Below are positions 1 through 64,000 of a stretch of DNA of 64,000 nucleotides, piece by piece. A program made the position numbers and the translations under genes. The notes below the pieces were generated by a model that made no database searches, was not told where the DNA came from, and was given only the letters and a program-made list of their open reading frames with translations. How positions within the stretch are numbered: the first letter of the stretch is position 1; every line of letters begins with the position of its first letter. The stretch lies in assembly GCA_010093815.1 (NCBI GenBank), contig ML996566.1. One strand, given 5' to 3'. Origin of the DNA: Pseudovirgaria hyperparasitica. Lineage: Eukaryota.

Positions 1-1026
1 GAAGATGAGCCTGCCGTCTCCAACAAGAAGCGCAAGCAAGATGCCGACGTATGTGCTCACCTTCCAGCCTTTACGACCGCCTTAACAAAGTGATAGGGCG
101 ACCAGGCTGGTAGTAAGAAGAAGCGCACTGAGCCCGAGCGCAAGAACACCGCTGTCTACGTTACCAAGATCCCACTGGATGCTACTGTAGAGGAGATTCA
201 CAACGTGTTCTCCAAGTGTGGCATGATCGCCAAGAGCGTGGACACGGATGAGAGCCGAATCAAGATGTACGAGGATGAGGAGGGCCATTTCAAGGGCGAC
301 GCACTCATCTCTTATTTCCGCGAGGAGTCCGTGTCGCTTGCCATCAAGATGCTTGACGACGCACCGTTTCGCTTTGGCGCTCCAAAGGAGCAGGAGAATA
401 TGCGCGTCACCGCGGCCGATTTCTCGTACAAGAAGGAGAAGGGCGTCAAGGACGGCGAGGATGGCGCAAAGCCGAAGAGTAACAAGATCAAGCGCAAGAT
501 CCAGCAGCAGTACACCAGCATGGCCGCGTATGTGTTGCTCACCAGAAAACACGACGTGTCTTCTCACACTGACCGATCCAACAGCAAGCTCGCAGACTGG
601 GACGACGACGATCCGCAGACTCTCCAACAGACATCGTCGCGCTTCGACAAAGTCGTCGTCATGAAGCACATGTTCACCCTCCACGAGCTCGAGGAAGACC
701 CGGCCGCGCTTCTCGACATCAAAGAGGAAATCCGCGAGGACTGCGCCAACTACGGCACCGTGACCAACGTCGTCCTCTTCGACAAGGAGCCCGCCGGCGT
801 GGTGACGGTGCGGTTTGGCACGGCGGAGGCGGCGCGCGCATGCGTGGCCAAGTGCGACGGCCGCTCCTTTGCCGGCCGCTTCGTCGAGGCGTACATTGCC
901 GACGGCTCGGAGCGCTTCCGCAAGACGAGCAACCATGCCCGCACCGACGAGGACGAGGCGGAGGAGGAGGCGCGGCTGGAGAAGTTTGGCGACTGGCTCG
1001 AGGCGCAGGAGGCTGAGCAGCGATAG
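1..1026 (+). CDS. CUS2: U2 snRNP-associated splicing factor, Cus2/Tat-SF1 family (RRM + UHM); 5' end outside window. Exons <1-48, 97-527, 585-1026
   Basis: RRM (NTAVYVTKIP...FKGDALISYF), KLADWDDD linker and a second RRM/UHM (VVMKHMFTLHEL...GVVTVRF...GRSFAGR). GTATGT..AG introns at 49-96 and 528-584 keep the frame. Confidence 0.88.
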
Positions 1027-3147
1027 GGGCTTGGTCCTGGCTGCCTCTGATATAACCTTCCTTTCTTCTCCCTTGTGTCTTTGTGTGTAACTAGCGGGGC
1101 ATTCTGGCAGCAGTGGCGGCAGAGGTGGCAGCAGCGACGGTGTTGTCGGCGTCCTGGGTGTTTGGTTCTGGATAGGATAGGATGGGACAGGGTGGGACAG
1201 GCAGGGTAGGGTAGGATAGGACAGCGTAGCATTTCCGTGGCGCCCTGAATACACATACACACATCCATGCAATCGTATACACATTCAAACCCGCGGCCTC
1301 CTCTGTTGGAACGGATGAACGGATGAATGGATGAACGGATGAACGAATGAATGATAAAAACACACAGCACAAAACCCATCAGCGCATGAGACTTGACTCC
1401 TCAATCTCTACAGGTATCCAAGACAGAAATGATTATTGTGGGGAAAATAGAGAGAAGAGAAGGAAGAAGGAAGAGGCAGGTTAATTGGATTCGATGTAAT
1501 GGATTGTGATGGAGGAGACGCTTTGTTGACTGTTTGGTCATATACATGTATTGCCCCGGGTGGGTGTTGGCGTTTTATCTATTTTCTTATAAACCTATTA
1601 GGATGGAATGGGATGGAATAAGAGAAGAGAAGGAAGGGCTGTTTTGAGTCATGCTTATTTATGTATCCATCTACTCATTCAATAATCTATTCGTTGCGCC
1701 GTGTATACACACACAAGTATAGTATAGTCTACCCAAACAGCGCGACTTGAGTTGCAGGAGAGAGTGTGTGAGAGGTAGATAACCGGAGCGATACTCGAGG
1801 TAGAATGTACTTTCATGTTCGCAAGCTAAGCGTTTGGGGTTTATTGAGTATACAAGAATTCAATAGTTGAAGAATCCAATAATTTAAGAATTTGGGAATT
1901 TCAAGATTCTATGCCCAAAAAAAGGAAAGAAAAGAAAAGAGTGGTCGAAGTGCGATGAGGGTTTGAGATGCTTCAATCGAGGCTACTACTTGCCTAGATA
2001 CCTAATCCTATCTACGTAAGCCATTCAACTACCATCACCCACTCACCCATCCACACAAACCACCATCAATCACTCACCGAAAAGGACACGGAAAAAGCAC
2101 AATAGCACCACGCATCCGCATCAGACGGAATGGGCAAAAAGTTCATCGATCTGCCATATTTCCACATCCATCCCATTTCCACATTCCACACCCCATAACT
2201 CCACACGGGTAAGTCGTAAGTCGTAAGTAAGCACGCAAGTCAAACCCTCCGAAGAACCGTCACGTCAATCAGTCAGTCAATCAGTCAGTCAGGCAGACAG
2301 GCAGGAGATTGCGCCGGTACAGCAATCCCTCCGATCATTCCGATCAATGCTTATTGATAATTATCGTCGCCAGTATCACTGTTACCGTTCGCGCGAGAGG
2401 GAAGGGGGAATTGCGATCGACCATGGTAACATTGTATGTACTGTCTGCTCATTGCTGCGGAGCCGGAACGGAGGAAGCGGATCGGAGGTTGTTAGAATGT
2501 ATGTATGACAGTACGTACAGGAAGGAGAGAAAAAGGGTGCGAGTGTGAGGGAGACTAATGTATGTGTATGTGTAGTGTATGTAGGACGGAGAATGGATGA
2601 ATGGAGATAGTATGAAGGATGCAGGATTGCAGATGGGACGGGATGGGAGTGCGACTGCTAGCTAGCAGCCTCAGGCCGTCAACCCATCTGACCCAGGTCC
2701 CATCCCAGCAAGAGTGCGCGCACTGCACTCCATCATGAATGAGCCCTGTGAGGCGCCCCGTTCGCAACCTGCAAACCACATCTCCACAAGAACCATAAAG
2801 TACCACTATATCCACAACGCCCGCATTACGTGGAAAGAGGGGGGTGTTTCATGTATTGTGTCTACTAGCTAATAAGCCCGCAGGGACGTTCACGCTGACC
2901 TGACGCAGGCACAACCCACCTACATGATTATGGCATGCAGCCGGCCAGCCAGTTAGCCAGCCAGCCGGAGCAGTGTTGCAGCACCTGGGAAAAAACCCCT
3001 TGCATACTCTATCCACTCCACTGCACTGCACTCTGTCCACTCTATCCACTCTATCCACTCCACTCCATCTCATCCACTCCGTCCGCCAGCACGCAGGCAC
3101 GCAGGAACGCAGGCCCGACACATGCATGCATGCATATGTAAACTCAC

Positions 3148-3312
3148 CGTCCACGTCCACGTCCACGTCCACGTCCACGTCCGCGGGCAAGCCCTGGCAA
3201 TACCCGCGAGTCTGGCTCCTCGACAGCATAGCAATATGCGAAATCACGTCTCGCTGTAGTAATTAGTAGCCCTGTAGTAGCCCTGTAGTAGCCCTGTAGT
3301 AGCCCTGTAGTA
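3148..3312. repeat. Simple repeats: (TCCACG)n at ~3148-3182 and 11-bp (TAGCCCTGTAG)n x~4 at ~3264-3312
   Basis: Directly visible tandem units. Confidence 0.9.
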
Positions 3313-3910
3313 GCAGCATCATCCACGCGGCACAAGGTTGGGGGGAAGGAGCATGAAAATAATCATAATCCAATCTTACCATCTCGCCAGGATGGCAGTT
3401 TCGTGTATATACCCGCTCGCGGGACCTAGGACCTCGTTTCCTGTATCGAGCAGGTGCGACGAGGGGTGGTGGTGGTGGTAGTGGTGACGAGAGGGTGGAA
3501 GCGAGATGTAGGGATGCTGGGATGCTTGCCGGGGTACGTGATTCATACACAGTACAGCAAGACTCCACATCCGGCACCGAGGGGCCCGATATCGACATTC
3601 GGCACGATCCGACGTGAGGAATAGAGAGGCTGTTGCGGGGGTCCTGGTTGTCATGGTTAGAGATTTCTCAATTTGTTGTTGGTGCTTTGGGGTTTCGAGG
3701 GCCTCTGGGGTTAGTCAGTCGGCAATGATGGGGGGGTTTTGGTCGGGAGGATGGGGGGATGGATGGATGGGCATTTTCGGAGATTCGTTGCGTTTTGGGG
3801 AGTGGAGGGTATTGGGTCTGCGAGTGCATGTATGTATGTGGTTATGTAGTTTATGCCGTGTGTATATGCAGTTCAGGATGATGGACGTCTGGTGTGAGTT
3901 GAGGCCGTTT

Positions 3911-3987
3911 TGACTGCCTGACTGCCTAACTGCCTAACTGCCTAACTGCCTAACTGCCTAACTGCCTGACTGCCTGACTGCCTGACT
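3911..3987. repeat. 8-bp tandem repeat (TRACTGCC) x~9.6
   Basis: TGACTGCC x2, TAACTGCC x5, TGACTGCC x2 plus a partial unit. Confidence 0.95.
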
Positions 3988-4416
3988 AAAGTCGCACATC
4001 TGCTCCAATGAGCACACCGGGCACACCGAGCCTGCTGTATCTCAGTTACACGGTTCATAACAGCAGATATTAATCGTTTCAGGCTGTTTTTGCATTCCTC
4101 GCAGGGCCCTGATAAAAGTCAAGCCTAGGGTGGAGCAGCATCAACGCTTCGCAGACCCAGCCGAACCCCCGGTTCGTTCGCGTGTCTAATCTGTGGACTC
4201 ACAGTCGAGTAGTCGAGTCACGTCACGTCGCGTCGCGTACGGCACACCGACGACCAAGCTATAACATAACAGTCACCAGTAAGAAGCACGAGTATTGACG
4301 CTCGGTAGAGTATGACTGTGGCTGCTGGGAGGCTGGGAGGCTGAGGAGACGAGGTGGTACAGAGTGGCAAGGAAGCCGTGTGGAAGACTGCAGTGGGACC
4401 GCAACGGCTTTTTTGA

Positions 4417-4420
<4 letters not shown>

Positions 4421-4462
<42 letters not shown>
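4421..4462. repeat. (TG)21 microsatellite
   Basis: Perfect dinucleotide run. Confidence 0.97.
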
Positions 4463-4466
<4 letters not shown>

Positions 4467-4536
4467 AAGCCTATGCCATGCCATGCACACCCGAGGCCTC
4501 GTACTCGCCTCACCAGCCAGCCAGCCACGACACAAG

Positions 4537-4539
<3 letters not shown>

Positions 4540-4576
<37 letters not shown>
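4540..4576. repeat. (GCAG)n tetranucleotide microsatellite
   Basis: Directly visible. Confidence 0.93.
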
Positions 4577-4805
4577 AACCAGCACGATGGGAGGGAGGAG
4601 GTCTGGAGATGCATTGCATGGGTGGGCGGACAAGGAACAAGGGGGGAGGCTGCTGGGTCAATGGTTCGGGGTGTGGAAGCATCGCGAATCTCTAGCTATT
4701 AGGCACAGGGATGGCGGGTATGAGGATGAATGGTGGTGAGGGTTGCACGAGAGGGAGTTTTGGGGGGTGGGCATGGAATGGTGAAGATGGACGGATGGAC
4801 GGAGC

Positions 4806-4868
4806 AAGAAGAAGAAGAAGAAGAAGAAGAAGAAGAAGAAGAAGAAGAAGAAGAAGAAGAAGAAGAAG
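4806..4868. repeat. (AAG)21 microsatellite
   Basis: Perfect trinucleotide run. Confidence 0.97.
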
Positions 4869-5621
4869 GGAGGCAGCAGTAATTGACTAGACAGAACGTG
4901 TAGTTAATGACAGCGACGAGAACGTAGTAATGTGGTTTGTGTATTATGTGTGTATTATAGTGTAGCAGCTTACGTAGGTAGCACAGAAAGTCGAGGGTCC
5001 TCTCTCCTCGCCTTAATTAATGCTGACAGCAAAACACTAGTCGGGACGGGGCCTAGCGCCATCATCGGACGAGAAAGGGAAACCAGTCCAAACCCGCATG
5101 CTTATCTCTCCCAGATCGGCCGGGCACGTTTTACAGGTTATAATCTCAAGTCCATGTAGCCGTAGACATGTGTAATAGCAAAACCTAACATCAACCTCTA
5201 ATTATTTTGCCTGAGGGGTCAATCAATAGACATGGAAAAGGAAAAGGGTAACAACAGCCACAGAAGAAGCAGAAGAAGAAGAAGAAGAAGAAAGATCATC
5301 TTCGGCTTCTCACTGCCGGCGGGAGGAGTAGGAGGGTGTGTGTTTTAGTGAATTTCTTTTGTTTATAAGGTTTGCGGCAAGCAGGGCCCCACCAGACAGA
5401 CCAAACCAGCAGATCATACAGTATTGGCAATTTGACGCGTGGGGCTGACTGCCAAGGTGAACCGGTAGTAGCGGGCGCGGGCACACACCTCACATGCCAC
5501 GGGGCGGGAGGGTTAGTCAGGGGAAGGCTGGGCAGAGCTTTTGGGGATGGATGACTGCTTTTTGAGCAGCAGGTGAAGAAGAAGGGCAAGGCGATCGTCC
5601 ATCCCATCCGTGCCACACCGA

Positions 5622-5693
5622 CTTATCAGACTATTATCAGTCTGAGAGAGAGAGCAATTATTACGCCGCCGGCCGTCCATCTGAGCATTATCG
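5622..5693 (-). promoter_or_regulatory. Cluster of three GATAA sites, candidate AreA/Nit2 nitrogen-regulation elements ~2 kb upstream of the ammonium transporter
   Basis: CTTATCA 5622, TTATCA 5634, TTATCG 5688; further CTTATCT at 5101, 7545 and 7801. Function is inferred from the identity of the downstream gene. Confidence 0.45.
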
Positions 5694-7659
5694 GGCCTTT
5701 TTTTATTTTAATCCTTATTCAATTCCCAGAGGAAGATCCGGGGGACGGATTGCGGCGCGATTAAAGCAGGTGCAGCATCCAGGGTATGGTAGTATGGTAG
5801 TGAGGTGGCCAGGCATGCGGAGGACAGTCGGCGCAAGAGAGTGCTAGATATAATAATAGCAGGTGTAGCCATCTACTACGTCTTGGGTCTTGCAGCAGCA
5901 AGCTATATTTACAGTCTATAGATGTCACTCACACACACCACAGCTAATCATCTTGGCTATTCGCGACCGTGACAGCCAGCCAGGGCGCAGTCTTGGCGGT
6001 TTGATATGATGGCATACACACACAGCTTGGACAGACAGAAGGATCCGGGCGCGCAAGATCAATGCAAAACGTAAGAGGATTACGCAAACGACGAGATGGA
6101 CGTTACGTAGGCGATTCGAATGCGTGGTACTGTGGTAGAGAGTTGTGCAAATTATGGGGATGCAGAAACAATGGATGCAAAGATATATAAAGGGAAACCA
6201 TTTATTGAAAGAAGATGAAGAACGGGCAAGCTAGCAGTAAAGATGCAGAGATGGACGGCGGGGATCGACAGGACTAGAGGTATTAGTAGCATGCGAGGCT
6301 CTCCCTCCCTCTGTCTGGCTGTCCCGCCCGCGGATGTCCATGATGGCCCACAAGACGTAGAGGGAGAGGATAAGATTGAAGATGCGGGATGGTGCAGTCA
6401 ATGTAGGTATCCAGCATGTAGGTATGATATTTTATGATGCGGGAGAACGGACAAGAGAAAGGCCGGTCGGAGAGTGCAATTGAGAAGAGAGGCAGTAGGT
6501 AATAATAGTGCTGTAGTGAGTGTAGTGTAGTGTAGATGGGGGAGAGAGGAGTGTCACTGACTGTATGTACTGTACTGTACCAGGGTGGTCACCTAATATT
6601 AGCTGACTTAGGGAGGGGGGGAGGTCCCCTGGTCGCGTCGTCCCGGCTGGTTGGCAGCTAAAAGCGGTATTATGTAGTGAGTCGGCCACAACCAGCAAAA
6701 ACGCCAGCGACTCTCCCCTGCCCAGCAAGTCCGGGCAGCTCATAATTAGATTAATTTACTGACTTTCTACCTACTGTAATTACTGTACTAGTACCCTACA
6801 GGGCTAATCATGCTAATAATGCCCGGCACAAGCCCTGAGAGCGTTGAGTCTGCTGTCTGTATGTAGCTGGTGGTGGGTATATGTCCCGCGCGGTCACCAG
6901 TGCCAGGCCAGGGTCGAGGCGATACCCTGAAAGTACTTAGTCCAGTCTGCTTAACGCTTAACCTGCTTAGACGAGTCCTCCTCCTCCTCCTCCTCCTAAT
7001 CGGGTTCCCCTTCTTTTTTGCCCATCATCAAATTCATTATTCTCCCGCCCTCTTTTCAATAATATAGATACTTCCTCTTCCTCCGACTACTCCTCCTCCT
7101 CCCTTCACCTCCCTCTTACGTCGACCTTGTCTCTTTTCCGTCCTCGTCGTCGTCGTTGTGCTCGTTGGTGCGCAATCAATCAATCCATCAACCACTCTCG
7201 CTTCACCCTTCGCTTCCTACTCGTTCCAGGAGCCTGCTTGTTCGTCTGCGGGTCCCCCTGTCGACCTTGTGTGGCCACTGCTGCTACTTCTGCTGCCACC
7301 CGCCTAGACCTCTCTGTCTCTCTCTCTTATTACTACTCATCCCGCCCGCACTACCCACTTCTGCTCCACGAACCAGCTCGTCTAAACTTCGTCCTACTAC
7401 TACTCACTTCAACAACAACAGACTTCAACCACCACACTCCTTTTGTCGTTCCTTATTCCCTCCAAGCTACTTCTTCCATCCTTCTCCCGCCACTCTGCGA
7501 CGTTGCACCACCTCCGTCCGTCCTGTCTTGGCCGCGACATTCTTCTTATCTGCCAAAACCCCCTCACTTCTTCCCACCCTTCCACTTGGCCTCCTTCTTT
7601 TCTTCCACCACGCCTCCCACTCGCGCCTCGACTGCAACATCATCATCACCATCATCACC

Positions 7660-9216
7660 ATGTCCGAGTCCCAGCCATATGTCCCGCTGGAGCCCTTCAC
7701 CAACCTCACCATTGCCACGGGTGGTGACTCTCTCCAGTATGACCTGAATGTCTTCTACAATGTACGTCGCCTCCTCCAGTGAATGACATGACACCTGCCA
7801 CTTATCTCTAACACACCTCACTAGGCCGGCGACATGGCCTTTGTCATCATCTGCACTGCTCTCGTGCTGCTCATGATTCCCGGCGTCGGCTTCTTCTACT
7901 CTGGTCTGGCGCGAAGAAAGTCGGCTCTGTCGCTGCTATGGCTGTCCGTCATGGCCACCGCCGTCACCTCCTTCCAATGGTTCTTCTGGGGCTACTCCCT
8001 GGCCTTTTCTCACAAGGCCGGCAAGTTCATCGGTGCCTTGGACAACATTGGCTTCAGAAACGTCTTGGCTTACCCGTCCGTTGGAAGCCCAAAGGTGCCT
8101 GATCTGCTCTACGCCGTCTATCAGGGCATGTTTGCTGCCATCACTGTCGCCCTGGCCGTCGGTGCCGTTGCCGAGCGTGGTCGCATGCTGCCCTGCGTCA
8201 TCTTCATGTTCGTCTGGTCCACCGTCATCTACGATCCCATTGCCTGCTGGACCTGGAACTCGTCCGGCTGGTCTTTTGTCATGGGTGGTCTCGACTTTGC
8301 CGGTGGCACACCCGTCCACATCACCTCTGGTTGCGCCGCCCTGGCCTACTCGTACATGCTTGGCAAGCGACGTGGTCACGGCACTCAAGAGCTCAACTAC
8401 CGCCCGCACAACGTCACCCACATTGTCATTGGCACCGTCTTCCTCTGGGTCGGCTGGTTTGGCTTCAACGCCGGTTCTGCGCTCGCTGCGAACCTGCGTG
8501 CCGTCATGGCCGCCGTTGTGACCAACCTGGCTGCCTGCGTGGGTGGTGTGACGTGGTGTCTGGTCGACTACCGTCTCGAGCGCAAGTGGTCCACCGTTGG
8601 CTTCTGCTCCGGTGTCATTGCCGGTCTGGTCTGCATCACTCCCGGCTCTGGCTACGTTCCGGCATGGGCTGCCGTCATCTACGGCGTGTGCGGTGGCGTC
8701 TTTTGCAACTACGCCACCAAGCTCAAGTACTTTCTCCGCTGTGACGACGCGCTCGACATTTTTGCCGTCCATGGCGTCGGTGGCTTTGTCGGAAACATCC
8801 TGACCGCATTCTTCGCCGCCGACTACATAGCCCATCTTGATGGCTTCTCCACCATTCCGGGAGGCTGGCTGAACCAGCACTGGGTCCAGCTTGGCTACCA
8901 GCTCGCCGACTCGGTTGCCGGCGCTTCCTACTCCTTCTTTGGCACTTGCCTCATTCTCGGTGCCATTGACGGCATTGGCAAGTTCTTCCCCATCTTCAAG
9001 CTCCGTGCCAGCGAGGAGGAGGAGATTCTAGGCATCGACGACGTCGAGATTGGTGAATTCGCGTACGACTACGTCGAGCTCACCCGCGAAGTCAAGAGCC
9101 CAGACGACTCGGACGACAACATGAGCCGCAACAGCATCAGCAGCTTTCCGGACCACGCCCAGGCGCCCGAAAAGGGCCACCGACCGCACGACTCGGTCGG
9201 GAGCAGCCAACAATGA
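7660..9216 (+). CDS. Ammonium transporter, Amt/Mep family (MeaA/Mep1-like). Exons 7660-7761, 7825-9216
   Basis: FFYSGLARRKSAL, QWFFWGYSLAF, AERGR, DFAGGTPVH, WFGFNAG, DDALDIFAVHG and GIDDVEIGEFAYDY motifs. Intron GTACGT..CTAAC..TAG at 7762-7824 joins GGDSLQYDLNVFYN to AGDMAF. Confidence 0.96.
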
Positions 9217-10984
9217 CTGCATGGCGCCACTTCCGACGACATTCCCTTGAGGCCTCTGCAGTCAACTTCAGCAGCAGCAGGAGCACGACAGCAGCAGTAG
9301 TAGTCTCTTCCCCTCACCCTGATTTTCCATTGCATATAGCCCTTGCCGCTTTTCGTCCCCGCATGGATAGACTTGGCCGCCGCGGGGGCCAATACCATTG
9401 CAGCGGAAGCAGTCTGGCGCACACACACAGCGAGCGACATGTAGCAAATTCATATTATCGATGAGGATCCATCCCTCTCCTCCTCCCCCTTGCCAAACAA
9501 AGCCGCTGGAAGGGGGGGGGGGGGAGGGTGCGTGGCGTATGGTATATTTTTAGATTTTATTAAAACACGATGTCAAGACCACACTATCATATTTTTTTTT
9601 GGGAGGAGCACGCACATATACAACAACAACAACACCACCCTCGACGAAAACGAGACCAAATACAATACAACACACACACACACAACACACACAACACACG
9701 GCACCCCGCCCCCGTCTTGGGATCTATTTTGCACAAATACGTCATCTACTACATGACTTTTATATTTTTCTGTTTTTCCCTATACGACGCCTTGTTTCTT
9801 GGATATCCTAATACGATCGATCAATCAATCATGTACCAGTCTGTCTAGTGCCTCCTCTCGCGGGCGCTTGGGCGCTTCTTGCTTTATGTTGGGGAATAGG
9901 GATAGGCATAGGAATATGAATAGGGATAGGGATAGGAAGGAGGGGGTGGAGACCTTGCTTTATGAAGAAGACGGGACTTTTTTTATTTTCTCTTGCCTTT
10001 TTTGGCTAGGCCTCTTTTTTCTTCTCCCTACGCATGAGAAGAGGCGGGGCGATTATATCATGTATCTATCTTTTGATCTTTTATCTTGATCTTTATCTAC
10101 CTGTCTGGCTGTGCGTCTTCTGTTGTGGGCAATTACTTGCTCTGCAGACTATGACTATGTGTGTGTGTATCGCATCATCGTAATCGTATCGTGTGTACCA
10201 CCAACAAGTCATGTGACGATAGAGTTTGTTTTAGCGTTTGTTTGTTGTTGTATGTAGTTGATTTGAGATGGGATGGATATATGGTTATGCATGGATGGGG
10301 ACTGTTTGGTTCGTGTGGCGTGGCGTTAGTGCTGTGCTGTGCTGTGCCTCTGAGTCTGTGTGTGTGTTGTACGAACGTGTCGATGAGGGATGTGTGTACA
10401 GCGCGTGACTGGTTTACTCCTTGCGTGCCTTGCTTTCTGTCCTGGCTGTCCTGTCGTGTCTTGGGTTTCCTGTCCTGGTTTCCCTGTCCTGTCTTAGGTT
10501 TCCTGTCCGGGTTTTCCTGTCCTGTCTTGGCTTTCTATCCTATCCCATCCTATCCTATCCTATCCCATCCTATCCTATCCTGGCGTTCCTATCCTGTCCT
10601 TTCCTGTCTTGTGATCCCTTGTCAGACGCCAGACGCCAGACGCCAGACGCCGCCGCGCTGCCGTGCGGTATAGGGTGATGATGAGTCTGCATGTATATTC
10701 CGGATGTATTCCAAAAATATTCCAAATACATGCATGCATGCATACCTATACATACATAGTTGATATCGATGCTCTGGCTGGCATGTTCGCTGTGCCGCGC
10801 CGTTGTGCGCGCGCGGGTAGATGGTAGATGGTAGTGCTGGTTTAGGAGAGGGTGAGTTGGGATTAGGGAGTGTCAAGGGTCAGGGAGTAGGGATCAGGCT
10901 TCTTGGAGGTATCGCGATTCACGATGGAAGTGAGTAGGTGGCAAGGATTGGGGCATTGAGGTATTGAGTGTTGGGAATGGATGC

Positions 10985-11122
10985 TTGGGTATGGTATTAG
11001 GTATAGTGTCAGGCATGGTATCAGGCATGGTATCAGGCATGGTATCAGGCATGGTATCAGGCATGGTATCAGGCATGGTATCAGGCATGGTATCAGGCAT
11101 GGTATCAAGCATGGTATCAAGC
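10985..11122. repeat. 12-bp minisatellite (TCAGGCATGGTA): 8 perfect units at 11009-11104 plus degenerate flanking units
   Basis: Directly visible. Confidence 0.95.
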
Positions 11123-11224
11123 AAGCATAGCATCAAGCATCAGGCATGGTATCATGCATCACGTATTCTAAAAGAAGCGCACGTCGGGGGGCTGCCGGGA
11201 TGGACTGTATAATGCACCGTTCAC

Positions 11225-11290
11225 TGCACCGCACGCTACACCGCACGCTACACCGCACGCTACACCGCACGCTACACCGCACGCTACTAC
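11225..11290. repeat. 12-bp minisatellite (CTACACCGCACG) x~5
   Basis: Directly visible. Confidence 0.93.
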
Positions 11291-12999
11291 GCCCTGTATG
11301 CTCGATGCTATTCATACGCCTTGCTTGACTGTACACCGTCACTATACTCAACTCTACTCATAGGCCTTGTACTGCTAGGCAAACCCTGCCTAGTTATTTC
11401 TACTATCTCTTCTCCTTACGTGGAGTTATGTACCTTAGCTTGCCTTGTCTCTATACCTCAACGTACCTTAGCTATATACCTTACTTACCCTACACCCTAT
11501 ACACCGCCTTACTCCCTAAAACCTACCTCTACTTATGCACCTTAACTCCATCCAACTCTACTACTCTACACTCCTAACTCTACTTAAATCAGCTACGCCT
11601 ATACCTAACTCTCTCTGACCAACGCCCTATACCTTGACTTAAATAAACTCAAATCACATCATGCCAAATCAAATCAAATAAACTCAAATCAATCCAAATC
11701 AGACTTCCATCTCCTATATACTATACATACATACATGTCACGCCACGCCACGCTATATACCCGTTCCCGTTTCTAGCTAGTTACGAGCTGCGCCGTAGAA
11801 ACTGTGCCACACACAACATGTGCCACGTGTGCCGTAGATCTGTGCCGTAGACCGGGCTGTTGACTGTGCTGTTGACTGTGCTGTTAACTGTGCCGCATGT
11901 CTCGGAGGGAGTTTAAGAGTTTAAGAGCTCAAGAGCTTAGTTAGACGGGAGGGGGGTTGGAGTATGGGAGTAGTAGGGAGGGGAGGGGATGTGACTTGAT
12001 ATGAAGGGGCGCTTTACGACGCGTTATTGGGGGGGTGGTTATACGTTATTCATACGTTAGGGTGGTGTGTGTCTATTGGAGGCTGTGTGGATGGATGGTA
12101 GATTGGATATTATTACTGTGATGTTATGGAAGATAGTCTGGCTAAGCTAACAGCTGGCGAATTTGTTGGTCGTTCGTTCGAGGGGTCAAATAGCTTGAAT
12201 GTGTATTAACTTGGTAGTATGGTTGCTCTATAGATGAGAGGCGAAATGAATTATAGAAGAGGAATATTGATTAGAGCATTGCGCTGATACAAACACGCAG
12301 TAGTAGTCATCTACGCGTAGTATAAATACGCTGCTATTTAATTTGTACTTCACGCCAGGCAGCAAGGCTAGCAAACGGTCACTGCAGCGCGCAGAGTGAA
12401 TAGGTAAGCAACGGTCGATCTACGTCCCGTCCGTTGCGTCAAGCGTCGCGAGCAAGCATTGCCCCTGCTATCCATGTTATTAGTTGGCACGGCCAGGATG
12501 GTGCAGGCGACGCGTGTGTGTTGGCTTGCGTTCATTTGCTTTTGCGCGCTGTTGGGGTGTGTGCGCGTGTCTGTCTTGCTTGGGCTGTGAGGGTTTTTCT
12601 TGCTTGCCTGCTTGCTTTGCTTCAAGTTTCGATGTCTATATCGCGACGATACTACCCGTGGACGGCACTGCATGTGGCTTGTCGATTGTTATGATTGTTG
12701 TACATTCATCCACGCGGCAAGAACAGGCCCGGCAAGAACAGGCGCACCGCCACCGCCACCGCCAAGTCAGGCAATCTCGCATCAGTAGCCCCCGAACTTC
12801 CCGCCGATCGCTGCCTCGAAGCGGGTCCCAAAGTCATCACCACCATCGTCCCATCGTCAACGTCGATCGTGAGCCTCGAGCTCTCACTCTCCTTCTTTCT
12901 CTCTCTCTCCCTCTCTTTCTCTCTCCCTCTCCTCCACACCACAACAACCACCACTACCACGTCCGTCTACAGAGCCTGCTGCCAGACACCATACCTGCC

Positions 13000-15900
13000 A
13001 TGTCCGTCTCCTCCCCCGCCGAGCTGCCCAACGGCCCGTCCTCTGGCTCGACCTCCAGCGGCGAGTCCGACCTCGACCAGGCAAATCCCTCACGCCGCGA
13101 CTCCGAACTCGACGACGAGGACTTCAGCCCGCCCATCGTCACCACGCCCCTCCACGACCCCAGCCTGCCATGGCCCGGCCCACGATTCCAACGTCCGAGC
13201 CTGTCCGCCGCCGCCGCCGCCGCCGCAGTCGACGGACCCGCCTCCACTCCTGCAACCCCAGGCCCCGGACGCGCCCAGCGTCCAGCAGCCATCCGCACGC
13301 CCTCCAACGCATACAACCCAGCCCGCCGCCCCGCCCAGTTCACTCTCAAGACGCGCACCTCGTCGTCCTCGACGCGCATGCGCCGCAACCCAAACGCCGA
13401 GTACCGCGCGCAAGAAAAGGCCTACGTGCAGCGCCTCCGTCAGGACGCGCCCGAGGACGACTTCTTTGGCGCCGACGTGCGCACGCCCAGTCTCGACTAC
13501 AGCACCGGCTCCGAGACGGACGAGAGCCCGAGCACGGCCGACTACATTGACAATGACCCCTACGACCAGGAGACGCTGCTGTACTATGGCAACGACGACA
13601 TGCAGCCGTCGGTGGAGGAGCTGAAGATCCCCGCCAACAGGGAGCGGCTGGAGTGGCACTCGATGCTGGCCAGTGTGCTGACGGGCGATGTCGTCAAGCA
13701 GGAGAAGAAGCGGCTGATTGGCAGCGGAGACGCCGCCGCCGACGCGAATCGCAATGCCGAGATCTGGCTCGGCATACGGGCTAGAGTGTGTGGCCGGACC
13801 TTGCAGGCGCAGCGCCGGATGGTCGAGGACGGGCGGGAAAAGGCGAAAAACACGATTGAGAGCCTGATCTCGTTCGAGGTTGCCGGCGAGGCCGAGGCGG
13901 GCAAGTCTGCGGCCGGCCAGGTCAAGGATGTCGTGAGCAAGATTGAGAAGATTGAGAATCTGTATCCGACGAGGAAAGAGATGGAGTCGGCCAATCCCAG
14001 GGCTGCCTCGGCGCAGTTTAGGGAGACGTGTGATGCCGTCATTGCGTGGCACAACACCACCCAGCTCATCAACACCGAGCTCATGATCCTGAAGAACTGG
14101 GTCGGCAATGAGGAGCTCGACTTTACCAAGGCACACGTCCGATCGCCGACCGACAGTCATCTGGCTGACGACTCCTCGTTCGTGGACAGGATACTGAAAG
14201 AGGACGGCTTGAAGTCGCTGATGCTCGACAACGGCCTGCTCGCCGGACTGCACGAGGCGATCAAGAAGGCCAAGGAGACATTCATTGCAAACGCGCAGGC
14301 CTTTTCCGACCGACACCTCCCGCCCTTTATCGAAGAGCTCCTCACGCTCATCAACTTCCCCTCGCGTCTGGTCCACGAGATCATCCGTATGCGTCTGTCG
14401 TACGCGAAGAAGATGAAGGATCCGGCGCAGCAGGGCGTCTTGATGACCGAGCAGATGATTTCGCAGTTCCAGATCCTGCTCGGCGTGGCTAGCAAGATCA
14501 AGCTGGAGTACAACGAGATCATCCAGCCCAAGGCCGGATGGGAGCCCCCGCCGTGTCTCGAGGACAACTTCGATCGCTCTGTGCTCGAGGCGCTCAAGTT
14601 CTACTTTAAGATGCTCAACTGGAAGCTGTCGGCCAACAAGAACACCTTCAAGGAGGCTGAGATTCTGGAGCAGGAGTGGGAGTTTTCCAACAAGCTTGGT
14701 CGATTTCTGGAAGGCGGTGATGTCGAGGTGGCGGAACAGTTTAGTGTGTTGACGTCAAAGTCGCTGTCCAGGCTGACGATACACTTCGAAAAGGAGCTGC
14801 AGCGACGTCCGGAGGAGATCTCCGGGCCCGAGATGGAAAAGACGTACAAGGGCATTCTGGACTCGGTCCGGGTGCGGCAGCGGAAGCTCTTTCGTTTCTT
14901 CCGTATCCTGACGCAGCGGTTTGAGAATTCGACAGAGTACAACATCAACATTCAGCAGGGTCATATGTCGGAGCTGATAGAGGAGCTTGTTGCCTCGGAA
15001 CATTTACTGCTTGAGAATACGTCTACGCCCGAGGAGAACTTTGGCACGTACATTATTGTATCGCCAGCGCTGCGCGACAGACCAAAGGACATCCAGTCGC
15101 TCCTCACGACCTGCTACCATGCCGAAGAAAATCCCGAGGATCCGTCAAATCCGTACGTTCTCATCCTCAAAACCGAAGGGCCCTTCCTCTGGACAGGCCT
15201 CAAACTACCCACCGACGTTCGACACCCATACCTGGATGTGAAGCCGGGCCGTCTACGGCTCGTTGCGGATGGCTCCCAGCAACGCCTCTCGAACGCGAAC
15301 ATCACCTTCCTCCAGGCAATCAACATGGAACTGACGACGCTGATTGAGCAACGCGCCAACCTGCCACGCGTCAGCCAGGAGCTGCAGAAGATCAAGAAGA
15401 CGGCCTACAAGCTGTCAAACACCATCATGGACAGTGTCGAGATTGTCAGGAAGCAGACTGCCGGTCTCCAGGTCCAGGAGCTCATCCAGACCTGCTTCAC
15501 CTTTGCCACCGAGTTTGGACAGCGCTCCGTGCTCTACCTCGACCATAACCGGCGCGCGCTGAACAATCTCAAACTGACGAGGCTGGCTCTTGACTGGGTC
15601 AGCTTCATCTGCGACGATTGCATCCCGTCGGACAGGAAGACGTTCAAGTGGGCTGTTGTGGCGCTTGAGTTTGCGATGATTATGACGCGTGGTCAGAACA
15701 TCCTGTCCATCAGCGAACAGGAGTATGCGAAGCTGCGATCGAAGGTTGCTGGCTGCATGTCGCTGCTGATATCGCATTTCGACATCATGGGCGCTCGCTC
15801 GACCATGGCTGCGCAGCAAGAGAAGCAACGCCTCGACAGCGCCATGGGCAAGCTCAAGCTCGACATTAGCAGACTGAAGGATGACGACGAGTCTGTCCGG

Positions 15901-17185
15901 GCAGTCAGAGAGCAATGGATCGAGCAGCTCGAGGAGATTGACGAGTTCAGGAAGCAGAAGGAAGCCCAGCGCCAGGCTCTCGGTCGCGTGCTCGAGGACT
16001 CCAACGAAGCCGACCGCGCGCTCACGTACCTGTCGTCGTCGGCCACAAACGTCACGCTGCGCTGGCAGCAGGGCGCCTTTGTCGGCGGCGGCACCTTTGG
16101 CTCCGTGTACGCGGCCATCAACCTCGACTCCGGCCAGCTGATGGCCGTCAAGGAGATCAGGCTGCAGGACCCGCAAGTCATCCCCACCGTCGTCTCCCAG
16201 ATCAGAGACGAGATGAGTGTCTTGCAGGTCCTCGACCACCCCAACATTGTGTCGTACTATGGGATTGAGCCGCACCGTGACAAGGTCTATATCTTTATGG
16301 AGTATTGCTCGGGCGGCTCGCTTGCTGGCTTGCTGGAGCACGGCCGGATTGAGGACGAGACTGTCATTCAGGTCTATGCGCTGCAGATGCTGGAGGGTCT
16401 TGGATATCTCCATGAGAGCGGTGTTGCGCACCGCGACATCAAGCCTGAGAGTACGTGCCCCGAACCTTCCCTCTCCCCCAATTCCCACAAAACTAATAAG
16501 CCCCCCTACAGACATCCTCCTCGACCACAACGGCGTCATCAAATTCGTCGACTTTGGCGCCGCAAAAGTCATCGCCCGCCAAGGCAAGACCCTCGCCGCC
16601 GAACACACCGCAACCACGACCCGCCAGCCAGGCCGCCAGAAATCAATGGCCGGCGGCACACCAATGTACATGTCCCCGGAAGCCATCAAGGGCATCTCCT
16701 CGTCCAGCACCACCGCCCGCCCCGGCGCCGTCGACATCTGGTCCCTCGGCTGCGTCATCCTCGAAATGGCCACGGGCCGCCGGCCCTGGGCCTCGCTCGA
16801 CAACGAGTGGGCCATCATGTATAATATCGCCCAGGGCATGCCGCCGCAGCTGCCCACGCCCGACCAGCTTAGTGCCTCGGGCGTAGCGTTTCTGGAATGT
16901 TGCTTTGAGAGGGATCCGGGCAGGAGGGCTAGTGCGGCTGAGTTGTTGCAGCATGATTGGATTATGACGTTGCGCGCGCAGTTGAGTTTGGAGACGCCGC
17001 AGACGCCGCAGACGCCGAGCTCGGATGGGGGTGGGAGTGCTGCGGGGGGTGGGGTTGGGGTTGGGAGTGTTGCGGGGAGTGCTGGTGGGTTGGGAGTGGG
17101 ATTGGCGAGTGTTTCGAGTAGTGGTGCTGGGAGTGCGGCTAGTTCGAGGCATGGGAGTGTGTTGGAGGGGGTTAGTGAGGATTAG
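13000..17185 (+). CDS. SSK2: MAP kinase kinase kinase of the HOG pathway, Ssk2/SskB/Wis4 family. Exons 13000-16450, 16512-17185
   Basis: N-terminal ERLEWHSMLASVLTGDVVKQEKKRL, CIPSDRKTFKWAVVALEF and SLLISHFDIMGAR blocks. Kinase motifs GGGTFG, MAVKE, HRDIKPE|NILL (61-nt intron 16451-16511), DFG, GTPMYMSPE, DIWSLG. Confidence 0.96.
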
Positions 17186-17736
17186 AGGGATGGATGGATG
17201 GAGGGGGGGTTGATGGATTTTGGGGGGGATGAAGAGGGGGATGAGGAGGGGGAAGAGGTTTTTTCGAGCGAGTATGCATACATACATGCATACACATCCA
17301 TGCATTCTCTAGAGGGCATACCATACAGCCAACCCAGCCAGCACAGCACAGCAAAGCACAGCACAGCACAGCACGACCAAGTAATCATCACATACAGCAC
17401 TACAGCACAGCACAGCAAATCATCAGCGACGGCGTCTCTTTTTTCGGTTTTTTCTTATTCTTCTTCTTCTTCTGGGAATTAGGGGGGGTGATGAGAGCGC
17501 CTAGGGGGTTTCGGGAAGGTTCTTTCAAAGGGGGAGGTTCTTTCAGGGGGAGGAAGAGGCGAGGGTGAGGGAGAGTATGGGCAAGTGGGCCTTTTTCTTT
17601 TTTCGTTTTTGTCGTTTCTTTGTCAAAAATTCTTTGAGTCTTCTTCGTTTCTTGTGTATGTGTTTGTGGGTGTGTTTGTGTGTGTGTGTGTATGTGTGTG
17701 TATATATAAATATGTTTGGTCGGACTCCTTACGGTT

Positions 17737-17819
17737 GAGGAAGAAGGGAGAGGAGGGAGAGAAGGGAGAGGAGGGAGAGAAGGGAGAGGAGGGAGAGAAG
17801 GGAGGGAAGGGAGAGAAGA
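17737..17819. repeat. Pure purine tract made of 18-bp units (GAAGGGAGAGGAGGGAGA) x~4
   Basis: Units start at 17743, 17761, 17779 and 17797 (last one variant). Confidence 0.9.
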
Positions 17820-19840
17820 TGATATTGTGCGTAGTTCGCCTGTTTACTTGCCTTGCTTACTCTGTTATGAGAGGGAGCGAGAGAGAGAGAGAGGTAGCTA
17901 GCTAGCTAGCTAGCCAGCCAAACAAGCACAAGTTTATACGCGTAGGCGTCATGTGGGATTTCTCTGTTATTTACTACGTACGGTGCGGTGTGGATATATA
18001 TATACTATCTATACTATCCATCTATCTATCTATCTGTCTGTCTGTCTATGTGTCTATCTATGGCAAGACGAATCGTGATGTTTGTTGAATGGCGGTGTGT
18101 GTTGTTTTGTGTTATGCTCTGCTCTGCTCTGCTCTGCCTCTCTGCTCTGCTAAGAAGAGAGAGCGAGAGCGAAACAGGGCCCAGAACGAGTCCACGACGT
18201 TCAACGAGACAGCAGGTGCGATATATTGCCTTTTTCTATTCACGGGCGCGGTGATGGTTGGACGGGACGGGACTGGGCTGGACTGGACGGGACTGGACTG
18301 GACTGGCTGTGGGTGAGTAGGTGCTTGGTTCGTTGGCTAGATGGAAGTGGTGGAGTGGTAGGTCGAGTGCAGGTCGAGATGTTTATGGTGGAGTGCAGGT
18401 CGAGCGCAAGTCGAGATGTTTGTGGAGGCGTCTGTCTCTATAATGATTCTGCTCGAACGGGCCCAGGCCCCGGTCTGCGACGTTCGACGATGGATGTGAT
18501 ATTTGCCTGTTTGTCCTCATGGGCGCGGTATGGGAGGATGGGACTGGCTGGCTGATGGGATGGCTGGATGGCTGGGTGGAGAGTGACGGTAGGAAGGGCT
18601 AGGATGTACAGATGCGTTGTCTGGAATGACCTGGGCGCCCGGGTATGGATGGATGGACGGATGGCGGAGAGCGGTGAAGGGGAGGTAGGCTATCTATAAA
18701 TAAATGTATTCAAGGTTCTATGAGAGGGAGATGTATATACTGTATATACACACGGCGTCATAGACTGCGAGTGAGTGATGTGCTACACACTCTGCAGTGC
18801 GTGATGTTCGCAAGCCCACCCCGACGACGCTGTGAATGCGAAGCTGGCAAGACGAGCGCAACAAGGCTGAACATGCAAAGCATGCAAGAGTGCCGACGTC
18901 CATGTTCGTAGGACGGTGCCGTTTGGGCGAGATCTTTCGGTGCGAGTCGAGGCCCGGGCCGGATGCGCTAGGGAATACATGTCCAACGCCTGTGCATAGT
19001 CTGGACCCTCCACCCGAGTTTCAACGCCCGACCATACACGCCAAAATTGCCATTCTCAACACGTCTGTCCGAGCAGCCATTGGACGGTCCTTGGTGTCGC
19101 AAATTGGAGGCGCGAGGGATAGACAGTGGAGTCTGGGGTGCGACCTGGACGGGCGAGCGGCGCAGACGAGAAGACCTACGATTGATATTTAGCGCATACC
19201 GTCGCTGCGGACGCGTCTGGGTGCGCCGCAGAAAGGGTCTAGAAGTCCCACACGAGGAACGACAGAGGAGGCTCGACGTGTTATTACTCGGTTTGCACGG
19301 CTTTGCGGGGCTGGTATTGGCTGGAGGGCAGAGTTGCGGTCTGGATATTACTGGGGACGACGGGGGGCACTTCATCGGGAATGGAATCCAGGACGTGCAT
19401 AGTAATATCGAGGAGGTGTTGTCTGTTCGCCAGTTCGATCGGTGGTGGTTCGTGCTTCCCTTGTTCAACGTGAAACGGTGCGCGTGCGTTTGGGCAAGGG
19501 TGCGAAATGCCCCAGTGGCAGCATGGGTCGGGACGGTCTAGAATAGTCTCACGAAGAACAACGAGACTGCGGCTCGACTGGATGCTGTCTTTGGACGTCG
19601 CGGGGTCCCTGATTGGCTCCAGTCCTGGAGGGTTTCTAATAGGGAAAAAGACATCGTCTGTAACGTGGACTGTAATAGTTGCAATTTGCCGCGTGTGGTT
19701 AGACATCAAGTATGCTTATTGTTGACGTTGACAGCTTGGCGGCATCCTCACTATCAGTCACAAGCGCTGTCAGCTTCTTGCCCTCGAGCATGACCTTGCC
19801 GTTTGGACAGGTTTTGTTGTGAGTAGGACGCCATCTCCCC

Positions 19841-21556
19841 TCAGACATTCAGACTTTCCAACGTCGATACCACCTGCTCCATCATTTGATGTGGGGACAT
19901 AGGATGCTTCTCATCCTGGTCATCATACGATATACACTTCTCAACAATGCCCCTGTACAGCGAGCCAGTCTTGGATCCCAAAGCGGGTACTCCAAGCTGA
20001 AGAACCTTCTCTTTGAACACTGTATGGGAGTACTTTGGCTTGTAGAGGCTCCTGACACTGCGCCAGAGTCCAATCTCCAGAAGGACAAGGCCAAGCGAAT
20101 AGATGTCAAAAGCTTTGCGGTAACTTTGACGCCACACACCCAGCGAGCTGGGATGTCGATATATGTCCTGGCCTTCGCTGTAGATCGGATCTGCTGTCAT
20201 CTCTGCAAGTCCGTCTGGCCGGGAACTGTCGAATCCAACAACATACGGATGTCTGAGGTCGTGGTGTTGAGCACCACTGGGCATGTTGCCAGTGAAGAAT
20301 AGTACATTATGACTGCTGAATGATTTGTGGAGCCAGTCCAGCGAGTGGAAGGACCACAGCGCGATTGCCAGTGTGTGCGCCAGCTTTATCCGGACGTCGA
20401 GATCCGGCGTCCGTTTGTCCTTGTCGTTATCTCCGAGCAGCGCGTATAGATTCTGGAAAGGAGGGACATTTCCTGCGTTCTGGGCAAGCTCGAGCTGAGG
20501 ACCATTATGTACGACGCCATATCGATGGCTTTTCGTATCTTCAACATAACCCAAACAGTCCAAGGTGTGCAGGTCCGGGTGTCGCGATGAGCAAGAATGT
20601 AGCATGCGCGACAAGTTATCCACCCTTTGGTAGAGATGCAGCCTTGAGTCAAGCTCCATCTCGGCATCGTAGTCGATCCAGTCGATGAGTACGGGCACGT
20701 CCTCTGACACTTTCCCGTCCCGCATGGTGTCCAGAGGCTTCGAGTATACAGCCCGGACCCGCCGCGCAACTGCTTTCTCGCTCGCATCGACTTGGATGCG
20801 CTCGCGGCGGATCTTGAGTTCGGACGAGGACAGGATCTTGCGCGACGGCTCCCGCTCCTTTCCGTCGAGATTGATACGAAGCTGCTTCAGACGCGCAAGC
20901 GTATTCAGACTGGGGTATTTCTCGACAGCAGACGTCTCGAGCAGCTGCAGAATATCAAGGTCGCGCTGGGCAGTGTGGAGAAGCTCGTTCGTCCATGTGC
21001 GCTGCAACGTCTCGACTCTCCCAGGCGGGAAGAGCTTCTCTAATCGGTCATTAAAGTAGGACAGATCCTGGACAAACGTGTCGAATTTCTCTCTATCAGC
21101 TATCACCCATCTGGCCTTGAGCTTCATGTCCTTGCGGAACCTGCTGCCAAACGAACTGGTCGCCGGGTCCGCGGCCTTCTTGCACGTGGAATACGCGTCT
21201 TGGTCAACACTGCCCGGTGCCTCCTCCCGCAGCCCATACTTGTCCTGGAGCTTGTGACAGTCGAGTATCGTGCCCAGGAGCTGTTCCAGGATGTCCTTGG
21301 CCAGGTCTTTGAGGCCCTCCCACGACGTCGAGGAGAGATGAGCTTCAAATCTGCCCTCCACGACGCCCCACTCCCGACCCCAGACCCAGAGCCGCATCTC
21401 CTCGATACGGATCTTGCACACCATCTTCTCGCTGTCTTTCCCGAGGTTCTTGGCCGTGCTAAAGACGCGGTACCCCGTGATGCACCCGTCGAAGAGCTGC
21501 CCAAGCAGCCCGACCGCCCCGACAACGCTCAAGGCCAGACCCGCGATCTCTGCCAT
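19841..21556 (-). CDS. HeLo (prion-inhibition/propagation) domain protein fused to a kinase-like (pseudokinase) domain, 571 aa, single exon
   Basis: HeLo-type N-terminus MAEIAGLALSVVGAVGLLGQLF..., KIRIEEMRLWVWGREWG, ARWVIADREKFDTFVQDLSYFNDRL. C-terminal kinase fold with WLHKSFSSHNVLFF, VVGFDSSR, IYRHP and DIYSLGLVLLEIG. Confidence 0.85.
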   Translation of the reverse strand: MAEIAGLALSVVGAVGLLGQLFDGCITGYRVFSTAKNLGKDSEKMVCKIRIEEMRLWVWGREWGVVEGRFEAHLSSTSWEGLKDLAKDILEQLLGTILDCHKLQDKYGLREEAPGSVDQDAYSTCKKAADPATSSFGSRFRKDMKLKARWVIADREKFDTFVQDLSYFNDRLEKLFPPGRVETLQRTWTNELLHTAQRDLDILQLLETSAVEKYPSLNTLARLKQLRINLDGKEREPSRKILSSSELKIRRERIQVDASEKAVARRVRAVYSKPLDTMRDGKVSEDVPVLIDWIDYDAEMELDSRLHLYQRVDNLSRMLHSCSSRHPDLHTLDCLGYVEDTKSHRYGVVHNGPQLELAQNAGNVPPFQNLYALLGDNDKDKRTPDLDVRIKLAHTLAIALWSFHSLDWLHKSFSSHNVLFFTGNMPSGAQHHDLRHPYVVGFDSSRPDGLAEMTADPIYSEGQDIYRHPSSLGVWRQSYRKAFDIYSLGLVLLEIGLWRSVRSLYKPKYSHTVFKEKVLQLGVPALGSKTGSLYRGIVEKCISYDDQDEKHPMSPHQMMEQVVSTLESLNV

Positions 21557-22166
21557 GGCTGCACATAAAATCCACCGACGGCACACGGTCACAGACGGTC
21601 GCGACAGAGAAAAAGGAGGCGTAGGTGGGAGGATGTGTGTTAGGGGACAAAGTCGCCGAGCAAATTTCATGAGAAACCCCCCGCAGGCCAATCCGACGTC
21701 AGAGTGAAGCCGCTAGTCCCGAAACAGCATCGCGGCCAGTCTCAGCAATCCTCCTCTTCTCCCGAGGTCCTCTTCCTCGTCCTACTTACTGTACACAACA
21801 GGAGAAGACTTGTCCTTCTCCCCAAACAGACTCGCCGCGTCCTTGCTATCGACACGATCGGATCTTTGCTATGACTATGATTTAATTACCTGGCCCTCGG
21901 GCCTGATCAATTTGCCTTCGGATCGATTGTCAAACACGCCGCCTGCGATAAGCACAATGGCGCAACGACAACCTCCTCCTGCGACGCATGTTTGTGCGGA
22001 GGCAGTCTTCAAAAGCACTCCAGGATCGCCCTGCTATCCCAGAATGAAAGCAGGAATCTCTCACTTCTAAAGTCTCTCTCTCTACATTTCTATTCTCTGA
22101 CTGGCCTGGTGCCTTACTGTCTCTCTCTATCTCTCTCTTATTCTCTATATATCAAGCAACGCAACG

Positions 22167-22926
22167 ATGCTTACTCTCACTCTTTTCTTCTTCTTTTTCT
22201 TCTCCTTATTCTCCATCTCCACGTCCCTCCCCAGCGACGCCCTAGCCACCCAAACACCAGCCTGTTGGACACAATGCCTCCTCACCACCCAACCCGCCGA
22301 TTGCAAGAGTCCAACTCTCCTCTGTACATCCCAATCCATCTGCATCCCACAATGTAAATCCCCTTCCCCCCTCTCACATCATCCCTAAACTTACCACGAC
22401 AACAGGCCACTGCACCAACGAAGCCACCACCACCGCCCTCCTCGCCTGCGCCCGCACAGCCTGCGGTAACGATCCCGACATAAATACAACCCCTCTCCTC
22501 GCATCCATCGAATCTCTCTGCAGCCCCGCAGCGTCTAAACCTCTCGCTACGACTACCCTCACTGTGCGCGTTACGCCCTCGCCTATGCCCTTTCTGCCAC
22601 CGGGTCTGATGGCGCCTGCATCGTTGGCTACGCCCGCGGTGGTGGTGCCTTATACGAGCGGGAGTGGGAGTAGGAGTACAGGTGGGCGGGCTACGATGGA
22701 GACGGGGAATTGGAGGGCGAATGCGACGGCGACGGGTGTGGTGGCGAGTAGTAGTGTGCGTGCGTCGGGGACGGGGTCGGCGACGACGGGTGGAAGTGGG
22801 AGTGGGAGCGGATTCTTTGTGGATGAGGATAGTTTGGGGGTTAGGACGATGGTGGACTTGTGCTGGGGGTGGCTTGGTTTGGGCGTTCTTGTTGGTGTTG
22901 TTGGGTGTGGAGTTTTGGGTGGATAG
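22167..22926 (+). CDS. Secreted CFEM-like Cys-rich protein with Ser/Thr-rich stalk and probable GPI signal. Exons 22167-22353, 22406-22926
   Basis: Hydrophobic signal peptide; PACWTQCL...C...C|HCTN...ACARTAC...LC cysteine pattern; intron GTAAAT..CAG 22354-22405 joins two ORF-track frames; hydrophobic C-terminus. Confidence 0.72.
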
Positions 22927-23216
22927 TAGCTAGTATGAGCTCTTGAAATGACGATCTGTGTTTAGTACTGAAATGAGTAGATGTTAATGCCTTCGTTGGG
23001 ACTGGAATAGTGAGTAGGTGAAATGCTGTGGCCTGGTGAATACTCGAACCCACATCGCTGGCACGTTACTCGTACGTGTTGTGGGTATCTCTATAATATT
23101 TACATCATATTGTCATAAGTCATCGTCCATCATTAAGAATCTTTTGAGACACCAAAAAACACATTCTAAATCCATGCGCCCAAGCAGCATTGATCCGTCC
23201 CTACGCCCTTCCAAAC

Positions 23217-26200
23217 TCAAAGTTTAATAGCCAGACGCGGCTTCACGGCGTCAATCGGCTTCGGCTCGGTCATATCAATGGCAGAATCCTGCCTCGAGGG
23301 TGCCGACAATCCCTTCACTAGCGAAATGTTAGTTTCTTCTGTTCAGTCACCATAGTCCTGGTTCTTCTTACATGTCTGTTGTCTCCTATGATTCTCCAGG
23401 AGCTCGATAACAGCCGGCTGAGCATTGACGGTGGCCGCATTCAAGGCATTGTCAAACTTGCCACCCACAAGGTCCATATCAGCGCCCACGTCAAGAAGCA
23501 GCTGAATGACGTCCCCGTGACCGAACGCGGCGGCCGCCGTGAGCGCGGTGTGATATGGGCCGCCAGTCTGGTTGACAGCAGCGCCGCGCTCGAGGAGAAG
23601 CTTGACAATCTCGCTTTGGCCGTTGCTCGCAGCTGCCTGCAATGGGTTGCCGTAGCGGCCGCCGGGGTTGTTTGCAGATGCGCCGGCTTCGAGGAGCATC
23701 TTCACGACGTCGATGAAGCCGTTGCGCGACGCTGCTTGTAGCGGGCTACCGTAGTAGCCTTCGCAGACGTTGAGGTCTGGGTTGTGCGCGAGGAGCTGTG
23801 CGACGACGCGGTGGTAGCCGTTTCGGGCAGCTGCTGATATGGCACTACCGCCTAGGCCGCCTTTGAGCTTCACGTCGGCGCCGTATTCTAGGAGGATCTC
23901 GACTACATCGTCGTGTCCGTTGATTGCTGCGGCTTGGAGTGCGTTGTCGTAGTATCCGTTTTGCTTGTTGACGTCTGCGTCGTGGTCGAGGAGGAGTCTG
24001 ACTACATCCTCGTGGCCGTTGAGCGAGGCGGCGAGGAGGGCGTTCGAATACAGTCCGCCCTGGAAATTGACATCGGCTCCGTGTTTCAGGAGGACTTCGG
24101 TCGCTTTCAGCCTTCCGTTCAAGGATGCCGCCTGGAGTGCATTTCCAAAAGCACCGCCTTGGCTGTTGATGTCTGCACCTCGTGCGATAAGATGCTCCAC
24201 CACTTCCGAGTGTCCATTGTTAGCAGCAGCTTGCAGAGCAAATCCAAAGGGTCCGCCTGTCGCATTAACCTCTGCGCCGTGTTGTAACAGGATATCGACG
24301 AGATCGAAATGACCATGTCTTGCAGCTGATTGCAGCGCGTTTCCATAAGCTCCGCCCCTGATGTTTGCGTTCGCGCCCTTGTGAAGAAGCATTGCAGCAA
24401 CCTCCAAGGAGCATCCGTTGGCCGCTGCCTGAAGAGCACTGCCGTGATATCCGCCCACCGAGTCTAGACCAGCTCCATGATCTAGGAGAAGCTCGACCAC
24501 TGAGTTATGCTTCCCGACCGCAGCAGCTTGGAGAGGATAACCAAAATATCCCCCCTGTGCGTTTGCCGAGTGGCCTTCTCCAATCAGGTGTCGACAATAC
24601 AAGTCGAGCCCAAATAGGGACGTGAAATACAGTGGTGTCGGATCTGTCAAGAGATACGTGTCGAAACGCCTTTGTACACTTATGGAGTGATCACAAAAGA
24701 CTTGTAGCCAGGCAAGCCACTTATGCGTAACTGCAGTACTCCACGACCTACCGAAAAGAGGCAAGGTCGCCTCCTGTACTGAAGGGGCTTTGGCGTGTTT
24801 GAACCAGTAATTCGCGGCGTAGTCCAGAAAGGGATATGCTGCTAGTCTTGTGTCAAGTTCTTCATCGCTGTGGCAAGGACCACTGGAAAGATCATCATAA
24901 CCTAGATAGGTCAGACACATTGAAGTAATCTCAGTCGATGCAGCTGCTTCGTCCATGGCGAAGAATCTGGCAGGCCCCTGTCGCACACGGTCTGATTTCA
25001 AGTACTCCTGAACCGAGTAGTGAGCAAGACCAATGATATCGCCAGTAATGATGATCAGGCTCTTCCATCCGCATAGCAAATCTTCGGGCTTGGAGAACCG
25101 ATCTTCTGGATCCAATTCAGTCGAGCCGTTCTCGATCACAGCAGCTTCGGCAATCTCGAGCAGCGTCATCGGCCTTGCGCCATATATGATGAGCATAAAG
25201 ACACGTAGGAGCAGAGACTTTTCTTCCTCTGACTTGATGTCCACTAATATGCGCTCATATGTCTCGTCTAGAGTATCTGGCAGACCTGTCAGGGCTTTCC
25301 TAATTGCTTTAGGTCGCCTCAAGCCTTTGATACTGTCGAACTGGCACTTCACCCAGCGGAACCTGATGAAGATCAGAGTGGCGCAAAATCAGTAGTCTGT
25401 ACAGGGCTACGTACATTCCTTTCGCGCCTTGTACCAGAGTTTTGATTATATCCTGCTTCAAGTCGGACTTGAGGTTTGCTAAAAAAGGTTCTGCGGCAAT
25501 CTGCTCTCGGACGAACAACTCAACGTCCATAGCGACCGCAGTACTGTTTATTGAAACGGTTTGAAGGTTCAAAAACCTAAAGTCAGTTGAGATGTGCTGC
25601 TCATTACGACTCGTCATTAATAACGATATGGAGTGACTCGATATGAACTCTTGCAGAACGGGTAACAGAAGACTCCATTCCTTGCATTCGTCCAGAGCAT
25701 CGACGAAGACATTGACCTTCTTGAAATATTTTCTGGCAATGACGATGAAAAGAAATGTGAGTTCTTGGGGCGAAGGGCGCACTTTCTCTCCCTTGTACTT
25801 GTCGTAGAGCGATAGAAGATCTCCAGGTACGGTGTCAAGGTTCACTGAGAGTTGATGTATCAAGGAGACCAGTAACCCGGATGCAGTTTGCTTGGCGAGA
25901 TCACGGAAGTCAAAGTAGAAATATACAATGGCAGTGTCGTGAAGTCTGAGCGACTTCTTCTGAAGCCTGTCGATGATAGTAGAACTGTATTCTCGTGTTA
26001 GTGGAGCATTGCAAAAGGACCGAATGCATGCAGCAGCTTACCATAAGATAGTCTTGCCCGCCCCAGCTGCGTGACATGGTGGTTAGTAATGTGATTCAAG
26101 ACTCGTAAATCGGAGACTGACGAATTGCGTGAAGCCACAAGGTGTCCGACTCGGCGGTAGACCATGAGCGAAATTCACTGCCGTCTAGAAACCACAGTCC

Positions 26201-27202
26201 TGTGCCATCTTGAGCGAGGTTACGCGCATTAGTATGATTTACTTGGTAACTTGGACATTCAAGCCAACGAAGCGCTTTGCGCGCCTTTTTCTCTGGGGCG
26301 TAGCGTCAGTCCATAGTATGGCTCCGAGTAGGTCACACCACATGGGCGTGAGACGCTGGAGGAGATACGGACAAACCTTGATGCATGAGCCTCTCAGCTT
26401 CCGACCGCTGTGTGACTTGGATAATGAGGTTGTCGACTTTGCCGTCGATGTCGGTGACGGTGAGCTGGATACCGTTCTGTTGCACTCCAAGGACTTCAAT
26501 CTGGCCTAGGATCTTGTCCTGAATCGCCTGTGCTAGAGTGCTGATAGGGAGACGACAGTGAGCGTTCAGTTTCTCGTCTTCGTTGCGTTTGACATGATGT
26601 TTCGAGAGTAGAGGATGAAGAAGAATAAGCAGAAGTCGAAGAAGTAGAACTCACTGGTGATCGGAATGAAGGGCGAGGATGAGGCAAGTCTTAAAGCGTT
26701 CAAGCTGAGGAATGAGCTCCGCAAGTCGCTTGGTATTTCTGTGCCCGGTCAGCGCAGTTTTGAGCCTTGCCCCGCGCTGACTGTGAATCTCATTCAGTGT
26801 GGTGGCAACGCGGTTTAGCGTGGAGGCGCAAACATCCATCATTCCCCCAGGTTGCTGCAATAAGCTGCACACAGCCAGCGTCACGGCGGATTTACTGACT
26901 GTTGCTGCTGCTGCTATTGTTGTTGTTGTTGTTGCTGCTGCTGCTGCTGCTGTCGTCGTCGCCGTTGTCGAGTTCGTTGTCGTTTTTGATGCCGCCGTCT
27001 GCGCAGCTTCAAACTGCGTCAAGAGTGTCGTCAAGAGTCCATACAACAGAGTGAGTTCTTCGACTAGCTTCTCCATGCCCTCAGGTGCCTGTCCCTGATA
27101 CATCTTGACACATTCCCATCCAATCCCCAGCAGCTTTCCCGTTATCCCAACGACTGCAATGATGCTGGAAGCAACGCTGAGACCAGCGATAGCCTCCGCC
27201 AT
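23217..27202 (-). CDS. Fungal NLR-like STAND protein: HeLo-like/SesA-type N-terminus, NACHT, winged helix, ~13 ankyrin repeats. Exons 27202-26655, 26540-26377, 26292-26122, 26066-26042, 25984-25415, 25362-23372, 23317-23217
   Basis: Spliced LWLHAIP-GAGKTILC-STIID (Walker A), VFVDALDEC (Walker B), LLMTSR, GMFRWVKCQ, LPDTLDETYERIL, AHYSVQEYL, then 33-aa GGxYGxALQAAAxxGHxxVVxLLLxxGADVN repeats. All six introns are GT-AG and preserve the frame. Confidence 0.9.
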
Positions 27203-27660
27203 TAGCGATAATCAGGGGAGAATCTCACGTCTGGTTCGTTTGACCCTGAGCAGAGAGAAAAATGTACGTGTCATCGATTGCGGCGTAAGCTGAGAGGGCG
27301 TCACCTACATATGTAATGTAAGGAGGTGTATAAGAAGGCGACGGTGGTGCGTAAGCACTTCGGATTGCTGCCTCAACTTGTGGTTTGGGGCTGCGTGATA
27401 GAACAATACGAAGAGCCTCGCCCTGCTTATACCATTGGTTGCCAGCTTCAATTAAGATGTAGCTGTAGCTCCAGCCAGAAGAAGCCCTGCACGGATTACT
27501 TGCCTGTTCATTCTCTCTTCCTCCACTGATATCTTTCTCAGCTCGTTATAGAAAGGCTCTGTTCCTCCCAACACTTCTACCCCAAGCTTCCGAGCATTGT
27601 ATACCACTACAAATCATACAATCTTGCTACTGCATCGCACCGTTTACGGCTACCAACACC

Positions 27661-28503
27661 ATGGCACAAGCAAGTGATCAGACACTCCCAAAAGACACCC
27701 TCTACTTTCCTGCAAAAGACCGCGAGTTCCTTGAGCCTCATCTGCCACAAAAAGATGGCCTGGACAGCAACAAATGCTTTGCAACATTGACATTTGCAAC
27801 CTCGCTCGACTCTCAGCTGGCCTTGTCTCCCGGTGCACCAACACAGCTCTCCGGACCGCAGTCCAAGGCGATGACCCATTATCTACGCTTTCGACACGAC
27901 GCTATCATGATTGGCGTGGGCACTGCCGTGGCCGACAACCCCTCACTCAATTGCCGGCTAGAAGGCGCCGGTGGCTACGGTGGCTCGGACCTCATAGGCC
28001 AGCCAAGACCGGTCATCATCGACCCGACAGCACGCTGGGATTTCAGCGAGAAGAACAAGATATTCGTCTTGTGCCGCGAGGGCCGTGGCAAGGCGCCGTA
28101 TATCATCACGGGGGAGCAGAATCCGCCGGCTGAACAAAAGAAAATCCTCGAGGAACATGGCGGAAAGTTCATCACCTTGGGCATCAAGACTTCTGACATT
28201 GGCAGCCACCGTTTGGACTGGTCGGAGCTTCTCCAAACCTTGAAGGCCGAGGGGCTGGACAGTGTTATGATTGAGGGTGGGGGGCAGGTCATCAACTCCC
28301 TCCTGGATCCCGTCTTTCAGCCTTTGATCGATTCCATCATTGTAACTATCGCCCCTACCTGGCTGGGACAAGGCGGAGTCGTTGTGTCCCCCTCACGCCA
28401 GGTCGACGAGCATGGCAAGCCTCGTGCAGCCGCGAGGCTCAAGGAAGCCAAGTGGTATCCATTTGGTGAGGATGTCGTCTTGTGCGGCCGAGTCAAGCTG
28501 TAG
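27661..28503 (+). CDS. RIB7: 2,5-diamino-6-ribosylamino-4(3H)-pyrimidinone 5'-phosphate reductase (riboflavin biosynthesis, RibD_C fold)
   Basis: TLTFATSLDS, SKAMTHYLRFRHDAIMIGVGTAVADNPSLNCR, QPRPVIID and SVMIEGGG motifs. Confidence 0.92.
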   Translation: MAQASDQTLPKDTLYFPAKDREFLEPHLPQKDGLDSNKCFATLTFATSLDSQLALSPGAPTQLSGPQSKAMTHYLRFRHDAIMIGVGTAVADNPSLNCRLEGAGGYGGSDLIGQPRPVIIDPTARWDFSEKNKIFVLCREGRGKAPYIITGEQNPPAEQKKILEEHGGKFITLGIKTSDIGSHRLDWSELLQTLKAEGLDSVMIEGGGQVINSLLDPVFQPLIDSIIVTIAPTWLGQGGVVVSPSRQVDEHGKPRAAARLKEAKWYPFGEDVVLCGRVKL

Positions 28504-29898
28504 ATCAGTTTTCCTTATGCTTGTGTCTGCACAGGTTTCTCACTCTGGTCATGATTTCTAAATTGCAGGTAGACACAGTACTTAGAAAAAGATATCAAAA
28601 CTCTATGGTGACTCTACTAATTCTCTACATTATGTGTCAAGTCTGCCACTAGCATCATAAAAATAGTACGAACCAGACCCATATATTTCCTTGTGCCGGT
28701 ACACTAACAGCATTTCCCGCAGACGGCGTGCGCTGGTCCCAATGCTTACTTTGACTCAATAGCCAACACTGATCAGGTAGTCGCATAATTGCTCTATCAA
28801 ATTGGCAGTCTCCGAGTGCGAGCTGGACTCAGGATAGTGGACGAAGAATATGGCAGTATTCGTATTAACGACCATGATACCTTGGCGACCCTAATATGCT
28901 GAATGTGAGTTCTAGAACCTGAGGCAGGTGATCAACCATCACCTGTCGGCCATATAGACTCCTAGAGTCTCCTTTGACTGCCTTGTATGTCGTACCAGCA
29001 ACACGAAAGCCGTCATTTCGAGCCCGTTGTATGCTTGGGCCTGTTCCTGCATCGGCGAATATCCTGCGAATCTCAGCGAGCTCGTCTTGCGTAACCTGAT
29101 CCCATATCAGCCAGAACGTTGGTCATAACTTCGACCACCCGGGTACTAGATTGTCCAAAGGCGCATAACAGTGCACGCACCAGGTATCCAGGAGAAGCGG
29201 CGAGAATGCCGTAATTCTCGGTTCTGGAGAAAACAATTGCATTATCGACTAGTCCCGAGCCTAGTAGACTATGCGAACGATATCTGTTAGATCGTGACAA
29301 GACGTGGCTTGCGTCCGTTTCTGGCAACGAACCTGGAGTCGACGTATGCTATCGCGGTCCCGGGAGTCAGCATATGTTCGTGGTCATCGCCTGGATTCTG
29401 GTCTTCGAGACTCGATTCAGAGGATTACGGACCTTGCCAAGGCATCTCTACATGGCCTACAATCGTCCCGTGTATTTATTATTCAAACGATGATAGTAAG
29501 GCACACACGGAGGTTGGATACTCGCCCGTGGCAGTAAGGCGTACTCGAGGCAGACTTCTTATCTCATGCGGGCAAGTATTATGCGGGTGTTGGAAGACAT
29601 TAGACGGGGCTCCCCGTCTGGCGACATCCCCACACTAAAAAGAGTTCCTCCAGAGTAGGTGCGCCTGCCGAGATGGCGCATTAGCGCGCTCGTTTAGGCC
29701 AGGTCTTTAAGGTCTCGAAGAGGTTTGGCTTGCATGAAGTGTCAGATTGACCGATCATGCAAAATGAAGCGGTCCTGCACGCCTCCATGTATGGGTATAT
29801 CGATTGCATGCGATAAGTATCAGTCGACAAGCAGCGATCGACTGCTTGCTTTCGTGGACTCTCCGGGAAACCATCATCACCGGACCTGAGGACACGAG

Positions 29899-31109
29899 AT
29901 GATGGATGCTCAACATGTGCAGAGCGAGCAATCTGTATTGTTCTGTTCCTTGAGCAATATCTGTCTTGATCATCTAGTGCTCCCTGGCAAGCCTCCTCTG
30001 ATTGACATTGTGGGCGGGCCTGGCGGCTATGGTATGTAAGAGCCATCGATTCTCCATCGATCAGTCCTGAGACGTGTTCAGCTACCCTTGGAGCCCGAAT
30101 ATTTGCAGCATCGCCTCTATCGAAAAGGATAGGATGGCTCATAACTGTCGGTGGAGATTTTCCGTCCCAAGTGAAGGAAGAACTGGAGAGCTGGGACTTG
30201 AGCCTCTCTCTCAAAATAGACGACAAGCAATTGACACCCCGCGGTCTCCAACATTATGAGGATGAAAGCTTCGGGCGTAAGTATATAGTAACGAGGCAAT
30301 TGGCATGTAACGCCATCTCTAACCAAGTGATAGCCGTGTCGTTCCATGAACTGACTCCTGCATTTGACTTTTCACCTTCGGATCTGCTGGATGCAAAAGT
30401 AGCTCACGCATCAGCCTTCCATCTCCTTGGAACACCGGAGATGTGTGCGACTTATATACCTGCAATCCATCGTCTTCGGAGATCTGCTGGAAATCCGAAG
30501 CCCTGCCTCGTGGTCTGGGAGCCAGAGCCTCGTGCGTGCCGTACGACCACTCGTGCTGCTACAGTCAAAGCTGCAGCAAATGTAGATGTAGTGTCTCCTA
30601 ATCATCTTGAACTCAGAAGGCTGTTTGAGGATGACTTCTCTACGTCACGTCCCACTGCAGCCATGATCGAGGATTATGCTCAACGACTTGTCGCCGAAGG
30701 TTTGGGACGCAATGGTGATGGCCAGCTGGTCGTTCGTGCAGCGGAGCTTGGATGTATGGTCCTCTCGCGCAAAGAACCCGCGAGGTGGTTTCCTGCGTTC
30801 TATTCTCCCAGCAGAGAAGATGTAGATCGCGCCCGATTCGAGGGCGTGGAAGTGCCGTCTCATCCGTCAGTCGTGGATCCGACTGGTGCTGGTAATGCTT
30901 TTTTGGGGGCATTCACATTCGAGCTTGCGATGTCGAATGACATATCTGAGGCTTGTTGTCGCGGCATTGTCGCTGCGAGCTTCACCCTGGAACAGATAGC
31001 TTTTCCCACACTTTCCAGAGGGAGGCACGGAAGAAGTAAAGAAACCTGGAACGGTATCCAAGTCGAGATCCGGCTGAAAGAGTATAAACGTAGACTAGCT
31101 ATGGGGTGA
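29899..31109 (+). CDS. pfkB/ribokinase-family kinase, Mak32-like. Exons 29899-30031, 30082-30276, 30334-31109
   Basis: N-terminal DIVGGPGGY|ATLGARIF, VVWEPEP, VDVVSPNHLEL and the pfkB signature VVDPTGAGNAFLG. Introns 30032-30081 and 30277-30333. Confidence 0.85.
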
Positions 31110-31198
31110 CACCAAGTATGCGTAATAATCATACCTCTGGACAACTTATAAGGAAATACGCTGAATGATCTTGACAATATGGAACCCTCCTAGCGAGC

Positions 31199-32788
31199 TC
31201 AATGCCTTGCCAGCCTCGCCTCCAGCCTCGCCACCGTGGCCTCCAACATCCCCAGCTGGTCATCCTTCTCATTCACCTCCCTCTGCAATACCTCCTTCTC
31301 GCCCCTCAAGCCCCCAAGCAGCCGTCCCATCTTCTCCCTATACCGTAGATTCTCATCCACCATACCCTCCCACCGCGACCACTCCACTCCACTACCAACG
31401 ACATGCACCTGCTCCGGCTCATGCGTCGTCGCCCAGCTATGTGCACTTTCTCGCAGGCGCGACAGCTCCTCCTCCTTGCGCCGAAGCTTGATCTCCAGGT
31501 CCTTGGTCGCTGCATCGTGGCACGCCTCGTGCAGCCGTGCCTGCTCCTCCAGAATCGCGACCTGGCTGATCAGATTAGAGTTGTGGCGCTCGAGCTCGAG
31601 GACTTTCTGCTCGAAGGCGGCCGTCTTGGCGACCTCGAACAGCGTCGTTGTGCTGCGACGCTCGGGGGATTGCATGATGCTCTTAGGTCGCGCAGGCATG
31701 GGTTGCTGAGCCGACGGCGGCGTCGCTGTACCAGATGAACGACGCCGGGCGGAGACGTCGAGTTTGCGGGTGGCATCGGCGAGTTTACCACGGACGTTTA
31801 CGAGGTTGGCGAGGTCGTCGTTGCGCAGCTTTGTTAGGGCTTCGTGATCGCGGCGTGAGGAGGCGAGGAGACCACGGACTTTGCGCAGGTTGGCGACATC
31901 TTCGTCGCGGAGGGCGAAGAGCGCTTCGTGGCGAGTGGCCCAAGTCTTCTTTTCGGCCTCGAGGGTGGCGACGCGGGCCTGGAGGGCAGCGTAATCGGCT
32001 TGTGAGACGGAGATTGTGGGTTGGGCGCGCTCGATGGCGATGACCTTGGACATGAGTGCTGCGAGTTGCATTTCGAGAGGGCCTGGGGTATGGGATGGTC
32101 GTGTAGCTTGGTCTTCTTCCCACGTCGGTTGCTGCTGGTCGGAATCGCCATCTTCGAAGGACATATGCTTCGGAACTTTCACGATCTGAACGTCTTTGAT
32201 GACTTCCTTGGTGGCCGCTGGGGCTGAGACTGGAACTCGTTCCTGTGTACCAGATGAGACGACTGCCTTGGGCACTCTTATCTCATCATTCTTTGAGAAT
32301 GGCATTACATGCTTTGGCACTGGTATAGGAGTGATGTCTTTGATGCCATCTAGGTCCCGCGCTACTTGTAGATCCATGAAGCCCTCTTTCCCAAACATGG
32401 GTGTGGGCGCGCGCTTGGTATTCCAGGGTGTGGGCGTCTTCTCCGGGATATCTGCATCATTGTCCCCGTCCATTGTACTCTCACTGGCATCGTCGCTGTC
32501 GAATGGTTTCAGCGGCACGAGCTTGATTTCTCTTATCTGCTCATTGAAGCTGGCCTTAGGCAGGACGTCAGGTACCTTGACCGGAGGAGGTTTGAACCAT
32601 ATGGGAGGCAGCTCCCGGGTGCTTTGGGCCCCGACATCTTCTGCCATTGTGTCGCTGCTCCTATCCGACTCGTAACCTGAAACCGAATTATGAGATGAAT
32701 GAATGCTGTCTCGTTGTGATGCGATTGAGTGTATTGATCCGCGACTGGCATCATGGCGAGAGCGAGATAATAAGCTTGAAGTCCACAT
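31199..32788 (-). CDS. Hypothetical protein, disordered N-half and coiled-coil C-half (529 aa)
   Basis: Long ATG-initiated ORF with heptad-like segments (LEMQLAALMSK, RHEALFALRDEDVANL, LELERHNSNL). No family recognised. Confidence 0.75.
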   Translation of the reverse strand: MWTSSLLSRSRHDASRGSIHSIASQRDSIHSSHNSVSGYESDRSSDTMAEDVGAQSTRELPPIWFKPPPVKVPDVLPKASFNEQIREIKLVPLKPFDSDDASESTMDGDNDADIPEKTPTPWNTKRAPTPMFGKEGFMDLQVARDLDGIKDITPIPVPKHVMPFSKNDEIRVPKAVVSSGTQERVPVSAPAATKEVIKDVQIVKVPKHMSFEDGDSDQQQPTWEEDQATRPSHTPGPLEMQLAALMSKVIAIERAQPTISVSQADYAALQARVATLEAEKKTWATRHEALFALRDEDVANLRKVRGLLASSRRDHEALTKLRNDDLANLVNVRGKLADATRKLDVSARRRSSGTATPPSAQQPMPARPKSIMQSPERRSTTTLFEVAKTAAFEQKVLELERHNSNLISQVAILEEQARLHEACHDAATKDLEIKLRRKEEELSRLRESAHSWATTHEPEQVHVVGSGVEWSRWEGMVDENLRYREKMGRLLGGLRGEKEVLQREVNEKDDQLGMLEATVARLEARLARH

Positions 32789-33804
32789 TCTTCAAAGGTG
32801 AGTATTACTGTATCTATGTTCGGAAAGTGAGTGCAATGAAGGATGAACGAGGAAATTATGTAGCAAATAGAGTGTATCAAGAACGTGTTGCTAGTGGTAA
32901 GGAGAAGAAATAATCACTTGGAAGCTCTGTTTGAGAGAATACAGTCTCTTTTATTCGATGTTCGAACCTGACGAGGATATTGACTCCTGAGACAAGCTGA
33001 CACCAAGGGGCAGCGTTGTTACATTAATGGTACCAGGTCTTCGGAGTACATACGTTTCGCGGTCATCCACGACTGTTGTACATATACAAGTACAATATCT
33101 TGCAGGCTGTTTATAGCCATCTAATATTAATGTTGTTACTGAGAACACTTCGAGGTCTCACTGGCATTCCGCATATACATAAATGTGTCGATTAATAAGC
33201 TTTGATGCTATGATGGCGTAGGCCCAGATTCTGCTTGGAGTAATTAATTTCGCACAGGGCCATAGATGCAATTGCAGTCCTGCTACTGTAGGAGTGGTAC
33301 TACAGAACTTCGATGTATAGACCTCTCGAGGCTTCGAGTTGGCTTCGAGACGCGTGTCCGAGAGGCCACGGACCAACAAACGTTGAGACGTGTTTCATGT
33401 CAGACCCCGAGGACTGAACAACTCTCGACCGAACAGGATGCGGATATATTTGGTCAGAGACATCGAGGCACGATAATGCTGAACGTCGACAAAGACACAG
33501 TACCTGTCAGTCCGACCTGGGGTCAGTCGATTCGTTTCGAAGGCTCGAATGTTCGGATTGAAGCTTGACGCGGTCCCGCAGCATCGCGGAGCACCGGCCG
33601 CAAGGACATCGGAATGAATCCAGAGCTTCGGAGTCGCGATGAATCGCGATGAATCGCTGCAAAAGACATTACGCTCCTGACAAGTGCATTCCTGTTCAAG
33701 GAGTTCTTGGCTGCGAGACTGGTGGAGATGAAGTGATCGAGGTTGCGGATCCGTCGTTTTCCAACCTAAGTCACTAGCACTAATTAGTGCACGCATGTTC
33801 TCTC

Positions 33805-34178
33805 CCCCATCTCTCTACCTAGAGCTCTTTCTACTTTTACGTCTATTCTAAATATATTAGAACTTTAAAAAGTAGATATAATAAGTAATTAGATATATTT
33901 CTATCCTTAAATAATTTAATTTTATTCTTATAAAGTATCTTTAAAGAGATAGAGAAGAATATTAAAAGGTTCTTTAAAGAGGGCCCGTATAAAAACCACG
34001 TTATATTCTACCTTATTCCTCTTCTCTAAGAAACTAGACCCTCTTATTATAGACTAAATTAAATAATTTAGAGCTTAAAAATTATATAGGAATAATTACC
34101 TTACTCTACTCTATAGTTCTATATAGATATTATAATATATAGACCTCTATATAGAGATAGAGAGGTAAAATAACTATC
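33805..34178. mobile_element. AT-rich RIP-degenerated repeat relic (parent element unidentifiable)
   Basis: Abrupt ~370-bp AT-rich island, rich in TpA and almost without CpA/TpG, in otherwise ~50% GC sequence. Confidence 0.65.
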
Positions 34179-34600
34179 GAAGATTTGGGGTGAGAGCACA
34201 CGCGTGAGATGGAAAATGCCAAGCTCGTCAGGTTCTAGGAAAACGACGGATGAGCCGAGGGTGAGCCGATCAACTAAGGATTTGCGGCTGAAATTGGGGT
34301 CTGATAAGATTACACGTGCTGTCCAGAACCCAACGTTCACCGCACCGTCTATTGGCTAGCACGCTACGTGGACCCCAAAACCATGAGGGTTGGTGCTATT
34401 TACATCCATTCATATGAGGCCTAGATTACGCGTGGCAATATCTGTCATCCTGCTTCCCCGCATTAACGACTCGTAAACTAGTCGTTCAGCTGAATAGGTG
34501 CCCAATTTAAAGATGTAGTACTAAGCGCGTACCCAGCCGCGATGAATGTCTGATACAGGCTTTCCAAAGTCCCTCCCGAGCAGCGTCAAGTGTGGGCAAT

Positions 34601-37600
34601 ATGGCGATTGCGACAGCAACAGATTCGGTGACTCCAAACTATGAGCGCTTGTACTGGGAGAAAGCGCGCAAGGCCTTCAAGGCTGGTAGACTTGACAAAG
34701 ATGGAGAGAAGACGGAGAGCAAAATCGACGATTTTCTGAAAGAGAGATCTACTCCACAGGAGGCGCGAGAACTATGCAAAGCTACTAAGCAAGCTGCTGG
34801 GGAGGAGTATTCAGCATCTCTAGGTGGCATTCTCGAGAAAATCGAGATCGCAATGCAAGTTGGTGATTTGGCAATTAAGAGCGCACCAGAGTCTGTTGGG
34901 CTTGCGTGGATGGGAATCCGGCTATGCTTGCACTCCGTTGCAGACGACTTCTCTACCTTCAGCATCTTTGGCCAGGCCTGCTCAGACATAATTGGGATCA
35001 TGATATCTTGTGCCGTCTTTGGGAAGATGTATGGACCCTCTAGAGGCGTCAACTCCTTTCACGAGATCCATTCACAAGTAACGGACAGAATTCCTAAAGT
35101 CTACACAGAGATCTTAGATTTTTCATATTCCGTGAAGAAACATATGGGCCACAATAAAGCATGTAAGTACGATCTTTACCACACTTCGATATTTTAAGGT
35201 ATCTCATAAATATAGATCGCATTGGTAAAGGCTTGCTGGTTCAAGCTTCTACGAGGTTCGAGGCTAAGATAAAGTCGATTAAGAATCATGACACTACTAT
35301 GGCCGAGTTCGCTCGAAGAGCTTACGAACAACTGTCTGACTACTACCTACGTACGGGTTTGACTAACCAAGAAGCAATGATGGGCGATCTGACCAAGATC
35401 AAGAGCAAGATGGAAATGTCGTTACGCATAAATCAGGACAACGCCGATCAGATGCGAGTTCTTATTGACGAGATCAAGAAGAGGAAAGAGATGACACCAC
35501 ACGATGTTGCTGTCAAGAACTACGAAGAGAACATGAAACAGTTTGGCGGGTCTAGTGATCAGAAAGCAGTATATGCAGCCAAAATCTCGAGAAGATCTCC
35601 CCCACAGACTTGTACTTGGATCTTTGACATGGAGTTGTTCAAATCCTGGTATGTCTCAGAGAAGAGCAGCGTCCTATGGGTATCAGGAGGGGGTGGTTTC
35701 GGCAAATCCATTCTGATGTCTGCCATCATCAACGAACTCCAGGACCGGGCCAAGGACACCGGAGCACATGTTCAGTATTTCTTTTGCAACGCTGGTGATG
35801 AGTCGACGAAGAGGACTGATCGAATTCTGAAGCATTTACTCTATCAGATGTACAGTCTATTGGAGCATCACTCGACAGAAGCGCTCGAGAAAGCGAACAA
35901 GCTTGTGTCTAATTTTCTTAAAAACAGGTCAACCTCCTCCAAGGAGAGCAAAGGCGACAACAAAAAGGACGATGTTGACTTTGCTAAAGTGTTTAGGGGA
36001 CTTGTCGGACTAGTTGGAAAACCCATCTTTATCGTTGTTGATGCTCTGGATGAATGCATTGATCGATCCGAGGGTTTACTGAGCTCGCTCAAGTATCTCG
36101 TGGATGGATCTACTTCAAACATTAAGTTAGCAATCTGTAGTCGGCCTGAGGCAGATATTGAGACTGCCTTTGAACAAATCCCTAGAATCAAAGTAGAAGG
36201 GAACAATGGGCCGGACATCAAACTCAATGCCCAAAGTGAGCTAGCAAGACTCCCTGGGCTGACGTCACACGAGCGAGCAACAGCGTGTGATAAGATTGTA
36301 GAGAAAGCTGGAAGCTTGTTCCGATATGTCGAGCTGGCGGTCAGATTCTTGAAACAGCCCTGGCAGCGTCCTCTCGAGCGACATCTAGAACAGCTCCCTA
36401 TTGGTCTCGAGGCAGCTTACGAACAGACCGTTCGAAATATCGACCCTGCGTATTTAGAATTGTTGAAGACCTGCTTGACATGGACTTGTCTTGCTGAAGG
36501 ACAGATTCGTGTCCCAGAAGTGATCGATGCTTATAGTCGTAAGTATGTCGTAGAACAAGAATCTCATGAAGCTGGGGATGTAGAGTCCATTGAAGAGCCA
36601 GAAGCTCAAGAGGATCTGCATGTGGATCAAATTCGAACCGCTGGATCTGCCTTCTTAGAGGTCGATTCCATGACTCGGGTCATCCAGTTGAGACATGCCA
36701 CTGTAGCGGACTATTTTCTTGGAGCAAAGCCTGAAGTCCAAACAGAAGAGCAGTGCCTATGTAAAAACTGCACAAGAACAGGGAACAGCCAGAAGTCTTT
36801 TGCTCTATCAGAGAAGCATGGGCACTTAACGATGGCTACGACTATACGTGAGTCTCTCTGTGGGCAATCCCTGCTAAAATTCCGAGCTAAAACCTGTGTA
36901 GTCAAGCATTTGTCGTGTGAATCTTTCCGCCAGGAATTCCTTGTGTCTTTCGAAAGGCGCGATGTCAAGGAGACGGTGGATACTCATGATAAATCAGGAG
37001 AAGAAGAAGAACAACAAGAACAACAACAACAGAACGACGAAAGCGAAGCTAAGAACGTAAATACTAACGACGGTGATATGACGGTCGAGCCTACTCAAAG
37101 CTCAGAATTACCACCTTCAGGGACAGAAGATGGTAAATCATCAGAGGAACCGATTAACACGGGAAATACTACCACCGACCAAAGTAGCGAAAAGGAACAA
37201 GACGCAGAATCCGAGATCGCATCTGCCACAGATAGCGATGCTGATATAGATCCTCTGGATCCTGTCCAGGCTGACTCTGACGATGTACAGGATCCAGGAG
37301 CTCGCTTCAGGTACGAGATCCACTACTTTCAGTTTCACATGTGCAAGGTCGAGGAGCTGTGGGAAGCGGAAGACCGAAAGGGTCCGGAATGGGAAGAGTA
37401 TGAAGCTCTTCAGGATTCATTCTTCGTCAAGGACTCTCCCTTCTTTCAGTCATGGATCAACCTCAAAAACCAAGCGCAGGGCAGTGCAATTTCATGGATA
37501 TTTGATATCAAAACTATTCATCCCATACACATAGCCGCGGCATACGGGCTGACCAGTTTAGCTGGGCGACTCATCGAGCGGGGTGCAGATCTTGCAGCTG

Positions 37601-39956
37601 TCACAGATGAAGGCTACACAGCACTTGATTTTGCTGTTGAGCATTACGGCTTTTCCAAAACGGAAGAAAGAGCCCACAAGAATGTCCTAAGACTCCTTGA
37701 GCTTCTTTTGAAAGCAGGTTCCGACCCCAATAACCTCGACAAAAGGACGGCGCGTACTCCCTTTTTACGCTTGTTCTGGCAGAACCCTAAAATTGAAGCC
37801 ATCCAGATATTCTTGGACAATGGCGCTGATGCCAAGGGTGTTGACCTGGCCTGGGGTGCAGGCTCTCTGCACTATTGCTGTGGCAATTGTGATGATCCAG
37901 CTGTACTTAAGGCACTTTTGGCTGCAGGTGCTGATCCGAACCTCGAGGACAATAGTGGTGAAACACCATTACATTTCCTGATGATGACGTGGAAACAGGA
38001 TTCACCCCTCGAGCTGGTAGATATCATGATCAGCGGTGGTGCCAATGTCAACGCGGAGGATAAGACCGGACAGCGTAAGTATCGCCTGGTATCAGACTGT
38101 TCTGTATTGATTGGTATTCAGGGCCACTATACGAGCTTTGTTGGTCTGGAAATGTTGAAGTCGCCAAGATATTGATCAAGAATGGTGCTGACGTGACAGA
38201 TGATGATGTGAGTTTCTGATGACTCTTCGGCCAATCGGACTTGACTTTGGCAACTGCTTATGATCTTAGGTCAATAAAATCACCGCTTTGCACATGGCCT
38301 GTCGAGCAGGCAATACAGATCTCGTGCTTCTTCTTATCGAACATGGAGCTCAGATGTCAGCCGTGGATGACAGAGGCTGCACTCCTCTATACTACAGTTG
38401 TGAAGCTAAAACAGATACAACAGCTCTTGCGCTGATAGATAGGCTTGGCACTGATGGTCTCACCGTACTGGGACTCGCCAACTCTGATGGAAAATCGCCT
38501 ATCCGGAAGGCCGCAGCGCGGGGACACCATAAAATCGTCGAAGCATTATTTGAGAAGTTGGGTTTAGACATAGCTGTTCTTGAGACTCAAGATAAGAAAC
38601 AGCAATGGACACCCCTACATGCAGCTGCCCACAATGGCCAAAAGGAGGTCGTTGAATTCATCTTAAGCAAAGGCGTGAATATCAACATTCTTGATAGGAG
38701 AGGGGACACGCCACTCAAAACATGCTTAGCATCCTGGAGAGACACTAGGACACAGGATTACGAATTTGTTGCGCTCAAGCTGTTAGATGCGGACCCGTCT
38801 AAGATTAGTGGAACCGAACTCTTACATTCAGCTGCAATAAGAGGAAATTTGGCAGTTCTCAACAAATTAATGGATAAAGGTGCCGATCCGTTACTACAGG
38901 ATGAACACGGTTGGACCTCCGTGCAAGTTGCTCGGCAATGTGGGCAAGATGAAGCCGCCTCTCTGCTATCATCGAAACGGGCTGTGACTGGCATTCGACC
39001 TAGTGGGTTGGTGAATACGCTACCGAAGATCTTCGACGTCTCAGGGGACGGCACCAGCATGACAGCGATGACAAGTACACCCCCTTACTGCAGACTTTTC
39101 ATCTCCGTTACTAATCTTCTGACCAGAGAAATGCGAAGGCTCACTCTTGGCCAATCATCCCATACCCGCCGGGATAGACGGTTTCTACTATGAGATCGAA
39201 GTTGACTGCCCAAATGCGCCATCACCGGACGCCCCTGCAGCAGAGGAATACCCGTAAGGCTCATTTTTCGGATAAGATGGCACTGACTAACATCTGCACA
39301 GGGAAGTTGCACTTGGTCTCTGTCCCCACACGGCCCGAACACGAGGCTGGCTTCCTGGCCGCAGCTGGCCTCGCAATCCAGCTTGGGGATACCACGGCGA
39401 TGATGGAAGTCTGTGGCCTGTCGTTTCAGGTGACAAACCTCACGCAGGTCTGCATGCAAGAGGTCACTTTATTGGAAATTTTGGCCATGCAGACGTTGTG
39501 GGCTGCGGTATCGATTTCACAAATAACAAAGTTTTCTACACCAAGAATGGCGAACTGCTTCGGACCTTGTCTCAAGAGAAACCTCCCACTCATTACGCTT
39601 TTGCCGAAGTCACCGGGCGTTTGTACCCTGTGGTTGGGACATCGAGGCAGAACTTGACAATCAAAGTCAACTTTGGCGGCGACCTGGAGACCAAGCCGTA
39701 CAAGTGGACGCCCGGTAATGCAACTGATTGTGGTAGCAAGTACCTCAGGGAGCTTGAGGAGGATCTGATCGCAAACCCTCCGAAGGTGGAACCTGAAAGG
39801 CCAACGAGTGCATCCAGTTCAGCTAAAGCTGTGGATGAGGATGGAAAGGAAAGCGGTGTTGAAGCTGATACTGCAGTCACTGTGGCTATTGGCGTGCCGG
39901 AAAAGACAAGTGTGGACGTTCGTGTGAACGATGTAGCTCAAGTCGCTGATAAGTAG
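34601..39956 (+). CDS. Fungal NLR-like STAND protein: helical N-terminal domain, NACHT, ankyrin repeats, C-terminal SPRY/B30.2. Exons 34601-35162, 35216-36847, 36902-38074, 38122-38207, 38270-39074, 39127-39253, 39302-39956
   Basis: APESVGLAWMGIRLCL N-domain; LWVSGGGGFGKS Walker A; IVVDALDEC; ICSRPE; HATVADYF; ankyrins (GETPLH, WTPLHAAA). After splicing, SPRY motifs ANHPIP..FYYEIEV, WLPG, WGYHGDDG, DVVGCGIDF, FYTKNG, LYPVVG, VNFG. Confidence 0.88.
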
Positions 39957-40262
39957 ATACATACCAAAGAGGCTTGAGATTTTGTGCTTCGTGGAATCTG
40001 ATGTAATGTATTGATACTAAGCGGCGCGTACTATCAACGCGAATGCTAAGGAGCAGGCGCGAAACGTTTCGGAGTCTTCTCCGCTCCATGACTCTGGGTG
40101 ATCTCACTCAAGCAATAACATTGCTCTCCACACCTGTCACGCGAACGACTGCTTGTGCTCAAGCTTAAATCGTCGAAGCCGATTGAGGCTTCTAGTAACC
40201 AGCTACTAAACCTCAATGCGCGGGTTCTGGCTCCGCAGACAGAGCTGCATCAACCTTTCAAT

Positions 40263-41501
40263 ATGAACGCTATTGATGCGACCGACCGGACCTTCAGGTC
40301 ACCAGATGGTGCGTATTACTCCAGGCTCACGATGCCGTACAGTATGACTGATGAACCTCTCAGCTCCTCCTCCGTCTCTCCTCACTATAATTCTCGACAC
40401 AAACCCTCACGCATGGGCGCATCTCGAACCTACCCTGCCACTCCAAAAAGCCATCGCAAACCTCCTCGTCTTCATCAACGCCCACCTCGCCTTCAACCAC
40501 TCAAACGAAGTCGCAGTCCTCGCTTCTCATTCGCAGAAGATCCAATGGCTCTACCCAACCCCAAAGCCCCCATCTCACAACCTTACCAGACCCGCTTCTC
40601 CCCGCCCAAACGGCGCATCCAACGGCACTCACTCCGCCCACGATGACGCAAACAAATACCGCCCCTTTCGTATCGTCGAGCAGCAAATTCTCGCCAACCT
40701 TTCCGCCCTCCTCGCATCCACCACCTCGTCCGACCTGTCCAGCACAACCACAACCCTCATCTCCGGCGCCCTGACCACAGCCCTCACATACATCGCCAAA
40801 GCCGCCCTCGCTCACGCGCCCCCGACCGACCCCTCTGCATCCCTCAACGTCGCCGACCCGTCGCCCACTTTCATGGACGCAAATGACGGAACTACAAGCC
40901 GCGCTCGTACCACGCTCACGTCCCGCATACTGGTGCTGAGCGTCAGCGGCGATCTAGCTGCGCAATACATACCGGTAATGAACGCCATCTTCGCGGCGCA
41001 ACGTCAGCGGATCCCAATTGATATCCTGAAGATCGCGGGAGATACAGTTTTCTTGCAGCAAGCGTGCGACGCGACCGGTGGAGTGTACATGGAGGCACAG
41101 GAGCCGGCAGGGCTTCTACAATACCTAATGATGAGCTTCTTGCCAGATGCAACAGCGCGGGATTTTCTGGTGCTGCCAAGTGGCGGAGCTGTAGACTTTC
41201 GGGCAGCGTGTTTCTGCCACGAGAAGATTGTGGAGTTAGGGTGGGTGTGCTCGGTGTGTTTGAGTAGTAAGACTTGAAAGGATCGTAACGGTGGCGTGAA
41301 TGGGAAGCTAACGAGTGTATAGTTTTCTGTGGACCTCCTGAGCATAACCAGTGCTTAACTTGCGGTAATCAGCTCTCTATGGCTTCGACATTACCAAAAC
41401 CTCCAGCCTTGATTCAGCGAAAGAAAAAGAAGAAGAAACGGGCAGCCGGAGATGGCGCTTCAGCGGGCGTAACGCCAAGTGGTACTCCAGGGCCTGCTTG
41501 A
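40263..41501 (+). CDS. TFB4: TFIIH subunit Tfb4/p34. Exons 40263-40308, 40364-41266, 41323-41501
   Basis: PSLLTIILDTNPHAW, LVFINAHLAFN, QYIPVMNAIFAAQ, FLQQACDATGG, VDFRAACFCH...CSVCLS|IFC...CLTC zinc finger. Confidence 0.95.
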
Positions 41502-41938
41502 GTTGTAGAGAACAGGGAGCGGAAACAGGTTTTGTGTTGCATTATCAACTGCATTGCATTGCGTGGCGTTTGAACAGATAAAGTGGATGCATTGGAACGA
41601 TGTATATAGAGGCTTGGCACGAGAAGAAGAATTCCAGTAGGGCACTTCAAATAGACGGGCCAGTATCGAACTTGATCTATCATCCGAATTACAGGTCAAG
41701 TCCACAATGTTTGAGATGTTCAACAAAGGCCATGCGCCTGATCACGCCTCCGCGAACCGTATCACTTAGCTACCATTCATCTCCCATCAGAGTTGTTCGC
41801 GTTGCTAAGATGTGGAAAAGAGAGGTTTGTGTATGGTCCTTGAACGGGATGGACCCCTACTTAGGTTATAGGGTCGAGGTATACAGTGGACAATGGTTGT
41901 CAGGGAAGTGCTTGGTACAATCCAGGTCAATATGCGTG

Positions 41939-43900
41939 CTACCTTTTTTTCCGCGGGCGAACAGCACGCCCTCCATGCGCGATCGAGCCACTACCTGTGC
42001 TCCTAGACATGGCGCAGACCGGCTTGGACTCATCAGAGTGCATCGAAGAGAGAGCCTGTATAGATTTTTTTAGCAATAGCTCAGAACTCGTAGTAAGAGG
42101 ACATACGAATGAATCGGTGTTATGCGCATAGTAGAAGAATATACCGTCGCGAGTCTTCTTCGCGCCTAGGACGCCAATTGCTCCTGCAGAATTGCTATTC
42201 TGCACGCTTGGGTGACCCATAAAGTCGTGCTCGATCATGGAACGTATCGCGTCATCGTCATCTACAGATTCATAGCCCGCTCCTTTGGTCTTTATGCTGT
42301 GGTATAGGCGCTGCGCACATATAGTCGCAGCCAGTGTAGTCGCCATGTGCTCACCCGTTCCGCTGGTTACAGTTGCTACACAAGTCTTGCTACGGTCGTC
42401 GGGATTGACCGGTATGACCGCTGAGCCAATTCCGACGAGCGCTGCTGGACCAACACGCCCGCGATACTTCATGCCAATACCACCGGATGATGACCCACAA
42501 GCAATATTGCCCCATCTGTCAATGGCAATAGCTCCGACTGTATCCGTGATATGATCTTCGCGCTCGTCGCCTTCCTGGCCCAAAGATGATACTGGTATTG
42601 GAGCATTCAAAGATTCTGTGGGAGATGGTTGTAGAGGAGACTCATCTTCCTCTGTCGACGTGGTCAAATGAGAGCGCTCGTGGCTCACAGGGCTTCCGTG
42701 AGTTGGACTCGGAGTAATGGATGGAAGGACTAGAGTGCCTGATGATGATGGGGACGAGCTGGAGTCTTCGCCACTAGAGCCATCATGCCAACGCGACCCA
42801 GGGATTGTACTGCCGGAAATATCGGTGTTTGCCTGATTTGAGCTCACCCTACTCTTTGCAGATGAATATGACGAGTAGTTACGCATCGTTGGGACTTTCT
42901 GAGTGCTGTTGATGAAGGCACTGGTGGATGATTCATGGGCTGAAGGAGAAGCTGGAGTTGCGAGAGTTCCCCGGGAATCGACATAATCATGGCCGCCTCG
43001 AACAGGCGTGCGCGGAAGATCCGGCGTGGATTGTGAAGAGCCGGAGGAGTTCAAGTCATCACTGCGTTGAAGATCTGATGAGGATGATGCTCTAGAAGGA
43101 CTATGCTTGAGTGTGGCCTCTCGCCGTGAGTCTCTTGTCGGTTCTCGTCCTCTTGGGTGATTGATCTGCACTGGTTCGGACTCAGACTTTGGTCTCGTAC
43201 TGGAGGGAGCCAACGAGGACTGTGTATGTTTCGCTTTTCTATCAGCGTTTTTGAGATCAGACCTCCACCGTACCCAGCGTTCATGTGCGGCTGGAGAGAC
43301 TAGAGCGCTCGGATTCAAGATAGGTATGCCGTGCTCAAAAGCGAAGTCTGTCGCACCCTGAGACACTAGTAGATTGGGTGGCACGCGCCGTAACGTGAGG
43401 TGTTTTGTGGTGTGATCGAGTACAGTGCGGGCCAGAGATATAGGGTTTTTGATTTCTAAATTAGTCAAGTCAGCCTGCATTCCGACCATGAACTGAGAAC
43501 CTACGAGATACCGCACCCACTCCCCCGCTACGCCCATGATGGTCCACGATCGAGGCATCACATTCGACCGTGCCATCGATAGCCAAGTTACTCCCGTATC
43601 CGGCGTTAGTGATTTCGCGGTCTTCCAGAACTTTGATCGCCATCTCAACACCATCGACTGCATTCCCTCCAGTCCTCATGATCGCCATTGCCGCTTTGGC
43701 CGCGCTATAACAGTCAGCCACTTGTTCCCACGTAATAATACCATAGTACGACGATCCGTATCCATTAGAGGAGCTTGCTTCACTTACTCGTTACAGGCTT
43801 GTAGATGGATTCCTTCGTTCTGAGTGCTGTGGTAGCCAGCACCAGCATGAACGAAGACTGCCGCGATATCATTACCTTTGTGTGATCGCCCGCCCATCAT
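41939..43900 (-). CDS. Threonine aspartase (Taspase1-like Ntn-hydrolase, asparaginase_2 family). Exons 43900-43788, 43704-43505, 43455-42107, 42055-41939
   Basis: VFVHAGAGYHS, LEDREITNAGYGSNL, VECDASI, IKNPI, catalytic DTVGAIAID, SSSGGIGMK, GRVGPAA, SGTGE, AHNTDSF. Confidence 0.9.
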
Positions 43901-45006
43901 CGGTCCAACAGCTATCTTGGTGACGACAACGATGCTCCTAATGATGCGCTTGAAATGATTTCGGAAAGAAGGTATTCGTTTTCTCGCAAAAAAACGGCTC
44001 AAGTTGTTCCTTCTACGGGCAGCCGTCTTGGAGTCGGAATGCGCAGACTTGCAAAGGGACACTCTCAGGGACGTCAGGGTTGATCGATGGTAAGGAGAGG
44101 TAGCTGTGTTTGACTTTCTGATTTGAGGCAAGGGTTTAAAAGCGGCTCCTCGCTTAGTCGTTGTCGCAGCTCCAGGCAGCTCACGTTGGCTGCCGGTTTA
44201 GAGTTCGCACAGTGTAGGTCACCGCTGTCATGAAATGAAATGCAAACGCAGGAGAGTAAATTCAGAGAATGAGATATACCGAGTTAAGAGGACGTAGGTT
44301 GCGTGTTTTAGGTGTATAATGACAGTGAAAGAGTGACGGTCTCGGTAAAATGTGGAACAAGAGACCGAGGGAGATAGCACTGCTAGAGATTAATGCTGAG
44401 ACTGAGAGATGCCAGCCGAAGGAACAGGTAGGTGGGTGAGTGCGGGTGAAGTGAGAGAAAACAGAGCGGAAGTAGCTCAGAAGCATGGACTGATTGTGCT
44501 CGTAGACCTCAATCGTGATGCCCCAACGCATCAAGCATGGGCTCACTCTACCTGCAATGTGAAGACCGAAGTGACGATGGGCAATTCTCTACACCAACTT
44601 CCAAGGACAGTCCAAAGTGATGGGATGTGTCCAGGCTCACTCTTGTCCAGCATGCTGAGAGTAGATAGACGGAACGCGCTATGTATGTTATACCACTACA
44701 AACCGAAACATTGCAGTTGACTTAGATAAGCTTGAAGTGAAGCTATTCGACATGCTGGCCCTGCACGTTTTCCGCTCAAAGAGAGCTTGGCATAACTTGG
44801 CGTTAGCGGAAGCGGGGCGAGGACGAGCGGAACTCTGCCCACCACGTTCCCGCTGGCGGCCAGTGGGCTACCTTCCTGCGTACGTCGTCAGCGCCAGGCG
44901 ACAGTTTATGCGACTTTGTCCTGTGCAGCTTTCGTTTGCGCAGTATTACACTTCCAACGTCTAATTGCCACCCCTACTTGGTTCTCACACAACCGAGTTC
45001 GCCAGT

Positions 45007-46628
45007 ATGGCACCCCAAACTCCGGCCGTTGTCATGGACAAGTAAGTTGGATCCACCTCTGTCCCCTCCACGTCGCTCAACCCATAACGATGCGCTACAT
45101 TTGCATAAAGTGCTAACCGATTCAACTAGCGGTACGGGGTACTCGAAGCTAGGTCAGCTCGTCGCAATATTCCACAACTCATCTCGGTTGTCCTAACGTC
45201 ACTCAGGCTTTGCCGGAAATGACTCCCCGTCGTTCGTCTTCCCCACAGCTATTGCAACAAAAGGCCCTGCTGGAGGCTCTGGAGGCTCTGGTTCAGGTCG
45301 ACCAGCTGTGGCCAACAAACCCTCGTTTCTTACAGGGGGCGCTGGACAGGGTGGTAATCTATCAGGAAAGAGGGGCACGGAAGATTTGGACTTCTTCATT
45401 GGCGACGAGGCTCTCGCTGCTTCCGCAGGACCCGGTATGCGATCACCATCTACTCGAGAGTTCTCCTTACCGTTATACTGATGACTTAGGGTACGGTATA
45501 CACTATCCTATACGGCATGGTCAAGTAGAGAACTGGGTACGTCAGTTGACACCTGCGCAAGGAAGCTTGCTGACCACTCTTTGAACAGGATCATATGGAG
45601 CGTTTCTGGTCCAATTCTATTTTCAAGTATCTTCGGGTTGAGCCAGAAGACCACTACTTCCTACTGACCGAGCCGGTAAGCTTTTTGTGTGCTATTCCAA
45701 ACGCCCTGAAAACTAAGCGAATGCACAGCCTCTTAATCCTCCTGAAAATCGTGAGGCTACGGCTGAGATCATGTTCGAGTCGTTCAACGTCGCTGGTCTT
45801 TATATTGCTGTTCAGGCAGTGCTAGCTCTAGCGGCATCTTGGACCTCTTCAAAAGTCCAAGATCGCTCCTTGACAGGCACCGTAATCGACTCTGGTGAGG
45901 GTGTAACTCATGTCATCCCTGTTGCCGAAGGTTACGTAATTGCCTCATCGATTAAGAGTGTTCCCATTGCTGGACGTGATATTACATACTTTGTTCAATC
46001 ACTCCTGCGTGACCGTGGCGAGCCAGACAGCAGCTTGAAGACCGCCGAGCGCATCAAGGAGGAATTCTGTTATGTTTCCCCGGATATCGTAAAGGAATTC
46101 GCACGCTTCGATCGGGAACCTGACCGTTTCGTGAAACACACAGTCACGCAACCGAACGGCAGAGCGGTGACAGTCGATGTCGGCTACGAGCGATTCCTAG
46201 CGCCCGAGATATTCTTCAACCCAGAAATCTACTCGTCCGACTTCCTTACTCCATTACCGAACATCGTCGATACCGTCATTCAGTCCAGTCCGATAGACGT
46301 ACGGCGCGGTCTTTACAAGAATATTGTGCTGAGCGGAGGCTCCACTCTCTACAAAGACTTCGGGCGACGACTACAAAGGGATATCAAGCACATGGTAGAA
46401 GGCCGTATCAAGGCGTCGGAAGTCAGGAGCGGAGGAGCCAAGAGTGGTGGCCTAGATGTGCAAGTAATCACTCACAAGCGACAAAGGCATGGTCCTTGGT
46501 TTGGAGGGAGCTTGCTAGGCCAGACGCCAGAATTTCGAAGCTACTGCCATACTAAGGCCGAATATGACGAGATAGGTCCAAGCATTGTGCGAAGATTTGC
46601 CCTCCTCGGTGGCCCAGGAAGTTCATAG
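45007..46628 (+). CDS. ARP3: Actin-related protein 3. Exons 45007-45041, 45130-45152, 45207-45434, 45490-45536, 45589-45675, 45729-46628
   Basis: [103 protein letters not shown]. Confidence 0.98.
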
Positions 46629-47074
46629 GCAGTTCTCGGGATGCTTCAGTGGCATGATAGAAACTCTTGAAATGGTCAAAATCGAGCACATGAAATCGAA
46701 TGTCTGATGTCACCTAGGCTCAACCGCCGCAAATAACTCTAGATTGTGGAATATAGCGACCTCAATGCCTTATCAGTCTACTCGTAACATTGATTCTTGA
46801 TTGGGCCACGCGTACTCGGCAGCTAGGCAGATGCGCGCAGGTGGTGTCACCTTAAGGTCCAACGCCACACAGGCAACAACGTATACCGCCAAAGTCACGT
46901 CAAGAATCATTAGTGTATTTTTCTACCACGGTGGAGGTCTGACAGTAGTCTGTCTTCTTTTAGTACCATAGCTATCTCCTCGTGGACGGCTGCCAGCTAG
47001 ATTGTTCAACATAGAATATCGGATAACGCTGTAGATGCCAAAACAGTCACAACGGCACATGCGCTCTAGCAGTC

Positions 47075-48574
47075 ATGGGAAATGCATCAGCACCCAAAAT
47101 TATCATTCGTCCGTGCTTAGAGATGCTCCCGTTTGAGATTCTAGAGGAGATATACAAACATCTCGGCACTATTGATGATGCTCATCACTTGGCTCGCACC
47201 TGTAAAAGAATCAATCAGGTCATGGATCTTGATGGTGTCTACAAGAGGATCATGGGCATGATAATTGTACCATATACCTACATAAAATCCTACAAGACTA
47301 ACAAATATCAGGTGAATTCGAAAGTCCATCGCTTTGATAAGCAACTATGCAACTTGCTCGTCGCCCATCATCATATCTTAGAACACTTTACAGAAAACGG
47401 AATATTTCCGCAATGTAAAGATCCGAGCCTCCCTACCTCTGACCAAGGTCCAGATCCAGGTGCTGTCGATCTCTCTCGGGCTACGTGTCCATCTTGGAAA
47501 TCTCCTGAATATGAGTGGCGCATCACCGATACCGAAATCTTCGATATTCTCGCACGCTGGCAAGGACTGCGGGAAATTCAACATCTCTACACCAAACAAA
47601 CCGCAAGCAAAATGAGTTACCTTAACCCCTGGATGTGGGGTCAGCACGATGAGTTGCAACTTGCTGCTCTGCATCGACACTATATTTATATTACTAACAT
47701 GGGCTTCGAGGGAGTACGAGTTGACGCACTGCCGAACCGCGACACTCACATGGATTCCTTTGACGCAGAACAGACAGATCGTTTCTATGTTGCGCTTACC
47801 TTAAACTGGGTTCTGCAGCAGCATCGTTGGTGTTTGATATCCCTGAATTGCGCTACACCTATGATTGCGGAGAAGGCAAAATCTGCGTTCGAAGCAATGC
47901 TTCAGCATGATGAAGCTCGATGGGGTAAACGGTCACTACTCGATGAGCTTGACCTGCTTGAGGTCTACGAGTTCCTCTACCACGCCATGTTACCGGTCGC
48001 CTTCCGTGTGTTACATGGAGATGGTCAGACTAGTGGTATTGGGAGGACAAGAGTGGGTCAACAAGCGTACGAAGTTTCGGCCGGTAGACTGTTGCGTCGT
48101 CGTCTCCAAACCAAGATGGCGATGTTTCAACCACCAGACATAGTCGAGGCGATCCTTTTAGCACAGCACACGGGTCCAGTAATGGAGTACGATGATGCAC
48201 TGCAATCACCCCGGGCGACGTTCAATTCAACGACCCTATCTGCAGCGTGGCGCCCGGGAATGGTTACTTATAGACATGAAAGCTTCGGTTTCTTGCCTTC
48301 TGGGACCATCTTGAGCATGGGTAACAGAGGTGCGCGAAGACCGGAAGTTTTGGGGGACATGCATTACTTGTATCTGTCGGAAACGAGGGTATATAACGCT
48401 ATCAGAGCATTCTGCAGACAAGGGCTTCCAGATCCACGGGAGAAGGAATTTCACAAGTATTGGGCCGATAGCCTAAGAGGCGGAATGTTTTGGTTCGCGC
48501 AGTCTTCAGGCAAAGCAGAATGTCGAATCGACCGCCTGCGCGAAGCGCCTGAGCGGAAAGACTGCGAATTTTGA
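47075..48574 (+). CDS. F-box-like hypothetical protein (probable in-frame intron 47267-47311)
   Basis: LEMLPFEILEEIYKHL..DAHHLARTCKRI resembles an F-box. The remainder is unrecognised. Confidence 0.65.
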   Translation: MGNASAPKIIIRPCLEMLPFEILEEIYKHLGTIDDAHHLARTCKRINQVMDLDGVYKRIMGMIIVPYTYIKSYKTNKYQVNSKVHRFDKQLCNLLVAHHHILEHFTENGIFPQCKDPSLPTSDQGPDPGAVDLSRATCPSWKSPEYEWRITDTEIFDILARWQGLREIQHLYTKQTASKMSYLNPWMWGQHDELQLAALHRHYIYITNMGFEGVRVDALPNRDTHMDSFDAEQTDRFYVALTLNWVLQQHRWCLISLNCATPMIAEKAKSAFEAMLQHDEARWGKRSLLDELDLLEVYEFLYHAMLPVAFRVLHGDGQTSGIGRTRVGQQAYEVSAGRLLRRRLQTKMAMFQPPDIVEAILLAQHTGPVMEYDDALQSPRATFNSTTLSAAWRPGMVTYRHESFGFLPSGTILSMGNRGARRPEVLGDMHYLYLSETRVYNAIRAFCRQGLPDPREKEFHKYWADSLRGGMFWFAQSSGKAECRIDRLREAPERKDCEF

Positions 48575-48889
48575 ATCGTGGTAAGTTTGGTGCAGCTGGA
48601 TGAGGTTTAGACGAATTACGCCAGGAATCTGATAGGTGCTATAATCGCTTGATTATCAGTCGCAGGCTTGCAGTTCAACAGGTTACCAAAAATGATACTG
48701 ATACTAGCCAACCTTTGATATACCCGAGGTTATGCCGCCTGGCTCAGGATCCCACGTGTTGTTAATTGAACCCTGACCTTTCCGTCTCCGTCTAAGGTTC
48801 TCCGCATCGCGTATGCATTTCGTTAAGCCGAGCTCACCTTTGCGCCTCCAGTACCGACCCGCCTTGACTTGCGCTTAATTCAACACATT

Positions 48890-49612
48890 ATGGCAGATCC
48901 AAGCGGGTCTCAAGTTGACCCCCACGTGAAGGCAGAAGTCAAAGAGGAGGAAATTGATGCGTCGATCGAAGAGAACATCAATCCAAATCCTCAACCTGAC
49001 TCCATGAACCTAGACGGCGCAAATGACATGGATGCCACAATCGCCCCGGCGAACATCGAGCCGCGAATACCTGCAAAGAAAGATGCCACGTTGAGAGAAT
49101 TTATGAGCAAGATGGACGACTATGCCCCTATCGTACGTGGTGGATTCATGCGCACCGACTTGACATAGACAATACGGAGACGTGGGCTAAACGTTGAACA
49201 GATACCTGACGCAGTAACGAATTATTATCTGTCCATCGCTGGCTTACCACCGCCACCCCAGACATCGCCACATCTTGCGCGCCTCCTTGCACTTGCGACA
49301 CAGAAGTTCATCGCGGATATCGCGGCCGACGCGTACCAGTATTCTCGCATTCGGTCGTCGAATACAAGCAGTGCCAATGCTATGGGTCTAGCACCTGGTG
49401 TACCCGGAGCAGCGGGAGGTCCTGCAGCAGGTGCAGCAGCTGCGTCAAAAGAAGGATCAAAAGGAGCTGCACTTGGCGTACAAAGACCTGGTTTTGGAGG
49501 CGGTGGACAAGGCGGAGCTGGGCAGGGGCGAACTGTGCTTACAATGGAAGACCTTGGGATGGCTGCGGGCGAATACGGAGTGAACGTGAAAAGGAGCGAA
49601 TTCTACAGGTGA
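48890..49612 (+). CDS. TAF10: TFIID/SAGA subunit Taf10. Exons 48890-49132, 49202-49612
   Basis: [81 protein letters not shown]. Confidence 0.97.
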
Positions 49613-49941
49613 AAAAGTGTCCAGCGACAAACTCTAATCACCGAAGCGGAGAGAGATGGCAGTCGCTACAGCATCATCAGGGAAATCGCATGGAAACGGG
49701 GAGTTTGGGAATCTTCTTGTAGATCACAAAGGATGCTCTACACAGGATGGCGCTTTGGTGTTTCTTCGGACTGGGATGCTCTGTCGCTTCTTGTTTCTGA
49801 TGTATATCAAATCTATGATGCAAATGTTTACATGTTTTACACCATGTTAATACAGAAGATATACGTCCGTACTAACGCCTGTGTATATGATATCGAACGC
49901 CGGATGGTGAAATGCAAAGCCTCTATAATCGCGATTGTCAT

Positions 49942-50363
49942 TCACTTGTTGGCCGTCCTTTTATACGAGAAACGTTTCCTTGTCCTGTATAGCTGTTAGC
50001 ATAATCGCTTGAGTACCTGATACTCCTAGTACAGTATCAGCGCTTGGGTCAAGACGTACGGCGAGAATTCGCCCAGTTTGTGTCCCACCATATCCTCCGT
50101 CACCGTCAGTTCGTGGTATACCAGGCCATTATGAATTTGGAAGCGCAGTCCGACGAAGTTTGGTAATATGGTTGCTGAGCGTGCTTGCGTCCGGATTGGC
50201 TGAAGCTTTTCCCCAGCTTTTGGTCGAACGATAGGGAGGGCGACAATATTCGGCACTGAAAATTCGATATGGTCAAACACCTTGTCTCTAGACCTAAAAG
50301 CATAAGGGTGAACTTACCTTTCCAGGCTGATCGCCCTTTCGATAGGACCTGTGTCGCGCGCAT
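49942..50363 (-). CDS. RSM19: Mitochondrial ribosomal protein uS19m. Exons 50363-50318, 50255-50060, 49984-49942
   Basis: [49 protein letters not shown] (S19 signature). Confidence 0.95.
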
Positions 50364-50470
50364 ATTGTCGATGCGGAGGAAGGCACGGGTGTGATGCTAG
50401 TAAATTCGAGGTTCCTGTCTACTTTACAGCACAGACCATTTGGTTGGAGCATCACGTGAACACGAGGCAA

Positions 50471-50597
50471 ACGCGTCTGAGGTCTGAGCTCATTCGCATT
50501 TCGCGTTCCAGCCTGCTGTGAGTGCAAACATCTGCTAGTTGTAGTATGGCATAACGATTCTCTTTCTCCGAGCCGCAAAGGTTCGTTCTTACGCGAA
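50471..50597. promoter_or_regulatory. MCB-like elements in the RSM19/MRE11 divergent promoter
   Basis: ACGCGT 50471-50476, TCGCGT 50501-50506 and ACGCGAA 50591-50597. Confidence 0.55.
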
Positions 50598-50626
50598 CAA
50601 GCCGCGCTCAGCATTCAATCTTCAAC

Positions 50627-53056
50627 ATGCCTCCTCCAATAGGTAGACAAGAATAGCAGCTGTCATGTCAGGGCATGTCATTAATCTGAGGTACAGATGC
50701 AGATACAATACGAATTCTGGTTGCTACAGACAATCACGTTGGCTATAATGAGCGCGATCCCATCCGTGGATCCGACAGCTGGAGGAGTTTCGATGAGATC
50801 ATGTGCCTTGCCAAAGAACGTGATGTCGACATGGTTCTTCTCGCGGGAGACCTATTCCATGAGAACAAACCGAGCAGAAAAGCTATGTATGAAGTCATGA
50901 GAAGCCTACGAATGAATTGCTTTGGCGAGAAACCGTGTGAGGTCGAGATGTTAAGTGATGCAAGTGAGAACTTTCAAGGGTGAGCCCCCTCCTGGTTCAA
51001 GGAGAAGCGTGAACTGAATGTGGTCAGAGAGTTTAATCATGTTAACTACGAAGATCCGGACATCAACGTCGCGATACCGGTTTTTTCCATACATGGTAAT
51101 CACGATGATCCTTCCGGTGAGAATCATTTAGCGGCTCTGGATATTCTTCAGATGTCCGGTCTGTTGAACTACTATGGCCGAACACCCGAATCCGATAATA
51201 TCGCCATCAAGCCAGTCCTGCTTCAGAAAGGCCGCACGAAACTTGCGCTGTACGGAATGAGCAACGTTCGCGATGAGAGATTGTTTCGCACATTCAGAGA
51301 CGGTAAGGTCAAGTTCTTCCAGCCAAGTACAGCAAAAGATGAATGGTTCAATCTGATGAGCGTGCATCAGAACCAGTAAGCCCACAGATCTGTGTCGAAG
51401 AGATGCAATGCTAAAGATTTGCAGCGCTGCTCATACAGAGACCAGCTATCTCCCCGAGAACTTTTTGCCCGAATTCATGGACCTTGTAATATGGGGGCAC
51501 GAGCACCAATGTCTGATAGATCCACGCTACAATCCTGAAATGTCGTTCCACGTAATGCAGCCAGGTTCTTCTGTAGCCACATCTCTTTCCCCAGGAGAGA
51601 CTGACACTAAGCACATTGCGATTCTCAGTGTCACTGGGAAACAATTCAAGAGCGAGCCCATTCAGCTAAAGTCAGTTCGACCGTTCATCATGAAAGATGT
51701 CGTCCTACAGAACGAGCGCGCCCTGAGAGATGTATGGAGACAGGACGACAACAGGACTAAGGTTACGCAACATCTGATAGGGATCGTTGACAAGATGATT
51801 GCGCAAGCCAAGACTGAATGGAATGAGGCTCAAAATGACCCGAGCGTTGAAGCCCCACTCCCACTGATACGCCTTCGCGTAGAATACACGGCCCCAGAAG
51901 GTGGTAAGTTCGACTGTGAGAATCCACAAAGGTTCTCGAACAGATTCGTAGGGAAGGTGGCCAACGTCAATGATGTGGTCCAATTCCACAGAAAAAAGAC
52001 AGCTTCGCGAAAAGCCAGGGATGCCCCCGAGCTCCCAGAAGAGCATATCATGGACCAATTAGCGCTTGATTCAGTCAAAGTTGAGAAGCTAGTACGCGAA
52101 TTTTTGACTGCACAGTCACTCACGATTCTACCTCAGAACACCTTCGGCGATGCAGTCAGTCAATTCGTCGATAAAGATGACAGACATGCGATGGAGATTT
52201 TCGTGAACAGCAGTCTAGCAAGCCAAGTCAAGCATCTGTTGGACAAGGATGATATTGACGAGACTGAGATAAATGACGCTATGGAAAGTTACCGTGTGCA
52301 ACTAGAGGAGATGTTTGCTACTGGACAAGTTCGGGCAAACAAAGGGAAGCGCAAATACAAGCCGAAGCCGCCAAATTGGGATAGTGATATGGATGGTGAT
52401 TGGGAAGAGCAACCAGGAGCACTCATTATCTCAGATAGAGAGAGTGGTAATGGTGACGAAGATGACGATGAAGAACGCAGAGCTGCGACGACTCGTGGGC
52501 GCGCACGAGGCCGGGCAGGTAAAGCTTTAGGTACAGGCACAACTCGGAAAACCATCACTGCGAAAAGGAATTCTGCCAAGGCGCCTGCTAAAGCTGCACC
52601 AGCTAGAGGGAAGAAGAAGATCGTCCAAGAGGAATCGGAGGAGGAAGATGATGACGTAATTATGATTGACGACGACGACGAGAATGATGATGATGGTGAT
52701 GAAAGCCAGGGGCTCTTTGTATCTTCAAAGACTACCACTGCGAGAAGACCTCCGTCCAAGGCTCTTGGAAGTGCACGAGCAAAGTCGCCAGTGAAGAAGC
52801 CGACAGCACGAGCTGCAGCAACAGCGTCTGCTAGACAGACTAAATTGGATTTCTCTCAATCTGCGGTGCGAAGTCAAAAGATGCAGGCTAACACCCGAGG
52901 AAGGGCGGTCGAGCCAGTAAGTGTTTTTCCACATGCAACCACCTCTTGAACTTTGAAGCTGAGTTCCTTGACTAGAGTGACGATGAGATATCCGACGATG
53001 ACGACGACGACGCGTTTGAACCGGCACCTCCCGTAACGAGAAATTCTCGGCGATGA
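50627..53056 (+). CDS. MRE11: Double-strand break repair nuclease Mre11. Exons 50627-50642, 50697-50979, 51028-51375, 51425-52916, 52976-53056
   Basis: [73 protein letters not shown]. Confidence 0.98.
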
Positions 53057-54001
53057 AGAGCTTGTACAGGGCAATTGCCCAGGTATGGTCTTTGTAGAAA
53101 AGCAAAGGGGTCTTGGTCGAGTCTACTTTGCATAGCGAAAGGCGTTGCCTCAAAATGCCAAACATGATTGCATCCACAAGCAACCTAAGTGTTGCAGATA
53201 TAGAGTGGTAGCATCTTCAAATCTTGTATTTCAAGGTTTGTGCCCAGACTCTTCCAAAGCTGTTGCGACCTATGTATGTCACCTCTTTTTGATGGGATTT
53301 TGATGGCTTTCGCTCTCTTTGGTTTGCACCATGCTCCTTCTCTGAGTCTACGTTCTCCTTCCAAGTCCCCTCTTCTCTCATAAGTTGCCGCCGTGTGCCA
53401 GTATGTCGGTTCAGGGACATGTACCTCGCCGTGCATCCCATCGTTTCCTTTCGGTTTACGCCCTCGCGGGAAGGAGAGCAGCATATGCCCTACCTGGTGG
53501 TTGGAAGGGACCAGACGCCGGCCATGATGCCTACCAGACTTCTCCTAGACCTCCTTCTCTTCTTGTAGTCCCTACCGCTTCCAAAGTTATCAACCCATGC
53601 CAGTCATGTCGCCGCTTCGCAACTGCCGCATCGTGAAGCTCGTCATATATGGCTTCTTCTTCACCCTCATCAACCTCTTTTTCCTCCTCCATGCATCACA
53701 TTCGATCACTTTTGCTCCACATTCCGTTTCTTTATTCCACACCCACACAGTGTCTCAATCGCTTGGATAGATCAGACTCTGACTAGCATCAGGACTCCAC
53801 TGGTATGTGTGCCCATCTGCTTCTTTCTGGCAACCACTCCGAATGTGCATGCAGAGAGATTATGCTTAGTGACGTTCTGATATTCGGGTTAGACATTCTC
53901 ATCAACGATCTCTATACCACCCCACATACTCAACTGCCACCCCTGACAGCACTGTACCCAGTCGACGTGTTTGAATACGACACGAAAGCAAAAGACGGAG
54001 G

Positions 54002-57000
54002 ATGACAGCATACAAAGTCGAAGAGCTCTTGGCTCTCAGAGATTCGGCATCGGAGTCTGCTGTTTCATTTATCGAGAAGTTCGGTGATGAAGATGCAATT
54101 AAGGGTAAGCAAGCATGCACAGTTCACGATATTCGTCCCCTACACGCTACTGGTCATGCACGGTTGCCACGTCCAATCAGCTCACGCTCTTGGTGCGCTT
54201 TCTTTCTTTCCACTGACCATGCATGGTTATTCCTCACGTCCACTTGATCCTCAGCTTCGCTCCTCTTTCTTGGCTCATTCTTCTCAAACCACCCTCTCTC
54301 CATCTTATACAGTCAATCCTACTCCTTGAATACATCGTATCATTACCTTCCTTAGCTTTAAAGCCAGTTCTATCCTCATGAATCCCACCGCCCGACCGTT
54401 CGTGCCTGTAGAAAAGTGGCATTACAATCACTATCCTGTTACACCATCACCGGATGAGGAAGACGAATGGGAGGAGAACCCAGAAGATTTTTGTTGGAGA
54501 AGGCTGACACCACGTACTGCAGAGCATGTTCTGCGTCCTTCAGCCTCTGCCGGAGTGATAGGCTCGCAGCTGATGGGTAATCGCATGCGTCCCTCTGCAG
54601 GCACAGCCAACGGTAACAACAAGAAACCTTCACCCTCTCCTTCGTTTAAACGAAAGACTGTCGAGCGCATGATCAAGGAGCACGGTAGTCCCCCTGGTAT
54701 GCGAGTCACGGCTGGTGGCCGGGTTGTGCCTATTGACCTGCCGCCGCTAAGCAGTCCTCGATTTCCCTTCAACAACGCAAAGTCTCAAGCGACTAGCCGC
54801 GCAACTTCGGCTCCACAGCTCTTTGCCAATCACAACAACAGCATCAACGGCTCTGTCTTTCCCTTCGCGGGTCATTCGCCCTTGTACGTTGTCAACAACC
54901 ACATTTGCCAGCTCGTCAACGGACAACTTGTTCCCCTAGCACTACCTGTCTACGAGAACAACGGAGTGCTGCCCTCACCTCAGTTCCCAACGATGACTGC
55001 CATGGCGATGGGTGATCAGTATATGCCACAGCTCACTAATGGCTTTCTTGCACCTGTTCCTCCTGTCAATCTGTCTCCACTTGCTCAGGCGATTCCTATG
55101 CATTCTGGAATTCCGCCAATGCCATCTGCCGTACCAAGTCAACAGGTGGCCTCTGATCCAGGCATTAACCTCGCTACGAAGATCAAGATACTTGAAGATG
55201 AGTACAGTAAGCTGGAGAGTCAGCTGAAGGAGCTTGAGCGCCTTGAAGTTGTGCAGTCTGATCCAAGGGGACCGCAATGGCGACAAGAAGTCGTGAAGAC
55301 GAAGCGGACCTTCATTACTGTCCTTGACATTATTCGCAAGCTGCTCAAGGCTCTGCGCGCTGGTAGCTCTGACGGCGGAAATGCCATCGACGCGAACCCT
55401 CAACCGCTCCCCAGCTCCCTATCAACCGGTCACTCCCAGCCACCGAATGCGCACTTACAGCTTTCCACCTTGTCAGGTCTGGGCAACACTGCCCTGGGAC
55501 CATCGCCTGTCTCGCAGCCCACCCAAATGGATATGTCTGCCTACTACCAATCGTTTGGTTACCATCCTCAGCTTGAGCTCCAGGCGCCTGTCACGAACCA
55601 GGCCTCAGTACCAACCACTCTGGGCGCTCCGCTGTCCACAGCCAACGGGAGTGGAACCTTTGCTGTAGCAAATCCTCCTTCCCAATCTACTTCATCGAAC
55701 GGCATCTTAACACACAACAGCGGTCAGCCACCTTCTCCGTGGCGGTCAAATGGCCCACGTCGGTCACATGCAGTTGAGATCAAAGATCCTCGTGACGGTT
55801 CCAAGAAGTCAACTGGACAGCAGTCTAAGTCTGCACTCAATCCTACGAGTCCGACGTACGAACCCAATTCTCGAGTCAAGACACCAGAGCCGCGATCACC
55901 TGGCATCTTCGTGCCTCCCTCTCCCTCACCAATACCGTCCCCAAGTCGTCATGAAGCCATCGAGGCTCAACATCCCTGGTTGTTCGACCAGTCTGATCAC
56001 CATGGCAACGTGGAAGGACACAAGAGCGCCTCTGGAAAGACTGTTAAGCACAAGTCTAGTGCCGCCAGCGTCCAGACGGCCGATTTCTTCCCGGTCAATA
56101 CTCACGAACACTCGAACAAGACTCCTAGTGGCGCTGCGAGCAAGTCAGGAAGTCCTCTGAAACTCGGAAATATTGAGGGGGCGCCAGCTACACCGGAGAA
56201 GAAGTTCTTGATGGACTTTGCCGAAAGCCAGTTTCGAAGTCCGAATGACGAGAATTCTCATCCTGCGGCTCCTCCTGTTTCTCCAGCGGACGCCCGGGGA
56301 TCGTCTCACAATGGTGATCTAAGTAAAAGCTACGATAGATACTCCATGTCCAGTGCCGACACATTGAAGCAGACACTGACAACCACCGAACATGCACATA
56401 CATTTGTGACTTCAAGCTTAGATGCTAAAACCTTCGGAAGCATAAGATCTGGTCAGGACTTGTCTACATTGCCAGTGCACAAGCCACAGCCCACAAAGCT
56501 CAACTCGGACTCTTGGCTAAGGGGCTACGGTGCGGGTATGAATCGAAGCTGTCTTCCAGACGGTGCAGACGAGGACTTTGTCGCCGGGTATTGTCGGGGC
56601 CTACAAGACTGGCAGAAGTCTCAGAGAAGCCAACCTGGAAATCCAGGAAAGTTTACGGAAGTGTTCCATACGAGCTCCACTACTCTTTCTTCAAGATCAC
56701 CTGCTAATGTCGTGGCTCTTGAATTGACTGCGAATGGCATCGCCGTTCCTACTAGAAGACCGCATGCCCCTGACCATCCTCACTGTCCTCCTGGTCTTGG
56801 GGCAAGACCTTCTGTGGACGTTGGCTTTGTCACTCGTCCCGGCTCTAACATCTGGAGCCCTACTAAGACCGATGGGTTTCCGAAGGACTTTCAAGCCCGG
56901 CGACAAGTTCCAGCTCCAATAGGCACTTCTGCTACTCAAGGCGCGGAGCATATAATCTTCGATCAGCGTGCGGCATCAAGTTCTCCAATGATGAGTCTCT

Positions 57001-57533
57001 CGCGCAGTGTTCAGCCGAGCTACACCATTGACTCACAGAGCTCGAGAGCCTTTCCAGCGAGTTTTCCTTCGCAGGTTGCTCCACCTGTGTCCAGCCAACG
57101 CTACTACCCTCCTATGAGGGCGCCAGGCCAGCACGTGCCGCATCATAGTCCTCGAAAGGGTGATCCCAGTCGTATTTCTCAATGTGATGGTGCACTCGAT
57201 GACATGGTCGATGTTGTCACGGACTCTGGACCCAGTTCCCCCCCAGCTTCCAAGACTACCGGGACCAGATCCAACGGCAATTCACCAAAGAAGGGCGAGT
57301 CTCCTGCGAAAGCCAAGCTCGAGCAGATTGCGAACAGTGTAGCAAAGCAGGTCCGAGGGAACCGAAGCAAGAAAACTGCCGAAGATGAGCAAAAGCCTGG
57401 AGATGACCCTGCGCACATGAGCACTCAAGATAAAAGGCGCTGGAGAGAAAATTGGCGCAAGCGGTTCGGCGACCTCAAGAACAGAGAGAAAGAAGAGATA
57501 GATCGCTATCAACAGGAGAATGCTACTGATTGA
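54002..57533 (+). CDS. Large, mostly disordered hypothetical protein. Isoform A exons 54002-54104 + 54523-57533; isoform B single exon 54378-57533
   Basis: 1051-codon ORF from ATG 54378. Upstream exon MTAYKVEELLALRD...DAIK with GTAAGC donor (54105), GCTGAC branch (54503) and CAG acceptor (54522) joins it in frame at EHVLRP. Confidence 0.8.
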
Positions 57534-58979
57534 GTGGTTTCTTCACCACTTTCGTACCTCCTGCCACGAACTTTCCTTCGAGATCGGACATTGACAATCA
57601 CAAATACTTCAATTCCAGCGCTGATCAAACCATACATCCGTACCACGGCTCTTGGGTCTTTGGCTGACTCTATTCATTACTGACCTCCATCGAACGCTGT
57701 ATCATCGCTACTAGTCCTGGGGAAGCGGTTTTCTCTGTTTCAACAACTTCCATTGCGCGACATGCTACACGTTATGTCAAGAATTCTCTTGGCGGAGCTA
57801 TCGACGACGACCTATCATTGCATCATTACTATGACTTTACAAACCGGTATCTCTTCAACACTAGATCGACCCACAAGGCCAAGCTGGACCTCTTAAAACA
57901 TGGCATGGTAGTTGACACTTTTTATCTAGAACGCATTCCCCATTTCATTTTCACCGCCATGGTTACCACACCGAGAGTAGTACCTTTTCTTGCAACTCTT
58001 ACACATGCGAACATCTTCCTTTGTACCATCAAGCACCAAGCACCTAGCACTTTTCTTTACATCTTACTGCACATCTTGTATCTGCAACATCGCATTGCGA
58101 AACCTAGGTTGGCATCGTTCCTACACCGATCGCAGCTCACCTTTGCTTGCCTTTCTTTGTGTAAGATAAACCTGCCAGCTATAGTAGAGCTCAATACAAC
58201 ATTATCAAAGAGCTCCACGTATGCAATGACATGTTATAGCCTCATGAGGCCGCTCATACGGGTGTGTGAACACTAAAGTGACTGTACTTGGTGAAAATGT
58301 CACGATTTTAATTATATAGTTACCGAATCGTGGGTTCCTAGCAAATGCAAGTCTTGAATCCGGCTGATGTCGACTAGACATTCTACCATGTTTAGGAGAG
58401 GTCTGTCTGATCTTGGTTCAAATCTTGTGTAGTAAAATATAGCCAAAGTAGCAATCCTGTTAAAATATACAGTACGTAGGAATGTTGATGTGCCTATTGC
58501 TCAAACTATGGCAAGATTTTGTCACATACATCCCATTCTAAGCCTAAGCGGCTTCCAGTTTATCCACACAGAATGCGAACTCGTTCTACTGCCTTGATTG
58601 AGAGGAATAATCAAGACAACTCTGCACAGCAGAGCAATTTGTACGTCACCCCCACAAATTTCAAGAACTAGACACAACTCTCCCTCATGGATTTGGCTCT
58701 GCCACCCATATCCCAGCCGAAGGTCAGGCCAGAGATTTTGTTTCCTTAAGAAAACGAAGCCGAGCTGACAGGAAAATGGGCGCATGGTTGGGTGGTTGGT
58801 GAACCAGAAGAAAGCAAGCTTTACTACTTGTGAAGAGATTGATCGGAGATAAGCAACGCTAACCACAATTTTTTTTTCCAACTTTAATCATTATATATTT
58901 TCAAAAAAGTTAGAAACTTTCAGTCAGCAGCACTGATGGCTTAACTGCCTCCAACGCGCACATATTCTCGCTCAAAAAA

Positions 58980-59060
58980 CCAACGCTAGTCCCAAGCGGT
59001 ATGGTTTCTGCCTGAGATCCCGGGTTCAATTCCCCCGGGTCCGGCAGTTTTGCCATTTTT
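58980..59060 (+). ncRNA. tRNA-like / Pol III promoter-like element (pseudo-tRNA lacking anticodon arm)
   Basis: A-box-like TAGTCCCAAGCGGT, B-box GGTTCAATTCC (59023-59033) in a T-arm-like hairpin, downstream T-runs. No anticodon arm and no pairing acceptor stem. Confidence 0.4.
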
Positions 59061-60206
59061 GGCTTTTGTTTTGTTTATGAATGGGGCGCTAGGCTGGATT
59101 GGGAAGGGCATGAAAGTGAATACATGGTGGGGGTGGACACTACTTTTCCGGGATGAAACGAGGGACTCTGTTTTTTGTGAGTGATGATGATGATTATGAT
59201 TATGATAGCTAGATGTAGAGTGCTGGCTGCTGTGTCTGGGTTTTCACTTATAGGTCGGGTTGAATAAGTGGAAAGTCTGATTCAAAGCGGAACTAAACTG
59301 GCGCAATAGGCTGGTTAGAGAATGAATAATGAGCTGTTTAATAATCGGTATCAGTGGCAGATACTCCTTGCATATCATTATGATCGATATAGGTCATACA
59401 TGAGGTAGTCAGGTTTTGATAGATCAGATGTGGAGACTGAGTGAAAGTATTGCTGGCAACAATCATCTCGTCATGTCGTCTGCTGGGCATGGCAAGATCC
59501 CCTGCTCTCTAGCACGTATTCTCGTGTGCATTATTCATGTCTTCCTGTCTTTTCCTACTCTATGGAGGAAGTGTACTGCATTACATGCCTCTCTGTAGAC
59601 GTTGGCTCTGATGCATGACCATCTATCCCTTAGAGATCACCAGTAACTTTGGGACTAGGCGCAAAGGTGGAGGAACAAAACTCAAGGCGGGCAACACACC
59701 TGGTATTTGGCCCAATATGATCTCCATTCATCACAGTCCCACAATACATATGTTTCAACGACCTTCCAGTGTTTCTGACTTATATATCCTTGCTCAAGAC
59801 CACCATTCACAGTGACGGTCATTAGCATTGTATTCTCTGACAACAGCTGCAATTGACAGTGTAATAAGTAACAGTGAAACAGATACTCGCATATGACTTC
59901 ATCATCAAGAGGGCAACATGATGCTGATCCATAAGCTAGTACGGTCAGTTGTGAGTAAATCCTATGCGGCAAGTATATAAAGACTACACTGGCTAGTCAT
60001 TCATAATCCTAGAGGCCATTAAGGCTGACTTTTAATTCTATGTTATCTGGTAAGTCGATGGAATTAGCTACTCCTCTGAAGCTGCATCCATTGTTCGTTG
60101 GTGAGGGACTCATGTAGCTGTAGTATTCGTCTTCTAAAAGGGGTTAGCAACATCGCATAAGGGGCTCATGCAAGGGCTCACTAAATATGTTTTCCTTCTC
60201 GATTTC

Positions 60207-60815
60207 CTATCCATCCCATTCCTCCATCTCGGCTTCATGTTCATCCCATTCCTCCATCTCGGCTTCCTGTTGATCCCATTCCTCCATCTCAGCTCCCTGT
60301 TGATCCCATTCCTCCATCTCGGCTTCTTGTTCGTCCAATTCCCTATTGCAAGCCAAATCTGCTTGTCGGTTAAATGCACGAGGAATCCATTCGTAGTTCA
60401 CATCTCCTCTCTCGCGTATTTGCTCATCAAGGCCACAGGTCTCTTTGATCAGATCCTGATTTGCAACTAATTTCCCCGAGGAAGTCTTCCAGCCATTGCT
60501 CTTCTAGTTATCATTCCATTCTTTCATACAACCGATAGCGTATTTGGAGTCTGAGCGGATCTCAACATTGAGCTTGGGAGAGGATCGCAACTCGTCATGC
60601 TTTTGCAAAGCTTGCTTGAGGGCAAGGTTGATAGCAGTGAGCTCTGCACGGGAGCTGGTAGGCTCTGGGAGGGACTCTCCACGTTCGAGTCGCTCGGTGT
60701 GTATCTTGGTTCTACCTGATGGCCCCTTCTCGATGGCAGCGGCAGCACCGACAGGCTGTTGAGCACCGTTGCGACGACAGCCACCATCAACCTCAAATAC
60801 TATGTTGTAGACCAT
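60207..60815 (-). pseudogene. RNase H1-like gene interrupted by one in-frame TAG (60506-60504); pseudogene or recoded gene
   Basis: VDGGCRRNG, PTSSRAELTAI, IRSDSKYAIGCMKEWNDN*KSNGWKTSSGKLVANQDLI, YEWIPRAFNRQADLA, all in one frame. Confidence 0.82.
60211..60330 (-). repeat. 30-bp tandem repeat x4 encoding (QEAEMEEWDQ) at the RNase H C-terminus
   Basis: Units at 60211, 60241, 60271 and 60301. Confidence 0.95.
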
Positions 60816-61795
60816 CGTAAAGCTTGAGCTTTGATGTACAAGTGAGGGAGACAGATCAGAAAAGGAACGTTTTGGCCAGGATAGGAGTACTGATCAAGAA
60901 GCAAAAAAACAGAAACGGTAATGAAGACAGAGGTTACAGAGGTATCAAGGGAAGGTGAAGCAGTGCTTAAGTGCAGCTTTTTAAGGTAGGCCGCTCTTCC
61001 CTTCTTTTGCTTCGGAAAGTGTGGTATGCTGCTGCCCCAAAGTACAGTAGCTTCACCTTGTAGTCCCTGCCTCCCAGGATAGGTAGCCATCTGCTTGGAG
61101 CTGTCTACATAGATTGTGTTACTAGGTATCAAGTTGAGTCATGATTCTCCTTAACCACCTTCACCTGGCATCAATCGATTCTCGAGGTGATGACACCCTC
61201 TGTCCTCGCTGGGTGATATAATCACCCGTCGTGGTATAACACAGAATCTAGCCTGAGTCATTGTACTATGTCTTTGATACAAAGAGTTGTACGTGTTATT
61301 AGCTTGATAAATGCATCTTTGCCCTGTCTGAAGCGAAGCTAAACTTTCACGAAACAGAAGCTCTCAAAAGTCGTGAATCACTGGAGCGAAACTCACAAAA
61401 CCTAACCATCTCTCCCAGCTCTATTATCTAGATGTATAGTATGCTCATTTATCTTGGAATATCTATAGATTATTGGTTAACTTAAACGTAGTACAGGATT
61501 TCCTTGATGTGGATCTTGACTAAAAAGAGAACTATCCACGACTTTTACAACGCGCTGTTCCACGAAAACGCAGCTCAAGATGTGATTGGCAGGTGCTTAT
61601 GCAAGAGATGGAGGGGATGGATTGGTGGGGCATCGTCATTTCTATCAATTCAATCACGCTCAATGACCACTATTATCAGTGAACTACACCCACTAATCAT
61701 CGCTATCGTCAGTCGATAAGCATATCTTCTCAAACAAGAAAGAGATAGTGTAGTCTACACACAAGGAGTCAGACCTCTGTGACAGATCACTCAAC

Positions 61796-62770
61796 ATGGA
61801 CACCACCAAACCACTTGACGTTTCCACCCAATTCTCCGCCAAAGACGAAGTCATTGTCGTGACCGGTGGAGGCACAGGTAGGTATGCGCCCTCATCTCCC
61901 CGGATAGCACGTCTCTAAAACTTCCCAGGAATCGGTCTAGCAATCGCATCCGCCCTAGCACACAGTGGTGCAAAGCGTGTCTACATCCTTGGCCGCCGTC
62001 TTGATCTTCTGCAGGACGCTGCTTGCCAATACCACAACGTCACGCCACTGCAATGCGATGTCACATCCATAGACAGTATTCGTACCGCCGTTGAAGTCGT
62101 CAGGAAGGAGTCCGACCATGTCGATGTACTCATCAACAACGCCGGCATCATTGGGCCTAATCACCTCGACGTCCACAAAGCCGAGACCATCGAGGACCTC
62201 TCTGGCATCCTCCTCAGGGATTGGGATAAATGGGAGCCGACATTCGCCACAAACACAACCGCGATCGTGGGTGTGTCTGCGGCTTTTTTGCCATTGCTAG
62301 ACGCAGCAAATCGAAGGAAGGGCTGGGAGAGTGGGAGGAAGGTTGCTCAGCGGGCGCGGTCACGAGAGATCAATGGGCTTGCGGAGGGTGTTGATGGGTC
62401 CGATCCGAGGACGGCACAGATTATCAGCGTAACATCGATCGTATCGTTCAACCGAAATATCACTGATGGACTAGCGTACTCTAGTTCGAAGGCGGGTGCG
62501 ACACATGTTGCTAAAATGCTTACTACCTTACTCGCGCCTTGGGGAATCAGGAGTAATGTTATTGCGCCAGGGTTCTTTCCTAGTGAGATGACGGCATCCA
62601 TAACTGATAAATCGTTCCCACCGGAGATGATCCCAGCGGGTAGGCAAGGGTCCTATGAGGACATAGCTTCACTGGCGTTGTTCTTGGTTGGTAGAAGTGG
62701 TGCGTATCAGAACGGTGTTGTTCAGATGCCTGATGGTGGTCGCATCTCCGTCCAGCCAGCGACCTACTAA
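61796..62770 (+). CDS. Short-chain dehydrogenase/reductase. Exons 61796-61877, 61929-62770
   Basis: VVTGGGT|GIG, CDVT, LINNAG, YSSSK catalytic motif, IRSNVIAPGFFPSEMT, IPAGRQG. Confidence 0.93.
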
Positions 62771-62981
62771 AAGATCATCATAGAAAAATGATAGACATAT
62801 ACGAGGCTTATCAAAGCCATTGGTACATTCCTCATCGCCATTCTAGACGTATCTGTCATCCCCAAAGATCGCTTTTGAACCACTCGCTAAGATGCAATTG
62901 TGCCCCTGAGCGGCATGCTGCCAAATGAGGCGTCACCAAAACTCCTATGAGCACCAAGCAAGACATGTACTCGATGATGAT

Positions 62982-64000
62982 TCATGAACTGCCGTCGCCG
63001 CCACCGCCACCACCATCACCACCGCTAACGCTACCGCCTTGCAAACTTCCCTCGTTGACGCTTGCACCCCCTTCTTCGGTGGTGCCATTGATCTCCTGGT
63101 ACTCTTCAATACTGACTCCCATTTCTCTCGCCAAGCGCTCCTCCTCCTTCTTCGCTCTGGCTGCCTCAGTCTCTCTTCGAAGCGCCTCAAGGTTCCAAGC
63201 ACCTGTGTTCTCATTATCATCGTCATCTTCATCCCCACTGGCGTCCCAATCACCACGCTCGAACAAGGCTCTGCCCGTTGCCTCCTTCATCGCGGCGGCC
63301 TGCTCCTCGGCGGCCTTCTTGTCGAGACGATTCTTCTTCCACACGGCGAACGACTCTTCTGTGACAGGTGTCAAGGTACCAGTAAGCTTATGTCGTTCAG
63401 ACTCTAGGAAGTCCTCGAGCGTGAGAGTGGCCATTGGCGACTTGTCCATTAGAGCCTTCTCAGCAGCACGTTGCTCCTTCGTCTTTAGTACGAACCTGGT
63501 ACCCATTAGATCGTAAGTTGACGATAGTTGGAAGAATACTCACCCAGGTGGTAGTGAATGCTTGTACATGCACTTGTCGCCACCATTCGGACACGTCCAA
63601 AACCAACCATATTTGCCGTTCTCCACAGCCTCGATAAAGAACTTGCAGACCTTTTCAGTCGTCGTTTTGGGGTTCCCATGCTTGGACAGAACGACGTTCC
63701 GCAGTTTCTCTTCGTCCCAGGTGGCCATATCATCCTTCTTTTTCTCCTCATCCTCTTCCTCCTGACGAGTGTCTGTATATAGCGACTTTTTCTCGCCTTT
63801 TCGCTCAATAGCGAGGTCATGTGAAAACTTACAGCGCTTACCTGGTCTTCAAGTTAGTGCATACCTACAATGAAAGTGTGTCAAATTTCCAATACCAACA
63901 TACCCTTCTCGCAGTGACCCTTCTTATAAAATTGACATAATATTGTCTTTGGGTCCACGCCGAATGGAACTTTCTGAGTCTGTACAGGTTTGAATAGTTC
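62982..64000 (-). CDS. TMA46: Tma46/ZC3H15 (DFRP1) CCCH zinc-finger protein; 5' end outside window. Exons >64000-63904, 63841-63544, 63495-62982
   Basis: [99 protein letters not shown]. Confidence 0.95.

Follow-up and report, generated by a model that had tools for sequence, protein, structure and literature searches.

Probable alternative N-termini in a Dothideomycete protein: a putative eIF4E-docking first exon and a candidate start codon inside the following intron

We analysed a 64,000-nucleotide stretch of contig ML996566.1 from Pseudovirgaria hyperparasitica (assembly GCA_010093815.1), here called the window, and found a gene that probably has two alternative N-termini, one starting in exon 1, a putative eIF4E dock, and the other inside an intron; we put this reading at somewhat better than even. 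Form A would start at ATG 54002 with a 34-codon exon 1 bearing a YX4L-Φ..R motif, and would be spliced across a 418-nt intron to exon 2. Form B would start at ATG 54378 in the 3' part of that intron and continue for 48 codons, past the branch point and across the acceptor, into exon 2. Because its start lies inside the intron and is read straight into exon 2, form B would lack exon 1. For the family, alternative N-termini are well supported. In P. hyperparasitica they are plausible but unproven, because its extension is only weakly similar to the others (HMM p about 0.02) and the context of its ATG is poor. All features described here are on the plus strand.

The protein has about 1,040 residues and belongs to a family so far found only in Dothideomycete fungi, with the best homologue being 32% identical among the matches listed. 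Exon 2 (54523..57533), which is common to both forms, runs to the stop codon and is covered by one contig from 54522 onwards. Pfam searches with the full-length protein, with exon 1, with the extension and with the region of a conserved internal motif gave no domain; the sole match, an Rpb1 repeat, was below threshold and was discarded. Matches in the Protein Atlas were to unnamed Ascomycota clusters only, and literature searches returned no description of the family or of such an N-terminal switch. Neither the eIF4E nor the Pab1 gene was found among the other large ORFs of the window.

The coding part of exon 1 (54002..54104, 34 codons and 1 base) was defined from the sequence, the junctions of homologues and an exon-1 HMM. 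Its ATG at 54002-54004 opens MTAYKVEELLALRDSASESAVSFIEKFGDEDAIK, beginning MTAYKVEELLALR. This start and the motif YKVEELLALR (54011..54040), which begins four residues from the N-terminus, proved base for base as described in the initial annotation. Y-KVEE-L-L is a canonical YX4L-Φ motif with Arg at position 9, and on sequence grounds the earlier reading of exon 1 as eIF4E-binding fits the consensus (YX4L-Φ with R/K at position 9, as given in PMC6061780). Tyr was present in 36 of 38 distinct orthologous motifs and replaced by Ser in 2; 24 motifs were canonical and 11 had His as Φ, a variant spread across a large clade. Arg at position 9 was found in 38/38, partly by construction, since the collecting pattern fixes some positions. 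Exon 1 also carries a conserved SESAVS[IFL]x[KR]F stretch after the motif. Together with its junction (..IK/EHVLRPSAS) it is conserved across Dothideomycetes: the direct junction was present in 45 of the 120 homologues listed, exon 1 followed by an insert in 11 more, and the exon-1 HMM matched 68 of 72 metagenome loci. A PDB sequence search with exon 1, in a library without peptide chains of <20 residues, gave chance-level matches only.

The intron between exons 1 and 2 (54105..54522, 418 nt, phase 1) has a G/GTAAGC donor from 54105 and a CAG acceptor ending at 54522. Upstream of the acceptor the frame of exon 2 is open for 64 codons, to 54330, and within it ATG 54378 opens MNPTARPFVPVEKWHYNHYPVTPSPDEEDEWEENPEDFCWRRLTPRTA, contiguous with EHVLRPSAS... 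of exon 2. The intron and its in-frame ATG, from which MNPTARPFVP was said to read into exon 2, were confirmed in the sequence. This 48-codon extension (54378..54522) would form the N-terminus of isoform B, and a public gene call for this genome starts at 54378, without the conserved exon 1. The 5' part of the intron (54105..54377) is pyrimidine-rich (C+T 0.67 overall, 0.70 in the last 100 nt), bearing out the CT-rich tract noted before the ATG. It is a candidate internal promoter or leader, and form B may be translated from an mRNA starting within it. A branch-point-like CTGAC (54504..54508), 15 nt before the AG, encodes Leu-Thr, a pair of residues found again towards the end of the extension of other lineages.

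A tentative alternative, clearly less probable, is that only form A is made from a long and slowly spliced intron, the intronic ORF being a relic or a chance frame and unspliced RNA a precursor or a retained form not productively translated from 54378. The start context of ATG 54378 (CTCATGA, with C at -3) is weak, as expected on this account, and in RNAs that begin further upstream it comes after seven other ATGs (54002 to 54223); those in the intron lie at 54115, 54156, 54219 and 54223, with none between there and 54378. Codon usage did not set the ORF apart either: by log-odds of the 48 extension codons, 27% of non-coding open windows scored at least as high. It is harder to explain in this way why C+T drops from 70% in the 100 nt before the ATG to 45% in the ORF, or why the open frame carries TPSP and the F-x5-W spacing where the coding extension of other lineages sits. 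A likeness of the extension to eEF1A2 residues 182-206, from a PDB sequence search, was rejected as chance level (E 0.74).

The equivalent intron of many other Dothideomycete lineages ends in an ATG-started, in-frame extension of ~130-175 nt. This conserved intron-embedded extension, which evolves as coding sequence, is a new finding here. Lineages in which it is well conserved include Aureobasidium and a Cladosporium-like species. Extensions ending at the same acceptor were present in 26/72 loci, from which 17 distinct ones were analysed. All 17 have a purine at -3 of the ATG, where the window has C. In four independent pairs, substitutions at codon positions 1/2/3 of the extension numbered 18/22/62; three of these pairs had no gaps there or small ones, against 2-26 gapped columns in the 5' part of the intron. 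These patterns indicate purifying selection for coding in the other lineages. In the other loci, CTRAC sits 15-20 nt upstream of the AG. Among 120 Dothideomycetidae proteins, the gene models of 50 begin with the extension and those of 14 with exon 1, as judged by pattern. Dothideomycetes sp. NU457 has two adjacent models, on a single contig, that are identical over 1045 C-terminal residues; one begins with exon 1 and the other with the extension, so that one locus is annotated with both N-termini.

In principle, the AAG at 54361-54363 could act as an in-phase acceptor for exon 1 and yield a tandem protein (..SSILMNPTARPFVP..) with both motifs, which would therefore not be mutually exclusive. 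We consider this extremely improbable. The AAG is in phase with the phase-1 donor, and the models P0232 (Zasmidium), P0124 (Aureobasidium sp.) and P0017 (Phyllosticta) do connect exon 1 with a portion of the extension; however, no branch-like CTRAY lies close upstream of the site, and the only contig joint at the 418-nt intron is 54104>54523, though contigs can miss rare forms. An in-phase AG upstream of the extension ATG is absent from 6/17 other loci and is not conserved in the rest, which argues that the extension is not fed by an upstream acceptor.

The extension of the window has 48 residues compared with a median of 45 elsewhere (the 35-75-residue length filter being our own choice), sits in frame at the same position and runs up to the EHVLR acceptor. 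TPSP is present in it, and FVPVEKWHYNHYPVTPSP (54399..54452) has the F-x5-W-x7-TPSP spacing of other lineages. In 1.1 million residues this pattern, which was chosen post hoc after the window sequence had been seen, gave 15 matches: the extensions of 14 other loci and that of the window. Profile similarity was low. Against an HMM of 24 extensions the window scored 3.7 bits, a score reached by 32/2000 shuffles, and against an HMM of 107 extensions 2.0 bits (p 0.018 for one target), with p ranging over about 0.003-0.02 (one target). The alignment covers TPSP only, and the recurrent His of S-F-x-x-H-x-x-W ... TPSP is Val in the window. FastTree placed the window on the Pleosporales / Mytilinidiales side of the tree; its nearest relatives (L009, L013 and Lepidopterella) have no extension, and Pleosporales have lost it. 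Both the weak HMM similarity and the absence from close relatives favour a gene producing form A only. The shared position and spacing are consistent with the extension being a diverged counterpart of that in other lineages.

RNA evidence came from contigs of two runs, X1 and X2, made from one sample, with the kind of run unrecorded; we took them as cDNA because of four GT..AG joints. In the 5'UTR, an optional 518-nt intron (53275..53792, GTATGT..CAG, with donor and acceptor read in the sequence) is joined from 53274 to a 10-nt micro-exon (53793..53802; the letters between the two contig joints are 53793-53800), and a 90-nt GT..AG intron (53803..53892) follows, with a contig joint at 53801>53892, cut +1. 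At the first coding intron, contigs of X1 and X2 join 54104 to 54523 exactly, and a separate contig (54075-54551) spans the whole 418-nt intron and the exon-1 donor. Spliced and intron-containing RNA forms thus both exist and both N-termini are encoded, as the proposal of two mutually exclusive N-termini had supposed. A 59-nt intron of the adjoining Mre11 gene was seen only spliced, which speaks against genomic DNA as the source of the unspliced form and against the intron contig being dismissed in favour of form A only. Plain intron retention would explain that contig as well as promoter choice would, because contigs carry no information on RNA start sites and this one also crosses the exon-1 donor, and generally poor splicing would explain the RNA data, because a second contig (53245-53801) crosses the 518-nt 5'UTR intron of the same gene unspliced; both observations suit form A only. 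Contig depths (two values each) were 16.4 and 42 for the junction, 14.7 and 28.3 for the intron, 42.7 and 94.8 for the upstream exon and 52.1 and 134.3 for the downstream exon; such values cannot rank the parts of a gene and were not taken as a measure of isoform level or as a sign of an internal start.

The retained form might itself be the product, either as a mini eIF4E-binding peptide or as a self-limiting transcript targeted for decay. Read unspliced from ATG 54002, exon 1 and 47 intron-encoded residues would give 81 residues, with a stop at 54245-54247. The unspliced contig does contain exon-1 sequence from 54075, the exon-1 frame does end after those 47 intron codons, and the gene has further signs of translational control, such as uORFs. 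We nevertheless think this very unlikely: the read-through tail is unconserved, with the exon-1 frame stopping after 2 to 271 intron codons in the 17 other loci, and retention does not account for why the extension of other lineages is conserved in the manner of coding sequence and has a strong ATG context.

In the initial annotation, the MNPTARPFVP start (54378..54407) was read as a PAM2 motif binding poly(A)-binding protein. Compared with the consensus xxLNxxAxEFxP (as given in PMC4466420), N, A, F and P fit; the key Leu is replaced by the initiator Met, with nothing preceding it, and Pro stands in place of Glu. Examples of PAM2 proteins that are ligands of the MLLE domain are Upa1 of Ustilago maydis, eRF3 and Paip2. 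The strict pattern [LM]N..A..F.P had one match, this site, in 1,099,548 six-frame residues from the window and 72 related loci, a uniqueness that sits poorly with a chance or relic ORF. In other lineages, the pattern was absent in strict or loose form from 107/107 distinct extensions, and none of the other 119 homologues listed had an N-terminal PAM2-like match. With E values of up to 10 allowed, Pfam assigned no family, PAM2 included, to 54378-54522 or to the region of the internal motif, though models of this kind often miss short motifs. The match is rare and consensus-like but specific to this species, and the PAM2 reading is the weakest part of the original interpretation. Orthologues were expected to share an intronic MNPxAxxFVP frame; many lineages do conserve an ATG-started coding extension, but without that motif. 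The two observations on which the switch had been made to depend likewise came out differently, with an intron-containing contig found and the PAM2 frame absent from other lineages. A second PAM2-like short motif, LNPTSPTYEP (55836..55865), is internal and conserved in the family: P489, S491, P492 and P496 do not vary among 35 aligned homologues, with L487 and Y494 each kept in at least 90% of them. As LNPxSPxYxP it departs from PAM2, with Ser for Ala and Tyr for Phe.

[quoted passage not shown] More speculatively, the MNPTARPFVP N-terminus might in this species be a ligand of the MLLE domain of poly(A)-binding protein. The fuller model, a Dothideomycete scaffold with an eIF4E-docking exon or an intronic start and a species-specific PAM2 ligand, moved under promoter control from the cap factor to poly(A)-binding protein and so from one end of the mRNA to the other, is in our judgement unlikely.

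Exon 1 resembles the yeast proteins p20 (Caf20) and Eap1 in having a YX4L-Φ motif, which in p20, according to PMC6061780, is likewise situated at the very N-terminus. A conserved hydrophobic AVSF/I-x-KF stretch ~12-20 residues after the motif is a candidate for the non-canonical motif, which in eIF4E-binding proteins follows a linker and contacts the lateral surface of eIF4E; such proteins compete with eIF4G for eIF4E. Beyond the motif we found no homology and no Pfam or PDB sequence match, and the fungal protein differs in its length of ~1,040 residues, in its other conserved short motifs and in having His as Φ in a large clade. 4E-T and Cup of animals are large, disordered eIF4E-binding scaffolds, long and without recognisable domains; they carry a 4E-binding-type motif close to the N-terminus and more conserved short motifs beyond it. 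The fungal protein appears to have the same layout by analogy, with no detectable homology to either. We know of no counterpart in 4E-T or Cup of an alternative N-terminus that removes the motif. Isoforms of eIF4G1 with or without the PABP-binding region arise from alternative first exons or promoters; here too, one locus would give two N-termini differing in a candidate translation-factor docking site. In contrast to eIF4G1, the second fungal start is an ATG within the first coding intron, and translation from it would run on across that intron's branch point and acceptor, so that the same bases would serve as splice signals and codons. Literature searches found no description of an intron-embedded alternative start for any fungal 4E-binding-like protein.

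If both forms are made, the gene would be a compact natural case of a translation-factor docking motif switched by start choice, with the extension sequence under the double constraint of splice signals and codons. The arrangement is shared across a large class of fungi, many crop pathogens among them, in an unstudied protein family. Public gene calls for the family disagree, with starts at exon 1 for some and in the intron for others, and its annotations therefore need both models.

We re-read the gene from the sequence of this filamentous ascomycete; Mre11 (Pfam PF04152 on 51360-52946) is encoded about 1 kb upstream of it on the same strand. The coding part of exon 1 starts at ATG 54002 (+) and encodes MTAYKVEELLALRDSASESAVSFIEKFGDEDAIK, 34 codons plus one base. 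The intron that follows opens with GTAAGC at 54105 (+) and closes with a CAG acceptor whose last base is 54522 (+), with CTGAC at 54504-54508 (+) as a branch-like site. This bears out the 418-nt length in the initial annotation; every other coordinate reported there was also correct. Followed upstream, the frame of exon 2 stays open as far as 54330, and an intronic ATG at 54378 reads MNPTARPFVPVEKWHYNHYPVTPSPDEEDEWEENPEDFCWRRLTPRTA and then EHVLRPSAS... without a break, as had been proposed. Because the acceptor and exon 1 both end in G, Glu occupies the join in both forms. The CT-rich tract described as promoter-like is real as composition, C+T reaching 70% in the 100 nt preceding ATG 54378 compared with 45% inside the ORF.

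RNA data covering the locus came from two runs of one sample in one study and were read as assembled contigs. The runs had no recorded type and were taken as cDNA because the contigs carry four GT..AG joints: 52916>52976 (last Mre11 intron), 53274>53793 and 53802>53893 (5'UTR introns on either side of a 10-nt micro-exon) and 54104>54523 (exon 1 to exon 2). A further contig of 477 nt covers 54075-54551, i.e. exon 1, the entire intron and the start of exon 2. Spliced and intron-containing RNA forms are therefore both present, and the suggested switch does not fail for want of a transcript retaining the intron. Poor splicing of the gene's long introns explains the intron-containing RNA equally well as promoter choice: the 518-nt 5'UTR intron is likewise present unspliced, and the contigs are silent on RNA start sites. 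An in-phase AAG acceptor at 54361-54363, which would unite both motifs in one protein, was used by no contig.

When the leader is fully spliced, bases 53272-53274, which end the upstream 5'UTR exon, form an ATG that begins a uORF of 41 codons; this uORF passes through the micro-exon and stops at TGA 54003-54005, overlapping the main ATG at 54002 (ATGA). Many more upstream ATGs are present in the unspliced 5'UTR form, and the gene looks to be under heavy translational control. Contigs feeding the first coding exon join the Mre11 3' transcript region, branching at 53274 and running unbroken back to 52800. Given this continuity (52800-53801), either the gene's 5' end and the Mre11 3'UTR overlap or some of the RNAs are read-through products of Mre11; the two genes are fused in several public annotations (proteins P0075, P0092, P0098, P0132). 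Close to its end the Mre11 frame is itself broken by a GT..AG intron of 59 nt (52917-52975) that is spliced out in the contigs and covered by none of them, so the true C-terminus is a stretch of 33 letters (not shown) and not the open-frame end at 52949.

A protein search identified 137 relatives. Among the matches listed (best 120 of 137), all named relatives are Dothideomycetes, and the best non-self match is merely 32% identical. In these 120 proteins, M..YKVEELLALRDSVSESAVS..IK was joined directly to EHVLRPSAS in 45, exon 1 was followed by an insert in 11, and 21 (the window's own protein counted) started within the intron-equivalent region. Six started a few residues ahead of EHVLRPSAS, and 37, shorter calls or Mre11 fusions, had no such anchor within the search range. 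An exon-1 HMM matched 68 of 72 related metagenome loci. Judged by this conservation, exon 1 is real and conserved. It is missing from the public gene call, a 1051-residue protein that begins at ATG 54378 and whose exact sequence is found in the protein collection and the ESM Atlas. Neither ESM Atlas nor Pfam gave a family name, and full-text searches found no description of the family or of such an N-terminal switch.

Exon 1 had been read as an eIF4E-binding motif (YKVEELLALR, 54011-54040). It does fit the YX4L-Phi consensus, with Arg at position 9, as given in an excerpt of PMC6061780, and according to the same excerpt yeast p20 also carries its motif at the very N-terminus. Of 38 distinct orthologous motifs, 36 have the Tyr and every one has Leu at +5 and Arg at +9, an invariance that is partly built into the collecting pattern. 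The Phi residue was Leu in 25, His in 11, Gln in 1 and Phe in 1 (24 canonical). We reasonably infer that exon 1 would bind eIF4E. Ser replaces the motif Tyr in Botryosphaeriales proteins P0011, P0013 and P0017 (SKVAELLALRDS); if binding uses the canonical Tyr, it is expected to be lost or altered in these species.

At 26 of the 72 loci the exon-2 frame was open upstream of the same acceptor, ATG-started and recognisable in sequence, and 17 distinct loci of the 26 were analysed. Examples are MSMLPREPSFEFHRDWVQKIIATPSPR..SLTVDGSPT followed by EHVLR and M..SPSFSHHERFASLLVADTPSP..WLTDDLA followed by DHVVR. All extension loci keep exon 1, 150-240 nt upstream of the extension ATG, and their intron measures 296-369 nt. 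In four independent pairs of extensions, differences at codon positions 1/2/3 numbered 18/22/62, and three of these pairs had no gaps or small ones, against 2-26 gapped columns for the intron's 5' part; from this pattern, the segment evidently behaves as coding sequence. A purine stands at -3 of the extension ATG in 17/17 lineages, mostly as ACCATG or ATCATGG. Six of the 17 loci lack any in-phase AG upstream of this ATG; splicing from exon 1 is therefore not the general route into the segment. Translated, the CTRAC branch point gives the Leu-Thr near the extension end, and the last codons thus double as splice signals.

A second protein search with an Aureobasidium query had 120 Dothideomycetidae proteins among the matches listed (genera including Aureobasidium, Elsinoe, Hortaea, Teratosphaeria, Cladosporium, Fulvia and Zasmidium). 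By pattern, 50 began with the extension, 14 with exon 1 and 2 with both; 54 were unclassed, and visual inspection shows many of these to be variants of either the extension or exon 1. In Dothideomycetes sp. NU457, two neighbouring gene models on a single contig share 1045 identical C-terminal residues but are annotated with different starts, exon 1 in one and the extension in the other, and gene models of Hortaea werneckii strains are annotated either way. In the same place, the Coniosporium lineage (P0008 and locus L018) has a different 46-residue extension, likewise ATG-started and in frame and conserved between both (MADS..SKLRNGASDFLYRAAAPADPIF.DT.GLLISPYDFV). Retention of an intron-encoded start of some kind may thus extend beyond the SFxxHxxW..TPSP version. 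For the gene family as a whole, there is good support for alternative N-termini that exclude one another.

The window's extension occupies the same place, has 48 residues (median elsewhere, 45) and contains TPSP. In 1,099,548 six-frame residues the other 14 matches to F-x5-W-x7-TPSP were all true extensions (14/14), a number that overstates its weight since the pattern was picked after viewing the window. Profile tests of homology, free of such choice, pointed weakly to kinship. An HMM of 24 extensions scored 3.7 bits, and at least this score was reached by 15 of 1850 six-frame window ORFs and by 32 of 2000 shuffles; with 107 extensions in the HMM the score was 2.0 bits (p 0.018 for one target). 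The HMM alignment was limited to TPSP, and the recurrent His of the aligned extensions is Val in the window. In a quick tree the window's long branch fell on the Pleosporales / Mytilinidiales / Eremomyces side, with local support of 95%; the extension was absent from the nearest rows (Lepidopterella, loci L009 and L013) and from Pleosporales, which had short or unconserved open frames only. The 48 codons have the usage typical of the gene's exon 2, yet 27% of non-coding open windows reach that level too. We consider the chance that this extension is orthologous to that of other lineages about even or somewhat better. The claim of two exclusive N-termini stands in part for this species, favoured by both RNA forms and the family-like ORF features and held back by the weak profile similarity.

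The reading of MNPTARPFVP as PAM2 fared less well. It matches N, A, F and P of the consensus xxLNxxAxEFxP, as quoted in an excerpt of PMC4466420, a pattern very rare by chance, but the critical Leu of that consensus is the initiator Met. Pfam PAM2 did not match the stretch, and 0/107 extensions from other lineages carried a PAM2-like match, even to a loose version; this non-conservation contradicts the reading. The Phe of MNPTARPFVP is apparently the counterpart of the one common to those extensions. If the stretch is PAM2, it arose in this lineage only. An internal LNPTSPTYEP (55836-55865), a conserved family motif, is PAM2-like in outline but has Ser for Ala and Tyr for Phe. A PDB sequence search aligned 54387-54455 (NPTARPFVPVEKWHYNHYPVTPSP) with residues 182-206 of elongation factor 1-alpha 2 (E 0.74), probably by chance.

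Elsewhere in the window, HeLo, NACHT / NPHP3_N and ankyrin-repeat ORFs cluster at 19844-21712 (-), 23346-25388 (-), 35167-38172 (+) and 38270-39190 (+). Such clusters are typical of fungal NLR-like incompatibility or defence loci.

What the first reader, a model, noticed from the sequence alone, without database searches (positions are those of the whole stretch)
54002..57533. Unannotated candidate cap-to-tail translational regulator (eIF4G-like motifs without MIF4G)
Seen: a ~1040-aa low-complexity protein with motif islands: YKVEELLALR, RVTAGGRVVP, a coiled coil, RRSHAVEIKDPRDG (55758-55799), SALNPTSPTYEP (55830-55865), paired GYxxG motifs and a basic C-terminal helix. Known: human eIF4G binds PABP through KRERKTIRIRDPNQG, and SxLNPxAxxFxP is PAM2. 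Inference: co-occurring eIF4E-, PABP-RRM- and MLLE-type motifs with no recognisable HEAT/MIF4G domain suggest an eIF4G-competing repressor or mRNP-granule scaffold. Each short motif alone could be chance.
Basis: inference. Interest (0 to 1): 0.82.

Follow-up and report, generated by a model that had tools for sequence, protein, structure and literature searches.

The report
Fungal disordered eIF4E-binding scaffold candidate
This is a two-exon fungal gene for a roughly 1040-residue, mostly disordered protein, found only in one class of fungi, whose conserved N-terminus looks like and is modelled as a binder of the mRNA cap-binding factor eIF4E; this suggests an undescribed translation regulator, while its proposed link to the poly(A)-binding protein remains untested.

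Summary
The gene has exon 1 at 54002-54104, a 418-nt intron, and exon 2 at 54523-57533, and encodes 1037 aa. All the motifs are at the stated coordinates. The gene has no Pfam family.

It belongs to an uncharacterised family that is named only from Dothideomycetes. Overall identity to relatives is about 30%.

The N-terminal YX4L-Phi motif keeps its Tyr in 69 of 74 members. A homologue's first 50 residues were modelled onto a stand-in eIF4E with ipSAE 0.82, against 0.00 for the best control. The contacts fall on the dorsal and lateral residues known from solved fungal eIF4E complexes. Similar complexes are already solved, so this shows likeness to them and does not prove binding.

- The PAM2-like motif is conserved, but it has an invariant Ser where PAM2 has Ala, Tyr where PAM2 has Phe, and Asp as often as Asn.
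- The eIF4G-like "DP..G" tail is not conserved.
- Neither motif could be tested for binding.

Verdict: probably a new family of large eIF4E-binding scaffold proteins, analogous to 4E-T and Eap1 but not homologous to them. Its other partners are unknown.

The parts
53803..53892 (+). probable 5'UTR intron (90 nt, GT..AG)
   Evidence: In each run, the contig that starts at 53892 carries 9 loose letters that match 53793-53801 (sequence). This is weak evidence: one contig per run, and both runs come from one sample.
54002..54104 (+). exon 1: start codon, 34 codons plus the first base of codon 35
   Evidence: Translation. Homologues share this N-terminus.
54011..54040 (+). canonical eIF4E-binding-type motif (YX4L-Phi followed by Arg), residues 4-13
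   Evidence: Tyr is present in 69 of 74 family members that have the motif, and Ser in 5. In the model of a homologue, the equivalent Tyr5, Leu10, Leu11 and Leu13 touch HPL 44-46, V78, W82 and L143 of eIF4E. These are the same dorsal residues named in PMC6061780.
54105..54522 (+). intron (418 nt, GTAAGC...CTGAC...CAG)
   Evidence: Sequence. A contig joint skips 418 nt in 2 runs of one sample, and an unspliced contig is also present. The junction agrees with homologues.
54523..57533 (+). exon 2 up to and including the stop codon
   Evidence: Open frame. Homologues cover it to the C-terminus.
54523..54551 (+). second conserved block, residues 35-44 (EHVLRPSASA); candidate non-canonical eIF4E-binding motif
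   Evidence: H 80 of 84, R 89 of 92. It ranks 54 of 1028 windows. Residues 36-39 and 42 of the homologue touch eIF4E 86-89 in the model.
54621..54749 (+). most conserved island of the family, residues 68-110 (Ser/Pro-rich basic stretch, short helix, RVTAGGRVVP); partner unknown
   Evidence: Ranks 1 of 995 windows. Columns are invariant in A1. Modelled as a helix plus short strands at pLDDT about 65-75.
54882..54935 (+). small three-stranded beta-meander, residues 155-172
   Evidence: Strands in both models, with pLDDT 78-91. No meaningful fold match: best Z 2.8.
55164..55361 (+). helical hairpin / coiled coil, residues 249-314
   Evidence: Corresponds to helices 240-267 and 274-307 of homologue P0006, at pLDDT 95-98. 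Conserved at rank 90 of 972 windows.
55758..55799 (+). conserved motif RRS[HR]A[IVL][EQ]IK.P, residues 447-457, plus an unconserved tail to residue 460
   Evidence: Column counts: A451 in 116 of 116, I454 in 115, P457 in 116; D456 in only 21 of 116 and G460 in only 13 of 112. Ranks 33 of 1027 windows.
55830..55865 (+). PAM2-like motif S.L[DN]P.SPTYEP, residues 471-482
   Evidence: L 115, P475 116, S477 116, P478 116, Y 111, P482 116, each of 116. It is the only match to the loose PAM2 pattern in six frames of the window.
56052..56117 (+). conserved island with DFFP.NTHEHS, residues 545-566; partner unknown
   Evidence: Ranks 31 of 1016 windows. Columns are nearly invariant in A1.
56511..56615 (+). 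two helices carrying the paired GY..G motifs, residues 698-732
   Evidence: Corresponds to helices 669-678 and 686-703 of P0006, at pLDDT 77-94. The Gly residues are invariant or nearly so.
57186..57203 (+). conserved acidic motif DGA[LM]DD, residues 923-928
   Evidence: Ranks 48 of 1032 windows.
57282..57347 (+). conserved SPKK..SPAKAKLEQ stretch with a short helix, residues 955-976
   Evidence: rank 95 of 1016.
57405..57530 (+). basic C-terminal long helix, residues 996-1037
   Evidence: Corresponds to helix 1006-1041 of P0006, at pLDDT 89-95. A Trp is nearly invariant.

Best explanation
The gene encodes a member of an uncharacterised family of about 900-1200-residue, largely disordered proteins. 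The named members are all Dothideomycetes. I read it as a large eIF4E-binding scaffold, a functional analogue of 4E-T, Cup and Eap1.

Proposed mechanism:
- The first ~45 residues form a bipartite eIF4E-binding region. A canonical YX4L-Phi helix sits at residue 4. After a short Ser/Glu-rich linker comes a second hydrophobic block.
- The rest of the chain carries a helical hairpin that may pair chains, and about eight conserved short motifs that would recruit other partners, so far unknown.

Shown: gene structure, the splice, family membership, where conservation lies, and the absence of known domains.
Modelled only: the eIF4E contact.
Inferred: competition with eIF4G, repression, and a scaffold role.
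For: - Gene model and splice.
- No Pfam family for the window ORF or for 7 full-length homologues.
- Family size: 137 hits, and 419 cluster representatives at E<=1e-3.
- All named members are Dothideomycetes.
- The first 115 residues are 66-82% identical to many homologues, while the whole protein is about 30% identical.
- Tyr of the motif is kept in 69 of 74 members. Leu9 and Leu10 are each kept in 60 of 67.
- Complex model: P0006 residues 1-50 with the eIF4E of Coniochaeta pulveracea, residues 25-247. The ipSAE was 0.82, 0.82 and 0.81 in three runs, and the best of 3 controls was 0.00. The runs agree in at least 79% of contacts, and the partner's pLDDT is at least 71.
- Calibration of that mark, from the tool: reached by 51 of 78 solved complexes and 2 of 108 mismatched pairs. 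On eukaryotes it was reached by 39 of 65 solved pairs with no like complex among older structures, and by 2 of 126 unrelated pairs.
- Contacts: Tyr5, Leu10, Leu11 and Leu13 lie on H44-P45-L46, V78, W82 and L143. Residues 36-39 lie on 88-89. The passages read from PMC6061780 name the equivalent HPL, V81, W85 and L146 of Chaetomium eIF4E as the dorsal site. They also describe canonical plus non-canonical (lateral) binding for fungal eIF4G, p20 and Eap1p, and note that p20 has its motif at the very N-terminus, as here.
- 752 of 1046 residues of the homologue model are below pLDDT 50, which fits a protein made mainly of short linear motifs.
Against: - 5 of 74 members have Ser in place of the Tyr while keeping the rest of the motif. 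The named ones are Aplosporella, Phyllosticta and Diplodia; one is unnamed. In human 4E-T, Y30A alone abolishes eIF4E binding (passage read). So either this lineage lost or weakened binding, or the motif is kept for another partner.
- The complex test has limits. It used a homologue's N-terminus, not the window's own spliced sequence. The eIF4E came from another fungal class as a stand-in. The alignments I supplied were not used. Similar eIF4E-peptide complexes are solved, so the pass may come from memory. The tool states it is untested on peptides and disordered chains.
- The minimal motif occurs by chance in 965 of 5000 shuffles.
- There is no direct evidence on translation, localisation or phenotype.
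- The most conserved island (residues 68-110) is unexplained by this reading.
Confidence: 0.55

Rival explanations
1. The protein binds eIF4E at its N-terminus and also binds the poly(A)-binding protein, through an eIF4G-like RRM-binding motif (residues 447-460) and a PAM2-like MLLE ligand (residues 471-482). It would hold cap and tail together in a repressed loop that lacks eIF4G's ribosome-recruiting domain.
For: - Both motifs are conserved islands, ranking 33 of 1027 and 38 of 1026 windows.
- Leu473 and the aromatic residue at 480 have the 7-residue spacing of the two residues called crucial for fungal Pab1 MLLE binding, L132 and F139 of Upa1 (passage read).
- Pro at position 12 is invariant.
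- The loose PAM2 pattern arises in only 43 of 5000 shuffles and occurs once in six frames of the window.
- Trp can replace Phe in known variants (passage read), so the aromatic pocket is not strictly Phe-specific.
Against: - Ser replaces the consensus Ala in 116 of 116 sequences, and the passage says a bulkier side chain there is unfavourable.
- Tyr is found in 111 and Phe in only 4 of 116.
- Asp replaces the hydrogen-bonding Asn in 63 of 116.
- The Asp and Gly that make residues 447-460 resemble the human eIF4G string occur in 21 of 116 and 13 of 112 homologues.
- The human string itself could not be verified, and I know of no evidence that fungal eIF4G uses such a motif (recalled, not tested).
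Confidence: 0.15
2. The N-terminal motif serves a partner other than eIF4E. Candidates include another helix-binding module of mRNA-decay or signalling complexes, or a nuclear factor. On this view the protein is a disordered scaffold unrelated to cap-dependent translation, and the likeness to YX4L-Phi is coincidental.
For: - 5 of 74 members lack the Tyr but keep all the other motif residues.
- The minimal pattern is common by chance (965 of 5000 shuffles).
- The strongest conservation lies elsewhere, at residues 68-110 (rank 1 of 995), with basic, NLS-like and Ser-Pro stretches.
- Models of peptide complexes can pass from memory.
Against: - The model places the peptide exactly on the known dorsal and lateral residues with low expected error, and all 3 controls scored 0.00.
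- The second conserved block lies at the spacing expected for a non-canonical motif.
- The motif sits at the extreme N-terminus, as in yeast p20.
Confidence: 0.22
3. The protein binds a non-canonical eIF4E paralogue rather than the main eIF4E. It would then silence specific mRNAs, in the manner of 4EHP-specific binders.
For: - The complex test cannot tell which member of a family binds.
- Fungal-looking metagenome contigs encode divergent eIF4E-family members besides the canonical one (loci such as L092, L111 and L114).
Against: No paralogue was tested. The modelled contacts use residues that are invariant in canonical eIF4E.
Confidence: 0.08

Closest known systems
4E-T (EIF4ENIF1) and Drosophila Cup
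   Same: A protein of about 1000 residues that is mostly disordered. It has a YX4LL-type eIF4E-binding site near the N-terminus and further conserved short motifs that recruit other mRNP proteins. The passages read from PMC3950672 describe the critical Tyr30 and the C-terminal P-body-targeting sequences.
   Different: There is no detectable sequence homology: no Pfam family, including the 4E-T family, at E<=10 in 7 homologues or at E<=1 in the window ORF. 4E-T is known from animals (recalled). The Cup homology domain was not looked for by structure. The conserved islands here have no counterpart that I could identify.
Yeast p20 (Caf20p) and Eap1p
   Same: [quoted passage not shown] In p20 the canonical motif sits at the very N-terminus, so no upstream 'bracelet' can form (passages read from PMC6061780). 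The motif here begins at residue 4.
   Different: p20's complete eIF4E-binding region is its first 49 residues, and I recall the whole protein as small. Eap1p's motif is internal, and its binding fragment is K80-G150. Neither shares detectable sequence with this family beyond the motif: no Pfam match and no PDB chain match to exon 1. This family is about 1000 residues long and its named members are all Dothideomycetes.
PAM2-bearing scaffolds of fungal mRNPs (Upa1, Upa2 of Ustilago maydis)
   Same: Large proteins with short linear motifs in disordered regions that tie mRNP components together. The passages read from PMC11572963 state that Upa2 carries four PAM2 sequences. The Leu-to-aromatic spacing of the motif at 471-482 equals that of PAM2.
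   Different: The motif here departs from the consensus at three of five defining positions, in a fixed way. Binding to Pab1 is untested. Upa1 and Upa2 are basidiomycete endosomal-transport proteins with no eIF4E motif reported in the passages I read.
eIF4G
   Same: It competes for the same eIF4E surface through the same kind of bipartite motif.
   Different: This protein has no MIF4G/HEAT domain or any other eIF4G domain, so it cannot recruit eIF4A or eIF3 in the known way.

Membership tests
eIF4E-binding proteins (functional class defined by bipartite binding) | Canonical YX4L-Phi motif | tested here: met
   Residues 4-10 of the window protein. Tyr is kept in 69 of 74 family members with the motif, and is Ser in 5.
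eIF4E-binding proteins (functional class defined by bipartite binding) | Non-canonical motif a short linker downstream that contacts the lateral surface of eIF4E | tested here: inconclusive
   A conserved block lies at residues 35-44. In the model, residues 36-39 and 42 of the homologue touch eIF4E 86-89. This is a model only, made with a stand-in eIF4E.
eIF4E-binding proteins (functional class defined by bipartite binding) | Physical binding to eIF4E and competition with eIF4G | not testable with these tools
   Only a prediction is available: ipSAE 0.82 against 0.00 for the best of 3 controls. The mark was reached by 51 of 78 solved complexes and 2 of 108 mismatched pairs.
4E-T / EIF4ENIF1 family | Sequence homology to the family profile | tested here: not met
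   Pfam-A scan: 0 families for the window ORF at E<=1. In 7 full-length homologues there were only chance-level hits to unrelated families at E<=10.
Caf20/p20 and Eap1 families | Sequence homology beyond the canonical motif | tested here: not met
   No Pfam family. Exon-1 peptide against PDB chains gave only one chance-level hit, to a PP2A subunit at E 3.1. The family profile against PDB gave two chance-level hits at E 0.58 and 0.91.
PAM2 ligands of the MLLE domain | Leu at position 3 and Pro at position 12 of LNxxAxEFxP | tested here: met
   Leu in 115 of 116 and Pro in 116 of 116.
PAM2 ligands of the MLLE domain | Asn4, Ala7 and Phe10 of the consensus | tested here: not met
   Position 4 is Asn in 53 and Asp in 63 of 116. 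Position 7 is Ser in 116 of 116. Position 10 is Tyr in 111 and Phe in 4 of 116. The consensus and the roles of these residues come from passages of PMC7356810.
PAM2 ligands of the MLLE domain | Binding to the MLLE domain of Pab1 | not tested
eIF4G | MIF4G/HEAT domain | tested here: not met
   No Pfam match. Apart from four short helical or strand segments, the model is disordered.
   The core RRS.A.[EQ]IK.P is conserved, but the Asp occurs in 21 of 116 and the Gly in 13 of 112. The human string was not found in any paper or PDB chain.

The most novel reading that the evidence does not exclude
The family is a class-specific 'closed-loop mimic'. One chain would hold eIF4E through its N-terminus and Pab1 through a derived Ser/Tyr variant of PAM2, and would pair through its helical hairpin. 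This would lock whole mRNAs into a silent cap-to-tail loop without eIF4G.

In this particular species, retention of the 418-nt intron or an internal start at 54378 would swap the eIF4E-binding N-terminus for an N-terminus that begins with a near-consensus PAM2. That would give two isoforms with opposite end preferences.
Probability: 0.1. Interest if true: 0.8.

Novelty: new member of a known kind. Interest (0 to 1): 0.5.

Why it matters
I found no described eIF4E-binding regulator for filamentous ascomycetes. The 2020 review of fungal eIF4E interactors sets Pezizomycotina aside (passage read). My searches for the family's motif strings and locus tags found no paper. Paper supplements and non-CC papers were not searched.

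Dothideomycetes include many plant-associated and rock-inhabiting fungi. A class-wide, rapidly evolving scaffold with a conserved eIF4E handle would offer a way to study how these fungi control translation.

The family is also a clean example of a protein held together by short motifs. About 30% overall identity contrasts with near-invariant islands. The strongest island (residues 68-110, including RVTAGGR) has no known partner and would be worth a partner screen.

If the N-terminus does not bind eIF4E, the interest falls to that of an ordinary lineage-specific disordered protein.

Tried and rejected
- Own genome: none is held, so the organism's own eIF4E and Pab1 could not be used. The control genomes of the genome search are prokaryotic and hold no eIF4E (reached through a bacterial Amt locus).
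- Source of eIF4E: I scanned metagenome contigs with a recalled eIF4E motif pattern. One exon (L088) was used as a query, and it returned only Sordariomycete and Leotiomycete eIF4Es in the 120 rows listed. That is why a stand-in was used.
- RNA evidence: no RNA holder is listed for the locus. The two runs laid are of unrecorded kind and come from one sample.
- Distant relatives:
  - The profile search over 1.84 billion representatives gave 419 hits, but only the best 150 are shown, and all are strong family members.
  - Ten divergent hits were either unnamed or from Elasticomyces or Meristemomyces.
  - A search with residues 1-115 of P0006 at E<=10 gave no named hit outside Dothideomycetes.
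  - The ESM Atlas returned only the family's own and unnamed Ascomycota clusters, and nothing for the N-terminal part.
  - So absence outside the class is not proven.
- PDB by sequence: nothing for exon 1, nothing for residues 436-490, and only chance-level hits for the family profile.
- Fold search: the 121-residue model of residues 60-180 (mean pLDDT 63.9) had a best Z of 2.8 among 48,161 chains. This is not meaningful.
- Earlier findings of this scan: none by place, sequence or words.
- Literature: one search gave general 4E-BP papers, and one search was too broad to be useful.
I worked the coordinates out by hand.
- Considered and rejected:
  - The 54378 ATG as the true start. Homologues and the splice joint place it inside the intron.
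  - The 'meiotic recombination' name that some databases give the family. It comes from gene models fused to the upstream Mre11 gene.
Full report
1. WHAT IS THERE

The window has eukaryotic, fungal-type genes. The neighbours include an ammonium transporter, a MEKK4-like kinase, HeLo and NACHT/ankyrin genes, Tfb4 and, directly upstream on the same strand, Mre11.

At the finding's coordinates, an ATG at 54002 opens 34 codons. These end at a GTAAGC donor. A CTGAC branch site and a CAG acceptor close a 418-nt intron at 54522. Exon 2 is open to the stop at 57531-57533. The product is 1037 aa.

Two lines of evidence support the splice:
- Database homologues read ...K|EHVLRPS... across the same point.
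- One contig in each of two public runs joins 54103/4 to 54522/3 with GT..AG ends, while another contig in each run reads through the intron. The two runs come from one sample and their kind is not on record.

A 9-letter loose end also suggests a 90-nt intron in the 5'UTR, at 53803-53892. The long ORF that tools list from 54378 therefore starts inside the intron.

2. THE OBSERVATION

The gene has no Pfam family. Nor do 7 full-length homologues, even at E<=10.

A search of 5.8 billion proteins gave 137 relatives. A profile search of 1.84 billion cluster representatives gave 419 at E<=1e-3, 228 at E<=1e-10 and 160 at E<=1e-30. Every relative that carries an organism name is a Dothideomycete. The orders represented include Pleosporales, Botryosphaeriales, Venturiales, Dothideales, Mytilinidiales and Trypetheliales, as well as rock-inhabiting black fungi. 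Only the best 150 profile hits are shown, so relatives in other classes are not excluded.

Some homologues are named 'meiotic recombination' or carry Mre11 domains. These come from gene models fused to the conserved upstream neighbour.

The best hit is only 32% identical over the whole protein. The first 115 residues of P0006, however, are 66-82% identical to many homologues.

3. WHERE CONSERVATION LIES

I aligned the spliced protein with 116 homologues. All 121 proteins then held were used, except the two window pieces and 3 Mre11-fused models longer than 1400 aa. Conservation is concentrated in islands. The counts below give the number of equally long windows that are at least as conserved:
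- residues 4-13: 83 of 1028
- residues 35-44: 54 of 1028
- residues 68-110: 1 of 995
- residues 95-104: 1 of 1028
- residues 447-457: 33 of 1027
- residues 471-482: 38 of 1026
- residues 545-566: 31 of 1016
- residues 923-928: 48 of 1032
- helical hairpin 249-314: 90 of 972
- GY..G helices 698-732: 99 of 1003
- C-terminal helix 996-1037: 230 of 996

The highest peak is the island around RVTAGGRVVP, for which nobody has a partner.

AlphaFold2, run on the 59-sequence alignment, models homologue P0006 with 752 of 1046 residues below pLDDT 50. The confident pieces are a small beta-meander, a helical hairpin (pLDDT 95-98), two helices over the GY..G pair, and a long C-terminal helix. A separate model of window residues 60-180 reached mean pLDDT 63.9. 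It found no meaningful fold match, with a best Z of 2.8.

4. THE N-TERMINUS AND EIF4E

Residues 4-13 fit YX4L-Phi followed by Arg.

Of the 268 family proteins held, 184 have the RVTAGGR core. A recognisable N-terminal motif is present in 74 of those. The rest are mostly gene models that start downstream. Among the 74, Tyr is present in 69 and Ser in 5. The named Ser-bearing members are Aplosporella, Phyllosticta and Diplodia.

No genome is held for the window. I therefore fetched fungal eIF4E indirectly and modelled residues 25-247 of a Coniochaeta eIF4E with residues 1-50 of homologue P0006.

Result of the complex test:
- ipSAE was 0.82, 0.82 and 0.81 in three runs, and the best of 3 controls was 0.00.
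- The runs agree in at least 79% of contacts, and the partner's pLDDT is at least 71.
- The tool's mark was reached by 51 of 78 solved complexes and 2 of 108 mismatched pairs. On eukaryotes it was reached by 39 of 65 solved pairs with no like complex among older structures, and by 2 of 126 unrelated pairs.

The contacts are the textbook ones:
- Tyr5 lies on H44-P45-L46 and V78.
- Leu10 and Leu11 lie on V78, F81, L143 and residues 146-147.
- Leu13 lies on W82.
- Residues 36-39 of the second conserved block lie on residues 88-89 of the lateral face.

The passages I read from PMC6061780 support this reading. They name the equivalent HPL, V81, W85 and L146 of Chaetomium eIF4E. They describe the bipartite dorsal-plus-lateral mode for fungal eIF4G, p20 and Eap1p. 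They also note that p20's motif sits at the very N-terminus.

Limits of this test:
- The partner was a homologue, not the window's own spliced sequence.
- The eIF4E is from another fungal class.
- The alignments I supplied were not used.
- The tool is untested on peptides.
- Similar complexes are solved, so the pass shows likeness to them and does not prove binding.

The Ser variants also count against a universal role. Y30A alone abolishes binding in human 4E-T (passage read from PMC3950672). The minimal pattern is common by chance, occurring in 965 of 5000 shuffles. I put eIF4E-family binding at about 0.7.

5. THE PROPOSED PABP CONTACTS

The motif at residues 471-482 is sharply conserved in the 116 homologues:
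- Leu: 115
- Pro475: 116
- Ser477: 116
- Pro478: 116
- Tyr480: 111
- Pro482: 116

Its Leu-to-aromatic spacing equals that of the two residues called crucial in the fungal PAM2-MLLE complex (passages read from PMC11572963).

However, it departs from LNxxAxEFxP at three defining positions. The Ala is always Ser, and the passage says a bulkier residue there is unfavourable. The Phe is Tyr in 111 sequences and Phe in only 4. The Asn is Asp in 63 of 116. A motif this constant in its differences looks like a ligand for its own partner. That partner may or may not be an MLLE domain.

For residues 447-460, the conserved core is RRS[HR]A[IVL][EQ]IK.P. The Asp and Gly that create the likeness to the human eIF4G string occur in only 21 of 116 and 13 of 112 homologues. 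I could not verify the human string in any paper or PDB chain.

No binding test was possible, so I put Pab1 binding at about 0.15-0.2.

6. MECHANISM

The best-supported picture is a large eIF4E-binding scaffold. The N-terminal bipartite region occupies the eIF4G-binding surfaces of eIF4E. The protein lacks any MIF4G/HEAT domain, so a cap bound in this way cannot recruit the ribosome by the known route. The hairpin may pair chains. The conserved islands would recruit further factors. Ser-Pro clusters beside the binding region would suit regulation by phosphorylation, but that is inference only.

This works like 4E-T, Cup or Eap1. The protein is not a member of those families, because homology was tested and not found.

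7. NOVELTY AND VERDICT

The kind of protein is known: an eIF4E-binding protein with canonical and non-canonical motifs. The family appears undescribed. No paper holds its motif strings or four of its locus tags. The 2020 review of fungal eIF4E interactors leaves Pezizomycotina out (passage read from PMC7139794). Supplements and non-CC papers were not searched.

I rate it a new member of a known kind, with interest 0.5.

The boldest reading not excluded is a cap-to-tail silencing loop, with an intron-dependent isoform switch in this species. I put it at about 0.1.

Noticed in passing
54378-54407 (inside the intron 54105-54522): An ATG in frame with exon 2 opens onto ten residues that fit the PAM2 consensus better than the exonic motif does (Asn, Ala, Phe and Pro are all in place, with Met where Leu would be). 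It is the only match to [LM]N..A..F.P in all six frames of the window, 127,996 residues. Unspliced contigs exist. However, six other ATGs precede it in an unspliced mRNA, and the stretch is not seen in homologues. It is probably chance, but an isoform with a different N-terminus is not excluded.
   Followed up: partly
homologues P0011, P0013, P0017, P0133, P0254: The named ones are Aplosporella, Phyllosticta and Diplodia. All five have Ser in place of the Tyr of YX4L-Phi, while the following residues are unchanged. This is a natural test case for whether the motif's conserved role is eIF4E binding.
   Followed up: partly
51360-52949 (+): Mre11 lies directly upstream on the same strand. The same adjacency must hold in several Pleosporales, because database gene models fuse the two genes (P0075, P0092, P0098, P0246). 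Other models inherit the names 'meiotic recombination' or 'DNA repair exonuclease'. This is an annotation error that has spread through databases.
   Followed up: partly
53803-53892: A probable 90-nt GT..AG intron in the 5'UTR. It is inferred from a 9-letter loose end on the contig that begins at 53892.
   Followed up: no
19841-21712 (-), 23343-26037 (-), 35167-39193 (+): A cluster of fungal NLR-type genes: a HeLo domain with DUF7580, and two NPHP3_N/NACHT genes with ankyrin repeats. Genes of this type are associated with fungal non-self recognition.
   Followed up: no
12484-16824 (+): A long ORF with a protein kinase domain and a MEKK4 N-terminal match, which looks like an Ssk2/Ssk22-type MAP kinase kinase kinase.
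   Followed up: no
loci L092, L111, L114, L148 (metagenome contigs): The motif scan for eIF4E also picked up a divergent, fungal-looking eIF4E-family paralogue group with its own conserved sequence around the cap-binding Trp. These are possible alternative partners for the N-terminal motif.
   Followed up: no
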